Assembly (NCBI GenBank): GCA_016182875.1
Contig: JACPFQ010000001.1
Coordinates: forward strand, 85,680 to 149,679
Reading direction: 5' to 3'
DNA length: 64,000 nt
Source of the DNA: Candidatus Doudnabacteria bacterium
GTDB taxonomy: Bacteria > Patescibacteriota > Doudnabacteria > UBA920 > O2-02-FULL-48-8
In this document: one piece after another, positions 1 through 64,000 of the stretch
How positions within the stretch are numbered: the first letter of the stretch is position 1
Layout: the number at the start of each line of letters is the position of its first letter
Notes under the pieces: model-generated
What the model saw: the letters and a program-made list of their open reading frames with translations, nothing else
Told to the model about the DNA's origin: nothing
Databases searched by the model: none
Made by a program: the position numbers and the translations under genes

Positions 1-1213
1 GTTCGACGAGCGCAGCTCCATAGATATTCTGACTGTAGCCAACAAATTGGATGAAGGAAGCTCATTGGAAAAAATCGGGGGACTCACCTACCTCACAACC
101 CTGGTCAATTCCGTACCCTCAGCCGCCCACGTGATTCATTACGCCAACATCGTCAGGAGAAAAGGCACTTTGCGCCGCCTGATTTCGCAGGCAGGCGAAA
201 TCATCAGCCTGGGGTATCAGGAAAATGAAGATTTGGATTACATCCTTGACCAAGCGGAGCAGAAGTTGTTTTCCGTCTCCCAGAAATACCTTAAGCAAAA
301 CTTTGTTCCACTCAGCGAGATTTTGCACGAAACCTTTGACCGGCTGGACGAGCTCCACCGCGAAAAAGGGAAACTGCGAGGCCTGTCCAGCAGTTTCAAC
401 GACCTCGACGCCAAACTGGGAGGTCTGCAGAAATCCGACCTGATAATTTTGGCAGCAAGACCGTCTATGGGCAAAACGTCTCTAGCTTTGGATATGGTGC
501 GGCATACTTCCGTGACCCAAAAAAAGCCAGTGGCCATCTTTTCTTTGGAAATGAGCAAAGACCAGCTGGTCGACCGCTTGCTGGCCGCAGAAGCCGACGT
601 TGATTTGTGGAAGATGAGAACCGGCAAGCTTTCCGACATCGGGCCAAACAACGACTTCGAAAGAATCGGGCATGCCTTGGGCCGTCTCTCCGAAGCGCCG
701 ATTTATATCGATGATTCCGGCTCCCTAAATATCATGGAATTGCGAACCAAGGCCAGAAGGCTGGCTGCCGAACACGAAGTCGAGCTAATCGTGCTCGACT
801 ATTTGCAGCTGATGCAGGGGCATAATCAGGAAAACCGCGTGCAGGAAGTTTCGGAAATCTCAAGATCGCTTAAATCTTTGGCCAAAGAACTAAACGTGCC
901 GGTCCTAGCGCTCTCTCAGCTCTCTCGCGCTGTCGAACAGCGCGGCGGCGACAAAAAGCCCCAGCTTTCCGATTTGCGGGAATCAGGCTCTATTGAGCAG
1001 GATGCTGACGTGGTTATGTTCATCTACCGCGACGAAATGTACACTGGCAAAGAATCGCGCAGGCCTCACGTTGCTGATATCTTAATTCGCAAGCACAGAA
1101 ACGGCCCGACTGGCGAAATTGAACTGTTCTTCGACGCCGAAAAAACTTCTTTCAAGAACCTAGCCAAAGCCCCATCAGCCGAAGACGTCATGATGGAGCA
1201 AATCATGGAATAA
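1..1213 (+). CDS. dnaB: Replicative DNA helicase DnaB, C-terminal ~400 aa; the gene starts upstream of the window
   Basis: Walker A 'ARPSMGKTSLALDM', a RecA-like helicase core with 'LIVLDYLQLM' and 'SQLSRAVEQR', and a typical DnaB N-terminal linker. The ORF enters the window already open. Confidence 0.93.
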   Translation, partial: FDERSSIDILTVANKLDEGSSLEKIGGLTYLTTLVNSVPSAAHVIHYANIVRRKGTLRRLISQAGEIISLGYQENEDLDYILDQAEQKLFSVSQKYLKQNFVPLSEILHETFDRLDELHREKGKLRGLSSSFNDLDAKLGGLQKSDLIILAARPSMGKTSLALDMVRHTSVTQKKPVAIFSLEMSKDQLVDRLLAAEADVDLWKMRTGKLSDIGPNNDFERIGHALGRLSEAPIYIDDSGSLNIMELRTKARRLAAEHEVELIVLDYLQLMQGHNQENRVQEVSEISRSLKSLAKELNVPVLALSQLSRAVEQRGGDKKPQLSDLRESGSIEQDADVVMFIYRDEMYTGKESRRPHVADILIRKHRNGPTGEIELFFDAEKTSFKNLAKAPSAEDVMMEQIME

Positions 1214-1233
1214 ACTATCACATCTTAGAATTT

Positions 1234-1271
1234 CCCTCCCCTCCCAGGGGAGGGATTAAGGGTGGGGTGGG
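1234..1271. repeat. GC-rich hairpin CCCTCCCC-TCCCA-GGGGAGGG followed by GGGTGGGGTGGG. A related composite element lies at 34031-34120.
   Basis: Perfect 8-bp stem seen directly in the sequence. The same stem with a different loop occurs at 34100-34120, and GGGTGGGGTGGG recurs there as its reverse complement. Confidence 0.7.
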
Positions 1272-1273
1272 TA

Positions 1274-1654
1274 ATGAAAATAAAACCGAAATTGCTTATA
1301 AAGTCAAAGGAGTTAAGAAAGGCTCAAACTCCTTGGGAAAATAAGCTATGGTACCATTTAAGAGCAAAGAATTTTTACGGTTATCGATTCAGAAGACAGT
1401 TTGTAGTCGGACCGTATATAGTAGATTTTTGTTGCTTTGAGAAAAAACTCATCATCGAAATTGATGGCGGTCGGCATAATAAACAAACAAACAAGATCAA
1501 AGACCTTAAAAGATCAGAATATTTAGCTGAGTCTGGTTTTAAGATTCTTAGATTCTGGAACAGCGAAATAGACGAAAACCTGGAAGGTGTTTTGCAAGTA
1601 ATCTCTAACCACCTCTCCCCCGACCCCTCTCCTGGGAGGAGAGGGGAGATTTAA
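1274..1654 (+). CDS. DUF559 (Vsr/endonuclease-like) domain protein
   Basis: 'YIVDFCCFEKKLIIEIDGGRHNK...FKILRFWNSEI' matches the DUF559 fold. The C-terminal 'SPDPSPGRRGEI' is encoded by the palindromic repeat at 1624-1646. ATG at 1274. Confidence 0.75.
   Translation: MKIKPKLLIKSKELRKAQTPWENKLWYHLRAKNFYGYRFRRQFVVGPYIVDFCCFEKKLIIEIDGGRHNKQTNKIKDLKRSEYLAESGFKILRFWNSEIDENLEGVLQVISNHLSPDPSPGRRGEI
1624..1646. repeat. GC-rich hairpin CCCCTCTCC-TGGGA-GGAGAGGGG at the 3' end of the DUF559 gene
   Basis: Perfect 9-bp stem. The same stem with loop TATCA recurs at 34031-34053. Confidence 0.7.
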
Positions 1655-1916
1655 TTTGTAGATAAAACAAATAAAAAAATGCGCCGCGGGCGGGACCAGA
1701 CGATGTCCGGCCCGTTTATTATCAGAGTGACCAGGCTTCGCGGCAGCCGGAGCTCGGAAAGAGCGAAGCATCGGAACTCCTGCCCGTCGGAAATCAGCCG
1801 TCCGGAGAAGCGCAAGATCGATGCTTGCAGGGTCATTCCTACCGGCAGCGACTCTAGGCGTGTGCCTGGCTCGAGGAAGACAGCAAACGTACCAGTAAGC
1901 TCTGCAGGTGGCATGC

Positions 1917-2240
1917 TCACCTCTTGCGCGCGCGCTTCTTGCGCGGAGCTATCGAATGCTGTTCGACGAAGGCTTTTGCGTGAGCAATCAGGCTTCTGAT
2001 GCCTTCACAGGCCTGTTCCGGTATGACCTCATCGTTCCACACGCGGCTGACCAGTTTATCAACCGAGAGTTTAATCGGTCGGTCGGAAGTGCACACGCGC
2101 TTAAAATTGGCCTCCAGATCAGCGACGAACAGCTTGAAGATCATCAGTTCGTGGACGCTGAAACTGTTATTCTTCCGCAGCCTCCGCAGAAGTATAAGGC
2201 CATCTTCCAGGCGGCTTTCGGGAGTTACTGGTTCAAGCAT
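1917..2240 (-). CDS. Hypothetical 107-aa protein with a basic C-terminus (PRKKRARKR), in a GC-rich mini-island
   Basis: Strong SD on the minus strand (AGGAGGATTCAC-ATG). Local GC is about 58%, well above the neighbours. No recognisable domain. Confidence 0.4.
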   Translation of the reverse strand: MLEPVTPESRLEDGLILLRRLRKNNSFSVHELMIFKLFVADLEANFKRVCTSDRPIKLSVDKLVSRVWNDEVIPEQACEGIRSLIAHAKAFVEQHSIAPRKKRARKR

Positions 2241-2334
2241 GTGAATCCTCCTACTTTGGGGTCAGTGAATCCCGCGATGTAAAATTGATTATACCTTGTT
2301 TTTAGCTTTATGACTAGGGTAGAATAAATAAGCA

Positions 2335-2952
2335 ATGGCACTACTTCCGAAGTCGATTCAAAACCTGATCAATGAACTGTCCAAGCTTCCGGGCATCGGG
2401 CAAAAAACCGCCCAGCGGCTGACTTTCTACCTGCTCAAACAGCCGCAAATCGAGCGGCAGGGGTTTTCCAAAGCCGTGGAAAGTTTGGGCAAAGACATTA
2501 TCTATTGCTCCATCTGCCATAACATGGCAGATGCCGACCCATGCAAGATTTGTTCAGACGTAAAAAGAGATAAAAGCATCATTTGCGTCCTCGAAGATCC
2601 GTTGGATGTCGTGGCCATGGACCAGCTCGCGGACTTCAGAGGCGTTTACCATGTGCTGGGCGGCGCCATTTCGCCGCTCGAAGGCATTGGACCGGAAAAT
2701 CTCAAAATCTCAGAATTGCTCAAAAGGCTCTCGGAAAACCAAGAGCCTAAAGAAATTATTTTGGCCACCAATCCGTCCATGGAAGGCGAAGCCACAGCCA
2801 TGTATATAGCAAAACAAATCAAAATTCAAAATTCAAAATTCAAAAATATAAAAGTCACCCGCATCGGCCGCGGCCTGCCTATGGGCGGCGACCTTGAGTA
2901 CGCGGATGAGTATACGCTCTCTAAGGCACTCGAAGGACGGCGAGAGTATTAG
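2335..2952 (+). CDS. recR: Recombination protein RecR
   Basis: HhH '[12 protein letters not shown]', C4 zinc finger '[18 protein letters not shown]', and a Toprim domain with '[15 protein letters not shown]'. Contains an in-frame (CAAAATT)3 heptamer repeat at 2820-2840. Confidence 0.93.
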
Positions 2953-2989
2953 TAATTAGTAAGGAGTAATAAGTAGTTAGAATAAAACA

Positions 2990-3016
2990 AAACTGCAGGA
3001 TAATTTCTGCAGTTTT
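2990..3016. terminator. Bidirectional rho-independent terminator between convergent recR and rplU
   Basis: AAAACTGCAG-gataattt-CTGCAGTTTT: an 8-bp stem with A-run and T-run flanks, embedded in a larger palindrome spanning 2955-3040. Confidence 0.6.
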
Positions 3017-3044
3017 CTAATTACTATTTACTTATTACTATTTC

Positions 3045-3359
3045 CTAACTTATTGACTCAATCTGCACCACAGTTTGCTGCTGCCGGTGCCCGTACTTTC
3101 TTCGATACCTGGACTTAGCACGATATTTAAAAACCACAAGCTTATCAGCTTTATTTTGGTCAATGACTTTGCCTATTACTTTAGCGCCGGAAACATAAGG
3201 CTTGCCTAAATCAAATTTACCTTCATCAGAAACCAGCAGTACCTTATCAAAAGTAACGCTGTCCCCTGCTTTGCCGGGAAGCTTTTCGATTATCAACTTT
3301 TCATTTGGAGAAACCAGGTATTGTTTGCCGCCGGTTTCAATCACTGCCTGTTTTGCCAT
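3045..3359 (-). CDS. rplU: 50S ribosomal protein L21
   Basis: 'MAKQAVIETGGKQYLVSPNEKLIIEKL...VVFKYRAKSRYRRKYGHRQ' is the L21 signature. Start taken at the MAKQ methionine. Confidence 0.9.
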   Translation of the reverse strand: MAKQAVIETGGKQYLVSPNEKLIIEKLPGKAGDSVTFDKVLLVSDEGKFDLGKPYVSGAKVIGKVIDQNKADKLVVFKYRAKSRYRRKYGHRQQQTVVQIESIS

Positions 3360-3416
3360 ACCGTGATATGTTAGCATAAAAATAGCTTTCGGGTCAATCT
3401 TGCGAAATATCCGCCT

Positions 3417-3445
3417 AAAAGCCCCGGCACTTACCCGGGGCTTTT
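3417..3445. terminator. Hairpin AAAAGCCCCGG-cacttac-CCGGGGCTTTT in the rplU upstream region; terminator or attenuator-like
   Basis: 9-bp GC stem flanked by A and T runs on both strands. Function unknown. Confidence 0.4.
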
Positions 3446-3665
3446 AGCAAACGTGGTGCTTTTCCATATTGTGTTTTTCCCTCGATTAGGCTAACCGCCT
3501 TATGGCTTTCCACAAATTTTTTTGGAAAAGCATACGTGCGTTACGGCCTGTCGCATCTTTATATCTCTCCTTTCGCCACAATTTTAACGCTTCTGCCGCG
3601 GATTGTAAATAAAAATTCCGTTTTTCTTTGAATTTCAGCAAAATAGGGCCAAATTCAGGTAATAA

Positions 3666-3696
3666 AATGACGACGGGAATGTCGTTGTTTTATTAA
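3666..3696 (+). repeat. Hairpin repeat AAAATGACGAC-N7-TCGTTGTTTT, copy 1
   Basis: Near-identical element at 4957-4988. Stem GACGAC/GTCGTT followed by a T-run. Confidence 0.5.
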
Positions 3697-3794
3697 CGAA
3701 AAGTCGTTGAAAAAGGCGGCTAATTTGAATTTGTCCTCGATTCCAGTTGCTCATTTCAACACAGGTGCTATACAAAAGTCAGAAAGGAGTGGTT

Positions 3795-4004
3795 ATGAGA
3801 GAAATCACTCGAAAACTTAAAAGGATTATCGAGTCGGGAGATGCAAGAATGATTCTATTGGAAGATGACCAAGGTCGCGTTCTATTGGAAATTTCTCCAG
3901 ACCTTAGTTTTCTTAAATCAACGCTAAATCTCGTAAAAGGAATTACGAAAACCGTCAAAAATTGCAAATTGATTGTCACAAAAAAACAATTATTATTCAA
4001 CTAA
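3795..4004 (+). CDS. Hypothetical small protein (70 aa)
   Basis: Good SD AAAGGAGTGGTT-ATG. No recognisable domain. Confidence 0.45.
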   Translation: MREITRKLKRIIESGDARMILLEDDQGRVLLEISPDLSFLKSTLNLVKGITKTVKNCKLIVTKKQLLFN

Positions 4005-4038
4005 ACATTTCGCGATATGCTATCATTATCCTATCGAT

Positions 4039-4776
4039 ATGCATATCTCGACTGTCATCGAACAACTGGGCTACCCGCCCAGCGAGGTCAGACTTTATCT
4101 GGCAGCTTTGGACATTGGCGAAAGCACAATTACTGATTTAGCCAACAAAGTCGGCATGCCCAGAACCAGTGTTCAAAGCGTGATTGAAGATATGCAAAAC
4201 AGGGGTTTGATGCACAGTTACATCAAACGCAAACGCAGGTACTGGGTGGCTGAAAATCCGGAAAAACTCATGATCTTACTCAAAGAACGCGAGGCCGCGC
4301 TCAAAAGCATCATGCCGGAACTGCAGGCCAAGCGCTTCACCCATGGCGGGCGGTTTGTGGTCCAGATTTACAATGGGCCAACTCAAATTAAACTAATCAT
4401 GGATGATATAATCGATACCAAACATCATATCTCCGCCATTGTTTCTTGGGACGAATGGAAAACGTTTTTGGGCTCCGATTTTGTCAAAGACTTCATCGAA
4501 CGCCGCGTTCAGCATTTTCTTAGGGTGCGTCTGTTGACGGCCCAAACCCCGTCGTCGGTTGAGCTTAAAAAACTGGACGAGCAAAGCTTGCGGCACACCA
4601 AATTCTTGCCTGACAACGCAGGTATCAACAATTCCATCTTTATCTACGGCAACAAGCTCGCCATTATTTCCATCAATAAGCGGCAACCCATGGGGATCGT
4701 CATTGACGATTTGGACATTGCGCACTCAGCTGAAATATTATTTGAAGCTTTATGGAACCAATGTTTGGAGCATTAA
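4039..4776 (+). CDS. TrmB-family transcriptional regulator (N-terminal wHTH)
   Basis: 'LGYPPSEVRLYLAALDIGESTITDLANKVGMPRTSVQSVIEDMQNRGLM' fits the TrmB HTH pattern. The ORF track gives a TTG start at 3973 overlapping the upstream ORF; the ATG at 4039 is preferred. Confidence 0.65.
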   Translation: MHISTVIEQLGYPPSEVRLYLAALDIGESTITDLANKVGMPRTSVQSVIEDMQNRGLMHSYIKRKRRYWVAENPEKLMILLKEREAALKSIMPELQAKRFTHGGRFVVQIYNGPTQIKLIMDDIIDTKHHISAIVSWDEWKTFLGSDFVKDFIERRVQHFLRVRLLTAQTPSSVELKKLDEQSLRHTKFLPDNAGINNSIFIYGNKLAIISINKRQPMGIVIDDLDIAHSAEILFEALWNQCLEH

Positions 4777-4810
4777 TGCTATAATTAAATCAAACTGGAA
4801 AGGACAAAAT

Positions 4811-4939
4811 ATGATGGGCTACGATGGTTGGGGAATGATGGGTTACGGAAGCGGGATTGGCTGGATAACTATCCTGCTGGTCTGGACAACACTGGGCTTT
4901 TGCATTGCCGCTCTTTGGAAGTACACCAGCAAGAAGTAA
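4811..4939 (+). CDS. Putative small Gly-rich membrane peptide (42 aa)
   Basis: 'MMGYDGWGMMGYGSGIGWITILLVWTTLGFCIAALW', one TM helix, SD GGAAAGGAC, followed by the terminator at 4957-4988. Confidence 0.35.
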   Translation: MMGYDGWGMMGYGSGIGWITILLVWTTLGFCIAALWKYTSKK

Positions 4940-4956
4940 CTTACTAGTTTTTTAAA

Positions 4957-4988
4957 AAATGACGACAATTTAGTCGTTGTTTTTTTGT
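4957..4988 (+). terminator. Rho-independent terminator; copy 2 of the hairpin repeat at 3666-3696
   Basis: GACGAC-aatttag-GTCGTT followed by TTTTTTTG. Confidence 0.55.
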
Positions 4989-5135
4989 TGTTTTTTCAAT
5001 GATTTATATGCAGTTTGATATATTTTCAGTGCTGGTCGTTGCAAATAAAAAACACGGTAGTAAAATTAGATTGACAAAGCCATCGAGTTAACAAAGGTCG
5101 TCGACAGGCAAGCAAGGTAACGAATTTCAATTAAT

Positions 5136-5759
5136 ATGAAAATAAGACATGTCACCACTCAAGAAGCCAGGCTTGTGGGACAGGAAATTGGCATCGACTG
5201 GAACGAAGTCGACTTGGAGCAATTCCGCCGGGGAATGGAAGTCGAATTTGAGCATGGGCTTATTGACGAACAGACGAATATAACCAACGATAACCCCCTG
5301 CTGACCGGCAAAATCGCCTTAGCTCACCTAAAAGAACTGCCGGATTATTACACTCGACTCGAAAAGATGGAACAAAATCAAGAAGAGTATCAGGAAGCCG
5401 GAAAACCGCATTATTACGGCAATACCATCCGGAAGCTTTTTCTCGTTTCAGCCTTGATAATGGTTATTTCGCTTCCGTTTGCCCAGACCTCACTCAACCT
5501 TCCAGTCTCAATATCAATCGTGGCAATCCTCATTTTGGCCGCTTTTGCGGGAATAATTAGTCCGAGGCTGTTCGCAACAGTTGAGATTGATACGGTCGTG
5601 GCGGCTTTAGGATTTCTGACGTTCGAGTATTTTGGCGTTAAATCATACTCCGAGCACAATGCCTTCTTCTTCGTCATAAACCAAATTCTCGCCGCATTGT
5701 TTTTGTTTGCGGCATACTTTGGAGTAAAAAACTGGCGAGGCATGCTCACCGCCAGATAG
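5136..5759 (+). CDS. Hypothetical membrane protein: soluble N-terminal domain plus about 4 TM helices
   Basis: The N-terminus 'GQEIGIDWNEVDLEQFRRGMEVEFEHG...KIALAHLKELPDYYTRLEKME' resembles a conserved DUF (possibly DUF5661; from memory only). The C-terminal half is hydrophobic. Confidence 0.55.
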   Translation: MKIRHVTTQEARLVGQEIGIDWNEVDLEQFRRGMEVEFEHGLIDEQTNITNDNPLLTGKIALAHLKELPDYYTRLEKMEQNQEEYQEAGKPHYYGNTIRKLFLVSALIMVISLPFAQTSLNLPVSISIVAILILAAFAGIISPRLFATVEIDTVVAALGFLTFEYFGVKSYSEHNAFFFVINQILAALFLFAAYFGVKNWRGMLTAR

Positions 5760-6212
5760 TTACGGTTGCAGTTTCATCACTTCGCCGATTTGGATGTGGT
5801 TTTTTTTAATCCAGCCGGCGTTAACTTCAAGCACGGAGTCGATTTCGACTGTTGGCTGGTAAAGCTTCAACTGATAATCTTCTCTGCCGGGTTCGGGCTC
5901 GAGGTTGGAGCTTATATCCACCACATGGCTATCTCGAATCCAAATGATATCTATACCGAATTTCATGTTTTTCATCCAAAAACCAGGCCTGCTCGGTTCA
6001 TCAAAGACAAACAACATGCCCTGATTTTCATTTAACTCCTCTCTGCCGGATAGACCGACCGCTCTTTCATCTTGCGTATCTGCCAGCTCGATGTTTAATT
6101 TTTTTCCGGCCAGCTCCACAGTCCCGTCATTGTAGCTTGAGCCGGTTTCCTGCAAATTGCATGCCGCGGCCGCAAAGGCAACTGAAAACAGAAGGATAAT
6201 AACTTTATTCAT
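5760..6212 (-). CDS. DUF192 (COG1430) lipoprotein
   Basis: Lipobox 'AAAACN'. 'GLSGREELNENQGMLFVFDEPSRPGFWMKNMKFGIDIIWI' is the DUF192 core. Confidence 0.7.
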   Translation of the reverse strand: MNKVIILLFSVAFAAAACNLQETGSSYNDGTVELAGKKLNIELADTQDERAVGLSGREELNENQGMLFVFDEPSRPGFWMKNMKFGIDIIWIRDSHVVDISSNLEPEPGREDYQLKLYQPTVEIDSVLEVNAGWIKKNHIQIGEVMKLQP

Positions 6213-7254
6213 TGAGCTTTCTTTTGACCTTGTAAATGATAAACACTGTAGCCACCAAAGCAGCCATAACGGAGAGCAAAATTAGAAGCAGAACGAGCTT
6301 GCCCATTGATTGCAGAAACAAGGCTGACGCGCCAAAAATCCCGCTCAAGGCATAAAGGAGCAATACGGCCTGCGGCTCCGAAAGCCCGATATCCAACAGC
6401 CGGAAGTGCAGATGCTTCCGATCTCCTTTAAAGGGATTTTGTCTGTTGAAAACTCGCTGCAAAACCACCCAAAACGCATCCATCACCGGAATGCCGAGCA
6501 CCAGGACGGCAGTCGCTATTTTGCCTCCTGAGACTATGGCCAAGATGGCCAGAATAAAGCCGGCAAAAGTGCTGCCCCCTTCTCCCAAAAAAATCCTCGC
6601 GGGATGAAAATTCAAAATAAGGAATCCCAGAAGCGCTCCAGCGAAAGTGATGGAAAGAAGCGCTGTCTGGGGCTGCATGACTTCCGGCGTGAGCGACAGT
6701 CCAAACAAAACTAAAGCTGAAATGGCGGAAATCCCCGTCGTCAGGCCGTCCATGCCATCCAAAACCTTGGTGGTAAAGGTCATGGTTAGAATCCAAATAA
6801 AAACTATGACCGATGACCATAACGATGACAAAAGAATAACTCCGCCAGTTAAGGGATTATGAATGCTCACTGCCGAAATGCCGGAAGAAACCACGACCAA
6901 AGCCGCAAGAATGGGAAAAATTACCGAGTACTGGGGAGCCAGGCGGTATTTGTCGTCCAGATATCCGCCAATCATAAGGATAGCGCCTCCGGCCCAAATC
7001 GCGGCAAGAATTTTAAGCGGTATGTTGCCACCAATCAAATATCCCAAAAGCACGCCTACGGTAAAGGTGACCAGAAAAAAGCTTCCGAAAATTGCCAAGC
7101 CGCCCATGGTCGGGACCGGATGCTTATGCAGCCTCCGCTCGTTATCCGGAATGTCCAGAATCTTTCTTCTTACGGCGATTCGAGCGACCAGGAAAGTTCC
7201 GATAAATGAAATAAGGAATGCCAGCGCGAAGGAAATGAAGTAAATAGAATTCAT
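6205..7254 (-). CDS. Glycosyltransferase family 4 (WecA/TagO/MraY-like polyprenyl-phosphate sugar-1-P transferase)
   Basis: 'KHPVPTMGGLAIFGSF', 'LDDKYRL', 'KVLDGMDGLTTG', and a multi-TM topology. The start is taken at MNSIYF; the longer ORF overlaps the upstream gene. Confidence 0.85.
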   Translation of the reverse strand: MNSIYFISFALAFLISFIGTFLVARIAVRRKILDIPDNERRLHKHPVPTMGGLAIFGSFFLVTFTVGVLLGYLIGGNIPLKILAAIWAGGAILMIGGYLDDKYRLAPQYSVIFPILAALVVVSSGISAVSIHNPLTGGVILLSSLWSSVIVFIWILTMTFTTKVLDGMDGLTTGISAISALVLFGLSLTPEVMQPQTALLSITFAGALLGFLILNFHPARIFLGEGGSTFAGFILAILAIVSGGKIATAVLVLGIPVMDAFWVVLQRVFNRQNPFKGDRKHLHFRLLDIGLSEPQAVLLLYALSGIFGASALFLQSMGKLVLLLILLSVMAALVATVFIIYKVKRKLNE

Positions 7255-7258
7255 ACGG

Positions 7259-8647
7259 TCATTTAACCCGGGCTTCTTCCAGCTGTTCCAGCGAGAGCGG
7301 GTGTTTGCGGTGCTTGGGCGTGATGAAAAATTCCATGTACTTTCCAAACATCAGCCTGGTTTGGGCGTCGATCGCAGGCGCTGAACCGAAGACAGATGCG
7401 ACCAGCGGGCTGAACACCCATTGAAAAATCATGGAGAAGTATTTCCAGCGGCTGTATTCTTTGGGCTTGGGCGGCAGCAGCACCAAATTCACGTATACGG
7501 AAAAAATCAGGAAGAAAGTCGCCACACTCATAATTATCCTGGTCATGAATGGCAGGTTGACTGCCAGCACGGTTTGTCCGAACCTGTCTCCGCCCAAAAT
7601 CAGCGGCAGCCAGCCCAAGATGGCAATCATAATCGAGGCCGTGGCCCAGAAATAATGCCCTTCAATGAGCCTTTCCGCGTACAACAGCCGCTTCCAAAGC
7701 GGAATTCTATTGTTTTTCACAAACTCCGGAATGACCAAGGATAGCTCGGTCACGCCCCAAGCCCACCTCCTTTTTTGCTTATATTGGGCAACCAGGGTTT
7801 CCCAGTAGGTTTTTCCCAAAACCGCGTCCATGGAAACCGTGGTGAATAAAGGCTGGGTGCTGTAGTCGCCGTTGAAATGCAGGAAGCACTGCCAGAAGAT
7901 GTGCGAGTCATCCGGGATAATGTCTACGCGCCAAAACCCAACGTCGACCAGGGTCCTAAAGCTCATGGCGTGGGAAGAAAAAGTTATCAAACGGTCCGGA
8001 CGCGAGGCTTCCACCAGCTGCCAAAAAGATGAGGAAGTCGCGATTACCCGCGCAATCGCCGGCGTGTCCCAAATATTGTTATGGAACATCGGCATTGGCT
8101 GATAGCTCATCTGAAAAGGTTTTTGCGCCGTCAGAAAATAAAAGGCCAATTGGGCAAAGTAGCTGTATGAGACGGTGGTGTCCGCGTCGAATGCCGAAAC
8201 AATCACGTCCTCATATGGGATTCGCAGCTCATCAATGAGTTTCTGCGCTTGCTTCGCGGCATAAGTTATATTGGCGCCCTTGACCCTGGCTTCTCCTGCG
8301 ACATGGTCTGGATGAATGGTGGCCAAGAATTTAAAAAACTTATCTGAATATTTGGCTTTCAAATATTCTATTTTCGGCCGAGCAGACTCTCTTTCCCGCT
8401 CTTCAGTTGCCAAAACAAGAATTATCCGCTCCTTGGGATAATCGGCGGATAAACAAGATTCGATGGAAGAAGAAAGCACCGACACGTCTTCGGTGACTGT
8501 CGGCAGAATAATCAAATGGTAAATTCTTTTCCAGTCAAGATTGCGCCGCAGCGGAATTTGGTTGATTCGGGAAAGCTGGTCTTGATAAAATACCTTCCAT
8601 TTCTTATTTTGAGCTTTGTCATATTCCACCGACAACTCAAACCTCAA
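7259..8647 (-). CDS. Processive family-2 glycosyltransferase (cellulose/chitin-synthase-like, QxxRW)
   Basis: 'AFDADTTV' with D,D,D motifs, 'QKRRWAWG' (Q-x-x-R-W), and C-terminal TM helices. Confidence 0.8.
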   Translation of the reverse strand: MRFELSVEYDKAQNKKWKVFYQDQLSRINQIPLRRNLDWKRIYHLIILPTVTEDVSVLSSSIESCLSADYPKERIILVLATEERERESARPKIEYLKAKYSDKFFKFLATIHPDHVAGEARVKGANITYAAKQAQKLIDELRIPYEDVIVSAFDADTTVSYSYFAQLAFYFLTAQKPFQMSYQPMPMFHNNIWDTPAIARVIATSSSFWQLVEASRPDRLITFSSHAMSFRTLVDVGFWRVDIIPDDSHIFWQCFLHFNGDYSTQPLFTTVSMDAVLGKTYWETLVAQYKQKRRWAWGVTELSLVIPEFVKNNRIPLWKRLLYAERLIEGHYFWATASIMIAILGWLPLILGGDRFGQTVLAVNLPFMTRIIMSVATFFLIFSVYVNLVLLPPKPKEYSRWKYFSMIFQWVFSPLVASVFGSAPAIDAQTRLMFGKYMEFFITPKHRKHPLSLEQLEEARVK

Positions 8648-8844
8648 TTCATCGAGTGGATTTTCAGCCGCGCGTATGAATGCATCAGGTGGATTGCGAC
8701 ATTGCCGGCTTTAAGAAACCAGTACAAATCAAAAATAATGATGTAAACAGAAACCCAAACCGGATGAAAATACGCCAGCAAAGGAGAGCCCAATAAAGTC
8801 GCCCAAGTCAAAACACCCGGGAAAATCTCAAAAAATTTAGCCAT
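8644..8844 (-). CDS. Small membrane protein (66 aa), translationally coupled to the GT2 gene
   Basis: Hydrophobic, with a 4-nt overlap onto the downstream gene. No homology recognised. Confidence 0.35.
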   Translation of the reverse strand: MAKFFEIFPGVLTWATLLGSPLLAYFHPVWVSVYIIIFDLYWFLKAGNVAIHLMHSYARLKIHSMN

Positions 8845-9214
8845 TGATGCGGATAAGGTTAATGCTTGCGATTAGAAAAATCAATTGAACGATAACGGTT
8901 GAAAAGTTGATGAAAAATGCGGCCAACTTTTCCCGCTTGAAAAAATAATTTGCCAGCAAAAAATTAATAATCAGAATCAGAAGCGCCGCGGCGGGAATGA
9001 TATAAATCGCATACGCTTTATCAATCAAATCAGCGCCGTATATGACATTATAGTGCAGGACGATGCTACTGGAACTGATTTTTACCTTGCTGGCTAGAAT
9101 CACCCAATGTATAATGTTAAAAAGCAATGCCAGAGCAATTGGTACCAGGTTGAACGGTTCCGAAATAAAAGGTCTTTTGGAAGCTAAAAGTTGATTGAGC
9201 TTGTCAAGAAGCAT
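8837..9214 (-). CDS. Membrane protein (125 aa, 3-4 TM)
   Basis: Hydrophobic. Overlaps the next minus-strand gene by 8 nt (operon-like). Confidence 0.4.
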   Translation of the reverse strand: MLLDKLNQLLASKRPFISEPFNLVPIALALLFNIIHWVILASKVKISSSSIVLHYNVIYGADLIDKAYAIYIIPAAALLILIINFLLANYFFKREKLAAFFINFSTVIVQLIFLIASINLIRING

Positions 9215-10807
9215 CGCCTAGCCATTATACAAAAAATGACCAATTTTATAAAGCCCCATTGGCCCATAATTACCATAATAATTTTGGGGATTTTTTTCCG
9301 GTTTTGGCAGATTTCTCAATTGCCCGGCGGCCTTTTCCCCGACGAAGCGGCCAACGGGTTGGACGTTAATTCAATTTTGGCCGGAGACTATAAGCCTTTT
9401 TATGAACGAGGGAACGGACGCGAGGCTTTGTTTTTTTATTTTCTGGCCATCCCCGTGGCCTTATTCGGGCGCGGAGCGTGGCAGCACCACGTCGTCTCAG
9501 CCGGCATCGGCCTGCTCTCGGTCATCGCCGCCTACTTGCTTGCGAAAAAAATGTTCGGCAAACGCATAGCCTTACTGGCAGGCTTTCTCATGGCGGTTTC
9601 CAGCTACGCGGCCACAATCAGCCGCACCGCCTTCCGCGCCAATACTGTTCCCCTGTTTTCCATCCTCGTTCTTTATTTTTTGATTTGTTTTTTCCAAACC
9701 CGGGAGCCAAAAAAGAAATATTGGTATGCCGCCTTATCGGGGCTGGCGTTCGCCTTGGGATTCTATACCTACATTTCTTTTCGCATGATGCTGCCCCTGC
9801 TCTTTGGCTTCGCTATTCTCCTCGTTTTGTCGCAGAGGCATAAGCTTAAGAGCATCATTCAGCAGTACTGGAAATATAAAACCGTTTTCGCCTTAACCTT
9901 CATCCTGGGCTTCTCCTGGATTGGATATTATTTCCTAACTCATCCGGGAACGTTCATCGGACGGGCCGGACAAGTCTCGATTTTTTCGCCTGATTTAAAC
10001 CAGGGGAATATTCTGGGAACTTTCTGGGAGGTGTTCAAAGCGACAATCCTCAGCTTTTTCAGTGCCGGCGACGTTAATTGGCGGCATAACGTTTCCGGCT
10101 ACCCGTTCTTATCACCCTTGGCTTCCCCATTTTTCGCTTTGGCTCTGATTGTATTCAGCTTTGCGATTTTTAAATTGTTGCGGCAGGTTTGGAGCAGGAA
10201 ATTAAATAAAGAGACAGTTTATCAGTCGTTGGTCGCGGTTTGGTTTTGGTTTATGCTTATTCCCGAATTGACCACGGCCGAAGGAATTCCTCACGGCTTG
10301 CGCCTGATCGGCGTCATTCCACCGATGTTTATTCTCTCTGCCTGGGGCATCGATTGGTTGTGGCAAAGAATCCGAATACGCGAAGCCTATTTTAAAGCCG
10401 GCCTGGCTTCCGTTTTTCTTTTTTCTACTTTTGCCGTTAATTATCACGCCTACTTCGTCGTTGCGGCAGAAAGCCCCGAATACTACTATGCTTTCCGCTC
10501 GGATCTTTCGGTTGTGAGCCAATACCTAAATGCCCGGAACCAAAAAGAGAAGACTTACTTATCACTGGATAAATTTTCGGTCCAGACCGTAGACTACCTG
10601 ACTACCGCCGCGAACCGTCCGTATATTCTTTTGGTTCCGGAAAAAAGCTTTGCCATAAAACTCAACCAAGGCGACCAAGTGGTATTCACCCAGAGCACCA
10701 TTTTTGACAGCATTAAATTCAAACAGCACCACCCAGACAGCAAGCTTGTGCTCGAGAGAAAAAATAAATTTGGCGAAAAAATAATGCTTGTCTACGAACG
10801 ATTATGA
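9191..10807 (+). CDS. PMT/ArnT-family (GT39/GT83) membrane glycosyltransferase
   Basis: 'DEAANGL', about 12 TM helices, and the COG1807 pattern. The true start may be the M at 9236. Confidence 0.8.
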   Translation: MIELVKKHRLAIIQKMTNFIKPHWPIITIIILGIFFRFWQISQLPGGLFPDEAANGLDVNSILAGDYKPFYERGNGREALFFYFLAIPVALFGRGAWQHHVVSAGIGLLSVIAAYLLAKKMFGKRIALLAGFLMAVSSYAATISRTAFRANTVPLFSILVLYFLICFFQTREPKKKYWYAALSGLAFALGFYTYISFRMMLPLLFGFAILLVLSQRHKLKSIIQQYWKYKTVFALTFILGFSWIGYYFLTHPGTFIGRAGQVSIFSPDLNQGNILGTFWEVFKATILSFFSAGDVNWRHNVSGYPFLSPLASPFFALALIVFSFAIFKLLRQVWSRKLNKETVYQSLVAVWFWFMLIPELTTAEGIPHGLRLIGVIPPMFILSAWGIDWLWQRIRIREAYFKAGLASVFLFSTFAVNYHAYFVVAAESPEYYYAFRSDLSVVSQYLNARNQKEKTYLSLDKFSVQTVDYLTTAANRPYILLVPEKSFAIKLNQGDQVVFTQSTIFDSIKFKQHHPDSKLVLERKNKFGEKIMLVYERL

Positions 10808-12255
10808 AAAATTTCAAGCTGATTGGAATATTGATTCTTGCGGGTTTGCTGCGCCTTTATCACAACACGTCAGTGGCGCTATGGCATGACGAAGCTTTTT
10901 CGGCCCTCTATACCCGCGACTACTCCTGGACCGAAATGATGCATCGGATTGGACTGGACGTCCATCCGCCGCTTTATTATATTCTTCTCAAACTTTGGAC
11001 CTATGTCTTTGGACATTCTTTAATCTCTCTCCGGGGTGTTTCTACTATATTTGGCGTGCTTACGGCCTGGGCCGGCTACTTGTTGGTCAAAAAAATAACC
11101 AAAAGCGACAAAATCGCCTTGTTTGCCGGGTTGCTTCTGGCCATCAATCCTTTTCAAATTCAATATTCCCTGGAAGCGCGGATGTACACGCTTGGCACAT
11201 TCTTAGTGCTGCTGTCCAGCTACCTGCTCCTGCGGGCGCTTGAGACCAATGAAAGGAAGTTCTGGCTCGGCTACGCGGCCGCGGCAGCCGCTTGTTTGTA
11301 CACCCACTACTTTTTGTTCTTTTCAGTGGCCGCCCAAGTGCTATATTTGTGCTATATCCTGCTTAAAGCAAAAAAATGGCCGCTTATGCTAAATGCTGTC
11401 ATGGCCGCAGCTGCCATTTTGGTATTATACATTCCTTGGATCGGAAGTTTTCTCGTCCAAAATCAGCGGGTGGCTGCTGCGTATTGGATTCCGGCCATGG
11501 ACCGCTGGTCTGTACCAGGAACCGTATGGAAAATGGCATTTGGCGGGCAGTGGACAAGCCACTCCTTGCTCGTGATAGCCGCGATTGTCGGCCTCTTTCT
11601 GCTTTACTATTATTTCAAGAAAATCAAAGATGACTCGAAAATTTTGGTACTCCTCGGATTGCTCTTTCCCTTCATCGCCTCAATCGCTTTCTCGCTCAGA
11701 TCTTCTATTTATCTAGACCGCTATTTCGTATTCGCCGCTTTGTTTCTCATTATCATAGCCGCGGTTTCAATTATGCAAATCCAAAGATACGCCGTAAGAA
11801 GAACTCTAATCTCGCTCGTCGTCGTCGTTTCCCTGATAGCTTTTTTCAAAAACTGGAAAGAGCTCGACATCAGCCGAAAGCCAGGCATGGCCAAGGCCTC
11901 CGAGGCAGTCAACGAACAATTCACGAAGGACGATAAAATTTATGTCGGCTCCCCGTTCGTGTTCTTCACCTTCAAATACTATAACCGGACTGGCATCGCA
12001 CCCAAGCTTTACTCCGCAGGCAGTTTGGAAACCATCCCGCACTTTTCCGGGACAGCCCTGCTCACCAATGGCGACTTAATCCTCGACTTCAAAGAAGCCA
12101 AAAAAAATGACAATGTTTGGCTGATTTGGACCAACGGCTTTGGTTCAAGCAAGCCCAATGTCCCCGGCAGCTGGAGTATCATTTCGGAGCGGGAATACGA
12201 AGACGCCCCTGATTTTAAGGGAAAAATCGTCATCACGCGGTATCATGTGAACTAG
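10804..12255 (+). CDS. Second PMT/ArnT-family (GT39/GT83) glycosyltransferase
   Basis: 'WHDEAFS', 'HPPLYYILL', multi-TM. Overlaps the upstream paralog by 4 nt. Confidence 0.8.
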   Translation: MKNFKLIGILILAGLLRLYHNTSVALWHDEAFSALYTRDYSWTEMMHRIGLDVHPPLYYILLKLWTYVFGHSLISLRGVSTIFGVLTAWAGYLLVKKITKSDKIALFAGLLLAINPFQIQYSLEARMYTLGTFLVLLSSYLLLRALETNERKFWLGYAAAAAACLYTHYFLFFSVAAQVLYLCYILLKAKKWPLMLNAVMAAAAILVLYIPWIGSFLVQNQRVAAAYWIPAMDRWSVPGTVWKMAFGGQWTSHSLLVIAAIVGLFLLYYYFKKIKDDSKILVLLGLLFPFIASIAFSLRSSIYLDRYFVFAALFLIIIAAVSIMQIQRYAVRRTLISLVVVVSLIAFFKNWKELDISRKPGMAKASEAVNEQFTKDDKIYVGSPFVFFTFKYYNRTGIAPKLYSAGSLETIPHFSGTALLTNGDLILDFKEAKKNDNVWLIWTNGFGSSKPNVPGSWSIISEREYEDAPDFKGKIVITRYHVN

Positions 12256-12289
12256 CACTATGTAGCGTGCCGATTCATCGGCTCAAGCT

Positions 12290-12324
12290 GATAAATCAGC
12301 GCGCTACAATCACAGTGCCCTTGA
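12290..12324. repeat. Palindromic element GCTGATAAATCAGC with conserved flanks (family also at 49504-49540)
   Basis: ATTCATCG..GCTGATAAATCAGC..GCTACA is shared by both loci. Overlaps the 3' end of the UMP kinase coding region. Confidence 0.5.
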
Positions 12325-12979
12325 ATTTCTTGCCGGACAAATAATCCTTAAGATTTTTCAAATTTCGGCCGTTTATGATTACGACCTCAATCCCTGATTT
12401 TTCGGCGAGCTTGGCAATTGAGGGGTCAAACGGTTTGTGCTGGCCGGGTTTTCGGGAAGCTCCAAATTGAGCGCGAAATTGCCTCCAGGTCATAAAAGGG
12501 ATCAACTTCGCATTCTTAAACTTACGCGGGTCGCGGTCAAAAACCCCGTCAACATTGGTCAGGTTTATGACCGTCTTTATGTTAAGCTTTCGGGCATAAT
12601 TAATACTGCTCGAATCAGACGAGCCGCCGGGTTTGATGCCGCCGAGGGCAACCATTAGTGGCTCTTTATGCCATGCGAAATTTTTGTATGTCATCACCGG
12701 TTCGTGTTTTTTTGCGCCCAAAATCCAGCGGACGAACTGCGCGTGGAACCAGTTGGTCTCAATGCCAATCCAATCCAGCCCGGCATCGGAGACATTAGCG
12801 GCTTTTCTTGCCGCTGACTGATAGTTTCTGGCTGTGGCCCCGCCGCCCGGCAGGATCAGAAACTTCTTGCCTGTTTTTGCCTGATCCCTAACCACTTTCC
12901 TGAAATTTTTCAAAAATTTAATGTCAATCTTATCCGGCACGATGATCGAGCCCCCCAGCGATATAATGTAGCGTTTCAT
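12296..12979 (-). CDS. pyrH: Archaeal-type UMP kinase (amino-acid-kinase fold); internal ATG with its own SD, and in frame with the upstream FtsQ-like ORF
   Basis: 'ISLGGSIIVP', 'ILPGGGATARNY', 'VALGGIKPGGSSDSS', 'VINLTNVDGVF'. SD GGAGA 6 nt upstream of the internal ATG. Confidence 0.75.
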   Translation of the reverse strand: MKRYIISLGGSIIVPDKIDIKFLKNFRKVVRDQAKTGKKFLILPGGGATARNYQSAARKAANVSDAGLDWIGIETNWFHAQFVRWILGAKKHEPVMTYKNFAWHKEPLMVALGGIKPGGSSDSSSINYARKLNIKTVINLTNVDGVFDRDPRKFKNAKLIPFMTWRQFRAQFGASRKPGQHKPFDPSIAKLAEKSGIEVVIINGRNLKNLKDYLSGKKFKGTVIVAR

Positions 12980-13870
12980 TTTTGTTCTCCAATAAACCCA
13001 TTTTTCCGAGCGCATGTCGATATAGGCCAGGTTGCTCTTGTCTTTGGCCGGAATGTGCTTATTAATCATAAGCGACAAACCGGCCAGCTGAACCGCTACC
13101 GGCCTACTGACGTCAAAGAACACGCTCCAGCCGGCCTCCGAAGTAAACTGGGATTCAAAGCTATTCTTGGAAGTAATTTTAATCGAACTGATCCTCGAAT
13201 CTATTTTGGACGGCCAGGCCCGGTGCATCGACTGGATGAACGCGACCAGCTTCGGATTGCTTAAAATCTCCCCCAACACCACGTCCTGGTCTTGGTTTTC
13301 ATTTACCACCAAAGGCAGGCCTTTTTCGTCCGTGACCTCTTTCAAGACCAAACCCTCTTCATCGACCAAAAATTTTCTCTCCTTCATACTCAGGACAAAG
13401 CCAGGGTTGCGCTCCGATATTTCAATCTCAATTTTGTTTGGCCAAGATCTATTGACCTTTGTTACTTCCCGCACTTCTGGTACGGTTTTGGTCATTAATC
13501 TATTCAGCCGGCCGCGCGTCATAAGAAAAAAATGATTCCTGGGGATTAAGAACAGCCGGCTGTTGGAAGCGGCGTCCAAAACCTCTTTTACCTGTTCATA
13601 TGAAACTTGGCCCCCACCCTTCACCGCAACTTCGGTAATCAAGAGTTTGCCTGAAACCACCGAATAATAAAAGACCAGGATAAAAGCCGCGGCGCTGATA
13701 AACTTAATTCTTCGGCGGCTGAAAGGCGGCAAAAGAGGCACTCTGAAGCGATACTTCGGCATGTTAAACGTCCGCTTATAGGCGGCGGCTTGTCTGAGGC
13801 GGGAGCGGAAAGTGGGCGAGCCGAATCTCCTTCGGGGTTCCAGTTTTCTTCTGTGCTTCGAGAATATCAT
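12980..13870 (-). CDS. ftsQ: FtsQ/DivIB-like cell-division protein (TM helix plus POTRA), with no stop before the UMP kinase
   Basis: Basic N-tail, TM 'FISAAAFILVFYYSVV', and POTRA 'LITEVAVKGGGQVSYEQVKEVL...WPNKIEIEISERNPGFV'. Part of a continuous 524-codon ORF, 12296-13870. Confidence 0.65.
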
Positions 13871-13970
13871 AAGGTATCGATACTAATCAACGAATGAATA
13901 CTAATTATACGAATAATTAATGCTTAAGTTTTATTAGTATCATTAGTAAATTAGTATATTCGCATCGATG

Positions 13971-15086
13971 CTATTTAATAAGCATATTAGCAAAATCCTT
14001 CTTGACTTTCGACATTATTCTCGGTTTCTTAGCAACAACTATCATATCCTCAATCCTGACCCCAAACCTGCCCGGCAGATAAATTCCAGGCTCCACTGTG
14101 ACGACGAAATTGCTTTTCAGCACATCTTCCGAAGCGGGTGAAAAATTCGGCCCGCCTCGCCTCGCTCCGCTCGTCGGGGCGAGGCTGGGCAGTTCATGAA
14201 TTTCCAAACCTACGCCATGACCGGTATTATGCGTAAAGTATTTTCCAAAGTTTTTTTTGGCAATAAATTTGCGAGCGGTCTGGTCTACCAGCGAGGCTTT
14301 ATTGCCCAGCTTGACCTGCTCAATCGCCCTCAGTTGCGCTTGCAAAACTGTTTCGTAGACTTTTACCTGCAAACGATTCGGCTTGCCAATAAATAACGTA
14401 CGCGTGAAATCCGAATGATAGCCTTTCACTTTAAACCCAAAATCGAGAAGCAAAAAATTATTTCTGCCGATCCGGGCGCTGCTTGAAAAATGATGCGGGC
14501 TCGCCGCGTTTGGGCCAAATGCCACAATCGGGTCAAATGCCAGGCCGTCTGCGCCCAAGCGCTTCCCTTCTTTTTCTATTAAGTAGGCAATGTCTGCTTC
14601 AGTCACGCCCCTTTTTCCCATTATTCCCTTTACCCCCCTTATCTCCCTTTTTACCCTTTCAAAAACTTTATCGATAATCCTGCTCCCTTTCTCAATCGCC
14701 GCAAGCTCGGTTTTCGCTTTCTCGCTTCTAAGCTTCTCTATCACGTTTGTCGTTTGTGTCCAACCCATGCCGCGCTTAATTTTTTTAAGCTGGGCAAGCT
14801 CCCTTAAAGTTATCCGATCCTCAACTCCGATTTTTTTATGCTTAACTTCTGTTAAGTATGTGCTTAACTTTTTTAAGTCCCTAACTGGCAAATCGCTTTC
14901 TCTCTTCGCGCGAAGAGTGTAGCGGCTGTCCACGAAGAGCATGGCGGACTTGCGCATGACTGCCAAAACGCCGGCAGAGCCGGTAAAGCCGGACAGATAC
15001 TCCCGATTGATTTTGGTCATCACCAAAAAAGCATCCAGTTTTTCGTCTTTCAGAAATTGCTGCAGTGCTTTAATGGCGATGCTCAT
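13971..15086 (-). CDS. pepP: M24B Xaa-Pro aminopeptidase/prolidase
   Basis: 'HGVGLEIHELP', 'VEPGIYLPGRFGVRIEDMIVV', and a creatinase-like N-terminal domain. Confidence 0.85.
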   Translation of the reverse strand: MSIAIKALQQFLKDEKLDAFLVMTKINREYLSGFTGSAGVLAVMRKSAMLFVDSRYTLRAKRESDLPVRDLKKLSTYLTEVKHKKIGVEDRITLRELAQLKKIKRGMGWTQTTNVIEKLRSEKAKTELAAIEKGSRIIDKVFERVKREIRGVKGIMGKRGVTEADIAYLIEKEGKRLGADGLAFDPIVAFGPNAASPHHFSSSARIGRNNFLLLDFGFKVKGYHSDFTRTLFIGKPNRLQVKVYETVLQAQLRAIEQVKLGNKASLVDQTARKFIAKKNFGKYFTHNTGHGVGLEIHELPSLAPTSGARRGGPNFSPASEDVLKSNFVVTVEPGIYLPGRFGVRIEDMIVVAKKPRIMSKVKKDFANMLIK

Positions 15087-15511
15087 TATGCGTTTAGTGT
15101 CTGCGGGTTTAATTTGAGGAAAAATTCCAAATCTTGCCTGGTCTTGTCCGTCAAATCGTAGTCAAAAACCTCATCCAGCGGCACCCAGTCAAAATCAGCG
15201 CCCTCGCCCAAAGTCATTTTCGATTTATCCAAATCGCTTTTGACATAAAATACATGGCGCCAGGTTCCTCGTTTCTCATTCAGGTAATCACAAACCGGAA
15301 GAATATTTTCTTCCATCAGATTAATCCCCAATTCTTCTTTTACTTCTCTGGTAAAACATTGCTTCGGCGTTTCACTGCCCTCGCTTGACCCTCCAAAAAA
15401 TCCCCATTTATTCGGGTGAACTGGCGCTTTATCATCCCTTAAATGCAAAAGAACAGACTTAGTTTTGGGATTATACAAAAATCCTCCGGCAAAAAATTTA
15501 GCGTTTTCCAT
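15086..15511 (-). CDS. NUDIX hydrolase
   Basis: Nudix box 'GFFGGSSEGSETPKQCFTREVKEELGI'. Confidence 0.75.
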   Translation of the reverse strand: MENAKFFAGGFLYNPKTKSVLLHLRDDKAPVHPNKWGFFGGSSEGSETPKQCFTREVKEELGINLMEENILPVCDYLNEKRGTWRHVFYVKSDLDKSKMTLGEGADFDWVPLDEVFDYDLTDKTRQDLEFFLKLNPQTLNA

Positions 15512-16554
15512 TAATCTTTCTGTAATGCCAGTTTAATTAAAATATCCAAAAGCTGGGGGTAAGAAATACCGGCAGCGGCAGCGGATTTGGGAACCAACGA
15601 GGTCGGAGTAAGCCCGGGGATGGTGTTGATTTCCAGGAAATAAAGTTCGCCTTTTTTGTTCATAATGAAGTCAGACCGTGTAAGACCGCGGCAGCCCATA
15701 GCCAAATGAATCTGCAGGGCCAGGGTTTGGACTTCTCTCCGGGCCTTGTCAGAGATTCTTGCGGGTACAATTTCATCAGTGCCTCCCACTGCGTATTTGG
15801 CTTTGTAATCAAAAAAATTCGAGATAAGAGGAACAATCTCTATGACCGGCAGGGCCTGCGGCCGGGTGTTGCCAAGCACCGGCACAGTCAATTCGGTTCC
15901 TTCAATGAATTTTTCCACCAAAACTTCGCTGTCATGCCTAAAAGCCTTTTTTATAGCTCTATCCACCGCGGCCTTGCCGGAAACGATGAAGGTTCCCAGG
16001 GATGAGCCCATGCGATTGGGCTTGACCACGACCTTGCCGCGAATTTGCTTGAAATAATGTTTCTTTTCGGAAGCATAGTCGTGCTTGTAAACCAAAACCG
16101 CGTGTGCCACCTTGATGCCAAGTCTTGTTACAAAGACTTTCGTCCTGATTTTGTCCATAGCCAGGGCTGAGGCAAGCACGCTGGAACAGGTGTAAGGAAT
16201 TTTTAAAAGCTCAAGCATGCCCTGAATAGTGCCGTCCTCGCCTCCTGGCCCATGCAAAGCTAAAAGAGCCACGTCGGGCTTGCCCCTTTCGTCTTTGCGA
16301 GTGATTAGCGAAGCAATCTCTTTTTGGGATTGCTTCGTCGCTCCGCTCCTCGCAATGACGGAGCGTGAGATCTGCCTAATTGTGCCGGAAGAGGTCAGCC
16401 ATTTGCCCTGCTTCGAAATCTCAATCGGAATCACGTCGTACTTTCTGGGGTCCAGATTCTGGGCCATGGTGGCGCCCGTGCTCAAAGAGACTTCCCGCTC
16501 TTGCGAAGTCCCCCCAAAAATCAGCGCTACTTTCAGTTTCTTTTGTTTAGGCAT
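15511..16554 (-). CDS. ddl: D-alanine--D-alanine ligase
   Basis: ATP-grasp signature 'ALIFGGTSQEREVSLSTG', 'LHGPGGEDGTIQG', and an 'ELYFLEINTIPG'-type segment. Confidence 0.9.
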   Translation of the reverse strand: MPKQKKLKVALIFGGTSQEREVSLSTGATMAQNLDPRKYDVIPIEISKQGKWLTSSGTIRQISRSVIARSGATKQSQKEIASLITRKDERGKPDVALLALHGPGGEDGTIQGMLELLKIPYTCSSVLASALAMDKIRTKVFVTRLGIKVAHAVLVYKHDYASEKKHYFKQIRGKVVVKPNRMGSSLGTFIVSGKAAVDRAIKKAFRHDSEVLVEKFIEGTELTVPVLGNTRPQALPVIEIVPLISNFFDYKAKYAVGGTDEIVPARISDKARREVQTLALQIHLAMGCRGLTRSDFIMNKKGELYFLEINTIPGLTPTSLVPKSAAAAGISYPQLLDILIKLALQKD

Positions 16555-16663
16555 ATTTTAAGTCTACGCTATGCGACGGGTGACGCGATTTGGGGACCCC
16601 GACGGCGCGCAACGATAGTGAGCACCGGCGGGGTAAGGAGCAAGCAGGACCCGTCGCCCTAAG

Positions 16664-17791
16664 CTATTTAACCAACACTCTCGGAATTGTCGGGTTAATC
16701 CTGGTCACGATCTCATAACTGATAGTTCCTACAACATTCGCCAGCTCGTCAACAAAAATCTCCTCTTTTCCCTGTTTGCCGATTAATACTGCTTCATCGC
16801 CGGCTTTGATGTTTTTAACGTCAGTCACATCCACGCTCAGCAAATTCATATAGACTCGGCCCCTGATCTTGCATCGTTTGCCGCCAACCAAAACTTCGCC
16901 AAGATTGGAAAGCTTGCGGTCGTAGCCTTCGTTATATCCTACAGGCAAGGTGGCTAACTTGGTTTTGCGCGGCGTCCTGTAGCTTCGGCCGTAGCCGACG
17001 TAGGCCCCGGCGGGCAAATCCTTGACTGCCAAAATTTTGGTCTTCCAGGTTAAGACGCGCCTTAAATTAAATCCCGGATTAATTTTGGTTACCAGCGAAT
17101 GGATTGACTTATATGATTCCAAACCGTAAATCCCAATCCCGATTCTTGCCAAGTCATAGCGGCTTTCCGGAAAAGCTAAAGCCGAGGAAGTGCAGGCGAT
17201 GTGCTTGAGGGGAATAAAAATTAAATTGTTCTCTAAGTCTTCTATGATATTGCGGAAATGACCCAACTGCAGTTCAGTGAAGGTCGGGTCATCTTCGGAA
17301 GAGGCAAAGTGGCTGAAGAGTCCCTTAATCTCTATATTTGGAAGTCTGCCGACTTTCTTTATAAAACTTATGGCGTCGCGGGCGTAAATCCCCAATCTCG
17401 AAAGCCCGGTGCCGACCTTCACGTGAATTTTTGCCTTCTTCTTAAGCTTCTTCGCCGCTTTCGAAATGGCCCGCGCTTGGCTTAAATCGTAAACGACAAG
17501 CGCAACATTGCGTGCAACCAATGACTCTACTTGAACCAAATCATAGTAATTGAGAACCAAAATCGGTTTTTTGATACCCGACGTGCGCAGTGCCAGAGCC
17601 TCAGTGCCGTTAGCTGTGCCAAACCAATCCACCGATGATTCCAAGGTTTCGCTCACGGCAAAAGAGCCGTGTCCATAAGCATTGCTTTTGACCACGGCCA
17701 TAAGTTTCGTTTGCTTAAGCACTTTGCGGAATTGCTTTGCGTTGTGCAAAAGCGCCGATTGGCTGACTTCTATCCAGGTGAGTGGAGTCAT
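16664..17791 (-). CDS. alr: Alanine racemase
   Basis: PLP site 'AVVKSNAYGHGS' and a C-terminal beta domain. Confidence 0.9.
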   Translation of the reverse strand: MTPLTWIEVSQSALLHNAKQFRKVLKQTKLMAVVKSNAYGHGSFAVSETLESSVDWFGTANGTEALALRTSGIKKPILVLNYYDLVQVESLVARNVALVVYDLSQARAISKAAKKLKKKAKIHVKVGTGLSRLGIYARDAISFIKKVGRLPNIEIKGLFSHFASSEDDPTFTELQLGHFRNIIEDLENNLIFIPLKHIACTSSALAFPESRYDLARIGIGIYGLESYKSIHSLVTKINPGFNLRRVLTWKTKILAVKDLPAGAYVGYGRSYRTPRKTKLATLPVGYNEGYDRKLSNLGEVLVGGKRCKIRGRVYMNLLSVDVTDVKNIKAGDEAVLIGKQGKEEIFVDELANVVGTISYEIVTRINPTIPRVLVK

Positions 17792-17793
17792 CG

Positions 17794-19101
17794 TTATTTT
17801 TTGATGTCCTTGAATCCGGTAAATTCCTGCAAAACTTTGGGTACGGCGATCGAACCGTCCTTCTGCTGGTAATTTTCCATGACGGCAATCGGAATCCGCG
17901 ACATGGCTACGGCTGTGGCATCGTTGGTATGTACAAGCTCGGTCGTCCCATCCGGTTTGCGGACTTTGATGTTCAAGCGCCTGGCCTGGTAATCAGTCAT
18001 CATGTCTGCGGTGTGAGTTTCGCGGTATTCGCCCTGTCCAGGAAGCCAAGAGTTCAGGTCCACCCCTCGCGCGTTGGGGTTGCCGATGTCTGCCGTGCAT
18101 TTAAGAAATTTTTGATACGGAATTTCCAAAGCCTGTAAGATATACTCTTCAACCGCAATCAAGAATTGATGCTCTTTGAAGGAGTCGGCGGCTGTGGTGA
18201 ACGATTCCATCTCCAGTTTGTCGAACTGATGCAGTCTCAGCATGCCTTTGACATCTTTGCCGTATGAGCCGGCCTCGCGGCGAAAGCAAGTGGAAAAGCC
18301 CAAATACCGCAGAGGAAGCTGTTTGATATCCAAAACCTCGTCAGCATGCATAGAAACCAGGGTATGCTCCGCACTGCCAATAAGATAAATATCATCCTGC
18401 TGCAAATAATAGCGCTCGTTTTTGTCTTCTTCGGAAAGTCGCGCTGTTTTTCGGTACATATCCGGCTTAATCATCACAGGCGGGATTACGGGTATGAATG
18501 ATTTGGCGCTGTAGCCTTTCTCCACGGAGTCGGCAATTTTCTTCAAAGTCTCTTCCGAGGTTAAGATTCTGAGCACGAATTGGACTAAAGCAAATTCCAA
18601 AGCGGCCATGCCGCCCTTCCAGTAGCCGAATCTGCTTCCCGCGACCTTGGACGCCCGCTTCATATCAATCACATCCAAAGCTTCGCCGAGCGCTAAATGA
18701 TCTTTGGATTTGAAAGCAAATTTCTTGGGTTTCCCCCATTCTGCCACAACTTTATTCTCTGTTTCACCCGCTCCCACTGGCACGTCTTCCCACGGAATAT
18801 TGGGAATTTCATACATGGCTTCAAGCCACCGATCTTCAACTTCTTTGAGCTCAAGTTCCAGCTTTGAAAGCTTGTCTTTGAGCTGTTTGCTTTCAGCCAC
18901 CAAAGCGTCATCTTTGCCTTTCTTAAATTTGTCGGCTATCTCGTTCCTTCTCGAGCGCAAGGCTTCGGTTTCGATAATCAGCCGGCGTCTGGTATCGTCC
19001 AGGCTCAAAACCTCAGCCAAAGCCTCGGGATTGGTGCCTTTGTCTTTGATTGCCTTCGCAACCACGTCTTGGTTTTCTCTGATGAATTTTATGTCGAGCA
19101 T
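17794..19101 (-). CDS. serS: Seryl-tRNA synthetase
   Basis: N-terminal coiled coil and class II motifs 'FRREAGSYGKDVKGMLRLHQFDKLEM'. Confidence 0.93.
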   Translation of the reverse strand: MLDIKFIRENQDVVAKAIKDKGTNPEALAEVLSLDDTRRRLIIETEALRSRRNEIADKFKKGKDDALVAESKQLKDKLSKLELELKEVEDRWLEAMYEIPNIPWEDVPVGAGETENKVVAEWGKPKKFAFKSKDHLALGEALDVIDMKRASKVAGSRFGYWKGGMAALEFALVQFVLRILTSEETLKKIADSVEKGYSAKSFIPVIPPVMIKPDMYRKTARLSEEDKNERYYLQQDDIYLIGSAEHTLVSMHADEVLDIKQLPLRYLGFSTCFRREAGSYGKDVKGMLRLHQFDKLEMESFTTAADSFKEHQFLIAVEEYILQALEIPYQKFLKCTADIGNPNARGVDLNSWLPGQGEYRETHTADMMTDYQARRLNIKVRKPDGTTELVHTNDATAVAMSRIPIAVMENYQQKDGSIAVPKVLQEFTGFKDIKK

Positions 19102-19102
19102 A

Positions 19103-19699
19103 TTATTTGGTTAATTCTTTGAATACGTCTTCCAATTTCTCCAGCGCGTGCTTGCGGTGGTCCATAATCGTTGACTCTTCCTCGTTAAGCTCGCACCAGT
19201 ATTTTTTGTAATTCGGCAGGTAAGTCACCGACCGGTAAGGATAATGCGGGATGATTTTTTCTGACGGCTTTTCGGCGATCACTCCTTCAATCCCGCCGTG
19301 AGAGGTGAAAATGCCGAATGGCGTAGCCAATGCCAGCACTATCGAAAATTTGCAGGCTCTTTGCTCAGCCGGTACGTCCTTCATTCTTTTCATGACTTCC
19401 GAGATTATTTCATCATCACTCATCGTGCGGCCCAGCCAGCGGTGGCTCTTAATTCCCGGCTCTCCGCCCAAAGCTTCTATTTCCATGCCGCCGTCGTCAA
19501 CCAGTGTGGGGACACCTGATTTCTCAAAATAGTATTTCGCTTTATTAATGGCTTCTTCTTCAAAAGTATTGCCTTTTTCTTCGGGAGCCGGAATATTCAA
19601 ATCTTTGGCGGAAACAATCTCAAGGTTGTAGTTTTTGAGCATCGTTTTGTAGCTGTTCACTTTGGACGGATTTCCGGTTCCTATAAGAAGTTTTTTCAT
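19103..19699 (-). CDS. rdgB: Non-canonical purine NTP pyrophosphatase (Ham1/RdgB/ITPase)
   Basis: 'LLIGTGNPSKV', 'DDGGMEIEALGGEPGIKSHRW'. Start at MKKLL; the longer ORF is an N-terminal extension. Confidence 0.8.
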   Translation of the reverse strand: MKKLLIGTGNPSKVNSYKTMLKNYNLEIVSAKDLNIPAPEEKGNTFEEEAINKAKYYFEKSGVPTLVDDGGMEIEALGGEPGIKSHRWLGRTMSDDEIISEVMKRMKDVPAEQRACKFSIVLALATPFGIFTSHGGIEGVIAEKPSEKIIPHYPYRSVTYLPNYKKYWCELNEEESTIMDHRKHALEKLEDVFKELTK

Positions 19700-19736
19700 A
19701 ATAGTCTTAGGCGAGGCGCCAATAGCGCCGAGCATA

Positions 19737-20162
19737 TCACGCGTCAAAAAAATTCTTTCCGGTCTTTAGGGCTTCTATCGCGCTGTGAATGGTCGGATAA
19801 AGCGGGTTTGGCAAGTGGTCGAAATCGTACCAATCCCAGCTTTCGCAGCTGTCCGGCTCCATGACTTTCGGCTCGCCGCTCACCCAATCCGCTGTGACCG
19901 CGATGTTAATGTAGTGGTAATCCGGATGTTTCTGATTCCAGAGCCGCAAAAATCTAACATTGGCAATTTCCAGTCCGGTTTCTTCTTTGACCTCTCTAAT
20001 AGCGCAGTGCTCGAACGATTCCATGTACTCCAGGTGTCCGCCGGGTGAAGCGTATTCACCGTCGCCTATCGAGCCCTTTCTTTTGCCGAGCAAAACTTTG
20101 CCGTCCTTGACTATGTATATTCCCATGCCCACCTTCGGCATCTGTTTTTGCTCTTGGTTCAT
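19737..20162 (-). CDS. NUDIX hydrolase
   Basis: Nudix box 'GGHLEYMESFEHCAIREVKEETGL'. Confidence 0.75.
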   Translation of the reverse strand: MNQEQKQMPKVGMGIYIVKDGKVLLGKRKGSIGDGEYASPGGHLEYMESFEHCAIREVKEETGLEIANVRFLRLWNQKHPDYHYINIAVTADWVSGEPKVMEPDSCESWDWYDFDHLPNPLYPTIHSAIEALKTGKNFFDA

Positions 20163-20395
20163 GTTGGAGGCCTTTTTGATTCAAGCCAAGCCGCCGCTTG
20201 GTTGCCATTGCTCAAATCCCCCTTAAAAGCAACTGTCCATTTTCCGGTCTGGCCGCTGAAGCCAATAACAGTGTCTATATCCAATTCCGGGAAAGTTGAA
20301 TGAAACTCTTTTGATAAAGCCTCCGCTTCTTCGCGACTGCCCAGGACTATCTCCGGACCAAAATGTAAATTGCCCTTTTCACTAAACTCACTCAT
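20159..20395 (-). CDS. Hypothetical small protein (78 aa)
   Basis: ORF tightly coupled between lysS and the Nudix gene. No recognisable domain. Confidence 0.4.
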   Translation of the reverse strand: MSEFSEKGNLHFGPEIVLGSREEAEALSKEFHSTFPELDIDTVIGFSGQTGKWTVAFKGDLSNGNQAAAWLESKRPPT

Positions 20396-20396
20396 A

Positions 20397-21854
20397 TTAC
20401 TGCTCCTTCATCGGCGGGAAAATTACGGTTTCGCGCATGGACTTGTTCATAAGCACGGCAAACAGCCGCTCGCTCACACCAAAGCCCACTGCCGGCGGCA
20501 TGCCGTATTCCATAGCTTCCACATAATCCTCGTCCATCATTTGAGCTTCCTTGTCGCCCGCTTCGCGCAGCTTCATCTGTTGTTCAAATCTTTTACGCTG
20601 GTCCAGCGGATCGTTCAATTCTGCCCAGGCATTGCCAAGCTCCGTGCCCGCAGCCAGAATTTGAAAACGCAAAACTTTTTTGGGATTTTTGGGATCAAGC
20701 TTGGCCAAAGGAGAAATCGCCAAAGGGTGGCCAACCAAAAAACTGGGTTGAATCAGCTTTGGCCGGACATTTTTTTTGTAAATCGCATCAATCAATCTAC
20801 CGGCGTTGGCCGATACATCCACGTCTGCTCCGAGTTCTTTGGCTTTCGACCGCAGCTGGTCATCGGTGACCTTGTTCAAATCAAGGCCAGAAGCTTCTTT
20901 GAAGGCTTTAAAGTAATCCACCTTCGGCCACTTGTTGGCCCAATTGATCCTGTGACCCTCGTACTCGGTTTCCATAGTGCCGCAGACTTTTTTGACAACT
21001 TCCTTAAATAACTTCTCGGCCAATTTCATGCCATCCTTGTCATCGGCGTAGGCCCAGTAAAATTCCATGTCATCGTACTCCTGCAAATGCTCGCGATCAA
21101 TGCCTTCGTTGCGAAACAACCGTCCGATTTCAAAAACCTTATCAAATCCTCCCACCAGCAACCTCTTCAGAGGCAGCTCCAATGAGATGCGCAGATAAAA
21201 ATCACGGTCCAAGGCGTTGTGGTGGGTCACAAAGGGGTTGGCGTCCGCTCCTCCTGGGATGTTTTCCAAAACCGGCGTCCAAACTTCAAGGAAGCCTTGC
21301 TTAATCATGAAGTTGCGGACAGTCTGCCAAAAAATCGTTTTTTTGCGGAACAACTCCCGGGTTTCCGGATTCGCGAGCAAATCGAGATAGCGTTTGCGCA
21401 GCCTGGTTTCTATATCCTTAAGCCCATAAAACTCAGATGGGATCGGCCGGATGGATTTGGCTAGCAGTTTATAGCTTTTAGCTTCCAGACTTTTTTCGCC
21501 TGTCTTGGATAATGCCAGGGTTCCGCTCACTTCCAAAAAATCGCCGATATCCAGAAGTTCCAGCTGTTTGAACCGCTCCGCCCCCAGTACATCTTCTCGG
21601 AAGAGCAGTTGAATGCTCCCGCTTTCGTCTTCCAAGTTGGCAAAGGTCAGCTTGCCGTGGGCGCGCAGAGCCTTTATTCGGCCCGTCAATGTTATCTGTT
21701 TTTTGCTGTCTGATATCTGGCTAAATTTTAAAACCGCCTCACCAATGCTGTGAGTACGGCTGGTAGAAACCGGATACGGGTCAACCCCAAGCTTTCGCAG
21801 TTGTTCCAATTTTTGTATCCGAACTTTGCGTAATTCTTCTATCTTTTCCGACAT
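20397..21854 (-). CDS. lysS: Lysyl-tRNA synthetase (class II)
   Basis: N-terminal OB anticodon-binding domain and class II core 'FEIGRLFRNEGID', 'GGFGVSERL'. Start at MSEKIEE. Confidence 0.93.
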   Translation of the reverse strand: MSEKIEELRKVRIQKLEQLRKLGVDPYPVSTSRTHSIGEAVLKFSQISDSKKQITLTGRIKALRAHGKLTFANLEDESGSIQLLFREDVLGAERFKQLELLDIGDFLEVSGTLALSKTGEKSLEAKSYKLLAKSIRPIPSEFYGLKDIETRLRKRYLDLLANPETRELFRKKTIFWQTVRNFMIKQGFLEVWTPVLENIPGGADANPFVTHHNALDRDFYLRISLELPLKRLLVGGFDKVFEIGRLFRNEGIDREHLQEYDDMEFYWAYADDKDGMKLAEKLFKEVVKKVCGTMETEYEGHRINWANKWPKVDYFKAFKEASGLDLNKVTDDQLRSKAKELGADVDVSANAGRLIDAIYKKNVRPKLIQPSFLVGHPLAISPLAKLDPKNPKKVLRFQILAAGTELGNAWAELNDPLDQRKRFEQQMKLREAGDKEAQMMDEDYVEAMEYGMPPAVGFGVSERLFAVLMNKSMRETVIFPPMKEQ

Positions 21855-21908
21855 AAATAAAAACCTTTGAGGCTTGATTATACCACAAATCGCTGACGAA
21901 CGCCACAA

Positions 21909-22094
21909 TTACTTAAGCTTATAGCCAGAGTAAGACAGATAGCTCGCAACAACCAAAGCGGCCCAGCTGGCCCACAATGGAATTTCACTGCCGGCGATGC
22001 TTATGTCCCAGCCTTTCCAAATCCTGATGAGATGGACGACAGCAATGACCAAGAACAAAAACGGCGTAATCGTAAGATATGTTTTTTGTTTCAT
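21909..22094 (-). CDS. Small membrane protein (61 aa, 2 TM)
   Basis: Hydrophobic. No homology recognised. Confidence 0.35.
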   Translation of the reverse strand: MKQKTYLTITPFLFLVIAVVHLIRIWKGWDISIAGSEIPLWASWAALVVASYLSYSGYKLK

Positions 22095-22133
22095 GCCGAG
22101 TATTAATTGTTTTTTATATTATAGCACAAAATA

Positions 22134-22541
22134 TTATTTACTCTGCAACTTGGCCATATCCATGTAAATGACCTCCCACAGATGCCCGTCCAAATCCTCA
22201 AAGCTGCGGCCATACATCCAGCCGTGGTCTTCGGATGGCCGCGATTCCCGCCCGCCGGCGGCAACCACTTTGTCTATCATCCAATCAACCTGCTCGCGGC
22301 TATCGACAGAAAAGGCATTGATGACTTCCGTGCTGGCTTTGGGTTCGACCATCTCTTTTTCCGTAAACCTCTTCATGAACTGCTCGGTCAAAAGCATGGC
22401 AAAGGCGCTATCATTGATAATCATGCACGTGGCATTCTCATCCGTGAACTGCGGATTGAATCTAAACCCAAGCTTAGTGAAAAAGTCAATGGATTTATTG
22501 AGATCCTTCACTGCCAAATTCACAAACATCTGTTTGGCCAT
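22134..22541 (-). CDS. VOC-family (glyoxalase/bleomycin-resistance fold) protein
   Basis: 'FVNLAVKDLNKSIDFFTKLGF' and a paired beta-alpha-beta-beta-beta pattern. Confidence 0.7.
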   Translation of the reverse strand: MAKQMFVNLAVKDLNKSIDFFTKLGFRFNPQFTDENATCMIINDSAFAMLLTEQFMKRFTEKEMVEPKASTEVINAFSVDSREQVDWMIDKVVAAGGRESRPSEDHGWMYGRSFEDLDGHLWEVIYMDMAKLQSK

Positions 22542-22562
22542 AAATTGCTATGTTTTAATGCC

Positions 22563-23150
22563 TTAGAAGTTAGCTCCAAAATCTAGTTTTGGTTGCTCTG
22601 CATCCATATCATCGTACAGAGCCAAAAGTTCGTCAACAGACATTTGTTCTTCTGCAAATTTGCCCGAGCTGATTTCTTTGGAATCATTAACACTGCAAAT
22701 AATCCCATCGCCTGGAAGAATGCCTTTATCGCGAAGCTCACGCATCATATCACGGCAATCCTGGCAAGGGTGTAGCGCATCGTGTGCCCGGGTTTTGTCG
22801 CCCGTATGCTTTTCGCTTGCAACAGTGACCATAGCAGGGATCAAGGTAGCTCCTTTTTCCAGCGCCGCCTCAAAAACATTTCTCTCTGCGCAACGTTTAT
22901 CCCTGCCTCTCCGCTTTACCGGTGTCGGAGTGAAATTGTACCCAGTGTATACGGCATATTCGCCATCCGGAAGTCCCGGCTCAATACTCATAGCCGCAGC
23001 GCCAACTTGAAACGGCGGTTCCCGGTGGGAGATACCGTGCCGTTTGGCCATTGCCGCTGCCCGGATAAGCGCAGCTTTGTATTTTAGAAAGTCTCGTCGG
23101 TAGTCTCGATTATGGAACCGTTCACGGCGAGATTCTGGGCCTGAATTCAT
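22563..23150 (-). CDS. Cytidine/deoxycytidylate-deaminase-like zinc-binding protein with an N-terminal extension
   Basis: 'CAERNVFEAA' and 'HPCQDCRDMM' match the CDA zinc-ligand motifs (C/H-A-E ... P-C-x-x-C). Confidence 0.5.
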   Translation of the reverse strand: MNSGPESRRERFHNRDYRRDFLKYKAALIRAAAMAKRHGISHREPPFQVGAAAMSIEPGLPDGEYAVYTGYNFTPTPVKRRGRDKRCAERNVFEAALEKGATLIPAMVTVASEKHTGDKTRAHDALHPCQDCRDMMRELRDKGILPGDGIICSVNDSKEISSGKFAEEQMSVDELLALYDDMDAEQPKLDFGANF

Positions 23151-23198
23151 ATCTTTAAATGCTGATTAAAAAAATTTAATGTCCTCTTAACGCTCGCA

Positions 23199-23501
23199 TT
23201 AAAACTTCATCTTAGATTTAATAAGATCCCAAACGGCCACCCGGGGGTTCTTCTCAGGTGCTTTGGACCACCAGGATTTCAGGATTGGCAATGAAAAAGT
23301 CGAAAACAAATAGCCAACGGCCGGCACGAATGCCTTGAGCCAGGAATAAGCTTCATGAATCAAAACCAGCCAAACCCCAGCAATGATATAGATGACAGCA
23401 GTAATGAACAACCGCCTGGTCCAGCTGATCTCCCACGCCTTGTCAGCTTCAACTTTTCTGTTGCGCTCCTTAATCAATCCTATTTCTTTTTCTATGTCCA
23501 T
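23199..23501 (-). CDS. Hypothetical 2-TM membrane protein
   Basis: Hydrophobicity only. Confidence 0.4.
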   Translation of the reverse strand: MDIEKEIGLIKERNRKVEADKAWEISWTRRLFITAVIYIIAGVWLVLIHEAYSWLKAFVPAVGYLFSTFSLPILKSWWSKAPEKNPRVAVWDLIKSKMKF

Positions 23502-23523
23502 AACTTACATTAGAGATTTGCCT

Positions 23524-24018
23524 TCAAAAAATTAGCTCCATCTGAAGCTGGTCTGTGTATTCCTCTCCGATTTTCATTTCATGTTTAGCCAGGCCAGCTT
23601 GAACAAATCCGATTTGTTCGTACATCTTGATCGCCGCGTCTTGAGTGGTGTTAACGCTTAATCTGACTTTGGTTATCTTGGGGTTGCGGCGCAGGTCATC
23701 GAGCAGTCTTTGCACCAGGCTTTTACCGATGCCTTGGCCGCGATGTGCGGGATCCACGTACACTCCTACTATAGTTGCCATATGCTGAAAGTATTTTTTA
23801 TCCGTAAACAACACGCCAGCCATCCCCACCAATTTGCCATCTGCTTCCGCGCCGTAGATTGTCTTATGTCCTGACAACCTGCCCTTCCATTCTTCTTCCG
23901 TGAAATCAACTTCCTCTTCATAAGCCTTACCGAAAGCCCTGGGATCTTGCCGCAGTCCCTGCAGTCTCAGCTGTTTATATTTTTCCCAATTCTCAGGACC
24001 AAGAATTCTTATATCCAT
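23524..24018 (-). CDS. GNAT-family N-acetyltransferase
   Basis: 'VGVYVDPAHRGQGIGKSLV' (acetyl-CoA binding motif A). Confidence 0.8.
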   Translation of the reverse strand: MDIRILGPENWEKYKQLRLQGLRQDPRAFGKAYEEEVDFTEEEWKGRLSGHKTIYGAEADGKLVGMAGVLFTDKKYFQHMATIVGVYVDPAHRGQGIGKSLVQRLLDDLRRNPKITKVRLSVNTTQDAAIKMYEQIGFVQAGLAKHEMKIGEEYTDQLQMELIF

Positions 24019-24092
24019 ATTGTCTCCTTATTTCACAAATGATGCAAAAAAAAAGCGGAAAAAATTGCATAAATTACCCAGGTCATAGTTGT

Positions 24093-24118
24093 TATTCTCC
24101 TATTCGCGCGAATTAGAG
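24093..24118. promoter_or_regulatory. Palindromic operator-like repeat ATTCTCCTATTCGCGCGAATTAGAGA, copy 1 (upstream of the GNAT gene, overlapping the 3' end of arsR-1)
   Basis: Perfect 12-bp palindrome ATTCGCGCGAAT. Three copies, at 24093, 24391 and 24734. Confidence 0.5.
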
Positions 24119-24373
24119 ATCGATGAGAAGTGATTTTACGAACGGGCGAAGCTTGGAATTGATACTGTAAAAAACATTTAAATTCCTCTGCTCTCGTTCC
24201 AATAGGTCAGCTCGCGCCAGAATGTTCAAGTGTTTAGAGGTGGCCTTAAAAGAAAGTCTTATTGCTCTGGCAACTTCCTGTACTGAAGCCTCTCTTTCTA
24301 TTTTAAGAAACTGTAATATGTACAGTCGTCGCCGATTAGCCAAGGCTTTAAGAATATTCTCTAATTCTTTCAT
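24113..24373 (-). CDS. ArsR/SmtB-family transcriptional regulator
   Basis: 'ANRRRLYILQFL...VQEVARAIRLSFKATSKHLNIL' is a wHTH. Confidence 0.8.
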   Translation of the reverse strand: MKELENILKALANRRRLYILQFLKIEREASVQEVARAIRLSFKATSKHLNILARADLLEREQRNLNVFYSINSKLRPFVKSLLIDL

Positions 24374-24390
24374 GATACCATTATACTACT

Positions 24391-24416
24391 ATTCTCCTAT
24401 TCGCGCGAATTAGAGA
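24391..24416. promoter_or_regulatory. Operator-like palindrome copy 2, immediately upstream of arsR-1
   Basis: Identical 26-mer. This position is consistent with autoregulation. Confidence 0.5.
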
Positions 24417-24426
24417 AGGTTAACTA

Positions 24427-24729
24427 CTAAGGTTTTATCTCCAACAAAAGACTTACGGTATCGCCGGCTAAGATGTGTTCTTTTTTCCGTACCTCTGCTT
24501 TGAGCGGCAAAAGGTATGCTCCGGCTTTTTTATCGAAAAAAATAGACGTGTTCCAGATTGTTTGTTCGAGTCTAACAATAACTGGAAGCGAACTCCAACC
24601 TCTATGCGCAACAGCGAACAGTTGCTTGATTTTGCCCGACTGATTCTTGAGTAAAGTCACCATATGCCAGGCAGCTATCCCAGGATAAAGCCAGACCCTG
24701 GCCCGCATTTTATAAACCGTTCCTGTCAT
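24427..24729 (-). CDS. DUF1905-domain protein (paralog 1)
   Basis: 'WLYPGIAAWHMVTL...GWSSLPVIVRL...YLLPLKAEVRKKEHILAGDTVSL'. Confidence 0.6.
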   Translation of the reverse strand: MTGTVYKMRARVWLYPGIAAWHMVTLLKNQSGKIKQLFAVAHRGWSSLPVIVRLEQTIWNTSIFFDKKAGAYLLPLKAEVRKKEHILAGDTVSLLLEIKP

Positions 24730-24733
24730 AACT

Positions 24734-24789
24734 ATTCGCTTATTCGCGCGCCTGCCCGCCGAAGCTTTAGCGAAGGCGGGAATTAGAGA
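24734..24789. promoter_or_regulatory. Operator-like palindrome copy 3, split by a 30-bp GC-rich hairpin insertion (CCTGCCCGCCGAAGCTTTAGCGAAGGCGGG)
   Basis: ATTCGCGCG | insertion | AATTAGAGA. The inserted hairpin has stem GCCCGCC/GGCGGGC. Confidence 0.5.
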
Positions 24790-24797
24790 TGGTTAGC

Positions 24798-25109
24798 TCA
24801 GGGTTTAATTTCTAAAACGAGACTGATCGTCTGACCGCCGGTGACTTTTTCTTTCTTGCGTACTTCTGCTTTCAGAGGCAGGACATATGCTGCGGATTTT
24901 TTGTCATAGAAAATTGATGTCTTCCAACTGGTCCGGCCGAGCCTGACGATAACGGGCAAAGAACTCCATCCTCGGTGCATATCCGAAAACAACTCCTTGA
25001 TCTTGTCTGACTGCTTGCGGGGCAGAGTCACCATATGCCACGCCGCCATTCCTGGCCAAATCCAAACCTTGGTTTTGATTTTATACCGACTCCTTGGTAA
25101 CATTCTCAT
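24798..25109 (-). CDS. DUF1905-domain protein (paralog 2)
   Basis: Same pattern as paralog 1, about 60% identical by eye. Confidence 0.6.
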   Translation of the reverse strand: MRMLPRSRYKIKTKVWIWPGMAAWHMVTLPRKQSDKIKELFSDMHRGWSSLPVIVRLGRTSWKTSIFYDKKSAAYVLPLKAEVRKKEKVTGGQTISLVLEIKP

Positions 25110-25132
25110 ATTCTTAAGAATATTGGAATATC
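25100..25132. promoter_or_regulatory. 31-bp repeat ATTCTCA(C/T)ATTCT(C/T)AAGAATATTGGAAT(G/A)TC, copy 1 (promoter region of DUF1905 paralog 2)
   Basis: Four copies, at 25100, 25440, 26907 and 27041. Nested palindromes CATTC..GAATG and AATATT. Confidence 0.5.
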
Positions 25133-25436
25133 AAAACTGCGAAAGGATCTTCTTGAATCTTTCACCATAAGGCGAAAGCTGGTGTTCAACCTTCCGCCCT
25201 TTGTAAGCCTTATTAACCAATCCCGCCTGTACCAGGCGGCGAGTATGCTCAGAGATAGTCTTAAAGTTGCAACGAAGCACATCCGCGATCTGTTCTAGAT
25301 TAATCCCCGGCTGCCTGGCTATCAGCAATAAAATATCGATCCGCCGATGGTTGGCTATCCCCTTAAAATGTCTTTCAAGTTGTTTCGCTGTTTTCATTTC
25401 TTTTTCGCTTCGGACTCTATAAAACCAGTCTATCAC
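25131..25436 (-). CDS. ArsR-family transcriptional regulator (paralog 2)
   Basis: 'HRRIDILLLIARQPGINLEQIADVLRCNFKTISEHTRRLVQAGLV'. Confidence 0.8.
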   Translation of the reverse strand: MIDWFYRVRSEKEMKTAKQLERHFKGIANHRRIDILLLIARQPGINLEQIADVLRCNFKTISEHTRRLVQAGLVNKAYKGRKVEHQLSPYGERFKKILSQF

Positions 25437-25439
25437 AAC

Positions 25440-25470
25440 ATTCTCACATTCTCAAGAATATTGGAATGTC
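25440..25470. promoter_or_regulatory. 31-bp repeat copy 2, immediately upstream of arsR-2
   Basis: Near-identical to the other copies. Confidence 0.5.
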
Positions 25471-25498
25471 TTAACGCCCCAGACCCCGTGTGGGACGT

Positions 25499-25831
25499 TT
25501 ATTTCTTAAGATAAGTCACGCTTCTGCCGGTTCGGCCGATTTGGCGCAATTTGCCTTGCTTTTCCAACTCATCCAGATATCGCTCGGCTGAGGTGTTGGA
25601 GACTCCAAGCATTTTTTCAACCATGTCATTGGTAATTTCATCATTCGCTCCAAAGCTAGCAAGAATCCGATCCAAATTTTTCCGGTGCTCTTCGGCCCGC
25701 ATCAGGTTCACTTCATTTTCGTCCCTGCCTACTTTGCCATTCTGGGGAAGAATCTGATTTTTGCCGAACCAAAATTTGGCAAAAATAACGCCAATGAGGA
25801 AGCCAATGGATATCATCAAAAAATCTCTCAT
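25499..25831 (-). CDS. Membrane-anchored protein with a C-terminal wHTH-like domain (110 aa)
   Basis: N-terminal TM 'ISIGFLIGVIFAKFWF', C-terminal 'ERYLDELEKQGKLRQIGRTGRSVTYL'. Truncated copies of its 5' end lie at 26332-26403 and 27045-27107. Confidence 0.5.
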   Translation of the reverse strand: MRDFLMISIGFLIGVIFAKFWFGKNQILPQNGKVGRDENEVNLMRAEEHRKNLDRILASFGANDEITNDMVEKMLGVSNTSAERYLDELEKQGKLRQIGRTGRSVTYLKK

Positions 25832-25844
25832 AAAATTTTAATTA

Positions 25845-26003
25845 ATATTTATCCATAATGGCAGTTGCATCGTAACCATACTCTTCGGCTTGTTTCAAGA
25901 TTTCTTTCAACTCACCTTTCTTTATAAGAATAAACCCTGATTTTCTCAGGGCCTTAAGGATTCTCGACTGCGAGACATCAGACGGTAACTTAGGTGGTAA
26001 CAT
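25845..26003 (-). pseudogene. HicA-like toxin remnant (52 aa, lacks the central GSH segment)
   Basis: 'MLPPKLPSDVSQSRILKALRKSGFILIKKGE..LKEILKQAEEYG' matches the HicA N- and C-terminal segments but not the catalytic core. Overlaps the upstream gene by 14 nt. Confidence 0.35.
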
Positions 26004-26328
26004 GAACTAATTGATTTTGTTTCTCAAACAGGTCACCTTTGATATTGATTAAGGCAGGGTGGCAGAACCGCGCCGGAACTTCAAACGCTGTAAAAATAGC
26101 ATCTTTGATATTGTGCTCTAATTCCTCTATTGTGGCCCCACTGGTGATTATAGTACCTCGAGTGTAGTCAACAGAGCGGGCAACGAAGTATGATTGTCCG
26201 TCTTCTTCAACTTTCTCAAATCGAAAATTAATACCTCTACCCCTTAACTCAACAAGCATATCTTCTAGATTATCATGAGCTTGATTTTTTGTAGCAGTAT
26301 ATGATTGTATTCTTTGTAGTAATCTCAT
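25990..26328 (-). CDS. HicB/UPF0150-like antitoxin-fold protein
   Basis: 'FRFEKVEEDGQSYFVARSVDYTRGTIITSGATIEELEHNIKDAIFTAFE'. Confidence 0.5.
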   Translation of the reverse strand: MRLLQRIQSYTATKNQAHDNLEDMLVELRGRGINFRFEKVEEDGQSYFVARSVDYTRGTIITSGATIEELEHNIKDAIFTAFEVPARFCHPALINIKGDLFEKQNQLVHVTT

Positions 26329-26331
26329 GAT

Positions 26332-26403
26332 TTAATTATAGTCTAATCGTTTTAGGTGGTCAATAAACAAAAACCCAACAGCCACCATCAAAAAATCTCT
26401 CAT
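26332..26403 (-). pseudogene. Truncated duplicate of the 5' end of gene 25499-25831 (MRDFLMVAVGFLFIDHLKRLDYN*)
   Basis: ATGAGAGATTTTTTGATG plus a conserved upstream 'TTAATTAAA' are identical to the intact gene start. Confidence 0.5.
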
Positions 26404-26441
26404 AAATTATTTAATTAAATTCCAAGAATTCAGATTTTTAC

Positions 26442-26850
26442 CTACTGAACCATAATAGTATAGTTTAGAGTAATAACACCAGTTTTTAATTTATGAAATA
26501 CAAAAAGATACGCAGGTTTGTTCCGCTGATTTTTCTTAATCTTTAATTTCCTACTAACCTGGTCCAATAACTTTATTGGTAAGATAATAAATTCGTTGAT
26601 TCCCGTTTCACGGGTACGCGCTACTAGCACAGTAAAAACTCTTGACTCAACAAACTGAAAAGTGCCCAGTCTTATTCCAATGCTTTGTCTTGACCTGAAT
26701 AAGATAAGTCCTTGCTTCTTTTATTGCAGCAATATCCACACCATAATCAACCGGCAAAATATTTGCATTAAACCCCCGAAACAAAAGCTCGCTCATAACA
26801 GCAGCTTCTCCGCCTTTACCAGTAAAGATATTGATTGATCTCTTGTCCAT
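26442..26850 (-). other. Two small ORFs (62 and 67 aa); the 67-aa ORF has a PD-(D/E)xK-like signature (VDYGVDIAAIKEARTYLIQVK), possibly nuclease gene remnants
   Basis: ORFs at 26442-26630 and 26647-26850, in a region full of gene fragments. Confidence 0.3.
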
Positions 26851-26906
26851 AGATAAAGTCTACCACAAAAGAAAAAGCGTCTTTAGCCAACGTCAACCTT
26901 TATGAT

Positions 26907-26937
26907 ATTCTCACATTCTCAAGAATATTGGAATGTC
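26907..26937. promoter_or_regulatory. 31-bp repeat copy 3
   Basis: Identical core. Confidence 0.45.
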
Positions 26938-27040
26938 AATTCCGTTTTCGACACATTTGTACCAATATCCGAATTGCACCTGCCCAGCCGTCTGGCGGGG
27001 TAATTAAGCAAATCAAGGTTCGATCATGAAGAGTTCTAAT

Positions 27041-27071
27041 ATTCTCACATTCTCAAGAATGTCGGAATGTC
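27041..27071. promoter_or_regulatory. 31-bp repeat copy 4 (variant ..AAGAATGTCGGAATGTC)
   Basis: Truncates the gene-start fragment at 27045-27107. Confidence 0.45.
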
Positions 27072-27107
27072 TAAGAACCCGACAGCAACCAATAAAAAAT
27101 CTCTCAT
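27045..27107 (-). pseudogene. Second truncated duplicate of the 25499-25831 gene start (MRDFLLVAVGFLDIPTFLRM*)
   Basis: Same ATGAGAGATTTTTT start. The reading frame runs into the 31-bp repeat. Confidence 0.45.
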
Positions 27108-27877
27108 AGTGGAATGGATGTAAATGACTGTCGAGAATTTCTTTCAAATTGCCTTAGTTCTTCTTCGCGGATAATCGAATAACGAGAATCATTAAGCCTC
27201 TCCAACGGACAGAAAAATAACCGCGCGGGTTTTTTGGGACTGCCTCCCACTCCGATTACCACAAAAACAGACATCCCCTGTTTTCTACCATATTCTCTAT
27301 AATTTTCTCCCTTCCTTTTGTCCCAGTCTATGCCGCCCTTAAAAAAATATGAGCGATACTTACACTCAACCGCCAATATCTTTCCTGTCCCAATATGCCG
27401 GAAGGTAAAATCAGGATTAGAGTCGGATTCCACTGTCCGTTTAAGAATCTTTGAAAAATCCCTGGTCTTATCAACAACAACCCAGATATCTCTTGGAAAA
27501 AGAGAGGCTACATGGCTTTCGAACTTATAACCTTTTCCGAAGGTGTCATAATAAAGCCAAAGGAAAACCCCGAACACAATCGCGACTACTAAATCTAACA
27601 CCTGCCAAATCTTAGCGTTATGCAGATAAATTGGGACAACCGGATTGAAGAGTATAACTGCTCCAATAAATCCCAGGATCCAGTAAATTTTTCTGCTCCG
27701 GTAAGCAATAAAACTAAGAACAATACCAGCCAAGCTAACAAGCCATCGCAATATGCCAAAGTCGCCTCGATACAAACCCGCCGCTGCGACTAGTAGTGTG
27801 ATGATAACTATCCAGATTAAAATACGCGTTATAACTTCCGGATTCATAAATTTATACCTTTTGCTTAAGTTTACCAC
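27104..27877 (-). CDS. Membrane-anchored NERD (nuclease-related domain) protein
   Basis: 3-4 N-terminal TM helices, then C-terminal 'GKGYKFESHVASLF...DFTFRHIGTGKILAVECKYRS...SVFVVIG', the NERD/PD-(D/E)xK pattern. Confidence 0.6.
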   Translation of the reverse strand: MVNLSKRYKFMNPEVITRILIWIVIITLLVAAAGLYRGDFGILRWLVSLAGIVLSFIAYRSRKIYWILGFIGAVILFNPVVPIYLHNAKIWQVLDLVVAIVFGVFLWLYYDTFGKGYKFESHVASLFPRDIWVVVDKTRDFSKILKRTVESDSNPDFTFRHIGTGKILAVECKYRSYFFKGGIDWDKRKGENYREYGRKQGMSVFVVIGVGGSPKKPARLFFCPLERLNDSRYSIIREEELRQFERNSRQSFTSIPL

Positions 27878-28035
27878 AAAACAAAAACTATCGTCATTTG
27901 ACGTCGTCTAATAATAATTAGTATTCAGGTTATTGACTAATTTACTTCCGAATAATAAAATTAAGGTATGGTGGAGGCGCGAGAGACACCAAAACCACGA
28001 AAGGTCGAAAATAATTAATTTAAAGGACCAATAAA

Positions 28036-28257
28036 ATGGCCAATCAGCATATTGTTTACCGAGGGCACAATGAATGGGCGGTTAGACGCGAAAAAGCTAG
28101 CCGAGATACAATCGTTGTAGACAATCAGCAAGAAGCTTTTGATATTGCAAGAGATATTGCTGAAAATCAAGGTGGCGAAGTGTTTATTCACGGCAGAGAC
28201 GGTAAAATCCGTGAACGGAATACTTACAAGGATGACCCCTATCCGCCAAAGGGTTAA
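28036..28257 (+). CDS. DUF2188-domain protein
   Basis: '...GGEVFIHGRDGKIRERNTYKDDPYPPKG' (DUF2188 C-terminal signature). Confidence 0.65.
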   Translation: MANQHIVYRGHNEWAVRREKASRDTIVVDNQQEAFDIARDIAENQGGEVFIHGRDGKIRERNTYKDDPYPPKG

Positions 28258-28288
28258 TTAATAACCTGAAAATGAAAACAAAAAATTA

Positions 28289-28317
28289 AAAACCGCCAGA
28301 ACTACTGGCGGTTTTTG
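28289..28317. terminator. Bidirectional terminator between the convergent DUF2188 genes
   Basis: AAAACCGCCAG-aacta-CTGGCGGTTTTT. Confidence 0.65.
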
Positions 28318-28323
28318 CTTTAT

Positions 28324-28620
28324 CTAATTTTTAGGTGGATATGGATCAGAAGAATAAAACCTGGTTTCAATAAGGCCATTTCTATTGTGAATAAAGATCT
28401 CTCCCCCATTTTGGCCAGTGTCTTCCCTAGCCTTTGATAAGGCTTCATCACGAGTACTATATCTTTTTTCTTCCCTAGCTCCAATTCTTTTTACTTTCCA
28501 TTCTCCATCTTTTGGAAAAATATGAACATTTCTCTGCCCACGCTTAATAGCCTCAGTATATGATCTTATCTGGGGATTATTCTTATTATTTCTTTTCAAT
28601 GGTATTTCTTTAGGTGCCAT
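28324..28620 (-). CDS. DUF2188-domain protein (paralog)
   Basis: '...NGGEIFIHNRNGLIETRFYSSDPYPPKN'. Confidence 0.65.
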   Translation of the reverse strand: MAPKEIPLKRNNKNNPQIRSYTEAIKRGQRNVHIFPKDGEWKVKRIGAREEKRYSTRDEALSKAREDTGQNGGEIFIHNRNGLIETRFYSSDPYPPKN

Positions 28621-28624
28621 ATGT

Positions 28625-29221
28625 CTATTCTGAAACCAATTTGATTATATCATCTTTAGTATATTGATTTTCTCTTAAATAGGCAAGCAAATCACCTCTA
28701 GTTTCAAATTTTAACTCGGTAAAACTCAAATCTTCCCCTAAATAAGCGTTCTTGATAAGTTTGATCTCTACGTGAGGATAGTTTTCTGCTATCCAAAGCA
28801 AGGTCTTCCTTGCTGAGGAATGTTTTTCATAAAAGTATCTGTCACTAAATTTTCTGTCCCGGTTAAGAAATGCAACGAAGGCTTGTTTGAAATCTTGGGG
28901 CCAAACGGCATGAATTTCTATCTTTTTCTTAGATTTACTAATTCTTCCTATTTTAATTCCTGCGCCTTTTTCGGTTGGAAGTATACCGTCTAGGACGATT
29001 AAATCTTGCTTATCTAAATATTCTGAAAAATATTCGGTTTTTCCAGATGCAGGTCCACCAGACAATAAAACGACCTTTTCAAATTTAGATGTTTTAATTG
29101 TCTCGTAAAGCTTTGCGTCGGCTAACTTAGCAGATTCACTATGAAATTCCTCAGATCGTTCTGGCGAGTATCCTGGTAAATCCTTTTTAATATCATCAGC
29201 AGAAATCAATATCGAAGTCAT
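28625..29221 (-). CDS. P-loop kinase, zeta-toxin/AAA_33-like
   Basis: Walker A 'LSGGPASGKTEYF', about 200 aa, nucleotide-kinase-like. The family assignment is tentative. Confidence 0.45.
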   Translation of the reverse strand: MTSILISADDIKKDLPGYSPERSEEFHSESAKLADAKLYETIKTSKFEKVVLLSGGPASGKTEYFSEYLDKQDLIVLDGILPTEKGAGIKIGRISKSKKKIEIHAVWPQDFKQAFVAFLNRDRKFSDRYFYEKHSSARKTLLWIAENYPHVEIKLIKNAYLGEDLSFTELKFETRGDLLAYLRENQYTKDDIIKLVSE

Positions 29222-29326
29222 TTATATAAATTTATTCATTTTCTTCAATTTCAAATCCTAGTTTGTTTTGCAGTTCTTTCGGTTGTAATAATAAGGTAAA
29301 ATAACCTAAAACTCCTTCAATCCGTA

Positions 29327-29644
29327 TTAATAAAATTCTCTATCAACATAAATTTCTGAAGAATAAATCTTACGTTCTGGGCCGCTCATTACTAATCGTG
29401 GCTTAATTTCTGATTGAGGTATTGTAAAGTCATGTAAATCTTCTCCAGATGCTACAGCTAGCTCTTTTATGCAATCATTAAACTCATTAGCATATTTCCC
29501 TTGTACATGAGATTTAGGCAAATTATTTTTTAACGCTGTCAATTTAGATAACGATCTGGCGAGTTGCTTATCCATAATTGAAGGATTCTTATATTTTAGA
29601 AAAACCAAAATCTTTTCCGACAGGTTTAAGTTCTTGATTATCAA
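29327..29644 (-). CDS. Hypothetical 105-aa protein, translationally coupled to the upstream EVE-nuclease gene
   Basis: ATGA overlap with the 29641-30693 gene. No recognisable domain. Confidence 0.4.
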   Translation of the reverse strand: MIIKNLNLSEKILVFLKYKNPSIMDKQLARSLSKLTALKNNLPKSHVQGKYANEFNDCIKELAVASGEDLHDFTIPQSEIKPRLVMSGPERKIYSSEIYVDREFY

Positions 29645-30693
29645 CAGTGTTCTAAATAATTAATAAAATCAATATATTTTTTATCGGTTGGTTCCCGTGA
29701 TGGGACTAAAATCCTGTATTGGTCCTCAAAAGTTATATTCTTTTCTTTTTTGAATTTATTGATCTCAAAATAATCATATTCATATAGTTGCACTATTCCT
29801 TTTCGTGCTTGGACTTTAAAATTTCTGTTTTCTGTACTTTTTACTTCAAAGAGAAATGAACGCTTACCGTCATGCGCAAACAAATCAACATACTCATTAG
29901 AAAGCGTAGCATATCCCTTCTTTCTAAATATGCTTATCAGTTGTTCAAGGACAGAATGATGAGATGCTTCTGCTCGAGCCAGAATATCATTATCTCGCTC
30001 GACTATAGAATAAGGTTTAATTATTAATCGCTTCTTGATTGATTCTAAAAATCTCAAGGAAGCTGCGTGTCTTAGAGTTTCAGTTGCATTATGAACTTCA
30101 ACTAAATCTGATGCCTTCTGTTCAATCGCGGGACCACGAGTTGAGTGTCCGGTATATAAATGTAATGGCCTATTTTGAAATAAAATTTGTTGAGCAACTT
30201 CGGGCCGTACCGTGGAAAAACTACCCATTTGTGGGAAACCCTTAATTTCTGAAATTGGGATTCGATTTCCAACCAGTTGACTAATCAGTGGAACCGTAGC
30301 AACATCATTGGCTGGTGTGGGTGATTCCCAATTTGCAGGATTAGGTAATTCGCCGAATAAATATATTTCAGTTAACGGAACTAATAATGGCCAACGGTTT
30401 ACATTGTTTTTTATTTCATAATGCCATAAATAGTTATTTTTTATCGAAAAATCAAAACCAACTACTCCAATTCCGATTATGCCGGATTTAGCTACGCCCG
30501 GGAAAGCTGAAGTATCTCCTGATGAACTATGAATAAAAAATATATCGCCTGTTTGCAATTTTTCCCAATCTTTTCTATTTTTGTCTTTAGCTTCAAGTCC
30601 CCAAGTAAAATATTTAATAGCGGTCAACCAGTGCTCAGGCGGACCAGTAAACTTAAAAAACTGTTTTTGATTTAGAGCCGAAGAAAGATCCAT
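29641..30693 (-). CDS. EVE (PUA-like) domain fused to a PD-(D/E)xK nuclease (DUF3883-like); putative modification-dependent restriction endonuclease
   Basis: N-terminus 'KQFFKFTGPPEHWLTAIKYFTWGLE...LQTGDIFFIHSSSG...GIIGIGVV' is EVE-like. C-terminus 'VDLFAHDGKRSFLFEVKSTENRNFKVQARKGIVQLYEY' carries D...E-x-K. Confidence 0.55.
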   Translation of the reverse strand: MDLSSALNQKQFFKFTGPPEHWLTAIKYFTWGLEAKDKNRKDWEKLQTGDIFFIHSSSGDTSAFPGVAKSGIIGIGVVGFDFSIKNNYLWHYEIKNNVNRWPLLVPLTEIYLFGELPNPANWESPTPANDVATVPLISQLVGNRIPISEIKGFPQMGSFSTVRPEVAQQILFQNRPLHLYTGHSTRGPAIEQKASDLVEVHNATETLRHAASLRFLESIKKRLIIKPYSIVERDNDILARAEASHHSVLEQLISIFRKKGYATLSNEYVDLFAHDGKRSFLFEVKSTENRNFKVQARKGIVQLYEYDYFEINKFKKEKNITFEDQYRILVPSREPTDKKYIDFINYLEHC

Positions 30694-31040
30694 TATAATT
30701 TATTGTACTTAGTATGTTTCCCTTTGGCTTTGTCTACTGGGTATTTCTTCTCGTTCTGTTCCATTTTTTTATGAAAAGCTTCAATTATATCAACACCAAT
30801 ATCATTACTGATAAGCAATACCCAATAAAGGACGTCGGACAATTCTTCAGCTACTTCTTCTTTATGATCTTTCACATACGCTTCCATTTCTTCTTTGTTT
30901 TTCCATTGAAAATGCTCAGCCACTTCCGCAGCTTCTAACATCAAGGACAAGGCTAAGTCTTTAGGATTATGAAACTGCTTCCACTCTCTATCATCTCTGT
31001 ATTTAATTATTCTGTCAGTTAAATCTTTTATATCCGACAT
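30693..31040 (-). CDS. MazG-like nucleoside-triphosphate pyrophosphohydrolase (all-alpha dUTPase/dCTPase-like)
   Basis: 'EWKQFHNPKDLALSLMLEAAEVAEHFQWK...ELSDVLYWVLLISNDIGVDI'. Its stop overlaps the start of the EVE gene. Confidence 0.7.
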   Translation of the reverse strand: MSDIKDLTDRIIKYRDDREWKQFHNPKDLALSLMLEAAEVAEHFQWKNKEEMEAYVKDHKEEVAEELSDVLYWVLLISNDIGVDIIEAFHKKMEQNEKKYPVDKAKGKHTKYNKL

Positions 31041-31221
31041 AAAAAATTATCCAAATTACTTGGCTTAATAATGCCACGAATTGCTTGGAAAATCAATCAA
31101 CATCTCAGACGGGTGTGGGGTGTTAGATTAAGGTTATAGGTTTTAGGTGATAGGTTATAGAAATCAAAAACGGGCCTTGAAGCCGCTTTAAATATATTAG
31201 CTTTCGCTTGGGTCAAATTTG

Positions 31222-31250
31222 TTGACGAGTTTATACTTAAAACCTAAAAT
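31222..31250 (+). promoter_or_regulatory. Near-consensus sigma70 promoter (TTGACG, 17-nt spacer, TAAAAT)
   Basis: -35 at 31222-31227, 17-nt spacer, -10 at 31245-31250. Confidence 0.45.
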
Positions 31251-31256
31251 CTTTGT

Positions 31257-31394
31257 ACCGTCAGATTTTGGGGAAAGCAGGACGAAAACCCTGCCAGAGA
31301 CACCTGGTCAAAACCTCCACTTGGGTTCGGAGGGGCTTCGAGGGCACCAGGCACCTGTTGAGGTGAGGACTCCTCCAATTCTGACGGCTTTTTC
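31257..31394 (+). ncRNA. Candidate small structured RNA (~135 nt) closed by a long-range stem ACCGUCAGA...UCUGACGGC plus UUUUUC
   Basis: Transcript predicted from the promoter above. Ends pair over 9-10 bp, and the internal hairpins GCAGG..CCUGC, ACCUGG..CCAGGU and CCUCC..GGAGG are followed by a T-run. Class not identified. Confidence 0.35.
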
Positions 31395-31442
31395 TTATGA
31401 AAAAAATCAGCTGGCAAGATTTGCTCCTGCCAGCCTTAACTC

Positions 31443-31692
31443 TCAGACCCGCCGGAAGTCTCGGCCTTCGGACGGTTGGTACAACCCAAGCTTGCGGTTG
31501 CTGCGGTTGGGGAAGACCGGGATGGTGCCTGCGATGAACCTGCCGAGGTCTGTAACCTCGCGGTCATAGCGTTTGGCCCGCACCCAATCTTCTCTCTTGA
31601 CGGCCCGGCCACGAAGTTTCTCGTAGCGCTTCTTGAGGAACTCGGCTGCCGCCAGTTCATTCATGTACTTGATTTGCTCCAACCCGTGCATA
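31443..31692 (-). CDS. Hypothetical 82-aa ORF downstream of the DUF62 gene
   Basis: Starts at MHGLEQ and overlaps the 3' end of the DUF62 gene by about 35 nt. Sits in the GC-rich island. Weak support. Confidence 0.3.
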
Positions 31693-32481
31693 CTCACCTC
31701 CTGCTTCATGAACGGCCAGTAAATCACCGACCTTAAGTCCCAATCTTGCCGCTGCCGACCCGCCCTTGACCACGATTTCGAGGAACCGCGTATTAGCAAG
31801 CCCCGAACTGCCGATGACCACGGCCAACTCGCCTTCCGGCACGTCACAGAGCCGCGGGTAAACCGGCAGATGTCCCAGATATTGCCGGTACCGCCGGTCA
31901 GACAAGCCAACCACATCCTCGGTCGTCAGCGTGGTCTTGAGATTACCAAAGCAATCAACATACCAGACGACCTCCTCTGTCCACGGCTCAATTTCTTGCG
32001 GCGGACCCCCGTGAAAACCGACTGACTCGAACTCCGCAACAAGCAAAGGCAGAAAATCAAAGCTGCGGAATTGCGAACTTTCGATCTGCAGCCGCTCGTG
32101 GTCGTCGATAACCTGGGCGTAAACCAGCTGCTGCAGCGTGCGCGCGACATCAATCGGGTAGCAGGAACGAATGCCGACCTTGGGCAGCAGTCCCAGGGTG
32201 TTGACCGTCGTTACAACGAACGGGCCATCTTTGCATTCCACCTGTACGAACGGCGGGCCATTGGTACCTGACGTCTGCTCGTTCCGAGGTGCGACATTGC
32301 ACAGAATCCAGCCCGGTGCGTTCCCAGCCGCATCCAGCGCGTCGATCAGGCAGCCGGCGGCTTCGTACTCGTTGACCACAGGCATGGTGGTCACCGGACA
32401 ATTAAGCCAAGCAGCTGCTCTAGTAGACAGCCTCCCCAAAGCATTGGCATCGGAGCAGTCGTTGATTATGGTCACAAACAT
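31657..32481 (-). CDS. DUF62 family protein (SAM hydroxide adenosyltransferase / SAM-dependent halogenase (fluorinase/chlorinase) family)
   Basis: N-terminus 'MFVTIINDCSDANALGRL...', 'NVAPRNEQTSG', C-terminal 'LEIVVKGGSAAARLGLKVGDLLAV'. Perfect SD AAGGAGG. Coding GC is about 62%. Confidence 0.6.
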   Translation of the reverse strand: MFVTIINDCSDANALGRLSTRAAAWLNCPVTTMPVVNEYEAAGCLIDALDAAGNAPGWILCNVAPRNEQTSGTNGPPFVQVECKDGPFVVTTVNTLGLLPKVGIRSCYPIDVARTLQQLVYAQVIDDHERLQIESSQFRSFDFLPLLVAEFESVGFHGGPPQEIEPWTEEVVWYVDCFGNLKTTLTTEDVVGLSDRRYRQYLGHLPVYPRLCDVPEGELAVVIGSSGLANTRFLEIVVKGGSAAARLGLKVGDLLAVHEAGGEYARVGANQVHE

Positions 32482-32544
32482 CTTTGGCCTCCTTAGTGAT
32501 TCCGACGCTGCGGTCGGAATGATTTTACTTCGTAAAATCAAAAA

Positions 32545-32700
32545 GCCTCTTTCTTCATGAAAGAGGCTTGCCTAAGTACTTTTGGTGTCAAACCCGTCTA
32601 ACGGGTTAAATGCCCAAACAGGCCTCTTCCATGGAAAGAAGCCATCATCATAGCGCCCGAGCAGGTTCGATATAGGAATTTCATTAAGATTATCTTAAGC
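32545..32700 (-). promoter_or_regulatory. Riboswitch-like 5' leader of the DUF62 gene, with mutually exclusive terminator and antiterminator hairpins
   Basis: Minus-strand RNA has hairpin GGCUUCUUUCC-AUG-GAAGAGGCC, hairpin ACCCGU-UAG-ACGGGU, then terminator AAGCCUCUUUC-AUGAA-GAAAGAGGCUU plus UUUUGAUUUU 40 nt before the SD. The 3' half of the first hairpin can pair with the 5' half of the terminator. A GAUGAUGG k-turn-like element is present. Ligand class unassigned. Confidence 0.4.
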
Positions 32701-32724
32701 TTGAGTAAATAAAAAGTCAAATAA

Positions 32725-32758
32725 AAACCGGAGCGGACCGCGGGGTCTGCTCCGTTGG
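32725..32758 (-). terminator. Rho-independent terminator of gene 32801-33127
   Basis: On the minus strand: GGAGCAGACCC-cgc-GGTCCGCTCC followed by GGTTTTTATTT. Confidence 0.6.
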
Positions 32759-32800
32759 AATGCACAAACGGCCTGGGCGGCCGGCGATGGAATCAGGGAA

Positions 32801-33127
32801 TCACTGGTCGCCTGGAATACCAGTCCCCCTCGTGCTGGCAAAGAACACCGGAACCGCAACGCTTGCTGCCAGCATAACGACGCAGGTAGCAAACAGCCAG
32901 AACACTTCCTTGTAGAAGCTTGCGGCTCCAATGAGCGCGTATGTGGTCCGCGTCGCCCAGTGAGGCTTGCCCACAAGGAAGACGCAGAGGTAGAACACGA
33001 CATCGCGCAGCCCGTTGACCGGGCCGGTGTTGATCCTGGGTCTCGGAGTCGGCGGCAGAGACGCGTAGTCCTCGCCGCTATAGTGCCCGGTCTCACCGCG
33101 CATAAGAGCCTCCTTCCCATTGGACAT
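32801..33127 (-). CDS. Hypothetical small membrane protein (108 aa), in the GC-rich island
   Basis: Two TM helices, GC about 62%. A longer alternative ORF 32695-33165 overlaps. No homology recognised. Confidence 0.4.
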   Translation of the reverse strand: MSNGKEALMRGETGHYSGEDYASLPPTPRPRINTGPVNGLRDVVFYLCVFLVGKPHWATRTTYALIGAASFYKEVFWLFATCVVMLAASVAVPVFFASTRGTGIPGDQ

Positions 33128-33143
33128 GTGGCATATAGTTTAG

Positions 33144-33176
33144 CAAAAACCGCCACTTTGTTCAATGGCGGTTTTT
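33144..33176. terminator. Hairpin AAAAACCGCCA-ttgaacaaagt-TGGCGGTTTTTT at the island boundary
   Basis: 7-bp stem with A and T runs on both sides. Confidence 0.55.
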
Positions 33177-33545
33177 TCGTTTGAGCTCGGCTTCGTGGAC
33201 TTCTTCTTCATCCATGCCGAAGTGGTGGGCGATTTCGTGCCAGACCGTGTTTTTGATAATTTCCTTCATGTCTTCCAGATCCCTGGCAACTCGTTCGATG
33301 GGCTCTTGAAAAATCGTAATTTTGTCCGGCAAAACGCCGCCGTAATACGGGCCGCGCTTGTTCTGCGGCACGCCTTCGTAAAGCCCAAACAAGGTCCAGC
33401 CGTGCCGCAGGCGCAGTTTATGCGCCTGCTCCGGGGTCGGATGGTCTTCGACAACAATGGCGACATTATTCAAAAGTTCCAAAAATTTCGCCGGAATGGC
33501 TTCGATGCCCTGACTTACCAACTGCTCAAACTCTTCCTTAATCAT
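33162..33545 (-). CDS. Zincin_1/DUF1025 (COG3824) minimal metallopeptidase-like protein
   Basis: 'HEIAHHFGMDEEEV'. Confidence 0.65.
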   Translation of the reverse strand: MIKEEFEQLVSQGIEAIPAKFLELLNNVAIVVEDHPTPEQAHKLRLRHGWTLFGLYEGVPQNKRGPYYGGVLPDKITIFQEPIERVARDLEDMKEIIKNTVWHEIAHHFGMDEEEVHEAELKRKNRH

Positions 33546-34006
33546 TCTATGGATGCAACCAGATATTCGGTTTTGCCGGCCGGGGATTCGACCACAACCT
33601 TGCTGCCAAGCTTGGCGCCCAACAAGGCCCTGCCGACCAGCGATTCGTTGGAAATCTTGCCGGCCGCCGGGTTGGCTTCGCTGGCACCCACAATGGTGTA
33701 TTTGACTTCTTTGCCATTGGTCCCAAGCGTCACGGTACAGCCAATGCTGACGACATTGCGATCGCCGTTGCTTTTAATCAATTCGGCATTCTTGACCATA
33801 TCTTCCAGCTCGAGAATCCGGCCCTCGATGAACGCCTGCTCTTCTTTGGCCTGAGCGTAGTCGGCGTTCTCCGAAAGGTCGCCGTGCGAAATGGCTTCCT
33901 GAATTCGCTCAATGATTTCTTTTCTTCGGTCTTCCTTGAGGACCTTGAGCTCGTCCTGGAGCTTCTTTAGTCCTTCCTGCGTGAGTAGAACTTTTCTGGT
34001 TGGCAT
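33542..34006 (-). CDS. greA: Transcription elongation factor GreA
   Basis: N-terminal coiled coil 'LTQEGLKKLQDELKVLK...', 'GDLSENADYAQAKEEQAFIEGRILELE', and a C-terminal FKBP-like domain. Confidence 0.9.
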   Translation of the reverse strand: MPTRKVLLTQEGLKKLQDELKVLKEDRRKEIIERIQEAISHGDLSENADYAQAKEEQAFIEGRILELEDMVKNAELIKSNGDRNVVSIGCTVTLGTNGKEVKYTIVGASEANPAAGKISNESLVGRALLGAKLGSKVVVESPAGKTEYLVASIE

Positions 34007-34030
34007 ATGGTCTATCTACAAATTAGAACT

Positions 34031-34120
34031 CCCCTCTCCTATCAGGAGAGGGGACGAGGGTGAGGTGGCTTGAGATGCTTTAGCCACCCCACCCTTAGTC
34101 CCTCCCCTGGAAGGGGAGGG
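34031..34120. repeat. Composite GC-rich hairpin element (three adjacent hairpins); the same modules flank the DUF559 gene at 1234-1271 and 1624-1646
   Basis: CCCCTCTCC-TATCA-GGAGAGGGG; GGGTGAGGTGGC..GCCACCCCACCC; CCCTCCCC-TGGAA-GGGGAGGG. Confidence 0.7.
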
Positions 34121-34218
34121 AAATCCTAATTTGAAAAATTAATACCTGCCAAATATATACGATGCGCTTGTTTTTGTCAACGTTTGGGTATATATTTAAT
34201 TTGATTAAGTTAAAAGCT

Positions 34219-34758
34219 ATGAATTTGAACCCGCTAAAGGACTTCATGGATGGCTGGACCGAGAGCCAGGAAGACCTGAAGAAACGAAAACAAATATTCA
34301 AAAGCTTCAAAGCCAAAGCTGACGTCAAGCGTTCGGAATCCGAAAAGCTGGCAGATTCGATGACGGCCTACTTTGGCAGCATGCGGTTTTTGCTTCTAAA
34401 TCTCATTTGGTTCGCGGCCTGGATTCTGATCAACACCAACTCGATTCCGGGTGTTAAGGCATTCGATCCTTATCCTTTCAACTTCCTGACCATGGTCGTG
34501 TCGTTGGAAGCAATAGTTCTGGCAACCTTTGTCCTTATTTCCCAGAACCGGGCGGCGAGAATAGATGACTTGCGCGAAGAGTTGGATCTGCAAATCAACC
34601 TCATCTCCGAACGGGAAGTTACCAAGGTCATCAAATTACTATCTTTGCTTTTGGAGAGGCAAGGAATCGATCTTTCGCAGGATCCGGAGCTTAAAAAAAT
34701 GCTCCGGCCCACCAGCGCTTCGGAAATCGAAAAACACTTAGAGAAGGAAATAAAATAA
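34219..34758 (+). CDS. DUF1003-domain membrane protein
   Basis: 'FDPYPFNFLTMVVSLEAIVLATFVLISQNRAARIDDLREELDLQINLISEREV'. Confidence 0.7.
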   Translation: MNLNPLKDFMDGWTESQEDLKKRKQIFKSFKAKADVKRSESEKLADSMTAYFGSMRFLLLNLIWFAAWILINTNSIPGVKAFDPYPFNFLTMVVSLEAIVLATFVLISQNRAARIDDLREELDLQINLISEREVTKVIKLLSLLLERQGIDLSQDPELKKMLRPTSASEIEKHLEKEIK

Positions 34759-34761
34759 GTT

Positions 34762-34866
34762 CAAAAATCAAAGAGCAAAAATCAAAATGTAATTAAAAAT
34801 GCAAAAAGAATAATTTTTAATTTTGCTTTATCATTTTGCATTTTGACTTTTGAATTTTAAATTCTC
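34762..34866. repeat. ~105-bp AT-rich palindromic intergenic repeat, copy A (family also at 45413-45522 inverted and 61623-61733)
   Basis: CAAAAATCAAAG(A/C)(G/T)CAAAAATCAAAATGTAATTAAAAATGCAAA...TTTGCATTTTGACTTTTGAATT. Lies between convergent genes. Confidence 0.7.
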
Positions 34867-34873
34867 ATTAGCC

Positions 34874-36784
34874 CTATCTATGCTCTGCCCACCATTCGTA
34901 AACCTGCCTAGCCACAGGCACGGCAACGGAACTCCCCTCGCCCCCGGATTCAACAAGAATCGTTAGGGCGATTTTTGGATCCTCGAACGGAGCGTAAGAG
35001 GTGAACCAGGCGTGCGTGCGGCTGGGATTCCTGGCGTCAAACTGGGCCGTGCCTGTTTTTCCGGCGATGGAAATGGACAAACTATCAAGCGACCGCGCGC
35101 TTCCGGCCGTGACTGCCTGCCGCATGCCATCCTGCACGACTCTCACCCACTTGCTGTCCAAAAAATTTTCTTTAAGCACTACTGGCGTCTTTTTTTCCAC
35201 TCCTTCGATCTCATCGACGATATAAGGCCGCATGAGTTTGCCACCGTTGGCAATCGTGGCCGTCCAGCTGTTGACCTGAAGCGGCGTGACCAGCAAATCC
35301 CCCTGGCCAATGGAATAGTGGTAGGTGTTGCCCAAGTACCACTGTTCGTTTCGCGTCTTTAATTTCCACTCGGGGTCAGGCACCAAGCCGCCTTTTTCGT
35401 TCTGCAAATCAATGCCTAAGGGCTGCCCCAGGCCGAATTTCCGATACCACTCGGCAAGTTTTTCCGGCCCAAGCCCCCTGATGCTTGTTTTGGCATTGCC
35501 GCCGCCAACCGTGTAGAAGTAAATGTCCGAAGAGCGGGCGATCGCCGAGTAAATATCCATCAAGCCCAAACCCGAACGGTCGTAGCCATAAAAAGTGAAG
35601 TTGCCCACATGTATCACGCCGTCATCCAAAATTTTGGTTTCCGGAGTGACTACCCCTTCGGTCAGCGCCGCTACTGCGAGCATGGGTTTGACCGTGGACC
35701 CTGGCGGGTAAGCGCCGGCGATGACGCGATTAAGTAAGGGAATATTTTTATCATTGATTAAGCTTTCGTATTCGGAAGTAGAGATCCCCCGGGCAAACCA
35801 GTTGTTATCGAAGCTCGGCAGCGAGATGTAAGCCAAAACTTTCCCCGTGGCCGGCTCTGTGGCAATAGCCGCGGCTTTTTTGGCTGAGCCGCGTTTCATG
35901 ATGTCTGTCAACGCCTCATATAAAACCGTTTCAAGTTCATAATCAAGATTGAGCTTGAGGTTGCTGCCGGCCACGGCCGGCACTTCCGGCAGGGTTTTTC
36001 TGAAGCTGCCCCGGGCATCGATTTCTATCTGCTTTCGGCCCGGGATGCCTCGCAAAAACCGCTCATAGTAAATTTCCAGGCCGGTTTTGCCGATGTTGTC
36101 GTTGAGCAGATAATTTTCGCCTGCATGCTCCTCGAGCTCTCCGCGCGTGATTTTACCCGTATAGCCGACCAGGTGGGAAAAAACAAGCGGGTCCTTATAC
36201 TCGCGAATCGGATTGTTTTCGACCACAAAACCTTCGAAGCTGTCTTGCCTGCTCATAAGAATCAATGCTTGTTCCTTGCTGATGTTCTGAGCAATGGTCA
36301 AAAAACCTAAATTATCTTGCCTGCTTGAAGCAATGATTTTTTCGATTTCTGCCGGGTCCTCATTTATAATTGCGGCAACCTCGCTGATATTCGACTTAAG
36401 CTCGGCCTCGTCTTTGGGAAAACCCGAAGGATTGGCTACCAGCTCAAAGCTTGGAATGTTGCCGGCAATTACTTTTCCCGTTTTATCAAGGATCAGGCCC
36501 CGCGGAGCGATGACATAATTGGTTCTAAGTTTATTGCCTTCGGCCAAATTTCTAAATTCCTCACCCCTAACCGCTTGAAGAAAGTAAATCCTTCCCAGAA
36601 TCAAACCAAAGCACAAAATCAAGATTAAACCCAAAAGATTCAAATTCGGACGATACCGCTCGTCATCCATGACTTCCGGCTCCGCCACCTGCGAGTCCAA
36701 AAAAGATTCTTCAAAGCTTAAGTCTTTTGTCTTTCTAATCTTTTTGCTTGTCGGTTTAAATTCAAATGGATTTTTCGCCGGCAT
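34874..36784 (-). CDS. mrdA: Penicillin-binding protein 2 (peptidoglycan D,D-transpeptidase) in the mre operon
   Basis: N-terminal TM anchor, dimerisation domain, and transpeptidase motifs 'GSTVKP', 'SIGQGD', 'KTGTAQ'. Confidence 0.88.
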   Translation of the reverse strand: MPAKNPFEFKPTSKKIRKTKDLSFEESFLDSQVAEPEVMDDERYRPNLNLLGLILILCFGLILGRIYFLQAVRGEEFRNLAEGNKLRTNYVIAPRGLILDKTGKVIAGNIPSFELVANPSGFPKDEAELKSNISEVAAIINEDPAEIEKIIASSRQDNLGFLTIAQNISKEQALILMSRQDSFEGFVVENNPIREYKDPLVFSHLVGYTGKITRGELEEHAGENYLLNDNIGKTGLEIYYERFLRGIPGRKQIEIDARGSFRKTLPEVPAVAGSNLKLNLDYELETVLYEALTDIMKRGSAKKAAAIATEPATGKVLAYISLPSFDNNWFARGISTSEYESLINDKNIPLLNRVIAGAYPPGSTVKPMLAVAALTEGVVTPETKILDDGVIHVGNFTFYGYDRSGLGLMDIYSAIARSSDIYFYTVGGGNAKTSIRGLGPEKLAEWYRKFGLGQPLGIDLQNEKGGLVPDPEWKLKTRNEQWYLGNTYHYSIGQGDLLVTPLQVNSWTATIANGGKLMRPYIVDEIEGVEKKTPVVLKENFLDSKWVRVVQDGMRQAVTAGSARSLDSLSISIAGKTGTAQFDARNPSRTHAWFTSYAPFEDPKIALTILVESGGEGSSVAVPVARQVYEWWAEHR

Positions 36785-37286
36785 ATCTAAGCATGAGTTT
36801 GGACACTAAAAGATAATAAAGATAAACCGGATACAGCACTATCAAATCCAATATCGCCTCAAGCCAGATTTTTTTTAAGCTGTCAACAAGACTAAAGGAA
36901 GCGCCAAGCCCCAATCGGGCAAAAATCTCCGATACGAAAAACGCTAAAAAATAATAAGCCACAACTGCCGCAAGCATGACCCCGGCCTGCGCCAAAAAGT
37001 TTTCTTTTTTTTCGGAAAACAGTCTTCCCGCAAGCCTAATGGCCATGACCAAGATAAGAAAACTAATGGTCATCACTCCGTCAGGAAGCGCGGAAACAAA
37101 GTCCGCGAGCATGCCGGCAAGAAGCGCTGCAGCCAGGGCCTCATGGAAAGAAGCGTAAATGGAAACAATCACCAAAAGCATGAGCATGAAATTGGGAAAG
37201 ACCTGGTTAATCGAAAAATTTTGAGCCAGGGCCGTCTGGACGACTGTTAAGATAAAAATCCCAATGCCAAGAATTAGATACTTCAT
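36762..37286 (-). CDS. mreD: Rod shape-determining protein MreD
   Basis: 174-aa polytopic membrane protein immediately downstream of mreC. Confidence 0.7.
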   Translation of the reverse strand: MKYLILGIGIFILTVVQTALAQNFSINQVFPNFMLMLLVIVSIYASFHEALAAALLAGMLADFVSALPDGVMTISFLILVMAIRLAGRLFSEKKENFLAQAGVMLAAVVAYYFLAFFVSEIFARLGLGASFSLVDSLKKIWLEAILDLIVLYPVYLYYLLVSKLMLRYAGEKSI

Positions 37287-38086
37287 TGCTTGATCACGAA
37301 CAAGAACCTTAGATTTCTTAAATCGGCTGACGGGCTGACATAGGCTTTTTGAAACAAGTCCGAAGAAGACGAACTGACGGAGCTGACCTCCCCCACCAGC
37401 AAGCCGCGCGGGAAGTCGCCGGAAAGTCCGGAAGTGACTAACTGGTCGCCGGTCTTTATAAGTTCGTTGTGAGTGATTAAATTAAACTTAAGGCTCAAGC
37501 CATGCTCGCCGGAAAGCAGTCCCAACGCTCCGGACTCCGCAACGAAAGCGTTGACGGTTAAGCTTGGATCGGTAATCAGCGTCACTTCCGAGGTCGTGGA
37601 ATAAACGCGGGTTACCTTTCCCACGAGCAGGCCGGGAGAGGCAATGACGCTGCTGCCCTCGGTTATCTGGCTGCTGCGCCCCTTATCGACGACAATGGTT
37701 TGGGTAAAACCGGTGGGATCGGAAATCTTTACCGCTACCGGAATAAGGTCAAAACTTGATTCCTGTTCAAAGTTCAAAGCCCTGCGCAAGGCTGCGTTTT
37801 CCTGCTTTGCCGCTTTGAGCCGGGCGTTTTCAAATGAAAGCTCGTCAACTTTCTGAGTCAGCTGATCGTTCTCGCTCGAGAGTTTTTTGATTAGAAAGAG
37901 GGTCTTGAATGTGGTTTTAATTCCGCTGCCCGCGTCCGATATAGTAGAGACCGAAGCGCCGTAAGCCTTCAGAATCCCGCTTTTGACCGGGTTTAGAAAA
38001 CCGGTGAGGCTTGCTATGATGAATAGCGAGACGAGCGCGAAAATGGCAAAGCTACGCTGAAAAGCTTTTGTGTAGATAAAACGCAT
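37283..38086 (-). CDS. mreC: Rod shape-determining protein MreC
   Basis: N-terminal TM, coiled coil 'SENDQLTQKVDELSFENARLKAAKQENAALRRAL', and C-terminal beta domains. Confidence 0.8.
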   Translation of the reverse strand: MRFIYTKAFQRSFAIFALVSLFIIASLTGFLNPVKSGILKAYGASVSTISDAGSGIKTTFKTLFLIKKLSSENDQLTQKVDELSFENARLKAAKQENAALRRALNFEQESSFDLIPVAVKISDPTGFTQTIVVDKGRSSQITEGSSVIASPGLLVGKVTRVYSTTSEVTLITDPSLTVNAFVAESGALGLLSGEHGLSLKFNLITHNELIKTGDQLVTSGLSGDFPRGLLVGEVSSVSSSSSDLFQKAYVSPSADLRNLRFLFVIKQ

Positions 38087-38153
38087 AGTAGAAAGTTAGA
38101 AACAAGAGATAAGAAATTAGACTCTCTTGTTTCTATTTACTTGTTTCTTGTTA

Positions 38154-39206
38154 CTACCTCGGGATTTGCTCAAACTGCGTGACCATCAAGACGTCCTTCA
38201 GGCCTTCCAAATCCTCGAGCACGATCCCCGCTCCGCGCACGACCGCTGTCAGCGGGTCGTCCGCGAGGGTTACCGGCATTTGCGTTTCCGAGGCCACGAG
38301 CCTGTCCAGTCCGCGCAAAAGCGCGCCGCCGCCGGCCAGCGTAATGCCGCGCTCCATTATGTCCGCCACCAGCTCTGGCGGAGTTTCTTCCACCGCGGTT
38401 TTGATGTTGTTGACGATGACCCGCACCGAGCGCTGCAAGGCCGCCCTGATCTGGTCGTCCGTGACTGTCACCTCTTTGGGCAGGCCGGTCACCAAATCTC
38501 TTCCCCGGATCTGGGTTTTCATTTTCTCCTTAAGCGCGTAGGCGGAGCCGATTTTGATTTTGACCTCTTCCGCCGTCCGCTCGCCTAAAAGCAAATTAAA
38601 TTCATCGCGGGCGAATTGAATGATGTTTTCGTTCATTTCGTCTCCGGCCACGCGGATGCTGCGGGAAATTACGATTCCACCCAGGGAAATCACGGCAATC
38701 TCAGCCGTTCCCCCGCCGATGTCCACAATCATGGAGCCGGTGGCGTCCTGCACCGGAAGCCTGGCTCCGATAGCCGCGGCCATCGGCTCTTCCACTAGGA
38801 GCGCCATCCGGGCTCCGGCGTTAAGCGTGGCGTCCTGGACTGCCCTTTTTTCCACTTCGGTCACTCCCGACGGTATCCCCACCACCACCCGCGGCCGGTT
38901 AAGAAAGCTAAAAGCCGTATGATTGACTTTTTCAATGAAATATCGAAGCATCTGCTCTGTCACTTCGAAATCGGAAATTACCCCATCGACCAGAGGCCTA
39001 TGAGCCACGATGTGGGCCGGGGTCCTGCCGACCATGCGCTTGGCTTCTTCGCCAATGGCCAAAATCTGCTTGGTCTTCTGGTTTATGGCCACGACCGAGG
39101 GCTCATTAATAACAATACCCTTGCCTTTGACATATACAAGGGTATTGGCAGTGCCTAAGTCAATTCCGATATCTTTGCTGAATCTATTGTAAATGGGATC
39201 GAGCAT
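38154..39206 (-). CDS. mreB: Rod shape-determining protein MreB
   Basis: '[14 protein letters not shown]', 'DIGGGTAEIAVISLGGIV' (actin fold). Confidence 0.93.
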   Translation of the reverse strand: MLDPIYNRFSKDIGIDLGTANTLVYVKGKGIVINEPSVVAINQKTKQILAIGEEAKRMVGRTPAHIVAHRPLVDGVISDFEVTEQMLRYFIEKVNHTAFSFLNRPRVVVGIPSGVTEVEKRAVQDATLNAGARMALLVEEPMAAAIGARLPVQDATGSMIVDIGGGTAEIAVISLGGIVISRSIRVAGDEMNENIIQFARDEFNLLLGERTAEEVKIKIGSAYALKEKMKTQIRGRDLVTGLPKEVTVTDDQIRAALQRSVRVIVNNIKTAVEETPPELVADIMERGITLAGGGALLRGLDRLVASETQMPVTLADDPLTAVVRGAGIVLEDLEGLKDVLMVTQFEQIPR

Positions 39207-40434
39207 TTGCCATCATGTCTTTAATAGCAATTAATTTTGTTTTTGATTCGTTTCTAGATTTTAGCTCGACGCTGTCTTCTTTCAGGGTTTTGTCTGAGAC
39301 TAAAGCCCGCTTTGGGATACCGAGCAGGTCGCTGTCCGTAAGCTTAACGCCTACCGAGACGTCTCTTTGGTCATATAGTACCGAAATGCCGCTTAACTGT
39401 AAAGCTTTGTACAATTTATCGGCTTGCGCAGTATTTTCAGCAATGTTTATCAAATGAACGTCAAATGGCGACACTGCTCGCGGCCAGATAATTCCCTTCT
39501 CGTCATGGAATTTTTCCACAATCACGCCGAGCAGTCGGGAAATGCCAATGCCGTAAGAACCCAAAATCACGGGTCTCTGAGCCCCGCTCTCGTCTTTGAA
39601 GTACAAGCCCAACTGTTCGGATTTAGTCGAGCCAAAACTGAAGATATTTCCAACCTCAGACCCTTTTACTTCTTCAAGCTCCGACCGCTTGACTCCCAAT
39701 TGGGCCATTACCTCGTCAGTCAGGACTTCCTTGTTAATGGCAAGTTTTTTGCCGCGGTGCAAGTAAATCACGTCTTCCCCCGTTTCCGAAAGAGTTTGAA
39801 ATTCGTGGCTGAATTGGGTAAATGCCCCGCCTGAGGCAAAGGTTAAGAAAGTGCTGTCGCCCAAGCCCGTCCGTTCAAAAACTTTGTGATACGCCTGAAT
39901 GGCTTTGTTATAAAATTCTTCGTGAGCTTCTTTACTAATACTGTAAGAATACAAATCCTTCATCAAAAACTCGCGGCCGCGCAGAATGCCGCTTTTGGCC
40001 CTCAGCTCGTTTCGAAGTTTAGTCTGGAATTGATATATGTATACCGGCAGGTCGCGGTAGCTGTTGATGTAAGCAGTCATCATTTCGGTAATCGGCTCTT
40101 CGTGCGACCAGGCCAGGCCGACTTCGTTGCCGTTTTTAAGCTGCGACTTAAACCAAATATCCACCTTTTTATCATCCCACCGGTCAGTTCGCTCCCAAAG
40201 CTCTTTGCGCTGCAAGCTGGTCATGAGCAGCTCCTGGCCGCCAATCGCATTCATCTCTTCGCGCACTATATTTTTGATTTTTTCGATGACCTTAAGCCCC
40301 AAAGGCAAATAGGCATAGGCGCCGGCCATTTGCTTGTGAATGTAGCCTGCGCGGATGAGAAGCTGGGCATTGACCGACTGCTCGTCCTTCGGCGCTGTTC
40401 TCAAAGTTTTGGTAAACAATTCTGATTGAAGCAT
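39184..40434 (-). CDS. proS: Prolyl-tRNA synthetase (short bacterial form lacking the large editing insertion)
   Basis: 'LFTKTLRTAPKDEQSVNAQLLIRAGYI...LPLGLKVIEKIKNIVREEM', class II core, and a C-terminal anticodon-binding domain. Confidence 0.9.
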   Translation of the reverse strand: MLQSELFTKTLRTAPKDEQSVNAQLLIRAGYIHKQMAGAYAYLPLGLKVIEKIKNIVREEMNAIGGQELLMTSLQRKELWERTDRWDDKKVDIWFKSQLKNGNEVGLAWSHEEPITEMMTAYINSYRDLPVYIYQFQTKLRNELRAKSGILRGREFLMKDLYSYSISKEAHEEFYNKAIQAYHKVFERTGLGDSTFLTFASGGAFTQFSHEFQTLSETGEDVIYLHRGKKLAINKEVLTDEVMAQLGVKRSELEEVKGSEVGNIFSFGSTKSEQLGLYFKDESGAQRPVILGSYGIGISRLLGVIVEKFHDEKGIIWPRAVSPFDVHLINIAENTAQADKLYKALQLSGISVLYDQRDVSVGVKLTDSDLLGIPKRALVSDKTLKEDSVELKSRNESKTKLIAIKDMMANARSHLQ

Positions 40435-40447
40435 GGATATTAGCGCA

Positions 40448-40503
40448 ACCCTGAACTTGTTTCAGGGTCTCGTCCTGAGATGCTGAATTAAATTCAGCAT
40501 TAC
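40448..40503. repeat. Double-hairpin repeat containing TGAGATGCTGAAT-taa-ATTCAGCATT (family also at 59080-59134)
   Basis: Hairpin CCCTGAAC..GTTTCAGGG, then the conserved GAGATGCTGAAT/ATTCAGCAT palindrome, then the (A/G)CG..TTTATTA tail. Confidence 0.55.
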
Positions 40504-40601
40504 GTATTTATTAAGCCCTTGAATTATATCAGTTGCTAAAAGCATTGACAAAAGCTCCAAAAAAGAGTGTAATTATATATCACTAACCAAGGAGGTATCC
40601 G

Positions 40602-40802
40602 ATGATGAGCGCGAAGATTGCCCACGTGATTTTCACTAGGCTCAACGCCTACGCCGCCCGGCACGACTTGACCCTGCCCGAGCTTCCGAACGTGGTCAGG
40701 GACCTGGCCGACGGCGTCGAGGAAGTCATCGCAGAGGAGGCGCAAGCCCGGCCCGCCGGCGACGCGGCAATGGGACTGGCCTCGGACGAACACCGAGGCT
40801 GA
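40602..40802 (+). CDS. Hypothetical 66-aa protein, the first ORF of the GC-rich cassette-like island
   Basis: SD AAGGAGG 7 nt upstream. GC about 62%. Confidence 0.45.
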   Translation: MMSAKIAHVIFTRLNAYAARHDLTLPELPNVVRDLADGVEEVIAEEAQARPAGDAAMGLASDEHRG

Positions 40803-40824
40803 TGGACACTGGCCCGACACAAAT

Positions 40825-40869
40825 ACGCGAGGAGTGCAGGAAACAGACACCCTAATGCACTCCCCGCGT
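40825..40869 (+). terminator. Island hairpin type H, copy 1: ACGCGAGGAGTGCA...TGCACTCCCCGCGT
   Basis: 13-bp imperfect stem followed by TTCTAATTTTTCC. Homologous hairpins at 42428-42468 and 43545-43608. Confidence 0.55.
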
Positions 40870-40893
40870 TCTAATTTTTCCGCATTAGCAAAA

Positions 40894-40969
40894 ATCTAAC
40901 CATTTCGAGCGCGAAGCGCGAGAAATCGCTCTTATGAGGGATCTCTCCCGTTGGTCGAGATGGTTACAT
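40894..40969. repeat. attC-like imperfect inverted repeat ATCTAACCATTTCGAG...TCGAGATGGTTACAT
   Basis: Outer 7-mers ATCTAAC (= RYYYAAC) and GTTACAT (one mismatch to GTTRRRY), with inner 9-bp inverted repeats. Preceded by the shared motif TTTTTCCGCATTAGCAAA, also found at 42780-42797. Confidence 0.3.
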
Positions 40970-40997
40970 TCTTGGTGCTGCGAAAACTTGTTAGGAG

Positions 40998-41926
40998 GAA
41001 ACAACATGACCCTCAACCCTTATCTCATTACCAGCATGCGAGGAAAGAGAGATGGGATTGCGGGTCATTCAGAAAGAAGACTCGCAATTGTTTTGCCAAG
41101 CGGTCTGTTTGCCGGCTACCTTGGCGGTGCCGCATGTTGGGCGCTGCACAAGCTGGGCTTCGCAAATGTACCGACTACCATCGTGGGTTTTTCGGCGGGA
41201 GCGCTCACCGGCGCTTTCTGGGTTTCGGGTCAGCTTAATGACCACGTCATGAACCTGGCCCTGACCTACCACGACCGCAATCGCGACGTGGTCCGGCCCT
41301 GGCGGATCGGCAAGATCTTTGACGTTGACCGAGTCATCGACTCGATCGCCCAGGATTTCGATCTTGCCACTTTCATGGCTTCCCCGATCAACTTGTTGGT
41401 CGGGGTTGCGACAGAGGGTGGACACGGCGAACTCCTTGATGTCAAAACGGCCAAACCCGGCCCATTCGATGCGCTTAAGGCAGCGATCGCTATGCCCTGG
41501 CCCATGTTCAATCGCCACATCGAGGTCAACGGCCACCTCTATGGCGACCAGATCTTCGATCCTCTGCCGATTGAAGACATCATCAAGGCGACCAATCCCA
41601 CGGACGTCTTGATAATTGCTAATCAACCAAAGCGACCGATCGACGAATGGCGATTGAGCGGTGCCGATCTGGCGCTGGCAGCCCTGCGTCTCACCGCTCC
41701 CGAGGTGGCGATGAAAATGCTCGGGCGCAAAGCCAGACTTCGCAAAGCACTGCGTTTCTGCGAAGAGTGTCCCGACATCAACATCGGCGTCCTCTATCCG
41801 CCAAGTTCATCGCGCGGACTGACTAGAGATGCCGAATCACTTCGCCACGCCATCATCGAAACTGCCAAGGCGACAGCCGAGGCATTCGGTGAACAACTCA
41901 ACATCTCGCAAGTAGTGAGGGGATGA
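40998..41926 (+). CDS. Patatin-like phospholipase
   Basis: Oxyanion-like 'LPSGLFAGYLGG', nucleophile elbow 'GFSAGA' (G-x-S-x-G), SD AGGAGG. The ORF track start at 40934 lies inside the inverted repeat; the ATG at 40998 is preferred. Confidence 0.6.
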
Positions 41927-42414
41927 TAATGACCGACATGCTGTACCCAAGGCTCATCTTCGCGATTCACTTCACGCTTGCGGATTACGCTGCATGGCAA
42001 AAAATCACCCTGTCGGATATGACTAAGCTCGTGGAGCGTCTGGCAAGTACTCTCGAGCAGAGCTACAACGGGGCGACCAAGAAGCCTCCGAAGAACGCCA
42101 AAGCCACGATCAAACGTGTGCTCGTAGAATACACTTTGAGAGACACCTGCCGCGCCCAGACTCGAAGGCGAGCGAGGATGGGTGCAGGTCGGCGCAAGCG
42201 TGCGTTGACTGGCGGGGCAAGCAGAATCAACCTGCCGGAAATGACTACGCTTGTAGAAAGTCTTACAGGCGCTGTCGACAAGGTCTACGCACTGGAGGCA
42301 GGGACACACAGCAAAGTCGAACGGCCCGCTGCTCGAGAGGCCAAAAGTCTAAGTGGCCTCAGTGCTGCTGACATTCTCGCACACCTTGACTTTGTGCACA
42401 CGTACTTCGACTGA
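41923..42414 (+). CDS. Hypothetical 163-aa protein, coupled to the patatin gene by an ATGA overlap
   Basis: GC-rich ORF with no recognisable domain. Confidence 0.45.
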   Translation: MIMTDMLYPRLIFAIHFTLADYAAWQKITLSDMTKLVERLASTLEQSYNGATKKPPKNAKATIKRVLVEYTLRDTCRAQTRRRARMGAGRRKRALTGGASRINLPEMTTLVESLTGAVDKVYALEAGTHSKVERPAAREAKSLSGLSAADILAHLDFVHTYFD

Positions 42415-42427
42415 GCTGGGTCTTCAG

Positions 42428-42468
42428 GCGCGCGGAGTGGAAGGCTTACACAGCTTCCCTCCCCGCGT
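42428..42468 (+). repeat. Island hairpin type H, copy 2: GCGCGCGGAGTGGAAGGCT..AGCTTCCCTCCCCGCGT
   Basis: Same arm sequences as copy 1. Followed directly by SD AAAGGAGGA. Confidence 0.5.
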
Positions 42469-42493
42469 CCCAAAGCCAAAGGAGGAACCCTAA

Positions 42494-42757
42494 GTGAGCA
42501 CGATTGCAGAGGTCGTCGACTTTGTACTTCAGGCGCAGGCACGGATGAATACGGCCAAATGCGATTCGGCGTTCCGGCTCGAGTTTCATCGACGGCTAGG
42601 AGCGCTCGTCGATGATGTTCGGCGGGTCTACCACCTCAACACCCAGCCGCTGCTTAAGATGGATCGGACAAGGCAACTGCCTGACTCGTCGCAGGTCATC
42701 TTTGATCAACTCAAACAGCAGCTCGCAACCGTCCCAAACAACCCCCGTACTGAGTGA
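42494..42757 (+). CDS. Hypothetical 87-aa protein (GTG start)
   Basis: SD AAGGAGGA 7 nt upstream of GTG. Confidence 0.4.
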   Translation: MSTIAEVVDFVLQAQARMNTAKCDSAFRLEFHRRLGALVDDVRRVYHLNTQPLLKMDRTRQLPDSSQVIFDQLKQQLATVPNNPRTE

Positions 42758-42870
42758 AAGCGTCAGTACGGGGACCCGTTTTTCAGCATTAGCAAATGGT
42801 CACTGATCCCGCCTTCGCCAAGGCTTCGGCGGGCAGGCACGGATTACGGATCACAGATCACTTGGTACTG
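42743..42870. repeat. Hairpin CCCCGTACTGA..TCAGTACGGGG, motif TTTTTCAGCATTAGCAAA, and a second attC-like structured inverted repeat
   Basis: Parallels the 40825-40969 architecture: hairpin, then GCATTAGCAAA motif, then inverted repeat TGGTCACTGATCC...GGATCACAGATCAC with an inner CCCGCC..GGCGGG hairpin. Confidence 0.35.
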
Positions 42871-42923
42871 CGGAGCGAAAACCGCAACCTTTCCGCCCAC
42901 CCAGGGCGATGTTTGGAGGATCA

Positions 42924-43274
42924 ATGGAATCGTTCATGGTTACTCAGACGGCTCTGGCTGGCGTCAGTTTTATCGTCGCTGCGTTCTATCCCTACCGCTC
43001 AGGGCCCGCTTACGCGATGCTGTGGCTCACAGGCTTCGTCGCGGTCCTCGGAGTACTACTTGCCGTGGGCGTTTACTTCGATGCCCATGTTTTCTACCCC
43101 GAAGCGCTGAATGACGGCCCGCTCGGCGTGGGTATGTTCGTCGACCTGCCGGACGCGGTAGAATGGCAGATTCTGAGGGACCTGGCACTCAGCCTCAGCT
43201 TCTACTTGGCGCCTGTCACCACATTCGGGCTCGGCCGCCTGGCCCGCCGCCGCATCGGCCGTCTGACAAGCTAA
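42924..43274 (+). CDS. Hypothetical membrane protein (about 117 aa, 3 TM)
   Basis: SD GGAGGATCA-ATG. Confidence 0.4.
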   Translation: MESFMVTQTALAGVSFIVAAFYPYRSGPAYAMLWLTGFVAVLGVLLAVGVYFDAHVFYPEALNDGPLGVGMFVDLPDAVEWQILRDLALSLSFYLAPVTTFGLGRLARRRIGRLTS

Positions 43275-43301
43275 CGCAATTCAAAACGCGAGGAGTCATT
43301 C

Positions 43302-43535
43302 ATGATTTGCGACGTGACCGAAGCGGTGCAGATACTCCGCCGACTGGCGGAGAAGCTGGAAAGGGGGGACGGATTTTCGGACGATGACGGGGTCGAGCTT
43401 GGCCGGGCGAGCGAGGCAGGCACGTGCAGAAGCCCCGGCAGAACGCCGCCCAAAGACTTCGTGGGAGCGTTCAACCACGGATATTACCGCTCTCGAGATA
43501 GGCGCAACGGCCGTACGCCCGGTCCAGCCGACTGA
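43302..43535 (+). CDS. Hypothetical 77-aa protein
   Basis: SD within the half-copy of hairpin H (AAAACGCGAGGAGTCATTC-ATG). Confidence 0.4.
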   Translation: MICDVTEAVQILRRLAEKLERGDGFSDDDGVELGRASEAGTCRSPGRTPPKDFVGAFNHGYYRSRDRRNGRTPGPAD

Positions 43536-43544
43536 GAAAGCCGC

Positions 43545-43608
43545 ACGATCTAAAACGCGCGGAGTGCAGCGGACTTGAAACCCAAGCCCCGAAGCACTCC
43601 CCGCGTAT
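43545..43608 (+). terminator. Island hairpin type H, copy 3, with a T8 tract: a strong rho-independent terminator closing the island
   Basis: ACGCGCGGAGTGC...GCACTCCCCGCGT-ATTTTTTTT. Confidence 0.7.
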
Positions 43609-43632
43609 TTTTTTTATATCCTTAAGACAGGT

Positions 43633-43674
43633 CATTAGTTAACAATTTATGCGATAGCAGATTTTGTTAACAGC
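43633..43674. repeat. 42-bp direct repeat (copy 1) at the 3' boundary of gene 43674-44267, with internal inverted repeat GTTAACAA..TTGTTAAC
   Basis: CATTAGTTAACAATTTATGCGATAGCAGATTTTGTTAACAGC, about 85% identical to 44240-44281. Confidence 0.6.
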
Positions 43675-44267
43675 TAAAGACCAAACTGTTTAATCAGGTC
43701 CTTCTGGATATCGATGCTTTTGACAAGCATTATTCGAACAAATGGACGAACTTCATAAAGCTCGCTGATAAAATCAATTTCGTCTTCGCATGCATATGGG
43801 TAAACCCACACACTCTTCTGCAAGCGATAAAATCCCAGCTCTCTTAATTTTGCCCGCATAGATTCTCTCCCTTGCTTGTACTTCTCCGGAATATCAAAGA
43901 TCACAGCCCGCCACAGCTTATCCCACTTTGCAGGCTTTTTGATATGCAATTCTTCAAGTTTATATTTTAAAAACTTGTTCTGACCGTTTTTTGTCAACCG
44001 GACCACAGTCTTGCCGTCTTCCTTGGAGATACCAATAAGCTTCCTCTGTTCCAAATTTCTTAAAGAGAGGTAAACCTTACGTCGATGCCACTTCGGAATG
44101 TTTAATTCTTCAGCAATAGCCATTAAGATCAATGGACCAGCAACTGGAATTGCTATAACTCCAGCCGCTGCAATACAACCCAAAATAACCTTGGCAATTT
44201 CAGATCTTTTGCTTTTATTTTCGCTTAAATCATTCATACCGTTAGTTAACAACTTAGGCGATAGCAT
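43674..44267 (-). CDS. PaaX-like protein: N-terminal TM segment, wHTH, and a Cas2/PaaX_C-like C-terminal domain
   Basis: 'LSLRNLEQRKLIGISKEDGKTVVRLTKNGQ' (wHTH) and 'WRAVIFDIPEKYKQGRESMRAKLRELGFYRLQKSVWVYPY' (Cas2/PaaX_C fold pattern). AT-rich, unlike the adjacent island. Confidence 0.5.
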   Translation of the reverse strand: MLSPKLLTNGMNDLSENKSKRSEIAKVILGCIAAAGVIAIPVAGPLILMAIAEELNIPKWHRRKVYLSLRNLEQRKLIGISKEDGKTVVRLTKNGQNKFLKYKLEELHIKKPAKWDKLWRAVIFDIPEKYKQGRESMRAKLRELGFYRLQKSVWVYPYACEDEIDFISELYEVRPFVRIMLVKSIDIQKDLIKQFGL

Positions 44268-44281
44268 AAGTTGTTAACATC
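44240..44281. repeat. 42-bp direct repeat (copy 2) containing the start codon of gene 43674-44267
   Basis: CGTTAGTTAACAACTTAGGCGATAGCATAAGTTGTTAACATC encodes MLSPKLLTN on the minus strand. Confidence 0.6.
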
Positions 44282-44291
44282 AAGATTTAAA

Positions 44292-45410
44292 TCAGAAAAT
44301 CCGTTCGAATAAATTTTTAAACCCCTCGCTGTAGCGGCTGACGTCCTTCACCGTCACGAACACCATCAGAAGCAGAAGCAAGCTGAAGCCCACGGTGTTG
44401 GCTACCTGCTCGGCTTTGATAGGCATTTTTCTCCCGCGGATTTTCTCGATGAACAGAAATAGAATCCGGCCGCCGTCGAGGGCCGGGAACGGCACGGCAT
44501 TGATGATGGCCAGATTAACGGAAAGCAGGGCCGTAAATTGCATTAAATAATTAAACCCCAGCCGCGTCGCGTCGCGGGTCAAGACCGCAATGCCCACCGG
44601 CCCTGCCAAGGCCCCCGAGACCGACTGGCCGCTGAGCCACTGGCCGATTATCTGGCCAAACACCGAAAGAGTGCCCCAAACCAGATTGATCGTCCCGACC
44701 AGCCCCCGGAACGGAGCCTCGTACCAAGGATAAGAAATCTCGGCTATCTGCGATGGCGCAATTCCCAGAGGACCTTTGCCTTCCGGCGGGTTTACTCTTG
44801 GAGTCAGTGTTTTGCTAAAGCTTTCGCTTCCGCGCTTGAATTCATAAACGGTTTCTTTGCCCGCGTTTTGCTTGGTCAGAACTATTAATTCCTCAATGGA
44901 ATCTATGGGTTCGCCGTTGACGGCAAGGATGCTGTCACCCGGCTTGATGCCGGCAGCAGCTGCCGGAGAATCAGGCGAAACAGCCACCAGGCCAATCTGA
45001 ACGTTTCTTACCTGAGCAGACTTGGGCAGCTGCTCGAATTCATCCACTATTGCCGGCAAGCCGATGGCCAAACCTATCGAAACTAACACCCAGGCCAGCA
45101 CGACATTCATGGAAACCCCGGCGACCAAGACCGAAAACTTTTGTAAGAAGGGTTTGTTGACGAAACTTTGCGGATCGTCAGTTGCCTCGCCGTCTTCGCC
45201 GGAAATTTTGACAAAACCGCCTAAGGGAATCCAGTTGATGGAATAAATGGTTTCGCCTTTTCTGATGCCGAACATCCTCGGCGGAAACCCGAATCCGAAT
45301 TCTTCCACGCGCATGCCGCTGCGCTTGGCCATGATGAAATGCCCGAGTTCATGGACGAACACGAGCAGGCCTAGGATGAGGATAAAAATGAGAATTGTGA
45401 GTAGAATCAT
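44292..45410 (-). CDS. rseP: RIP metalloprotease RseP (site-2 protease, M50)
   Basis: 'HELGHFIMAK', a PDZ domain, and C-terminal TM helices. ATG start preferred over the TTG at 45428. Confidence 0.88.
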   Translation of the reverse strand: MILLTILIFILILGLLVFVHELGHFIMAKRSGMRVEEFGFGFPPRMFGIRKGETIYSINWIPLGGFVKISGEDGEATDDPQSFVNKPFLQKFSVLVAGVSMNVVLAWVLVSIGLAIGLPAIVDEFEQLPKSAQVRNVQIGLVAVSPDSPAAAAGIKPGDSILAVNGEPIDSIEELIVLTKQNAGKETVYEFKRGSESFSKTLTPRVNPPEGKGPLGIAPSQIAEISYPWYEAPFRGLVGTINLVWGTLSVFGQIIGQWLSGQSVSGALAGPVGIAVLTRDATRLGFNYLMQFTALLSVNLAIINAVPFPALDGGRILFLFIEKIRGRKMPIKAEQVANTVGFSLLLLLMVFVTVKDVSRYSEGFKNLFERIF

Positions 45411-45412
45411 GA

Positions 45413-45522
45413 AGAATTCAAAATGCAAAAGTCAAAATGCAAAATGACAAAGCAAAATTAAAAATTATTCTCTTTGCATTTTTAATTACATTTTGATTTT
45501 TGAGCTTTGATTTTTGCATTTA
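45413..45522. repeat. ~110-bp AT-rich palindromic repeat, copy B (inverted orientation)
   Basis: Reverse complement matches copies A and C nearly base for base. Confidence 0.7.
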
Positions 45523-46074
45523 AATAGTTAAAACCTCGGCTTCTTTGGCATCGGCCAGCTTCTTAATTTCCTCGTTATGTTTGTCCACGATTTTCTGCAA
45601 ATCCTCTTTGGCTCCGATTTTGTCATCTTCCGAAATCTCCCCTTGTTTTTCCTCTCTTTGTATTTCCTTCCAGATTTCCTCGCGGACGTTGCGGATGGCC
45701 ACCCGAGCTTTTTCAGTCATTTGCGAAACGACCTTCACCAATTCTTTCCGGCGCTCTTCTGTCATGGGCGGGATGTTTAAACGAATGTAGTTGCCGTCAT
45801 TAATCGGGTTAATCCCAAGATTGGAAATCTGCACGGCTTTCTCAATATCCTTGAGGGCATTTTTATCGTAGGGCTGAATCGTAATGCTTCTCGGCTCGGG
45901 CACGGCAATCTGGGCGATTTGAATCAAGGGAGTCTTGGCGCCGTAATATTCAACCTCAAGATGCTCCACTAACTGCGCCGAAGCCCGGCCGGTCCGCAAG
46001 GTTTTGAGCTCGGACTTAAGATGTTCAACCGCTTTTGCGAACTCAGCTTCTTTTTTTGTCAGATCAATGGCCAT
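45520..46074 (-). CDS. frr: Ribosome recycling factor
   Basis: 'RTGRASAQLVEHLEVEYYGAKTPLIQIAQI...LNIPPMTEERRKELVK'. Confidence 0.93.
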   Translation of the reverse strand: MAIDLTKKEAEFAKAVEHLKSELKTLRTGRASAQLVEHLEVEYYGAKTPLIQIAQIAVPEPRSITIQPYDKNALKDIEKAVQISNLGINPINDGNYIRLNIPPMTEERRKELVKVVSQMTEKARVAIRNVREEIWKEIQREEKQGEISEDDKIGAKEDLQKIVDKHNEEIKKLADAKEAEVLTI

Positions 46075-47123
46075 TATTTACGTTCTCCGAGCCCTAAATA
46101 TACTATGTTCGCACTTTCAGGGTCAATTGCTATAAGTCTTACCGGCTGCTCGGTCCGCAGCCCCTTGGTTTCCCAGGTCAATCCGCCGTTTAGGCTTTTG
46201 AGCATGGTTGACCCGACGCTGAGCAGTATGTTGTTGGAATTGGACGGGTTGACGGCTAAGGCCGAGACCTTGAGAGCCTTATCCTTGAGCGGCAGGCCTA
46301 GAATATTCCAATTCTGCCCATCGTTGACAGTCCGATACAACCCTTCTTCAGCGGCAAGATAAATCACGCCCGGCAGGCGCGAATCCAGCGAAAAATCATG
46401 GAACACGCTTACGGCCGGCACGGTCGTGTTGTTAAAAACATTGTCCCTGGTTAAAACCTCGCTAATCTTAGTCCAAGTGTGGCCAGAGTCAACGCTTTTA
46501 AATATTCCCGCAGTTCGGGTGAGGACGTAGGCCGTGTTGTTTGAATCAAATCGGATTTTGATTATTCGATCCTGTAAATCCTGGCCTGCCTGCCAGGTGC
46601 TGCCGCCGTCGAACGACCGGATGATTTCTCCCGTCGAAAGCCCCGCAATAACCAGCGACGAGGAAGAGACGGCCATGCTCATGACCGGATTGGATTTGGA
46701 AGGTTCGGTATAAATTTCCGACCAATTATTGCCGTCGTCCAGGCTTTTGATAATCTTGCCGTTATTGCCCGAAACCCCCGCGGCATAAATGGTGCTCGGG
46801 TTGTTCGGGCTAATTGCCAGGTCAGCCACAGCAATCCTGGTAAGGATATAAGTCCAATTTTTTGCGCCATCCTCGGTTTTATAAATGCCCGAACTGCCGG
46901 CTAAATACATGACTTCCGAGTTGCCTGGTTCGAATGCCAAGGCGTTTACCGAAACATTGTTGATATTGCCTTTTCCCAAGCTATTTGCGGAATGAAAGCT
47001 TTCGCCCCCGTCTTCGGATTTAAAAACCCCGCGCGCGCCCGTGGTGATGTTTAACGGGTCGGAAATATTACAGCTTGCAGCCGCAAACACGACCCCCATG
47101 AGCAATATTATAAATTTAGGCAT
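46074..47123 (-). CDS. BNR/Asp-box repeat beta-propeller lipoprotein (Ycf48/sialidase-like fold)
   Basis: Lipobox 'AAASC' and seven S-x-D-G-G-x-T/S-W repeats (e.g. KSEDGGESF, RSFDGGSTW). Confidence 0.6.
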   Translation of the reverse strand: MPKFIILLMGVVFAAASCNISDPLNITTGARGVFKSEDGGESFHSANSLGKGNINNVSVNALAFEPGNSEVMYLAGSSGIYKTEDGAKNWTYILTRIAVADLAISPNNPSTIYAAGVSGNNGKIIKSLDDGNNWSEIYTEPSKSNPVMSMAVSSSSLVIAGLSTGEIIRSFDGGSTWQAGQDLQDRIIKIRFDSNNTAYVLTRTAGIFKSVDSGHTWTKISEVLTRDNVFNNTTVPAVSVFHDFSLDSRLPGVIYLAAEEGLYRTVNDGQNWNILGLPLKDKALKVSALAVNPSNSNNILLSVGSTMLKSLNGGLTWETKGLRTEQPVRLIAIDPESANIVYLGLGERK

Positions 47124-48009
47124 AATCGGCTTGAAGCATTAAATTTACCAGCACCAGTTTGGCGTTCAGGTTTTGCCTGACCAGACTTTGGCTTTCGCCA
47201 AGCAGAGCTATCCGGTCTGCTAGTTTTTTATGCGGGTTCTTTCTAAGCTCCGACTCCAGCCGGTTTTGCCACAGGTCGAGGGTCAATAATAACTCCGCTG
47301 TTTCGCTTTCAGAAAGTTGGTTCACCAAAAGCAGCCTTTTTGACTTGTCTTCGGACAAAAAATCATCAAGCTGTTTTTCTGTGTTGGCAAGCATTGACAA
47401 GAATTCCTCGTCCATGGCTATCTTGAGGGCTAGGCCCGGCTTCTGGGATGCAAAATTTTGGATTAAAGCTTTCTGCGCCGTTGAAAGTTTCAGCGGCAGA
47501 AGGTATTTGTACCCATCATAATCAACCACGCCGAAATTTATTTTTTGGGCGCGGGAGAGGATGGTTTTTTTAAGCCGGTCCGGCGAAGAGGTAATAAGGA
47601 TGACTATCGTATAAGGCTTCGGCTCTTCGATGCTTTTCAGAAGGGCGTTCTGCGCCTCCTCGGTCATATTTTCGGCGGCATCAATCACGGCAACCTTATA
47701 CTGGGCCAAATAAGGCTTCAGCGAGAGCTTGTAAATCAAATCCCTTATCTGCTCAATCTTTATGGCTTCGCTGCCGCCCAGCTCAATGAAGTCGGCGTTA
47801 TTTTTCAAGACAAAGCTTTTGCATTGCTTGCAGGAATTGCAGGCCTGGTTGTTTTCGCAAATCAAAATCTGGGCAAGCTTATGGGCGACCATCCGTTTGC
47901 CAACTCCTTGAGGGCCGGCGAAGACATAAGCATGGGCCAGCCGCCCCCGTTTGATTGTCTGCTCCAAAAACTCCAGCTGTTTTTTGTGTCCCGCAACTTG
48001 CCAATCCAT
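47116..48009 (-). CDS. holB: DNA polymerase III delta-prime subunit
   Basis: Degenerate P-loop 'GPQGVGKRMVA', zinc module 'CNSCKQCKSF', and an AAA+ clamp-loader fold. Confidence 0.8.
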   Translation of the reverse strand: MDWQVAGHKKQLEFLEQTIKRGRLAHAYVFAGPQGVGKRMVAHKLAQILICENNQACNSCKQCKSFVLKNNADFIELGGSEAIKIEQIRDLIYKLSLKPYLAQYKVAVIDAAENMTEEAQNALLKSIEEPKPYTIVILITSSPDRLKKTILSRAQKINFGVVDYDGYKYLLPLKLSTAQKALIQNFASQKPGLALKIAMDEEFLSMLANTEKQLDDFLSEDKSKRLLLVNQLSESETAELLLTLDLWQNRLESELRKNPHKKLADRIALLGESQSLVRQNLNAKLVLVNLMLQADYA

Positions 48010-48634
48010 GGCCTAATTCTAGCATTTTTGCCCTCTAAACAAAAACAGCAACCGTTCTGGCCAATTCTGCACTCTTAGTGCGAAGTTTTGGCCCAAGGCC
48101 GCTGATTTTTGTTTGTTACAAAGCTTTGTTAGGCTTAACCTCAAATATTTTTGCAAAAGCAAAATTTTGAGTCAATGTTGTTATGTGGAAAATCTGTTGA
48201 GATTTTTTGTGTACAAAAAATTCACCGCTAGGGTGAATCTTTTGATTAAAGATCGGTGTGGTACCGGTTCTGTTAACTGAGTCCTTACGAACTTTCGCTA
48301 ACCGGGGAAAAGGTCCAAGAGGTTACCCTTACTTGTTTGACACCGAAGGCATTTCTCCTTCAGCGTACCTTCTCAGAAACCAGTATCTCTTGATCAGTCG
48401 ATCCCGCTTTTCAGCGGAACCTGCTTCGCAAGAGTTGCCCCTTACGAAGACCATGGTATAGCTATTCTAGATTAGGTAAAATTTGAGGTCAAATTATTTT
48501 AAAGCAACAAAAAACAGCCGGTTTTAAAGGCTTTTTTGTGAGGTGTGAATAAATTGTTCTTAAAGAGTGGAAAATCTGTAGAATTGACAAAAATTTACTA
48601 AAAAAGGATAATTAATATATCAATGGATAGGGCC

Positions 48635-48663
48635 TTGACTTTGAGACTAAATAGGCTTATAAT
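48635..48663 (+). promoter_or_regulatory. Consensus sigma70 promoter TTGACT, 17-nt spacer, TATAAT inside the gene desert
   Basis: -35 at 48635-48640, 17-nt spacer, -10 at 48658-48663. Confidence 0.45.
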
Positions 48664-49503
48664 TTAGAGCCAATGAATAAAAACAAGACAAAAGGATATA
48701 ATAGATTTAGATAATCTGATAATATCTTTTTGCCTGTTTTTTTCTTACGATACTTGTAGATTTGTTGCTAAAGCCAGCGGTTGTAAGAGAGTTTAATACT
48801 TAGATAACAGTTGTAGTTTTATAACTGTTTAGAGCTAAAAAGTTCTAGATGTATTACTTACGTCTAGGCTTTTTAGTATGTGGAGGGAACCGGAACCACT
48901 TCCCTTTGGCGATGATTAACCGGCCGTTCCGGTAAACTGCATTGCAGTACCAGAAACCATCATCACCAAGGAAGCACTGTTGGTGAACTGTTGAGGGTTG
49001 TTGTGTCTGTTCTGTCATAAAGGCGGCTTTCCTGTGTTGGCTTGCTCTCTTACAACCACCTACAACCGCTAGTTCTAGAAACAAATTCTTATTTTGAAGG
49101 TACAAATAAAATCGCCTCACGAGCCAGCACTCTGGGGTTTAACTTTCGTTAATCCCCAAGATTTGAGCGCCTGGGGGAATTTGATTTTCCCCAGAGCACT
49201 AGCTCTTAAAGCGATTTTGCCCTAGTGAGTATCGGACTTGCTGGCTTCTCCGGGCGCTCAACTCGGAGAAAGTTGTAGATTTTTAAAGTGCTTATATCTT
49301 AAAGGATTTTATTTAGGCTGTCAAACGCGGCCTTTTCCTATCCTCACTTATTATAGCAATACCGGTTTACAAAGTCCATATTATGTCTTGAGGGGAGAGG
49401 TGTTAACTGTTGAGACTGCATACGCGAAGCATTATTCGCATTCGCGAGCGAGGAGCTGGTGTACTTTGAGGAGAGCGTGGCGATCTACTTTCTAGCCCGT
49501 TAA

Positions 49504-49580
49504 TTCATCGATGCTGATAAATCAGCAGGCTACACTCGGGTTAGATTGCTTCGTCGCTACACTCCTCGCAAATGCGCAGA
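49504..49580. repeat. Two small palindromic repeat elements overlapping the 3' end of mreB-2: GCTGATAAATCAGC (also at 12299) and TTAGATTGCTTCGTCGC..CTCCTCGCAAATGCG (also at 52925-52965)
   Basis: Shared 35-40-nt segments at both loci. Confidence 0.5.
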
Positions 49581-49591
49581 CAGACAGTTTC

Positions 49592-50599
49592 TTACCTTGC
49601 CGCCAGGATGCTGCGCTTATAGCTTTCCAAGTTCTCCAGGGCGACGCCGGTGCCTTGGGCTACGCAAAGAATCGCGTCATCCGCCACATAGGCAGGCACC
49701 CCAGTGGACTGGCCGATTAGCTTGTCCACATTCCTAAGCAGGGCGGTGCCACCGGTCATAATCATGCCCTTGTCTATAATATCGGCTGCCAGCTCCGGCG
49801 GCGTTTCCTGCAATACCGAGCGCACCGCCTTGATTATTTCGCGGAGCTCCTCCTGAATCGCCTCAACTACTTCGTTCGTGGAAATCTGGACTGTTTTGGG
49901 CAGCCCTTGAATCAAATCGCGGCCGCGAATCTCAATCACCCCTTCCTTTTCGACGGGCAAGGCCGAACCGATTTTAATTTTAATTTCTTCCGCGGTGCGG
50001 TCTCCTATGGCCAAACCGTATTTTCGCCGGACGTATTCGGCAATCGCGGCATCCAGCTTATTGCCGGCTACCCGCACCGAAGTCTGGGTCACTATTCCTC
50101 CCAAAGACAGCACAGCCACGTCTGTGGTGCCCCCGCCGATATCAATAATCATATTGCCGGAGGGGTGAGCAATATCAATGCCGGCGCCGATTGCCGCGGC
50201 TACCGTTTCCTTGATGACGTAGGCGGCTTTGGCGCCAGCAGCGGTAGCGGCATCCACGACGGCGCGCCTTTCCGTGGAGGTAATGCCTCCAGGCACCGAA
50301 ATCATGACCTCTGGCCGGAAAAATCGGATATTGCCCGCGGCTTTGTTGATGAAGTACCTAAGCATGGCTTCGGTCACGCGGTAATCGGCAATCACGCCGT
50401 CCTTCATGGGCCGGTGCGCGACAATCGTATCAGGAGTGCGGCCAAGCATCTCCTTGGCTTCCGATCCTACGGCCAAAACCTGGTTGTCGACAATGGAAAT
50501 AGCCACCACAGTCGGTTCATTTATGATAATGCCTTTGTTCGGCACGAAAACCAAAGTGTTGGCTGTGCCCAGGTCTATGCCTATTCTCTTTAAAAACAT
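49592..50599 (-). CDS. MreB/Mbl-family actin homolog (second paralog)
   Basis: '[14 protein letters not shown]', '[18 protein letters not shown]'. Confidence 0.9.
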
Positions 50600-50733
50600 A
50601 GCTTAACTTATTCTTTTAGAAATATGTCGAAATAAGCTCGCTTCGCTCGCGAAATTTATAGAAATTGGCTAGCAACAGAATATTTCTATTTATTTCGCAG
50701 CCGAAGGCTGTATATTTCTATATATTTCTCTTG

Positions 50734-51999
50734 TTAATCAATTCTTTTAATCTCAGCGCCCAACTTTTGCAATCTCTGCTCTATCTTCTCGTATCCTCTG
50801 TCAATATGTTCGATGCCATCGATCTCCGACTGGCCCTCGGCAACCAAGCCGGCAAGCACCAAAGTCATACCCATCCGAATATCATAACTGACAAGCTTGG
50901 CCCCGTAAAGCCTGGCTGGGCCGGTTATTTTGACCCGGTGAGGGTCAAGGATTTGGGCTTTGGCCCCCATTTTATTCAATTCAGAAGCATATCCCAAACG
51001 GTTTTCATACATCCATTCATAGATTACGGTTTCTCCTGCCGCTTGGGTTGCCAATACAGCCAGCGCCGGAGTGTCGTCGCTTGCAAGCTTTGGATAAAGC
51101 CCGACCTGCAATTTATTTACGGCGCGGTAGGCGGCTTTGGGCGGATGGACGCGGACAAAATCTTTGCCAACCTCAAAATTTACGCCGAACTGCTTCATTT
51201 TCAGCAGAAAGTCATCAAGAAACCCGGGATCAAGATGAGTAATTTTAATATCCCCTTTGACGGCGGCGGCAAGGGTGATGAATGTCGCGGCTTGATTGGA
51301 GTCGGGAATTACTTCGGCCTGTCCGCCCTTCAAGCTGGAAACGCCTTGGATAACCAGTGTTGGACTGCCTTTCCCTGAGATTTTGGCGCCCATGCCGTTC
51401 AAAAAGTCGATCAACTGCCCAACGTGCGGCTCCATGGCCGCAAGCTTAATCGTAGTAATGCCGTTTGCCAGCGCCGATGCCATCAGCAAATTTTCCGTGG
51501 CTGTCACAGACGTTTCTTCCATTACTATAGTTGCGCCCGAAAGCCCGTTGGGCGCGGAAAAACTGTAGCCGCCGTCTGTCTCAACCTTGGCCCCTAGGCT
51601 TACGAAACCTGCAATATGCGGCTCAATCGTCCGAACCCCTATTTTGTCCCCGCCGCTGGTTTTTAAATCAGCTTGCTTCATTCGAATAAGCAAGGGCCCG
51701 GCCAATAAAATCGACGCCCGTAATTTGGATGTCAGCTCCGGATTTGGAGCGGATCGGTTCAGTTCTTTCGGGTCGATAACCAGCTTCCCGGCTGAGCGGT
51801 CGTAATCCACTTTTGCTCCCAAACCGGTAATCAGCTTAATCATCACTTCCACATCCTCAATGAGTGGGACATTGGTCAAAACACTTTTTTCTTTCGATAA
51901 AAGACTGGCCACCATTAAAGCCAGAACCGAGTTCTTGGAGCCGGAAACCGGAATTTCACCGCTTAACTTTTTGCCGCCGTTTATGATAAACCTAGCCAT
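50734..51999 (-). CDS. murA: UDP-N-acetylglucosamine 1-carboxyvinyltransferase
   Basis: 'ARFIINGGKKLSGEIPVSGSKNS', EPSP-synthase fold, 421 aa. Confidence 0.93.
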   Translation of the reverse strand: MARFIINGGKKLSGEIPVSGSKNSVLALMVASLLSKEKSVLTNVPLIEDVEVMIKLITGLGAKVDYDRSAGKLVIDPKELNRSAPNPELTSKLRASILLAGPLLIRMKQADLKTSGGDKIGVRTIEPHIAGFVSLGAKVETDGGYSFSAPNGLSGATIVMEETSVTATENLLMASALANGITTIKLAAMEPHVGQLIDFLNGMGAKISGKGSPTLVIQGVSSLKGGQAEVIPDSNQAATFITLAAAVKGDIKITHLDPGFLDDFLLKMKQFGVNFEVGKDFVRVHPPKAAYRAVNKLQVGLYPKLASDDTPALAVLATQAAGETVIYEWMYENRLGYASELNKMGAKAQILDPHRVKITGPARLYGAKLVSYDIRMGMTLVLAGLVAEGQSEIDGIEHIDRGYEKIEQRLQKLGAEIKRID

Positions 52000-52029
52000 A
52001 GCCTTGATATTTTAGCAAAAAACCCTAAA

Positions 52030-52869
52030 ATGATAAATGCTATGCGCTTACGAAACCGTTTGCTTATCGTCGCCCTAGGCGTGATAATCTTCCTGATTGT
52101 AACCCCCATACTGATACTTTTTGCCCGGGGGTTTAAAGTCGATACCAAAAACTGGCAAATAGTCAAAACCGGGATTCTGGTAGCTAAAACCGAACCGGAC
52201 GAAGCTTCGGTTTTTATTGAAAATAAGCTTCAAAAAAAGCTTACCCCGGCGACAATCAGATTCTTGCTTCCAAGTGATTACAATATCCGCATCGAAAAAG
52301 AAGGCTATTTGTCCTGGACCAAAAGATTGCCCATCAAAAGCCAGTTCGTGACCTGGGCCACTGCCAACCGCGAATTCATCGCGCTGTTCCTAGAGCATCC
52401 AGAACTGCAGCCGCAATCGGCGATTCCCGAAAATAAAACCACAGCGGTTTCCGAAGGCCTGGTTCAAGCAGATAATCTTAAGTTCGTCCTTAAGGATTCA
52501 ATTCTCTACAGGGAAAACCTATCATTGGAAAAAGTTTACGAACCCGTCACAGAGGCTTATTGGGATGACGAAGCCAAAAAACTTGTTTTATCCAACAATA
52601 ACGAAATGTTACTGCTCGAGCCTTTGTCCGAAAGTCCGGATTTGATATTAAGAAGCATTTCGGAACTCAAAAATACCAAGCTCAATTGGCACACAGGTTA
52701 TATGTTCTTCCAAAATGAAGGCAAAATAAAGGCCGTCGAACTCGACGGCCGGGACCATCGCAATATTTATACTTTAATGGACGCGATGGATGACTTTCTC
52801 GTCTCCAAAGACGGCAAGACGCTCTATGTGCTTAATCAGCAAGAAACAAAGATTTACGTGATTAGGTAG
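52030..52869 (+). CDS. Membrane-anchored PEGA-domain protein
   Basis: N-terminal TM, then 'EPDEASVFIENKLQKKLTPATIRFLLPSDYNIRIEKEGYLSW' (PEGA). Confidence 0.55.
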   Translation: MINAMRLRNRLLIVALGVIIFLIVTPILILFARGFKVDTKNWQIVKTGILVAKTEPDEASVFIENKLQKKLTPATIRFLLPSDYNIRIEKEGYLSWTKRLPIKSQFVTWATANREFIALFLEHPELQPQSAIPENKTTAVSEGLVQADNLKFVLKDSILYRENLSLEKVYEPVTEAYWDDEAKKLVLSNNNEMLLLEPLSESPDLILRSISELKNTKLNWHTGYMFFQNEGKIKAVELDGRDHRNIYTLMDAMDDFLVSKDGKTLYVLNQQETKIYVIR

Positions 52870-52924
52870 CGAACTTACGCATCTGCGAGCGACCGCAGGT
52901 CGCGTGGCAGTCTATTCTTTTGGA

Positions 52925-52965
52925 TTAGATTGCTTCGTCGCCGTTCGGCTCCTCGCAAATGCGAA
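52925..52965. repeat. Repeat TTAGATTGCTTCGTCGC..CTCCTCGCAAATGCG, copy 2
   Basis: Matches 49541-49580. Confidence 0.5.
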
Positions 52966-52976
52966 AAGTCAAACAA

Positions 52977-53387
52977 TCAAAACTCTGCCTTATCCAAAGC
53001 CTCGTTAACTAGCTTATCCGCTAGTTTGTTTTTTTCCCGGCCAACATGCTTGAATTCCACGCGCAGGAACTTATTTGAAATCTTAAAAACTTCAGCGGCT
53101 AAATTTTTCAGCTCCGGTTCTTTGACTTTATACTTGCCGGTAAGCTGGCGCACCACAAGCTCGGAATCCAAAAAACAAAGCGCTTCTTTGGCGCCCAGCG
53201 CCGCCGCTTCCGTAAGCCCGCGAATCAAGGCTTTGTACTCAGCTTGATTGTTGGTGCCGCTGCCAATATACTCGCCAATTTGCCGCAACGGCCTTTCGCC
53301 CGCGCCATAAATCACCGCGCCAATCGCCGCCGGCCCAGGGTTCCCTCTAGCACCCCCATCGGTGTAAATAACTAATTTTTCAGGCAT
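52977..53387 (-). CDS. rnhA: Ribonuclease HI
   Basis: 'IYTDGGARGNPGPAAIG', 'NNQAEYKAL', 'KHVGREKNKLADKL' (DEDD catalytic residues). Confidence 0.85.
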   Translation of the reverse strand: MPEKLVIYTDGGARGNPGPAAIGAVIYGAGERPLRQIGEYIGSGTNNQAEYKALIRGLTEAAALGAKEALCFLDSELVVRQLTGKYKVKEPELKNLAAEVFKISNKFLRVEFKHVGREKNKLADKLVNEALDKAEF

Positions 53388-53925
53388 TAATTTTAAGATT
53401 AGTGATGAATTCTAATAATTCTGAAACATGTATGAAAGACTTAAATGTCCAGGATTCATCTTTGCTTGCATCTAATTTTTTAAGTAGTTCCAAAGCAACC
53501 CATTTTACCTCGTCCATTTCTTCTTTTTCAAAGCTTAGGCTGTCGACGTCTCCGTCCCAAAAAAATATATAAACATAAATGAACTCTTTGTTTTTATCTT
53601 CATAATAGTGCTTAACCACTTTCCATAGCTTTAAGTCCGGCTCCTCGGCTCTAAGGCCCAATTCTTCGTGCAATTCCATAATCGCTCCTTGGACTGGACT
53701 AATTCCCACAAGAATATGCCCGCCAAAAAAGGCTTCCCACAGGCCGGGGTTATGATCTTTCGAAACCGACCGCTTATTGCACAAGACCTCGTTTTTAGAA
53801 TTCAAGACCCAAACATGGGCGTTGCGATGCCAGACGCCTTCGCTGTGGGCGCGATGCCGCTCCACCGGCTCAATCGGCTGGTTATTTTCATCAACCGCAA
53901 ACAGCAATTCGTTCTTATTTATCAT
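53380..53925 (-). CDS. NUDIX hydrolase (IDI/Nudix-like)
   Basis: Nudix-box-like 'GGHILVGISPVQGAIMELHEELGL'. Confidence 0.6.
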   Translation of the reverse strand: MINKNELLFAVDENNQPIEPVERHRAHSEGVWHRNAHVWVLNSKNEVLCNKRSVSKDHNPGLWEAFFGGHILVGISPVQGAIMELHEELGLRAEEPDLKLWKVVKHYYEDKNKEFIYVYIFFWDGDVDSLSFEKEEMDEVKWVALELLKKLDASKDESWTFKSFIHVSELLEFITNLKINA

Positions 53926-55581
53926 GCTTTCTTAAGTCAATAATTTTTAATTCCAAGCTTTTGCTGCCGTTCCAGGAATTTTCTTCCAGTTCATAGACCG
54001 CATCTATTTTCGTTCCGGGTGGCAGCTTCTCAGACAAAAAACCCTGGCCAAAGGCAATGGCGCCAAAAAATTTATTTCCCATCTTGAGTCTTAGTTTAAG
54101 GTGCTTGTTGCCGTTGCCTACACTCCGCGCTTCCGTGATTTCCATACCGTAGGAAACAAATTTTGGCTTGGGATTCCCCACGCCAAATGGAGCGATGCGC
54201 TGGATATATTCAAAATTATCGAAATTTATATCAGACTCATTAAGCTCCAAATCGACCTCAAGCACAGGCGGCTCAAACTCCATGCTTAGCGTCTCAACAT
54301 AGTCCAAAAGCTTCTGATGAAAGCTCGAAAGATGCTCTGAGGGCAAGGTAAAGCCTGCCGCTTGCATATGCCCTCCATACCGAACCAGTAGTTCCTTGCT
54401 TGAGTTAAGGGCCGCGACCAGGTCAAAATTGCCCACTGACCGGCCAGAACCGGTGGCCAACAGCTCTTCTTTGCGCAAAATCAGGACCGGACGGCCGTAT
54501 TCTTCGGCGAGTCGGCCCGCAACAAGTCCGACCACGCCTTTGGGCCAGTCAGCGCCATACGCCAGCAGAACCTTTTTATCAGAGGCCAGTTCGAGTTGAG
54601 ACCGGGCTTCGCTCAAAACCTGCTCCGTCAACTTTTGGCGGTGCTGGTTTAAATCATTAAGCTCCAAAGCCAAATTTTTGGCTTCAGCTTCATCCTCGGT
54701 AACCAAAAGCTTGAAAGCCAAATCCGCGTGTTTGATTCGGCCGGCGGCATTGATGCGGGGAGCCAAAATAAATCCCAAGGCGTAAGTATCGAGGGCTTTG
54801 CCCTCAAGGCCGGCCAGGGTCATCAATTTTTTCAGGCCAAGCCAGCGCGTCTTGGCCAAAACCTTAAGGCCGAAGCTTACCAAGATTCTGTTTTCACCTA
54901 CGAGATTTTGGCAATCAGCAACTGTGCCAATGGCTAGTAAATCCAAACGCCATTTCTCCCAGCCATTTGGAAATTGGAAATTAGATTAAAGGCCACTCCC
55001 ACTCCAGTCAAAAACGGAAACGAGTAATTGTCATGCGGATTTTTGGGATTGATGACCGCAAGCGCCTCTGGAAGCTCTCCAGTCACCTCGTGATGGTCAG
55101 TCACGATCACGTCCATCCCAAGCTCTTTTGCCAAAGCGACTTCTTCCACGGCATTAGTGCCGCAGTCAACGGTAATCACAAGCTGTCCGCCTCTTTCAGC
55201 GATTAGTTTGATTGCGTCAGCGTTAACGCCGTAGCCTTCGGAAAACCGGTCAGGAATGTAGTAATCAACCACTGCCCCCAGCTTCTTAAGAGCCAAATAA
55301 ACCACTGCCGCGGCAGTGATGGCGTCCGCGTCATAATCCGCGTAAATAAAAATTTTTTCTTTCCGCTCTAAGGCCTGCAAAATCCGCTCAACTGCCATCA
55401 GCATGTCGGCAAACAAAAAAGGATCGTGCAGTTTGCCGAAGTCCGGATTTAAAAAATCGCGTATCGCTTCGGGCTCAGTAAACCCCCGCAACGCTAAAAG
55501 CCTGATAACCAACGGAGGGTATTCCGGCAAAACTTCGGGATTTTTTATTTCCAGGGTTTTAACCCGCCACTGTTTGGACAT
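53915..55581 (-). pseudogene. recJ: Single-stranded-DNA exonuclease RecJ, split by a frameshift into a DHH ORF (54934-55581) and a DHHA1-OB ORF (53915-54946)
   Basis: N-part 'IYADYDADAITAAAV', 'VITVDCG', 'VIVTDHH'. C-part 'LDLLAIGTVADCQNL', 'GGHMQAAGF'. Frames overlap at a (GGAAATT)2 heptamer repeat at 54969-54982, next to a T3/A3 run. Confidence 0.85.
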
Positions 55582-55582
55582 T

Positions 55583-56056
55583 TTACCTAAAAATCTTATT
55601 CGCCCAGGTTAGAAATTCTGCAAGGTTGAAGACAAGTATGCGTTTTTCAGGTGAATCTTGCTCAATATACTTTCTAGTGGCCACGGCGTTTCTCAGCCAT
55701 TGTATGGCTCCTTTTTTGAATCCCGGACCGTCGATAACAATAATCATGTCGTCCTCGGGCACTTGCAAGGCGTTTAGATACAGATAGGCCAGTTTTTCAT
55801 CAACTGAACCTGACCTTTGTTGCCATTTACATTCTATGCGTACCGAAAGCTTATATTTTTTTGATTTCAACAAATATTCAGTATAACCGCCATGTTCATA
55901 AATTGTTCTATACGGCACATGCATTAAAAGCAATTCTGAACCATATTTCTTAGAATTTTTTGCCCAGTCTCTATAAGCAACAACAGTAAAACCCTTGCTT
56001 TCAAGAGTGCCTCGAACTGTTTGCTCAAGAGTTGACCCGCTGGATGTTGTTGTCAT
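55583..56056 (-). CDS. Putative small restriction endonuclease (PD-(D/E)xK-like), partner of the Dam-like methyltransferase
   Basis: 157 aa, 'TEYLL...VRIECKWQQ' is a candidate (D/E)-x-K. Immediately downstream of the MTase in the same orientation (gap 14 nt). Confidence 0.35.
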   Translation of the reverse strand: MTTTSSGSTLEQTVRGTLESKGFTVVAYRDWAKNSKKYGSELLLMHVPYRTIYEHGGYTEYLLKSKKYKLSVRIECKWQQRSGSVDEKLAYLYLNALQVPEDDMIIVIDGPGFKKGAIQWLRNAVATRKYIEQDSPEKRILVFNLAEFLTWANKIFR

Positions 56057-56070
56057 ACGCCGCCTAAATA

Positions 56071-56928
56071 CTAATAATTAGTTATAATTACTTCCTTGAC
56101 TTTACCTCTGCCTTCGCTCTTACAGTTTATCGCTCGGTTTGCATCAACTTCTTTAATTAACTTAGCATATTTGGCATAAAGTCGAAATATCAAAGGCGTG
56201 TGGGAATTTGATACCATAAAATAAACCCCTTTTTCGCTCAACCTGTCGCATAGATCTCTTAGATCAACTTGCATTTTCAAATCGAAATCGTCTTTAAAAT
56301 ATTTTGTGAAAGATGTTCTGTTCAAAGGTATGTAGGGGGGATCAAAATAAATGAAGTCTCCTTTTCTGGCATCCTTTTCGACATCTAAGAAAGACTGGCA
56401 CTTAATTACAATATTGCGTAGCGCCTCATTGGAAGCTCTTAAATTATGTTCATCTATAATATTTGGATTTTGATAGTTGCCGTAAGGAACATTAAAATAA
56501 CCCTTAGAATTGACTCGATAGAGTCCATTGTAGCAAGTTTTGTTTAAATAAATAAATCTTGCAGCTTTTTGCACATTATTCCATTTATTATAGTCCAAAT
56601 TTCTATCAGCATTTCGAATTTTATAAAAATCTTGCTCGGTATTCTTTAGTTTCTTTAGTTCAATAATTAGATCATCAACCTGATCTTTAATAATTTGATA
56701 TACGTTCATCAACTCTGGGTTTATATCAGAGATTGTGCTGAGCTTTGGCTGCAATCTGAAAAACAAAGCCCCGCCCCCAACAAAGGGCTCAAAGTACCTA
56801 TTAAACCATTTGGGAGCATATCTTACCAATTCATCTAAAAGCTGGCGTTTGCCGCCTGCCCACTTCACAAAAGGCTGTACTTTTATTTTAGCGTCTATTT
56901 TCAATGCGAGTTGTTTAATATTATACAC
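56071..56928 (-). CDS. Dam-family N6-adenine DNA methyltransferase
   Basis: 'VKWAGGKRQLL', 'EPFVGGGALFF', and the catalytic 'DPPY'. Confidence 0.85.
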   Translation of the reverse strand: MYNIKQLALKIDAKIKVQPFVKWAGGKRQLLDELVRYAPKWFNRYFEPFVGGGALFFRLQPKLSTISDINPELMNVYQIIKDQVDDLIIELKKLKNTEQDFYKIRNADRNLDYNKWNNVQKAARFIYLNKTCYNGLYRVNSKGYFNVPYGNYQNPNIIDEHNLRASNEALRNIVIKCQSFLDVEKDARKGDFIYFDPPYIPLNRTSFTKYFKDDFDLKMQVDLRDLCDRLSEKGVYFMVSNSHTPLIFRLYAKYAKLIKEVDANRAINCKSEGRGKVKEVIITNY

Positions 56929-57049
56929 CTTTATTTTGACAAATTATTTATTAAAAATCAAAAAAAGCGGCTTTTAAGCCGCCTTTACTTTATAAGATAT
57001 TCACATTATGCATTAATTATATTCCCTTTTTGAAAAAAGTCAATTCTTT

Positions 57050-57487
57050 TCAAATCGTGGTCACGCCCGGCCGATCGTCTTCGTCGGGCTTTACTGAGAG
57101 CGGCCCGTGCGGCTTATCGTCCAGCAGTTCTTTGACTTTAGCCAGGATGTCGTTGGGGCCGTCATAACCTTTGACCATGAAATAAGTTTCCATAAGCTTC
57201 CCGGCTTTCTCCCTGTCCTCGTCGCGTCCTAAGTGGGAAAAAATAATCACCGGCGTTAATGCAGTGGCCGGATTGTTCTTCAGATTTTTTATTAGTTCAA
57301 ATCCATCCATGCGCGGCATGTCAATGCCAGTAAACACCAGGTCAGGACGGTCTGCTGGAGAAATTTTCTGCCAAGCATCCAGGCCGTCAGCAGCGGGTAT
57401 GACCTCAAAGCCGTTACTTCGAAACAGCTCAACGTAAAGGTCTCTTTGTTCTAAATCGTCATCGACGACAAGTATTTTTTTCATCAA
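57050..57487 (-). CDS. Single-domain response regulator (CheY-like receiver)
   Basis: 'ILVVDDD...', phospho-acceptor context 'VFTGIDMPRMDGFELI'. 4-nt overlap with gpmI. Confidence 0.8.
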   Translation of the reverse strand: MMKKILVVDDDLEQRDLYVELFRSNGFEVIPAADGLDAWQKISPADRPDLVFTGIDMPRMDGFELIKNLKNNPATALTPVIIFSHLGRDEDREKAGKLMETYFMVKGYDGPNDILAKVKELLDDKPHGPLSVKPDEDDRPGVTTI

Positions 57488-59070
57488 ATTTGTTTAACCA
57501 ATTGAGGAAGCAGGCTTATGCCTGTCATTTCTTTGGGATTTGGAATTCCCATTAATTCTAGCATGCTTGGAGAGACGTCCGAAAGCACGCCAACAGGGAC
57601 GACACCGGCCAAGGACAGCACACCTCCTTCTTTGGGCGTTTTGCGCTTAAATTGATTCGCCACCAAAATAAACGGGACAGGGTTGGTCGAGTGCTCTTTG
57701 TCTATTCCGCCTGACCGGATGTCCAGCAGCTCCTCAATGTTGCCGTGATCCGCGGTTATGAGAAGGCAAATATCCTCCGCCAAACAAGCATCCGATATTT
57801 TTTTTAGACATTCGTCGATGACTTTGACGGCCAAGATAGACGCCGAGATGTTGCCGGTGTGACCGACCATGTCGGGGTTGGCATAAAAACTGTAGTTGGC
57901 CCGCAGCTGCGAAATAAGCGTATCAGTGACCTTGCGCGCGGACATCTCTGGCACGTCCTGATAATTCTGGTAATTGGAAATCGGCGACGTGACAATCTCG
58001 CGCTCTTCACCAGGGAAAGGATGAATGACGCCGCCATTGAAAAACACCGAGACGTGGGCGTATTTCTCCGATTCAGCTACGTGAAACTGCCGCAAACCCT
58101 GCTTGCTTATCAGCTCGGCAAAGCCATTGTTAATTTCCTGCGGTGGAAACGCAACCTTAACGTTCAAGTCGCGGGAGTATTCGGTCATGGTCACGAACAG
58201 TAAATTTTTAATTTGTTTAATGGGAAATTTGTTGAATCCGGTTTCGGTAAAAGCCCTTGTAATCTGCAAAGCTCGGTCAGGCCGGAAATTAAAATGAATA
58301 ATCGCGTCATTGTCGGAAATCACGGCAGGGGTGTCCGAATTTTTGGCAATTACGGTCGGAGGAATCATTTCGTCAAAAATATGATGAGCATAATTGTCCG
58401 CGACTGCCTGCTGGGCCGATGCCGCTTTCCTGCCTTCGCCAAAAACCATGGCCTTATAAGCTGCCTCGGTCAGATTCCAATGTTCAGCCCGGTCCATGCC
58501 ATAGAATCTGCCGCTGATGGTGGCAATCTTGCCTAAATTGAGATTGACCAGTCTTTTCGCCAGCTTTTCCAGGGTATCCAGCGCGATTTGCGGCGGCGTG
58601 TCGCGTCCGTCGGTAAACATGTGAATATAAACGTTTTTAAGCTTATGCTCGGCCATAAGCCCAAGCAAGGCATAAAGATGCTCATCATAGCTATGCACGC
58701 CGCCCGGACTGACCAATCCCATGAAGTGCAGGTTGGAACTATACTTTTTTGCATGCGCTGCAGCCGCGAGAAATGCTTCGTTCCTAAAAAAACTGCGGTC
58801 CTCGATCGCCAGAGTAATCCGGGAAAGGTCCTGGCCGACAATTCTTCCCGCACCCAGGTTCAAATGGCCCACTTCCGAATTCCCCATTTCGCCCCAGGGC
58901 AAGCCCACGGCCGGACCCGAGGCTTGAAGGGTGGTTGCCGGAAAGTTGTCGATTAGATAATTGATTGTTGCGGGTGCGGCCAGAGTCACCGCGTTGCCGT
59001 GGGAAGCAGTGGCAATGCCAAAACCATCGAGGACCACCAGAAGCAATTTTTTATATGGAGTAAATTGCAT
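57484..59070 (-). CDS. gpmI: 2,3-bisphosphoglycerate-independent phosphoglycerate mutase
   Basis: 'LLLVVLDGFGI', metal-site 'TADHGN', 528 aa. Confidence 0.92.
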   Translation of the reverse strand: MQFTPYKKLLLVVLDGFGIATASHGNAVTLAAPATINYLIDNFPATTLQASGPAVGLPWGEMGNSEVGHLNLGAGRIVGQDLSRITLAIEDRSFFRNEAFLAAAAHAKKYSSNLHFMGLVSPGGVHSYDEHLYALLGLMAEHKLKNVYIHMFTDGRDTPPQIALDTLEKLAKRLVNLNLGKIATISGRFYGMDRAEHWNLTEAAYKAMVFGEGRKAASAQQAVADNYAHHIFDEMIPPTVIAKNSDTPAVISDNDAIIHFNFRPDRALQITRAFTETGFNKFPIKQIKNLLFVTMTEYSRDLNVKVAFPPQEINNGFAELISKQGLRQFHVAESEKYAHVSVFFNGGVIHPFPGEEREIVTSPISNYQNYQDVPEMSARKVTDTLISQLRANYSFYANPDMVGHTGNISASILAVKVIDECLKKISDACLAEDICLLITADHGNIEELLDIRSGGIDKEHSTNPVPFILVANQFKRKTPKEGGVLSLAGVVPVGVLSDVSPSMLELMGIPNPKEMTGISLLPQLVKQI

Positions 59071-59079
59071 TTTGTTCGC

Positions 59080-59134
59080 AATCCTGACGAAAGTCAGGAT
59101 CTCTTCTTGAGATGCTGAATCAAGTTCAGCATTG
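59080..59134. repeat. Double-hairpin repeat with TGAGATGCTGAAT-caag-TTCAGCATT, copy 2
   Basis: ATCCTGAC-gaaa-GTCAGGAT, then the conserved palindrome, then GCGCGATTTATTATTA tail. Compare 40448-40503. Confidence 0.55.
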
Positions 59135-59146
59135 CGCGATTTATTA

Positions 59147-60391
59147 TTAAATTAATTCTTCTTCTATCTTCAGCAGTCGATTCCACTTCGCCACTCGTTC
59201 ACCCCGGGCCACAGATCCGGCTTTAATAAAATCAGCCCCAACCCCCACGGCAAAGTCAGCGATAAAGTCATCGTTGGTTTCTCCGGAGCGATGCGAACAA
59301 ACAATCTTGTAATTATTCTTTTGCGCAAGCACAACCGTGTTCATCGTTTCCGTAATCGTACCAACTTGATTTGGCTTTATGATAATGGCGTTGGCAACTC
59401 CAAGCTCAATCCCCTTTTTCAATCTTTTGGCTTGAGTGACAAATAAGTCATCGCCAACCAGCATGATTTTATCTCCCAGCCGCTTCTGCATGGCCGACCA
59501 CCCTTCCCAGTCGTCCTCATTCAGGCCGTCTTCAATCGAAATAATCGGATATTTCTCTGCCCAATGTCTGTAAAGAGAAACCATCCTTTCGGCGTTTAAG
59601 GCCGTATGGTCGGCGTTTAATATATATTCCTTGTCGCGGCTGTTGAAGAATTGGTTGGCCGCAGCATCCAAGGCCAGCTCCATTTGGGAAGCATGCCGCG
59701 TTTGGCTGACAGCTTCCGCGATCAACCGAAGGGGCTGCTCATTGGACTCCCAGTTGGGAGAATAGCCCCCTTCGTTGCCTAAATCAGTATCAAGTCTATG
59801 AAGCTTGAGCGTCTTTCTCAGGGCCTGGAAGACTTCGCTGGCCGTTTCCAGGTTTTCAGAAAAACTTTGGCCACTTGGCACGAGCATGAATTCCTGGATG
59901 TTGAGGTTGGTATCGCCATGCACGCCGCCGTTTATGACATTAAACATGGGCCGGGGCAATTTATATTTTTTGTTCCTGCGCAAAGAAGCGACATATTCAT
60001 ATACCTCTATGCCTTTGGAGGCGGCCGCAGCTTTACAAACAGCGCCGGACACTCCTATCAAAGCATTGCCTCCCAAATTACTCTTATCCAAAGCGCCGTC
60101 CAGTTCCAAAAGCATTTCATCGACTTTCTTTTGATTGGCAACGTCTGTTCCCTTTAACTTCTTTCCGATTATTTCATTGACGTTTTTAATCGCTTTGGTT
60201 ACTCCTAAGCCAAAAAATTTATCACCGCCGTCACGCAGTTCCACTGCTTCAGCTCTTCCGGTGGAAGCGCCGGACGGCACGCCGAACACTCCGATTCCTT
60301 TCGCAGTCTCTACCACCACTTCCAAAGTCGGGTAGCCTCTCGAGTCCAAAATCTGGCGGGCTTCAACTTTTTTGATGGGGACTCTAGGCAT
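59147..60391 (-). CDS. eno: Enolase
   Basis: 'VPIKKVEARQILDSRGYPTLEVVV'. Start at MPRVPI; the longer ORF with a 61-aa extension is rejected. 8-nt overlap with pgk. Confidence 0.93.
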   Translation of the reverse strand: MPRVPIKKVEARQILDSRGYPTLEVVVETAKGIGVFGVPSGASTGRAEAVELRDGGDKFFGLGVTKAIKNVNEIIGKKLKGTDVANQKKVDEMLLELDGALDKSNLGGNALIGVSGAVCKAAAASKGIEVYEYVASLRRNKKYKLPRPMFNVINGGVHGDTNLNIQEFMLVPSGQSFSENLETASEVFQALRKTLKLHRLDTDLGNEGGYSPNWESNEQPLRLIAEAVSQTRHASQMELALDAAANQFFNSRDKEYILNADHTALNAERMVSLYRHWAEKYPIISIEDGLNEDDWEGWSAMQKRLGDKIMLVGDDLFVTQAKRLKKGIELGVANAIIIKPNQVGTITETMNTVVLAQKNNYKIVCSHRSGETNDDFIADFAVGVGADFIKAGSVARGERVAKWNRLLKIEEELI

Positions 60392-61619
60392 GTGAAATCT
60401 CCAATGCTTTAATCGCAGGCAATTTTTTTCCGGCCAAAAATTCAAGCATGGCCCCGCCGCCGGTGGAAACATGGTCCAAAAATTCCGAAACCTTGGCCTG
60501 ATCCAAAACCTCGACGGTTTCACCGCCGCCGGCAACGCCATAAGCCTTGCCGCGGGCTTGGGAAGCAAAAACATAGGCCAGGCTCCTGCTGCCGAATGAA
60601 AACTTGGGATACTCTATTAAACCCAAAGGCCCGTTCCAAATCAGAGTTTTGGCGGACTTAAGGTATGTTGCGAACTGCCGGATTGTTTCCGGCCCGATAT
60701 CGAGAATCATCTGATTCGACCTGACTTTGGAAACGGGGAGAGCTTCCGCCTGGTCGTTTGGAGATTTCGCGACCACGACATCAACCGGCAGGATGATTTT
60801 TTCCTTGTAATTGCGCTCCAATTCCTTAGCCACCGCGAGGTTGTCAAACTTCGATAAACCAATGTTAAATCCGCGCGCTTTAAGAAAAGAATTGGCCAAT
60901 TCTCCCCCGACCAAAATATAAGAGGCGTGCTGAGCCAGGTTGTGGATCGTTCCGACTTTGTCGGAAATTTTGGCCCCGCCCATCAAAATTACCAGGGGCT
61001 TTTCGGGGTTTCTTAAAACCTTGCTTAAGGAGCTGATTTCTTTGAGGAAGGAAATGCCGGCGTAACTTTTAAGCTTAAGCGCTAGGCCATAGGTTGAAGC
61101 TTCCATTCTGTGACTCATCGAAAACGCTTCGTTTACGAATATCTCGCCGAATGAGGCCAGGGTTTTCACAAACTGCTCGTCATTGTTTTCTTCTCCCGCG
61201 TAGAATCGAATATTTTCCAAAAACAAGATATCACTTGGCTTTATTTTTTTGCTTAAGTCCGAGTAATCTTTTTGCGTGATATCAGTGTCCAAAAAATAAA
61301 TGTGCGGAACATTATAATCCGGAAGTTCGTCAGAAACTTTGACTGTTTTCATGCCCAATAGTTCTCCAAGTTTCTCTGCTGCCGGCCAGAGCGATTTGTC
61401 CATCTGCCAGCCCTCCGGACGATTCAGATGGGAAACAATCACCACTTTTGCGCCCTCTCGAATCAAATGCCTGATCGTCTGTAATGCGTCACGGATTCGT
61501 GCGTCATCAGCCACTTCCAATTTTTCCGTATGGATGTTTTTTTTCAAAGGCACATCAAAACCGACGCGCACAATCACGCGCCGGCCGGAAACTTTTACGC
61601 TTGTTATCGGCTTTATCAT
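60384..61619 (-). CDS. pgk: Phosphoglycerate kinase
   Basis: 'GRRVIVRVGFDVPL', 'VSHLNRPEG', and a C-terminal ATP domain. ATG at 61619 preferred over the TTG at 61640 inside the repeat. Confidence 0.92.
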   Translation of the reverse strand: MIKPITSVKVSGRRVIVRVGFDVPLKKNIHTEKLEVADDARIRDALQTIRHLIREGAKVVIVSHLNRPEGWQMDKSLWPAAEKLGELLGMKTVKVSDELPDYNVPHIYFLDTDITQKDYSDLSKKIKPSDILFLENIRFYAGEENNDEQFVKTLASFGEIFVNEAFSMSHRMEASTYGLALKLKSYAGISFLKEISSLSKVLRNPEKPLVILMGGAKISDKVGTIHNLAQHASYILVGGELANSFLKARGFNIGLSKFDNLAVAKELERNYKEKIILPVDVVVAKSPNDQAEALPVSKVRSNQMILDIGPETIRQFATYLKSAKTLIWNGPLGLIEYPKFSFGSRSLAYVFASQARGKAYGVAGGGETVEVLDQAKVSEFLDHVSTGGGAMLEFLAGKKLPAIKALEISHA

Positions 61620-61622
61620 AAT

Positions 61623-61733
61623 GCAAAAATCAAAGCTCAAAAATCAAAATGTAATTAAAAATGCAAAGAGAATAAAGATACTTTTTTAATTTTACTCTGT
61701 CATTTTGCATTTTGACTTTTGACTTTTGAATTC
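61623..61733. repeat. ~110-bp AT-rich palindromic repeat, copy C, between gap and pgk
   Basis: Near-identical to 34762-34866. Confidence 0.7.
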
Positions 61734-61734
61734 T

Positions 61735-62787
61735 CTATTGCTTGCCTATAAGTATCGCCTGCTCCACAAACCGGTTCGCGTACCCAAATTCATTGTCATA
61801 CCAAGCCACAACCTTGACCAAGTCACCATCTACGACTTGGGTGAGCGACAAATCCACGATGGCGGAATGCGGGTTGCCTATGATGTCCGAAGAAACTATT
61901 GGGTCGATAGTTACCTGCAAAATATTTTGCCACATTGGATGCTTGGCTGCCTCTATAAATGCCTTGTTTATTTCATCCACAGTAACTTTCCTATTTAGAA
62001 GAGCCGTAAAATCCGACAACGAGCCGCAAGAAACAGGCACACGATAAGAAGCGCCGCCGAACTCTCCTTTCAGCTCTGGAATTACTTCGGTCGCCGCGAT
62101 TGAAGCTCCTGTAGATGTTGGGATGATGTTTGCCGCAGCTGCGCGGGCCCGCCGTAAATCGCCCGACTTGCCGCCCGGCGGCGGGCCGTCTACCAAATTC
62201 TGCTCAGCGGTATAGGCGTGAATGGTGGACATCATCATTTTCTTGATCCCAAACTTGGAATGCAGAATTGCCGCGACCGGAGTGATGCAATTCGTGGTGC
62301 AGGAGGCATTCGAAATAATTTGCTGTTTGCCATATTTGTCGTGGTTTACACCGATAATAAATGTGGGTGTATCGTCATGAGCGGGAGCGGAAATAATTAC
62401 TTTTTTGGCGCCGGCGCGAAGATGTGCGCCTGCTTTTTCCGAATCAGTAAATCTCCCCGTGGATTCCAGGACGACATCAACATCCAAGTCCTTCCAGGGC
62501 AAGGCCGCCGGGTCTTTCTCCGCGAACACCGGCACTTTAGTTTTTTCGGCGATCAAAGTTCCGACCGTATAAGAAGATGGGTTAACTTTTTCGTGCTTAT
62601 CTTCAAATGAAACTTTCTTGTCATAAATCCCGTAAACTGAATCATACCGAAGCAGGTGAGCCAACACTTGTGGCTCGGTTAGGTCGTTAATAGCTACGAC
62701 TTCAAGCTCAGGCTTAGTCAGGGCGATTTTAAAAGCCTGCCTCCCGATGCGGCCAAATCCATTGATTGCGACTCGAATCTTATCCAT
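61735..62787 (-). CDS. gap: Glyceraldehyde-3-phosphate dehydrogenase
   Basis: 'RVAINGFGRIGR', active site 'SCTTNC'. Confidence 0.93.
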   Translation of the reverse strand: MDKIRVAINGFGRIGRQAFKIALTKPELEVVAINDLTEPQVLAHLLRYDSVYGIYDKKVSFEDKHEKVNPSSYTVGTLIAEKTKVPVFAEKDPAALPWKDLDVDVVLESTGRFTDSEKAGAHLRAGAKKVIISAPAHDDTPTFIIGVNHDKYGKQQIISNASCTTNCITPVAAILHSKFGIKKMMMSTIHAYTAEQNLVDGPPPGGKSGDLRRARAAAANIIPTSTGASIAATEVIPELKGEFGGASYRVPVSCGSLSDFTALLNRKVTVDEINKAFIEAAKHPMWQNILQVTIDPIVSSDIIGNPHSAIVDLSLTQVVDGDLVKVVAWYDNEFGYANRFVEQAILIGKQ

Positions 62788-62942
62788 TAAACGTAATTAG
62801 AAAACAGGATGGCGACAAACAGCGCCCAAACCAGAAAAATCAAGTATTCTTTTTCGTTTTTGAAATTGAAGCGGCTCAAAAGCCATCCTTCCAAATCGTA
62901 TTTTTTGTGTAGCCAATGTTTTGTCATTTTTCTTCCTTTGTT

Positions 62943-63830
62943 TTATTTCCGACCTTTGTTATTTGCTTTCAGCAGTTTTATTTTCTTTTCGGCCATCATT
63001 TGCAGGGCAAGTGTTGCCGGAGTCAAAATTTTTCTAGGGTCGTAGATTTGCGGGTGCTTCTTCAGATTCTGCCGAAGCGCGGTATTGAACGCCACTCTCA
63101 AATCAGTGTCGATATTGAATACCGCGACTCCTGCCTTGATTGCGGCTTTTATCTCTGTATCGGTTACCCCGGAAGCACCATGCAATACTAAGGGAATTTT
63201 AACTTTTTTTTTGATTGCTTTCAAACGCGGCAAGTCAATGTGTTCTTTGAGCGTCCTCAATATCCGCTTAATTTTTGGATTCACGGGAATCCCGTGAACC
63301 GAACCGACCGCCACCGCCAGGGTATCGACCTGGGTTTCAGCCGCAAACTCCGCGGCCTGCGCGGGTTCTGTCATCAAATCTTTGCCGCTTCTGACCTTCT
63401 GCCAGTCTTCATTGCCCAGAATCCTTCCTATTTCGGCCTGGACCCAAACTCCTCGCTTATGCGCGTATGAAACCACAGTTCTGGTCAACCTGATGTTTTC
63501 GCGATATGGCAAATGCGAGGCGTCAATCATGACTGACGAATAACCCAAATTGATTAATTTTTTAATCAGTGAAAAATCATGGCAATGGTCCTGGTGCAGG
63601 GCAACCGGCACTTTGGCGCGCCGCGCTTCGGTCTTGATAATGCCCACGAGCTCTTCGATTCCTGCATACTCCAAAGCGCCAACCGAGGTCTGAATAATCA
63701 CCGGCGCTTTCTGCTTTTCCGCGGCCCTGACAATGCCCTGGGTGGTTTCCAAATCCTGAGTGTTGAAAGCCGGTATGGCATACTTGCCGATTATTTTTTT
63801 ATTTACGATTCGTCCGATATGTACCAGCAT
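62943..63830 (-). CDS. fba: Class II fructose-bisphosphate (ketose-bisphosphate) aldolase
   Basis: 'AIPAFNTQDLETTQGIVRAAEKQKAPVIIQ', 'HQDHC', 'GIPVNPK', 'HGASG'. Confidence 0.88.
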   Translation of the reverse strand: MLVHIGRIVNKKIIGKYAIPAFNTQDLETTQGIVRAAEKQKAPVIIQTSVGALEYAGIEELVGIIKTEARRAKVPVALHQDHCHDFSLIKKLINLGYSSVMIDASHLPYRENIRLTRTVVSYAHKRGVWVQAEIGRILGNEDWQKVRSGKDLMTEPAQAAEFAAETQVDTLAVAVGSVHGIPVNPKIKRILRTLKEHIDLPRLKAIKKKVKIPLVLHGASGVTDTEIKAAIKAGVAVFNIDTDLRVAFNTALRQNLKKHPQIYDPRKILTPATLALQMMAEKKIKLLKANNKGRK

Positions 63831-64000
63831 GATGCTAATATGCGAATTTGTGCGAATGATGCGAATTGCGAATCATTCGGCTGAACCGGAGTTTAATATT
63901 CTTTTCGGTTTAATAAATTTATCTCTAAAATTTACAATTATACCAAGTTTTTTGTTTAATGCACTTAGATATCTTCTTACTTGATAGTAGTCTTCTTTTG

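What the first reader, a model, noticed from the sequence alone, without database searches (positions are those of the whole stretch)
31100..33180. GC-rich island carrying a DUF62 (SAM hydroxide adenosyltransferase / halogenase-family) gene
The segment 31.45-33.15 kb is about 60% GC with strong SDs, bounded by hairpin terminators, between MazG and the Zincin/greA genes. DUF62 enzymes cleave or transform SAM, and the family includes fluorinase and chlorinase. A horizontally acquired SAM-consuming enzyme with a dedicated regulatory leader (see the leader finding below) is unusual cargo and could be a phage-derived anti-restriction SAM hydrolase domesticated by the host.
Basis: partly seen in the sequence, partly recalled or inferred. 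Interest (0 to 1): 0.5.

Follow-up and report, generated by a model that had tools for sequence, protein, structure and literature searches.

The report
Methionine-attenuated SAM-cleaving-fold enzyme gene
The flagged gene encodes a divergent enzyme with the SAM-cleaving "DUF62" fold in an ultra-small (Doudnabacteria) bacterium, and it is preceded by a short upstream reading frame with a run of methionine codons plus a terminator, which looks like a switch that turns the gene on when methionine is scarce, a switch type I found no description of.

Summary
A 274-aa gene (32481-31657, minus strand) with an AAGGAGG ribosome-binding site lies between MazG-like and Zincin/greA genes and is bounded by hairpin terminators. 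GC is 56%, not 60%, and is not unique in the window.

- **"Island": partly right.** Two related Doudnabacteria genomes have greA next to lysS. The window carries 11.6 kb of accessory genes there. The gene's GC3 and codon usage are host-like. The real compositional outlier is the adjacent AT-rich block.
- **Phage anti-restriction origin: not supported.**
- **Main result.** The leader is a leader-peptide attenuator: promoter, apparently leaderless 28-codon ORF with MMM, antiterminator and terminator. Met-codon clusters occur upstream of this gene family in 33 of 82 loci, a 168-fold enrichment, and metG is sometimes adjacent.
- **Most likely function.** Methionine-starvation-induced release of methionine and adenosine from SAM. 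This is inferred, not shown.

The parts
32692..32720 (-). Sigma-70-like promoter (TTGACT, 17 nt, TAAGAT). It places the transcription start at or 1 nt before the leader ORF's ATG.
   Evidence: (9 of 12 matches) and the sequence. Similar -35/-10 pairs sit directly in front of the leader ATG in many related loci. Consensus match only; the start site is inferred.
32598..32684 (-). Leader ORF of 28 codons plus stop, MKFLYRTCSGAMMMASFHGRGLFGHLTR. It has no SD and is probably a leaderless mRNA.
   Evidence: Equivalent Met-cluster ORFs occur upstream of homologues in 33 of 82 loci.
32643..32651 (-). Three consecutive Met codons (ATGATGATG), the proposed regulatory codons.
   Evidence: In-frame Met clusters are 168-fold enriched upstream of the family. 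Spacers between ATGATG dimers are multiples of 3 in 24 of 25 cases.
32621..32643 (-). Hairpin 1:2 (GGCUUCUUUCC / GGAAGAGGCC), -12.2 kcal/mol. Region 1 starts at the last base of the Met run.
   Evidence: 32 of 34 bases are identical to the leader of the 49%-identical homologue L005.
32559..32630 (-). Antiterminator. Region 2 (32630-32621) pairs with region 3 (32569-32559), -29.4 kcal/mol including internal helices.
   Evidence: (duplex -19.2 against -10.0 for shuffles, z -3.97). It is the MFE fold when region 1 is masked and the transcript ends after region 3.
32536..32569 (-). Intrinsic terminator 3:4 (AAGCCUCUUUC-AUGAA-GAAAGAGGCUU plus U-run), -15.8 kcal/mol. It lies 55 nt upstream of the gene's ATG.
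   Evidence: There is a compensatory T>C / A>G change in L005.
32488..32520 (-). Small hairpin (32520-32499) followed by the Shine-Dalgarno AAGGAGG (32494-32488).
   Evidence: The role of the hairpin was not tested, and it is absent from L005.
31657..32481 (-). DUF62-fold enzyme gene, 274 aa, of the divergent 'NVAPR/QFRS' clade.
31443..31664 (-). Small ORF (73 aa; a gene caller gives 82 aa) overlapping the enzyme's stop (ATGAATGA). It is hypothetical and lineage-specific.
   Evidence: No Pfam, NCBIfam or PHROG hit. Not found beside any homologue.
31409..31435 (-). Intrinsic terminator ending the enzyme transcription unit.
   Evidence: 11-bp stem, T-run.
32801..33103 (-). 100-aa hydrophobic ORF with a strong SD, upstream of the leader. 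It is a separate unit and is not conserved with the enzyme.
   Evidence: No family hit. Absent from other loci.
33147..33174 (.). Hairpin flanked by A-run and T-run (bidirectional terminator) after the Zincin_1 gene.
21909..33541 (.). 11.6-kb accessory block between lysS and greA that contains the finding. It is a mosaic of a GC 56% module (33.5-31.4 kb), an AT-rich module (31.0-26.0 kb) and small accessory genes (25.8-22.1 kb).
   Evidence: In two Doudnabacteria genomes greA and lysS are 0.26-0.83 kb apart, and none of the block's genes I queried by tblastn has a hit in those loci. Composition.

Best explanation
The gene encodes a two-domain enzyme of the DUF62 (SAM 5'-adenosyl-transfer) fold. 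It belongs to a divergent clade found across Patescibacteria/CPR, with invariant D8, N62-x-A-P-R66, Q-F-R-S 137-140, D176-x-x-G-N-x-K-x-T184 and G-S-S-G 224-227.

In this Candidatus Doudnabacteria genome it lies in an 11.6-kb strain-variable block between greA and lysS.

It has its own promoter and a ribosome-mediated transcription attenuator. The attenuator consists of a leaderless 28-codon leader ORF with three consecutive Met codons, then four segments that can form either hairpin 1:2 plus terminator 3:4, or antiterminator 2:3.

Proposed logic:
- With ample Met-tRNA(Met), the ribosome runs through the leader. Hairpin 1:2 and then 3:4 form, and transcription stops 55 nt before the gene.
- When Met is scarce, the ribosome stalls on the AUG run and covers region 1. 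Region 2 then pairs with region 3, the terminator cannot form, and the enzyme is made.

The enzyme then most likely attacks C5' of S-adenosylmethionine (or its inactive R-sulfonium epimer or a close analogue). This releases L-methionine plus adenosine, that is, methionine (and purine) salvage in an auxotrophic, host-dependent bacterium.

Shown: fold, clade, leader anatomy, conservation and enrichment of the leader, accessory location.
Inferred: translation of the leader, response to methionine, substrate and products.
For: **Fold.**
- PF20257 scores 43.4 bits against a cutoff of 25.5.
- The AF2 model has pLDDT 86.9 and pTM 0.86.
- The top 27 Foldseek hits are all DUF62-family, E 5e-11 to 5e-8, about 280 aligned columns; the next hit has E 0.05.

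**Clade.**
- 209 homologues were found, and all 120 listed carry QFRS.
- 130 relatives occur in genome contigs. The records that carry informative taxon names are overwhelmingly Patescibacteria.

**Leader.**
- The anatomy is read directly from the sequence.
- Clusters of at least 4 ATG in 6 in-frame codons occur 25 times in 32.4 kb of upstream sequence, against 5 times in 1.09 Mb elsewhere in the same loci. Three of those 5 are also upstream.
- With at least 3 of 6, 33 of 82 loci have such an ORF, and 32 of them have a hairpin plus T-run between the ORF and the gene.
- The post-Met segment is complementary to the terminator's 5' arm. z is below 0 in 29 of 32 loci, and p is 0.05 or lower in 17.
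- Matched pairs beat permuted pairs at p = 0.0002.
- ATGATG dimers are spaced by 3 nt (14 cases) or 6 nt (10 cases), once by 1 nt, and never by 2, 4, 5, 7 or 8. Eleven different spacer codons are used.
- Sigma-70-like promoters abut the leader ATG in many loci.
- The leader core is 32/34 identical, with a compensatory terminator change, in a homologue whose protein is only 49% identical.
- No Rfam family, including T-box and SAM riboswitches, matches.

**Link to methionine.** MetRS lies next to the gene in L005, L019, L055/56 and L072. The order is leader-enzyme-metG-tatD in L005 and L072.

**Chemistry of the family.** SAM plus hydroxide gives adenosine plus L-Met (PMC4859513, PMC10491745). 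(R)-SAM hydrolase activity is reported in bioRxiv 10.1101/2025.08.29.672840.

**Accessory location.**
Against: - No experiment shows that the leader ORF is translated or that read-through responds to methionine.
- The window's leader has only three Met codons, the weak end of the family (others have 4-7).
- 49 of 82 loci lack a recognisable Met cluster.
- Methionine starvation would also limit initiator tRNA, which could reduce leader translation and favour termination.
- The His of the Asp-Arg-His water-activating triad, described as strictly conserved in DUF62 hydrolases, is an invariant Arg here.
- The N-domain has no detectable sequence similarity to PF01887 or to DUF62 PDB chains. The nucleophile and even the substrate may therefore differ.
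- NCBIfam (R)-SAM hydrolase models score 26-27 bits against cutoffs of 350-470.
- One Met leader of the same type sits about 300 nt upstream of pyrF-pyrE rather than this enzyme.
- Cleaving SAM, itself made from Met plus ATP, is a net Met source only if SAM is imported or otherwise wasted.
Confidence: 0.6

Rival explanations
1. Ordinary housekeeping (R)-S-adenosylmethionine repair hydrolase. The enzyme is a canonical DUF62 protein that removes the inactive sulfonium epimer of SAM. The upstream elements are incidental or only modulate its level.
For: Same fold and C-terminal domain as PH0463, MJ1651 and the T. maritima protein. The IDxxFGN-type motif is kept. Some sources already name members 'SAM hydroxide adenosyltransferase'. 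(R)-SAM hydrolase activity is documented for DUF62 proteins (bioRxiv 10.1101/2025.08.29.672840; PMC10491745).
Against: The catalytic His column is an invariant Arg. The N-domain is not recognised by PF01887 or by profile search against DUF62 PDB chains. NCBIfam equivalog scores are far below cutoff. The gene is absent from the syntenic site of close relatives and is under an amino-acid-type attenuator. Neither is expected for a constitutive repair enzyme.
Confidence: 0.2
2. One reading: a phage-derived SAM-destroying anti-restriction enzyme that the host has domesticated, carried on a horizontally acquired GC-rich island.
For: The gene lies in an 11.6-kb block missing from two related genomes. 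Four IMG/VR contigs encode distant members of the wider clade, one next to a lytic-transglycosylase-like ORF (assignment from reading its sequence, not profile-tested). The neighbouring MazG-like protein hits a PHROG pyrophosphatase family.
Against: No PHROG or PADLOC hit for the enzyme. The viral relatives are 30% identical, belong to another subfamily, and number 4 in 2.9 million contigs, against 130 in cellular Patescibacteria genomes. Codon usage and GC3 are host-like. No integrase, tRNA or flanking repeats were found. Regulation by Met codons and adjacency to metG fit metabolism. The known phage SAM-degrading enzyme (T3 SAMase/SAM lyase) has, to my knowledge, a different fold.
Confidence: 0.03
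3. A SAM-dependent halogenase (chlorinase/fluorinase-like) that makes 5'-halo-5'-deoxyadenosine.
For: Halogenases share the fold and also lack the Asp-Arg-His triad (PMC10491745). Ser140 falls in the column after the His/Tyr position, where fluorinase has its halide-binding Ser158 if the usual alignment holds (plus my own knowledge). SalL and fluorinase are among the structural matches.
Confidence: 0.02
4. The Met-rich short ORF and the hairpin are not a regulatory device. On this view the terminator simply ends the upstream 100-aa gene, and the ATG run is chance or part of an unrelated small peptide or RNA motif.
For: The window has only three ATG codons. No SD precedes the leader ORF. The terminator lies downstream of another gene. 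The thermodynamic MFE of the whole leader is the nested 1:4/2:3 fold rather than 1:2 plus 3:4.
Against: 168-fold enrichment of in-frame Met clusters upstream of the family. They occur in loci with entirely different upstream genes. The 3-nt phasing holds with variable spacer codons. Leader and terminator arms co-vary. A promoter sits between the upstream gene and the leader. The leader is near-identical in a 49%-identical homologue.
Confidence: 0.07

Closest known systems
SAM hydroxide adenosyltransferase / (R)-S-adenosyl-L-methionine hydrolase (DUF62; PH0463, MJ1651, TM structures 1wu8/2wr8, 2f4n, 2zbu)
   Different: 16-23% identity. The N-domain is not detectable by PF01887 or by profile search. 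The catalytic His column is an invariant Arg, followed by an invariant Ser instead of Gly. The 'DPGVG' region is replaced by invariant N-V-A-P-R (that correspondence is my inference). The clade is restricted mainly to Patescibacteria and is regulated by a Met attenuator.
Chlorinase SalL and fluorinase FlA (SAM-dependent halogenases)
   Different: Weaker structural match than to the hydrolases. No biosynthetic gene cluster. The halide-site residues (T80/S158, Y70/G131; PMC4859513) could not be mapped reliably.
Classical leader-peptide transcription attenuators (trpL, hisL, pheL, thrL, leuL, ilv leaders; pheST leader)
   Same: A short ORF with a run of codons for one amino acid, regions 1-4 with mutually exclusive antiterminator and terminator, and location directly upstream of a gene linked to that amino acid. 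In two loci it precedes the cognate aminoacyl-tRNA synthetase, as in pheST.
   Different: The regulatory codon is AUG (Met). I found no such case in the literature searches. There is no Rfam family for it. The host lineage is Patescibacteria. The leader ORF appears to be leaderless, with the promoter abutting the ATG and no SD. The controlled gene is a SAM-cleaving-fold enzyme, not a biosynthetic operon.
Poly-cysteine leaderless short-ORF attenuators of mycobacteria (recalled from memory, Canestrari et al. 2020; not checked here)
   Same: A leaderless short ORF with consecutive codons for one sulfur amino acid, controlling downstream genes.
   Different: Different amino acid and lineage. Here an explicit intrinsic terminator/antiterminator pair is present.
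Methionine T-box and SAM (S-box and others) riboswitches
   Same: They serve the same regulatory need, sensing Met-tRNA or SAM to control met/SAM genes by transcription termination.
   Different: No match to any Rfam T-box or SAM riboswitch model, even at E up to 10 in the leader. The sensing element here is a translated ORF.

Membership tests
DUF62 / SAM hydroxide adenosyltransferase superfamily | C-terminal domain matches Pfam PF20257 (SAM_HAT_C) above the gathering score | tested here: met
   43.4 bits against a cutoff of 25.5, residues 192-274. The hit is precomputed for most homologues.
DUF62 / SAM hydroxide adenosyltransferase superfamily | N-terminal domain matches Pfam PF01887 (SAM_HAT_N) by sequence | tested here: not met
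   No Pfam hit for residues 1-159 at E up to 10. An N-domain profile of 15 family members finds no PDB chain at E up to 10.
DUF62 / SAM hydroxide adenosyltransferase superfamily | [quoted passage not shown] | tested here: met
DUF62 / SAM hydroxide adenosyltransferase superfamily | Conserved IDxxFGN motif with the Asn215-equivalent (PMC4859513) | tested here: met
   V-D176-C-F-G179-N180, with D, G and N invariant in 26 sequences. HMMER aligns it with the D-x-F-G-N of PH0463, TTHA and MJ1651.
DUF62 / SAM hydroxide adenosyltransferase superfamily | N-terminal ribose-binding Asp (D16 of fluorinase) | tested here: inconclusive
   An invariant D8 sits at the end of strand 1. No residue-level structural alignment was available to prove equivalence.
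SAM hydrolase (hydroxide adenosyltransferase) subfamily | Strictly conserved Asp-Arg-His triad (D68-R75-H127 of PH0463) that activates water (PMC4859513, PMC10491745) | tested here: not met
   Profile-to-MJ1651 alignment puts the family's S-Q-F-R-S-F-D on S-T-F-H-G-R-D, so His becomes the invariant Arg139. The Asp and Arg columns could not be mapped.
SAM hydrolase (hydroxide adenosyltransferase) subfamily | NCBIfam equivalog models for (R)-SAM hydrolase | tested here: not met
   NF058624 scores 27.1 bits against a cutoff of 350. NF053629 scores 26.2 against 470.
SAM hydrolase (hydroxide adenosyltransferase) subfamily | Catalyses SAM + H2O -> adenosine + L-methionine; homotrimer | not testable with these tools
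   Needs an enzyme assay and oligomer analysis.
SAM-dependent halogenases (FlA, SalL) | Halide-coordinating residues (T80/S158 in FlA; Y70/G131 in SalL) | tested here: inconclusive
   Ser140 aligns with the Gly after the His of MJ1651. That this is the S158/G131 column rests on my memory of published alignments. The T80/Y70 column was not mapped.
SAM-dependent halogenases (FlA, SalL) | Embedded in a halometabolite biosynthetic gene cluster | tested here: not met
   The window neighbours are greA, Zincin_1, small ORFs and MazG-like. No conserved neighbour across the loci surveyed except occasional metG/tatD.
Ribosome-mediated (leader-peptide) transcription attenuators | Short ORF upstream of the regulated gene with a run of codons for one amino acid | tested here: met
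   28-codon ORF with MMM in the window. 33 of 82 loci have 3-7 Met in a 6-9 codon stretch. Enrichment is 168-fold.
Ribosome-mediated (leader-peptide) transcription attenuators | Intrinsic terminator between the leader ORF and the gene | tested here: met
   Window 32569-32543 plus U-run. Present in 32 of 33 Met-leader loci.
Ribosome-mediated (leader-peptide) transcription attenuators | Alternative antiterminator pairing between a segment in or just after the leader ORF and the terminator's 5' arm, with the regulatory codons placed so that a stalled ribosome frees it | tested here: met
   Window 2:3 duplex -19.2 against -10.0 kcal/mol for shuffles. It is the MFE fold with region 1 masked. Across loci z is below 0 in 29 of 32, and matched pairs beat permuted pairs at p = 0.0002.
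Ribosome-mediated (leader-peptide) transcription attenuators | The leader ORF is translated and read-through responds to the cognate amino acid | not testable with these tools
   Needs reporter, in vitro transcription-translation or Term-seq data.
Genomic island / horizontally acquired DNA | Absent from the syntenic site in close relatives | tested here: met
   MreC-PBP2-DUF1003-GreA | LysRS-Ham1-SerRS are contiguous in L214 and L215. None of the queried window genes between greA and lysS has a hit there. Only two relatives were examined.
Genomic island / horizontally acquired DNA | Atypical composition or codon usage | tested here: not met
   For the enzyme gene, GC3 is 0.617 against a host 0.527 +/- 0.098, and codon-fit z is -0.94. 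The criterion is met by three of the four tested genes of the neighbouring AT-rich module (z -3.8 to -5.5); the MazG-like gene is at z -1.39.
Genomic island / horizontally acquired DNA | Mobility signatures (integrase/transposase, tRNA target, flanking direct repeats) | tested here: not met
   No tRNA in the window. No flanking repeats. No integrase or transposase domain in the block ORFs scanned (for the Logan gene calls).
Phage SAM-degrading anti-restriction enzymes | Homology to phage protein families / presence in phage genomes | tested here: not met
   No PHROG hit. Four distant relatives in IMG/VR.

The most novel reading that the evidence does not exclude
Two readings remain open.

1. 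The Met-codon leader is the first methionine-specific ribosome-mediated attenuator. It would define a small Met regulon in Patescibacteria comprising this enzyme, metG and possibly other genes.

2. The 'NVAPR/QFRS' clade is not a plain SAM hydrolase. The water-activating His is replaced, and an invariant, largely cationic set of residues (N62, R66, R139, S140, K182) is present. It may therefore transfer the adenosyl group of SAM, or of an imported SAM-like compound, to another nucleophile such as an anion like phosphate, which would give a nucleotide directly. Alternatively it may act on a different S-adenosyl substrate.

Either way it would release methionine on demand, letting these symbionts use host-derived SAM as a combined methionine and purine source.
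Probability: 0.2. Interest if true: 0.85.

Novelty: new variant of a known kind. Interest (0 to 1): 0.62.

Why it matters
1. The biological role of DUF62 enzymes has been debated since their discovery; current proposals centre on repair of the inactive SAM epimer. A clade of the fold wired to a methionine-starvation sensor and sometimes co-transcribed with metG gives a testable alternative: on-demand methionine (and adenosine) release.

2. Leader-peptide attenuators are textbook for Trp, His, Phe, Leu, Thr and Ile/Val. I found no described methionine example and none in Patescibacteria. This one is widespread, in at least ten named candidate phyla in the loci sampled. It seems to use leaderless translation. 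It gives a rare handle on gene regulation and nutrient sensing in uncultivated, host-dependent bacteria.

3. Practically, the sequence signature (promoter, leaderless short ORF with MMMxMM, terminator) can be searched genome-wide to define what these organisms do when methionine runs out.

4. For the scan itself, the result shows that the "GC island" signal was mostly contrast with a neighbouring AT-rich insert. Synteny, not composition, is what shows the region to be accessory.

Tried and rejected
- **Rfam.** Gathering thresholds on the whole window and on three related loci, and E up to 10 on 30900-33400, gave no T-box, SAM riboswitch, known leader or other credible family.
- **tRNA scan.** None found.
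- **Metagenome scan.** The pattern ATGATGATGNNNATGATGACC was a poor choice. NNN also matches ATG, so most hits were ATG microsatellites.
- **Canonical DUF62 sequences.** I tried to obtain them for a residue-level alignment by searching with a 100-aa MJ1651 fragment. It found nothing and cost one protein search. The Asp68/Arg75 columns and the halide-site Thr/Tyr column therefore remain unmapped.
- **N-domain profile against PDB.** No hit.
- **PHROGs and PADLOC for the enzyme and its neighbours.** Only the MazG-like protein hit a phage pyrophosphatase family.
- **Conserved partner genes.** The 100-aa and 73-aa ORFs and Zincin_1 do not accompany the enzyme elsewhere. The all-against-all neighbour clustering found only metG/tatD recurring.
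- **Island boundaries.** No direct repeats flank the block.
- **Equilibrium folding with a 'stalled ribosome' mask.** On the full transcript this still shows the terminator. The antiterminator wins only in the co-transcriptional picture, with the transcript ending after region 3. The model is therefore kinetic, as for classical attenuators.
- **Literature.** Five searches found no methionine leader-peptide attenuator and no leader peptides in Patescibacteria. The library is incomplete, so this is absence of evidence only.

Full report
**What is at the coordinates**

On the minus strand the order is as follows.

| Feature | Coordinates | Note |
|---|---|---|
| greA | 34006-33542 | |
| Zincin_1 gene | 33545-33162 | Overlaps the greA stop |
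| Hairpin with A/T runs | 33174-33147 | |
| 100-aa hydrophobic ORF | 33103-32801 | GGAAGGAGG SD |
| Non-coding leader | about 320 nt | |
| Flagged gene | 32481-31657 | |
| 73-aa ORF | 31664-31443 | Overlaps the flagged gene's stop |
| Terminator | 31435-31409 | |
| Non-coding stretch | about 370 nt | |
| MazG-like gene | 31040-30693 | |

The TTG start at 32541 given by the mechanical ORF list is too far upstream. The ATG at 32481 has AAGGAGG 7 nt before it. It yields a 274-aa product identical to one called independently on a 7.2-kb Logan contig with the same gene order.

**Composition**

- The segment 31450-33150 is 56.1% GC and the gene is 57%, against 46.8% for the window.
- This is elevated but not unique. 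Several other stretches reach 55-62%.
- The gene's GC3 (0.617) is typical of the host's larger genes (mean 0.527, sd 0.098).
- Its synonymous-codon fit to host usage is ordinary (z = -0.94).
- The compositional outlier is the adjacent block 25990-31040, with GC 0.31-0.41 and GC3 0.25-0.40. Three of its four tested genes have codon-fit z of -3.8 to -5.5; the MazG-like gene is at -1.39.
- So the "GC-rich island" impression is largely contrast with that block.

**Host and synteny**

- The window's lysyl-tRNA synthetase is 100% identical to one from a Candidatus Doudnabacteria MAG. Its relatives at 70-79% identity that carry a taxon name are nearly all Doudnabacteria.
- In two such genomes the order is MreC-PBP2-DUF1003-GreA, then 0.26-0.83 kb, then LysRS-Ham1-SerRS.
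- tblastn confirms orthology of these flanking genes, at 39-76% identity for all but the more divergent DUF1003. It finds none of the window genes I queried between greA and lysS in those loci.
- The window therefore carries an 11.6-kb accessory block (21909-33541) at this junction.
- The block has three parts: the 56% GC module with the flagged gene, the AT-rich module, and a set of small genes (MarR/ArsR-type HTH, two DUF1905, GNAT, deaminase-like, glyoxalase).
- No tRNA, integrase or flanking repeats were found.
- The "island" idea is thus right in substance, but for a larger, mosaic region, and it is shown by synteny rather than by GC. Gain against loss cannot be decided from two relatives.

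**The protein**

- Pfam recognises only the C-terminal domain (PF20257, 43.4 bits, cutoff 25.5).
- The N-terminal 159 residues hit nothing at E up to 10.
- Sequence searches of the PDB give weak C-domain hits to PH0463, the T. thermophilus homologue, the T. maritima protein and MJ1651.
- An N-domain profile finds nothing.
- An AlphaFold model built on 26 family sequences is confident (pLDDT 86.9, pTM 0.86).
- Foldseek's top 27 PDB hits are all DUF62-family chains aligned over about 280 columns (E 5e-11 to 5e-8). The next hit has E 0.05.
- The DUF62 fold assignment is therefore secure.

**A distinct clade**

- The database search found 209 homologues. All 120 listed contain the motif QFRS.
- The genome scan found 130 relatives. 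The records that carry informative taxon names are overwhelmingly Patescibacteria: Wildermuth-, Lipton-, Taylor-, Nomura-, Moranii-, Magasanik-, Uhr-, Dojka-, Doudna-, Kerfeld- and Peribacteria, and Microgenomates.
- The invariant residues are D8, N62, A64-P65-R66, G75, F78, Q137-F138-R139-S140, P145, D176, G179-N180, K182, T184, G224-S-S-G227, E235 and A243.
- The superfamily's IDxxFGN motif (PMC4859513) is kept.
- HMMER aligns the family's S-Q-F-R-S-F-D with MJ1651's S-T-F-H-G-R-D.
- The His of the Asp-Arg-His triad, described as strictly conserved in the hydrolases and as the water activator (PMC4859513, PMC10491745), is therefore an invariant Arg here. The following Gly is an invariant Ser.
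- NCBIfam's (R)-SAM hydrolase equivalogs score 26-27 bits against cutoffs of 350-470.
- I file the protein as a member of the DUF62 fold superfamily. I do not file it as a proven SAM hydrolase.

**The leader**

Reading the 320 nt upstream of the gene gives, in order:

1. A sigma-70-like promoter: TTGACT, 17 nt, TAAGAT, at 32720-32692.
2. Seven bases later, an ATG at 32684 with no SD. It opens a 28-codon ORF, MKFLYRTCSGAMMMASFHGRGLFGHLTR.
3. Three consecutive Met codons at 32651-32643.
4. Region 1 (GGCUUCUUUCC, 32643-32633) and region 2 (GGAAGAGGCC, 32630-32621), which form a hairpin of -12.2 kcal/mol.
5. The leader stop codon at 32600-32598.
6. Region 3 (AAGCCUCUUUC, 32569-32559) and region 4 (GAAAGAGGCUU, 32553-32543), which form a terminator of -15.8 kcal/mol followed by a U-run.
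7. A small hairpin, the SD and the gene.

Region 2 is nearly identical to region 4, and region 1 to region 3, so region 2 can pair with region 3. With region 1 masked and the transcript ending after region 3, the 2:3 antiterminator (-29.4 kcal/mol) is the minimum-energy fold. This is the classical four-region leader-peptide attenuator.

**Is the leader more than chance?**

- The same arrangement is present upstream of homologues in unrelated gene contexts.
- Across 83 loci, clusters of at least 4 ATG in 6 in-frame codons occur 25 times in 32.4 kb of upstream sequence. They occur 5 times in the remaining 1.09 Mb, both strands, which is a 168-fold difference.
- Three of those five are also upstream of the gene, with a small ORF in between.
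- With a threshold of 3 in 6, 33 of 82 non-redundant loci have such an ORF. Examples are MNYATKSQHMMMAMMTLFPRRLVL, MRDTFAVMMMSMMMAGRLGPVRSRA and MSKAYRMMNMMMAPERGRI. Of these, 32 have a hairpin plus T-run between the ORF and the gene.
- The segment after the Met codons is complementary to the terminator's 5' arm more than shuffled versions. z is below 0 in 29 of 32 loci and p is 0.05 or lower in 17.
- Each terminator arm pairs better with its own leader than with leaders of other loci (permutation p = 0.0002).
- The spacing between ATGATG dimers is 3 nt (14 cases) or 6 nt (10 cases), once 1 nt, and never 2, 4, 5, 7 or 8. Eleven different spacer codons are used.
- That pattern is what selection on codons predicts. 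It is not what a sequence-specific RNA motif predicts.
- Many leaders have a -35/-10 pair abutting the leader ATG. This explains the missing SD by leaderless translation.
- In the closest homologue (protein 49% identical), the leader core is 32/34 identical. Its terminator carries a compensatory T>C / A>G change.

**Link to methionine**

- MetRS, confirmed by PF09334 at 327-452 bits for L055 and L019, lies next to the enzyme gene in L005, L019, L055/L056 and L072.
- In L005 and L072 the order is leader, enzyme, metG, tatD.
- Apart from metG and tatD, no neighbour recurred in more than five of the loci surveyed.
- This parallels the Phe-leader control of pheST.

**Mechanism proposed**

- Shown: the parts and their conservation.
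- Inferred: that the leader is translated, that a ribosome starved of Met-tRNA stalls on the AUG run and covers region 1, that 2:3 then pre-empts 3:4, and that the polymerase reads into the gene.
- The family's chemistry is nucleophilic attack on C5' of SAM with L-methionine as the leaving group. Induction by methionine shortage makes sense if the enzyme's useful product is methionine, with adenosine as a bonus for a purine auxotroph.
- The source could be the cell's own SAM, its inactive R-epimer (bioRxiv 10.1101/2025.08.29.672840), or SAM taken from the host.
- The replaced catalytic His leaves the nucleophile and the exact substrate open.

- A phage-derived anti-restriction SAM hydrolase is not supported.
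- The enzyme has no PHROG or PADLOC hit.
- Only four IMG/VR contigs encode 30%-identical members of another subfamily (SNCAPR / GSQFRSRD).
- The gene family is broadly cellular, its codon usage is host-like, and its regulation is metabolic.
- A halogenase role is unlikely: hydrolase-type structures match better, there is no biosynthetic cluster, and the hosts are genome-reduced. It is not formally excluded.

**Novelty**

- I found no report of a methionine-codon leader-peptide attenuator, nor of leader peptides in Patescibacteria, in five full-text searches.
- A 2010 survey stated that leader-peptide systems were then known only from Proteobacteria and Actinobacteria, and added a Firmicutes His case (PMC2965389).
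- No Rfam family matches.
- Both components are variants of known kinds: a DUF62-fold enzyme and a leader-peptide attenuator. The amino-acid specificity, the lineage, the leaderless design and the pairing with a SAM-cleaving-fold enzyme appear new.
- The literature library is incomplete, so novelty is provisional.

**Limits**

- Everything about function is inference from sequence.
- The window's own leader has only three Met codons.
- More than half of the family's loci show no Met cluster.
- One leader of this type (L145) sits upstream of pyrF-pyrE.
- The N-terminal catalytic columns could not be mapped, because I could not obtain canonical sequences or model coordinates.

Noticed in passing
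window 31222-31400, + strand: Possible small structured RNA gene in the 370-nt gap between the enzyme unit and the MazG-like gene. It has a promoter-like TTGACG/TAAAAT (31222-31250). A roughly 140-nt stretch is closed by the stem CCGUCAGA (31258-65) / UCUGACGG (31381-88) and followed by a U-run. MFE is -53.2 kcal/mol but z is only -1.68, and there is no Rfam match.
   Followed up: partly
window 25990-31040: AT-rich block (GC 0.31-0.41, GC3 0.25-0.40; codon-fit z -3.8 to -5.5 in three of four tested genes). It is the real compositional outlier of the region. It encodes a MazG-like pyrophosphatase (PHROG hit), a 350-aa protein with a weak Hjc-nuclease hit, a weak zeta-toxin-like protein, two DUF2188 proteins and a DUF6804 protein. 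No PADLOC match.
   Followed up: partly
window 25092-25134, 25430-25472, 26897-26939, 27031-27073; also 25797, 26369, 27073: A 43-nt intergenic element (core ATTCTCACATTCTCAAGAATATTGGAATGTC, partly palindromic) occurs four times. A second 36-nt element occurs three times, upstream of small genes (MarR/ArsR HTH, DUF1905 and others). They look like shared operator/promoter sites.
   Followed up: no
L005 1160-4550; L072 3001-6744; L055 591-4770; L019 3001-5509: Methionyl-tRNA synthetase (and often TatD) lies next to the DUF62-like gene in four independent lineages. In L005 and L072 the Met leader precedes enzyme-metG-tatD, so the attenuator may control metG too.
   Followed up: partly
L145 9677-9800: A leader of the same type (MQKTGAMMMAMMTSRAEDFCLHS plus hairpin and T-run) lies between a shikimate kinase gene and, about 300 nt downstream, pyrF-pyrE. 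No DUF62-like gene is nearby. The Met leader may therefore not be exclusive to this enzyme.
   Followed up: partly
L090 2219-3046, L092 3-776, L093 3889-4899 (IMG/VR contigs): Four contigs classed as viral encode members of a second subfamily of the clade (MDYAPGD..., SNCAPR, GSQFRSRD, GSSGG). This resembles the high-GC group P0099-P0120. L093 has a neighbouring ORF that looks like a lytic transglycosylase by eye.
   Followed up: no
window 12296-13870, minus strand: One 524-aa ORF combines FtsQ (POTRA plus FtsQ C-terminal) and amino-acid-kinase domains. In the two related genomes these are two overlapping genes. This is a possible fusion, frameshift or assembly artefact.
   Followed up: no
window 31657-31710 (C-terminal about 18 residues of the enzyme) and 31443-31664: The window's enzyme has a C-terminal extension (VHEAGGEYARVGANQVHE, pLDDT below 50) that most of the aligned homologues lack. 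It runs into an overlapping 73-aa ORF of unknown status. The native stop may have been lost.
   Followed up: no
window 33542-33545: The Zincin_1 gene start overlaps the greA stop by 4 nt, suggesting translational coupling. Yet Zincin_1 is absent after greA in both related genomes.
   Followed up: no

What the first reader, a model, noticed from the sequence alone, without database searches (positions are those of the whole stretch)
31222..31394. Promoter-driven ~135-nt structured small RNA candidate at the island edge
A near-consensus sigma70 promoter (TTGACG, 17-nt spacer, TAAAAT) is followed by a transcript whose 5' and 3' ends pair (ACCGUCAGA/UCUGACGGC) and close a multi-hairpin domain. It ends in UUUUUC. 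End-to-end pairing and this size are typical of stable small RNAs (4.5S SRP-like, 6S-like), but no conserved SRP motif (GGAA tetraloop, AGCAGCC) is evident. It overlaps a spurious plus-strand ORF.
Basis: seen in the sequence. Interest (0 to 1): 0.5.

Follow-up and report, generated by a model that had tools for sequence, protein, structure and literature searches.

The report
Unconfirmed orphan small-RNA candidate in Doudnabacteria
A promoter-like site followed by a ~135-base foldable stretch really is there, in a genome of an uncultured groundwater-type bacterium. It matches no known RNA family, has no detectable relatives, and folds only slightly better than average DNA of this genome, so it stays a plausible but unproven lineage-specific small RNA.

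Summary
The sequence features are real. TTGACG (31222-27), a 17-nt spacer and TAAAAT (31245-50) precede a GC-rich stretch. Its start (CCGUCAGA, 31258-65) pairs perfectly with its end (UCUGACGG, 31380-87), followed by UUUUUC.

The support is modest. The fold z-score is -2.2 to -2.4, which about 9% of all windows of this genome reach. The promoter match has roughly a 7% chance expectation in this AT-rich spacer. A promoter sitting directly on an end-closing stem is expected 0.02-0.06 times per window.

Rfam finds nothing, even at E<=10, and there is no tRNA or tmRNA. There is no SRP or 6S signature. I found no homologue in viral, genome, metagenome, phage or plasmid collections. Loci syntenic for either flanking gene also lack it.

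The organism is a Candidatus Doudnabacteria MAG. All public copies of the locus are 100% identical and the nearest relatives are very distant. Conservation and covariation therefore cannot be tested.

Best reading (about 0.45): an independently transcribed, lineage-specific plus-strand small RNA of unknown function. Main rival (about 0.33): a chance promoter-like site plus inverted repeat at a horizontally acquired island border.

Stronger unannotated RNA candidates lie elsewhere in the window, at 48.0-49.6 kb and in the 32.5-32.7 kb leader.

The parts
31222..31250 (+). Sigma-70-like promoter: -35 TTGACG (31222-27), 17-nt spacer, -10 TAAAAT (31245-50)
   Evidence: It matches 10 of 12 consensus positions. 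Sites of this quality often sit directly upstream of genes in this genome (one search lists distances of 7-146 nt for several). The chance expectation in this AT-rich spacer is 7%.
31257..31257 (+). Predicted transcription start (A, 7 nt after the -10 hexamer)
   Evidence: Inferred from promoter geometry. Not measured.
31258..31265 (+). P1 5' arm, CCGUCAGA
   Evidence: pair probability 0.97-1.0 with 31380-31387.
31268..31274 (+). P2 5' arm, UUGGGGA, pairing with 31371-31378 (C31374 bulged)
   Evidence: pair probabilities 0.66-0.78.
31277..31294 (+). P3 hairpin, GCAGG-ACGAAAAC-CCUGC
   Evidence: probabilities 0.98-1.0. The loop is fully accessible.
31295..31302 (+). Single-stranded junction CAGAGACA
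   Evidence: unpaired probability 0.8-0.9.
31303..31351 (+). P4 stem (CCUGGU 31303-08 / ACCAGG 31346-51) enclosing a 37-nt apical domain. The domain has alternative folds and carries CCUCC and GGAGG motifs.
   Evidence: P4 probabilities 0.77-0.84, inner helices 0.18-0.48, with several near-isoenergetic alternatives.
31352..31365 (+). P5 hairpin, CACCU-GUUG-AGGUG
   Evidence: probabilities 0.88-0.90.
31371..31387 (+). 3' arms of P2 (31371-78) and P1 (UCUGACGG, 31380-87)
31389..31394 (+). U run, UUUUUC: the possible 3' end
   Evidence: The scan does not call it a terminator, because the closing stem encloses about 115 nt rather than a 3-8 nt loop.
31399..31435 (-). Canonical intrinsic terminator of the convergent 82-aa gene (11-bp hairpin followed by GAUUUUUUUC)
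   Evidence: It abuts the candidate's 3' end and bounds the unit on the right.
31443..31691 (-). Flanking gene: 82-aa basic protein (NCBI HYV13_00720), with a strong Shine-Dalgarno sequence, overlapping the SAM_HAT gene 31657-32481
   Evidence: Homologues of 65-70% identity exist.
30693..31040 (-). Flanking gene: MazG-like pyrophosphohydrolase, first gene of the AT-rich island operon, transcribed away from the candidate

Best explanation
This is a stand-alone, lineage-specific small RNA gene on the plus strand. Transcription would start at about A31257 from the TTGACG-17-TAAAAT promoter. It would end at the U run 31389-93, or leak into the back-to-back terminator at 31409-35. The product would be about 132-138 nt.

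Its first and last 8 nt pair (P1). Together with P2 they close a four-way junction carrying two short hairpins (P3, P5) and a longer, flexible arm (P4 plus apical domain). End-to-end pairing would protect the RNA against exonucleases.

The exposed segments are the ACGAAAAC loop, the CAGAGACA junction, GUCAAAA, and the AGGAC linker, along with the CCUCC/GGAGG motifs of the flexible arm. They would be the sites that contact a target mRNA or a protein.

What is shown: the sequence anatomy, the absence of a coding role, and the absence of membership in any curated RNA family. What is inferred: transcription, the RNA ends, the fold and any regulatory role.
For: - The promoter matches 10 of 12 positions with the optimal 17-nt spacer, and a purine lies at +7.
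- In this genome, sites of the same quality lie 7-146 nt upstream of real genes, for example GreA and the ORFs at 26328, 40434 and 46074.
- The perfect 8-bp stem starts 1 nt after the predicted start and ends 1 nt before the U run. The expected number of such promoter-stem coincidences is about 0.02-0.06 per window.
- The body is 58% GC against 34% in the spacer that carries the promoter. This is the usual look of a structured RNA gene.
- No plus-strand gene follows, and the unit is bounded by a minus-strand terminator.
- The overlapping ORFs have no protein relatives and no start signals.
- Neither Prodigal-type calls on the nine Logan contigs nor the NCBI locus tags place a gene there.
Against: - The fold is not exceptional for this genome: the z-score of -2.2 to -2.4 is at the 9.5th percentile of windows.
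- All confident helices are pure Watson-Crick, so they fit the minus strand equally well (z = -3.3).
- The 3' end is not a canonical terminator. Real terminators in this window are compact hairpins followed by 5-7 U.
- No homologue was found by any route.
- There is no sequence variation among the nine public copies, so there is no covariation evidence at all.
- The promoter lies in the AT-rich island DNA and the body in core-like GC-rich DNA. The unit could therefore be an accident of the island junction.
Confidence: 0.45

Rival explanations
1. This is not a functional unit. A chance promoter-like hexamer pair in AT-rich island DNA lies next to a GC-rich spacer, which is the old 3' flank of the 82-aa gene. 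That spacer happens to contain an 8-bp inverted repeat and a T run.
For: - The promoter-like match has a 7% chance expectation in this spacer, or 14% on either strand.
- Eight-bp long-range stems with a T-rich tail are common: 64 in the window, with 17 expected by chance.
- The fold z-score is ordinary.
- The composition changes exactly at the predicted start.
- The MazG-like/350-aa genes to the left are horizontally spread, at 65-86% identity across CPR classes, while the core SAM_HAT gene's best relative is 49% identical. The junction is therefore probably young.
- Nothing like the candidate is found beside either flanking gene elsewhere.
Against: The joint coincidence of a promoter, a stem starting at +2, and a U run directly after the stem is expected only about 0.02-0.06 times per window. 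The 400-nt spacer is longer than a terminator plus a promoter need. Five separate helices with high pair probability fit inside the closing stem.
Confidence: 0.33
2. This is a highly divergent housekeeping RNA of this CPR lineage: a shortened 6S-like RNA that binds RNA polymerase, an SRP RNA, or another RNP scaffold.
For: The ends pair and the RNA has its own promoter. With goodwill the fold can be read as a closing stem (P1+P2, 15 bp), a central region with one small hairpin on each strand (P3, P5), and a distal stem (P4), which is loosely 6S-like. Curated models may fit CPR RNAs poorly; two other strongly structured promoter-to-terminator units in the window also have no Rfam match.
Against: - Rfam shows no hit to 6S, SRP, Y RNA, RNase P or tmRNA, even at E<=10 on the 151-nt stretch alone.
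- ARAGORN finds nothing.
- There is no GNRA-capped helix with the AGCAGCC-type SRP motif (sequence).
- P4 is only 6 bp and the length is 132-138 nt. From my own knowledge, 6S RNAs are about 150-200 nt with long irregular stems.
- A housekeeping RNA should be found in other Patescibacteria, but pattern and seed searches of 185,579 species genomes and 241 million metagenome records found none.
Confidence: 0.05
3. The functional strand is the minus strand. The element would be a structured extension of the 3' UTR of the SAM_HAT/82-aa operon. Alternatively it would be a long 5' leader of the MazG-like island operon.
For: The minus strand folds slightly better (-55.0 kcal/mol, z = -3.3; 5.9th percentile). 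All neighbouring genes are on the minus strand. A weak hairpin plus a U run at 31165-31195 on the minus strand could act as an attenuator ahead of MazG.
Against: - A strong canonical terminator (31435-31399) stops minus-strand transcription just before the element.
- No minus-strand promoter-like site lies between 31395 and 31450.
- Eleven other MazG-like/350-aa loci have quite different upstream regions and no such element: a tRNA, a MazE-like gene or a Fic gene.
- Five loci with 82-aa homologues end in their own compact terminators.
Confidence: 0.07
4. This is a relic: the leader, riboswitch or terminator region of a plus-strand gene that was lost when the island was inserted.
For: The unit ends in a stem plus a U run, as an 'off' riboswitch would, yet no gene follows. 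It sits at the island border.
Against: No riboswitch or leader family matches. There is no trace of a plus-strand pseudogene downstream, because the next 250 nt are occupied by a real minus-strand gene.
Confidence: 0.07

Closest known systems
Generic bacterial trans-encoded small RNAs (own promoter, about 50-300 nt, stem plus U-run 3' end, often species- or genus-specific)
   Same: It is an intergenic, non-coding unit with a sigma-70-like promoter, a size of about 135 nt, a structured body with a few exposed single-stranded segments, a U run at the end, and a narrow phylogenetic distribution.
   Different: The 3' end is a long-range closing stem rather than a compact terminator hairpin. No target complementarity of 14 nt or more exists within the window. 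There is no expression evidence.
6S RNA (Rfam RF00013 and related families)
   Same: The 5' and 3' ends pair, it has its own promoter, and small hairpins can be drawn on both strands of a central region.
   Different: There is no Rfam hit at E<=10. It is about 135 nt, against about 150-200 nt. The predicted shape is a four-way junction rather than a rod with a large open bubble. The distal stem is only 6 bp.
Bacterial small SRP RNA / 4.5S (RF00169)
   Same: Similar size, with paired ends.
   Different: There is no domain IV (helix 8) motif and no GNRA tetraloop in the right context. There is no Rfam hit.
Bacterial Y RNA-like RNAs (YrlA)
   Same: The ends pair in a stem that closes a multi-branched module of about 100-130 nt.
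   Different: There is no tRNA-like T-arm or D-arm. There is no Rfam hit. No Ro/Rsr gene was seen nearby.

Membership tests
SRP RNA (4.5S, RF00169) | Helix 8 with a GNRA tetraloop and the conserved symmetric and asymmetric loops that bind Ffh. This is scored by the Rfam covariance model. | tested here: not met
   There is no match at the gathering score in the window and none at E<=10 on 31250-31400. The AGCAGCC-type motif is absent from the sequence.
6S RNA (RF00013 and lineage-specific 6S families) | Match to a 6S covariance model. | tested here: not met
   No hit at E<=10.
6S RNA (RF00013 and lineage-specific 6S families) | A rod-like fold of about 150-200 nt: a long closing stem, a large central bubble and a long terminal stem. 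| tested here: not met
   The candidate is 132-138 nt. Its MFE and centroid structures are a four-way junction, with a 15-bp closing stem (P1+P2) and a 6-bp distal stem.
6S RNA (RF00013 and lineage-specific 6S families) | Binds the sigma-70 holoenzyme and templates product RNA. | not testable with these tools
   This needs biochemistry.
tRNA / tmRNA / tRNA-like (including YrlA) | A cloverleaf or tRNA-like domain with a T-arm. | tested here: not met
   ARAGORN finds no gene in the window. Rfam gives no tRNA, tmRNA or Y RNA hit.
Riboswitch / cis-regulatory leader | Lies in the 5' UTR of a gene on the same strand. | tested here: not met
   The next plus-strand ORF of 100 aa or more starts 921 nt away and is antisense to SAM_HAT. 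The 46-aa ORF at 31397 has no Shine-Dalgarno sequence and overlaps the 82-aa gene in antisense.
Riboswitch / cis-regulatory leader | Match to a known aptamer family. | tested here: not met
Trans-encoded small RNA gene (generic) | Its own promoter in an intergenic region. | tested here: met
   A 10-of-12 sigma-70-like site with a 17-nt spacer. This is a consensus match only, with a 7% chance expectation.
Trans-encoded small RNA gene (generic) | An intrinsic terminator at the 3' end. | tested here: inconclusive
   An 8-bp stem plus UUUUU is present, but the stem encloses about 115 nt and the terminator scan does not call it.
Trans-encoded small RNA gene (generic) | A detectable transcript of defined length. 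| not testable with these tools
   No expression data are available.
Trans-encoded small RNA gene (generic) | Conservation or covariation in related genomes. | tested here: inconclusive
   No homologue was found. The nearest relatives are too distant for the test to be fair: the best SAM_HAT hit is 49% identical, and all same-species copies are identical.
Miniature inverted-repeat element / repeat family | Multiple copies with terminal inverted repeats. | tested here: not met
   It is single-copy in the 64 kb (nhmmer and blastn; covariance model). The inverted termini are only 8 bp.

The most novel reading that the evidence does not exclude
The element is a genuine, stable, structured RNA specific to Doudnabacteria-like CPR bacteria. 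It would be either an extremely reduced 6S-type RNA polymerase regulator or the RNA subunit of an undescribed ribonucleoprotein. On this reading it is invisible to Rfam because CPR non-coding RNAs are poorly sampled. That would fit with at least two other promoter-to-terminator structured units in this window that also lack any Rfam match.
Probability: 0.07. Interest if true: 0.5.

Novelty: new member of a known kind. Interest (0 to 1): 0.17.

Why it matters
If it is transcribed, it would be one of very few small-RNA genes proposed for candidate phyla radiation bacteria, whose regulatory RNAs are almost unknown. As it stands, it is a single-genome prediction with ordinary folding statistics. 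Its main practical value is to flag this MAG, and above all the 48.0-49.6 kb region and the conserved leader at 32.5-32.7 kb, as worth mapping with metatranscriptome reads.

Tried and rejected
1. Known RNA families. I ran Rfam at gathering scores on the whole window and at E<=10 on 30900-31700 and 31250-31400. Only noise appeared: DUF2693, CC0196, and the archaeal C/D-box families sR46 and sR45. ARAGORN found nothing.

2. Spurious-ORF trick. I searched the 57-aa minus-strand ORF covering the RNA with HMMER against 1.84 billion representatives. The only hits were two long low-complexity proteins.

3. Seeded searches with that ORF. Six 8-residue seeds were run against viral, genome and metagenome collections. 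Between 16 and 591 seed hits came back and none was confirmed. The window's own genome is not in those collections either. These seeds reliably detect only relatives of roughly 90% identity or more, so relatives at 70-85% identity could have been missed.

4. DNA patterns. These included a loop/junction-exact, stem-R/Y pattern, run on viral and metagenome contigs. All hits were chance matches inside unrelated sequence. A pure R/Y pattern is not accepted by the tool.

5. Phage and plasmid blastn gave nothing.

6. Synteny on the right side. The best SAM_HAT homologue is 49% identical and its locus is not syntenic. The 82-aa protein homologues at 65-70% identity (L125-L129) sit in other contexts and are followed by their own terminators.

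7. Synteny on the left side. The MazG-like/350-aa pair was examined in eight genome loci and three Logan loci. No similar element was found by nhmmer or by a single-sequence covariance model.

8. Within-species variation. Nine Logan contigs are 100% identical to the window.

9. att-site or direct-repeat idea. A 14-nt identity, TTCTGACGGCTTTT, lies at 19259-72. It sits inside the Ham1-like gene, and the essential LysRS gene lies between the two copies, so I rejected it as chance.

10. Target search. No antisense match of 14 nt or more exists in the window. An RNAduplex scan timed out.

11. Literature search for CPR small RNAs or 6S RNA found nothing relevant.

Full report
WHAT IS IN THE SEQUENCE

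- TTGACG is at 31222-27, the spacer is 17 nt, and TAAAAT is at 31245-50. The consensus scan also reports this site, with 10 of 12 matches.
- An A at 31257 is the likely start.
- CCGUCAGA (31258-65) pairs perfectly with UCUGACGG (31380-87). That is 8 bp, not 9, because A31257 and C31388 do not pair.
- UUUUUC follows at 31389-94.

Inside the closing stem, ViennaRNA predicts the following:
- P2, 31268-74 with 31371-78, with one bulged C
- the P3 hairpin at 31277-94
- an 8-nt junction, CAGAGACA
- P4, 31303-08 with 31346-51, enclosing a 37-nt apical part with several near-isoenergetic folds
- the P5 hairpin at 31352-65

The overall shape is a four-way junction. The accessible segments are the ACGAAAAC loop, CAGAGACA, GUCAAAA, the GUUG loop and AGGAC. 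The body is 58% GC, while the spacer that carries the promoter is 34% GC.

HOW UNUSUAL IS IT

Only moderately.
- MFE is -53.2 kcal/mol and z = -2.2 against dinucleotide shuffles. The minus strand does slightly better (z = -3.3).
- All confident helices are pure Watson-Crick, so the fold does not choose a strand.
- In my scan of 1390 windows of 138 nt over the 64 kb, the mean z is -0.48 with SD 1.4. The candidate ranks at the 9.5th percentile on the plus strand and the 5.9th on the minus strand.
- A promoter-like site of this quality appears on the plus strand in 7% of shuffles of the AT-rich spacer.
- Eight-bp long-range stems followed by a T-rich tail occur 64 times in the window, against 17 in shuffles.
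- The window has 24 promoter-like sites. From these rates, the expected number that sit directly on such a stem is about 0.02-0.06.

The combination is therefore suggestive, but no single feature is strong. Promoter-like sites of this quality in this genome often lie just upstream of real genes, such as GreA and the ORFs ending at 26328, 40434 and 46074. That adds some weight.

The 3' end is not a canonical terminator. Real terminators here are compact hairpins followed by 5-7 U. The scan does not call this one.

SURROUNDINGS

The organism is a candidate phyla radiation bacterium.
- SAM_HAT homologues are all from Parcubacteria-type MAGs.
- The flanking proteins are NCBI entries of a 'Candidatus Doudnabacteria bacterium' MAG: HYV13_00710 = MBI2355711 and HYV13_00720 = MBI2355713, on a 151-kb contig.
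- Only one locus tag, the MazG-like gene, lies between them. The NCBI annotation therefore has no RNA gene here.

To the left is an AT-rich block, 0.32-0.39 GC over 26-31 kb. It is transcribed on the minus strand and contains:
- a MazG-like gene (30693-31040)
- a 350-aa protein
- a 105-aa protein
- a Zeta-toxin-like P-loop protein
- DUF2188 and DUF6804 proteins

To the right, on the minus strand, are an 82-aa basic protein (31443-31691, strong Shine-Dalgarno sequence), SAM_HAT (31657-32481), a small membrane-like ORF, Zincin_1 and GreA.

The 82-aa gene ends in a canonical terminator at 31435-31399, which abuts the candidate's U run. No plus-strand gene follows the candidate. The overlapping plus-strand ORF (116 aa) and minus-strand ORF (57 aa) lack start signals and have no protein relatives.

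SEARCH FOR WHAT IT IS

Rfam gives nothing at gathering scores in the whole window. It gives only noise at E<=10 on the local stretch. There is no tRNA or tmRNA. The SRP domain IV motif is absent, and the shape and size do not fit 6S. I therefore cannot file it under any curated family.

SEARCH FOR RELATIVES

All searches were negative.
- phage and plasmid blastn
- HMMER of the overlapping ORF against 1.84 billion proteins, in case relatives had been miscalled as genes
- seeded searches of viral, species-genome and metagenome collections
- DNA patterns, including one that fixes loops and junctions and allows transitions in stems

Synteny did not help either.
- Nine Logan contigs carrying the locus are 100% identical.
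- The closest SAM_HAT relative is 49% identical and not syntenic.
- Homologues of the 82-aa protein (65-70% identity, L125-L129) sit behind a tRNA or near an rve transposase. They have their own promoter, leader and terminator, and no similar element.
- The MazG-like/350-aa pair is conserved at 65-86% identity across many CPR lineages. It lies in defence-island-like contexts: an HSDR_N protein, MazE-like, Fic, an SLFN-type helicase and SocA. Once it sits directly behind a tRNA. None of the eleven loci has the element, by nhmmer or by a single-sequence covariance model.

So the candidate belongs to neither neighbouring module.

The negative result has limited power. No genome close enough for a fair conservation test is in the searchable data. 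My seeds would also miss most relatives below about 90% identity.

MOST LIKELY EXPLANATION AND RIVALS

I put about 0.45 on an independently transcribed, lineage-specific plus-strand small RNA. Its paired ends would stabilise it and its exposed loop and junction segments would contact a target or a protein. Transcription, the RNA ends and the function are all inferred.

I put about 0.33 on an accident of the island junction. On this reading, the promoter-like hexamers lie in AT-rich, horizontally acquired DNA, and the foldable body lies in core-like GC-rich DNA. The composition changes exactly at the predicted start.

Smaller shares go to three other readings:
- a minus-strand element (0.07), which the strong terminator just upstream on that strand argues against
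- a relic leader or terminator of a lost plus-strand gene (0.07)
- a very divergent 6S- or SRP-type housekeeping RNA (0.05), which the Rfam result, the shape and the absence from other Patescibacteria argue against

VERDICT

It is an ordinary-looking orphan small-RNA candidate that cannot be validated with public sequence data. Interest is low (0.17). If it is real, it is a new member of a known kind.

The same window holds better unannotated RNA candidates:
- two promoter-to-terminator units at 48200-48457 and 49095-49290 on the minus strand (z = -5.4 and -6.4), with no Rfam match
- a leader upstream of SAM_HAT that is conserved, with compensatory changes, in front of the 82-aa homologues of other genomes

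Noticed in passing
window 48010-49590: This 1.6-kb stretch has no ORF of 90 aa or more. It carries five strong sigma-70-like sites and the most structured 138-nt windows of the whole 64 kb. Two promoter-to-structure-to-canonical-terminator units lie on the minus strand: 48457->48200 (258 nt, z = -5.4) and 49290->49095 (196 nt, roughly 30-bp rod, z = -6.4). On the plus strand there is also a long-range inverted repeat, 48778-93 with 49047-74. Rfam finds nothing, even at E<=1. These are much stronger non-coding RNA candidates than the assigned one.
   Followed up: partly
window 32482-32720, minus strand; L125 2225-2436, L127 150-338, L128 612-801, L129 222-409: This is the leader of the SAM_HAT/82-aa operon. 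A TTGACT promoter is followed by the hairpin GGCUUCUUUCCAUGGAAGAGGCC and a terminator hairpin (AAGCCUCUUUC...GAAAGAGGCUUUUU). The 138-nt window here has z = -8. The same leader precedes the 82-aa homologues in other genomes. It shows compensatory changes: GGC/GCC to GAC/GUC in hairpin 1, and CCUC/GAGG to CCCC/GGGG in the terminator. The frame of the embedded mini-ORF is not conserved. It is a candidate attenuator or cis-regulatory RNA tied to the 82-aa gene.
   Followed up: partly
window 29641-31040 (minus strand); L130-L137, L151-L153: The MazG-like (115 aa) plus 350/368-aa gene pair is conserved at 62-86% identity across many CPR lineages, with 355 protein hits. The 350-aa protein has no significant Pfam domain and no PADLOC match. 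The neighbours elsewhere look like defence or toxin-antitoxin islands: HSDR_N, MazE-like, Fic, an SLFN-type helicase and SocA. In L133 and L134 a tRNA lies directly upstream.
   Followed up: partly
window 25092-27073; L130 upstream of MazG: Four copies of a roughly 30-nt operator-like palindromic repeat (ATTCTCACATTCTCAAGAATATTGGAATGTC) lie in the AT-rich block, near a small HTH gene at 25499-25831. A similar palindrome (ATTCTCGTATTCTCAAGAATACGAGAA) lies upstream of MazG in L130.
   Followed up: no
window 26335-26363 and 9224-9252, minus strand: Strong promoter-like sites end only 7 and 10 nt before the start codons of the ORFs 25990-26328 and 8837-9214. This suggests leaderless mRNAs in this genome.
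   Followed up: no
window 31443-31691 and 31657-32481, minus strand; L127, L128, L129: The 82-aa basic protein overlaps the end of SAM_HAT by 35 nt here. In other genomes it stands alone, behind a tRNA gene, and in L127 it is next to an rve-family transposase. It may be a mobile or accessory gene of unknown function.
   Followed up: no
window 19259-19272: A 14-nt stretch, TTCTGACGGCTTTT, is identical to the candidate's 3' end (31379-92). It lies inside the Ham1-like gene. I judged it to be chance (blastn-short E = 0.026).
   Followed up: yes
window 31131-31160: A short run of TAGGT-type direct repeats (GGTTATAGGTTTTAGGTGATAGGTTATAG) lies in the spacer between the MazG-like gene and the candidate's promoter. 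A related ACCTAAAA motif overlaps the candidate's -10 region. This could be a regulator binding site.
   Followed up: no
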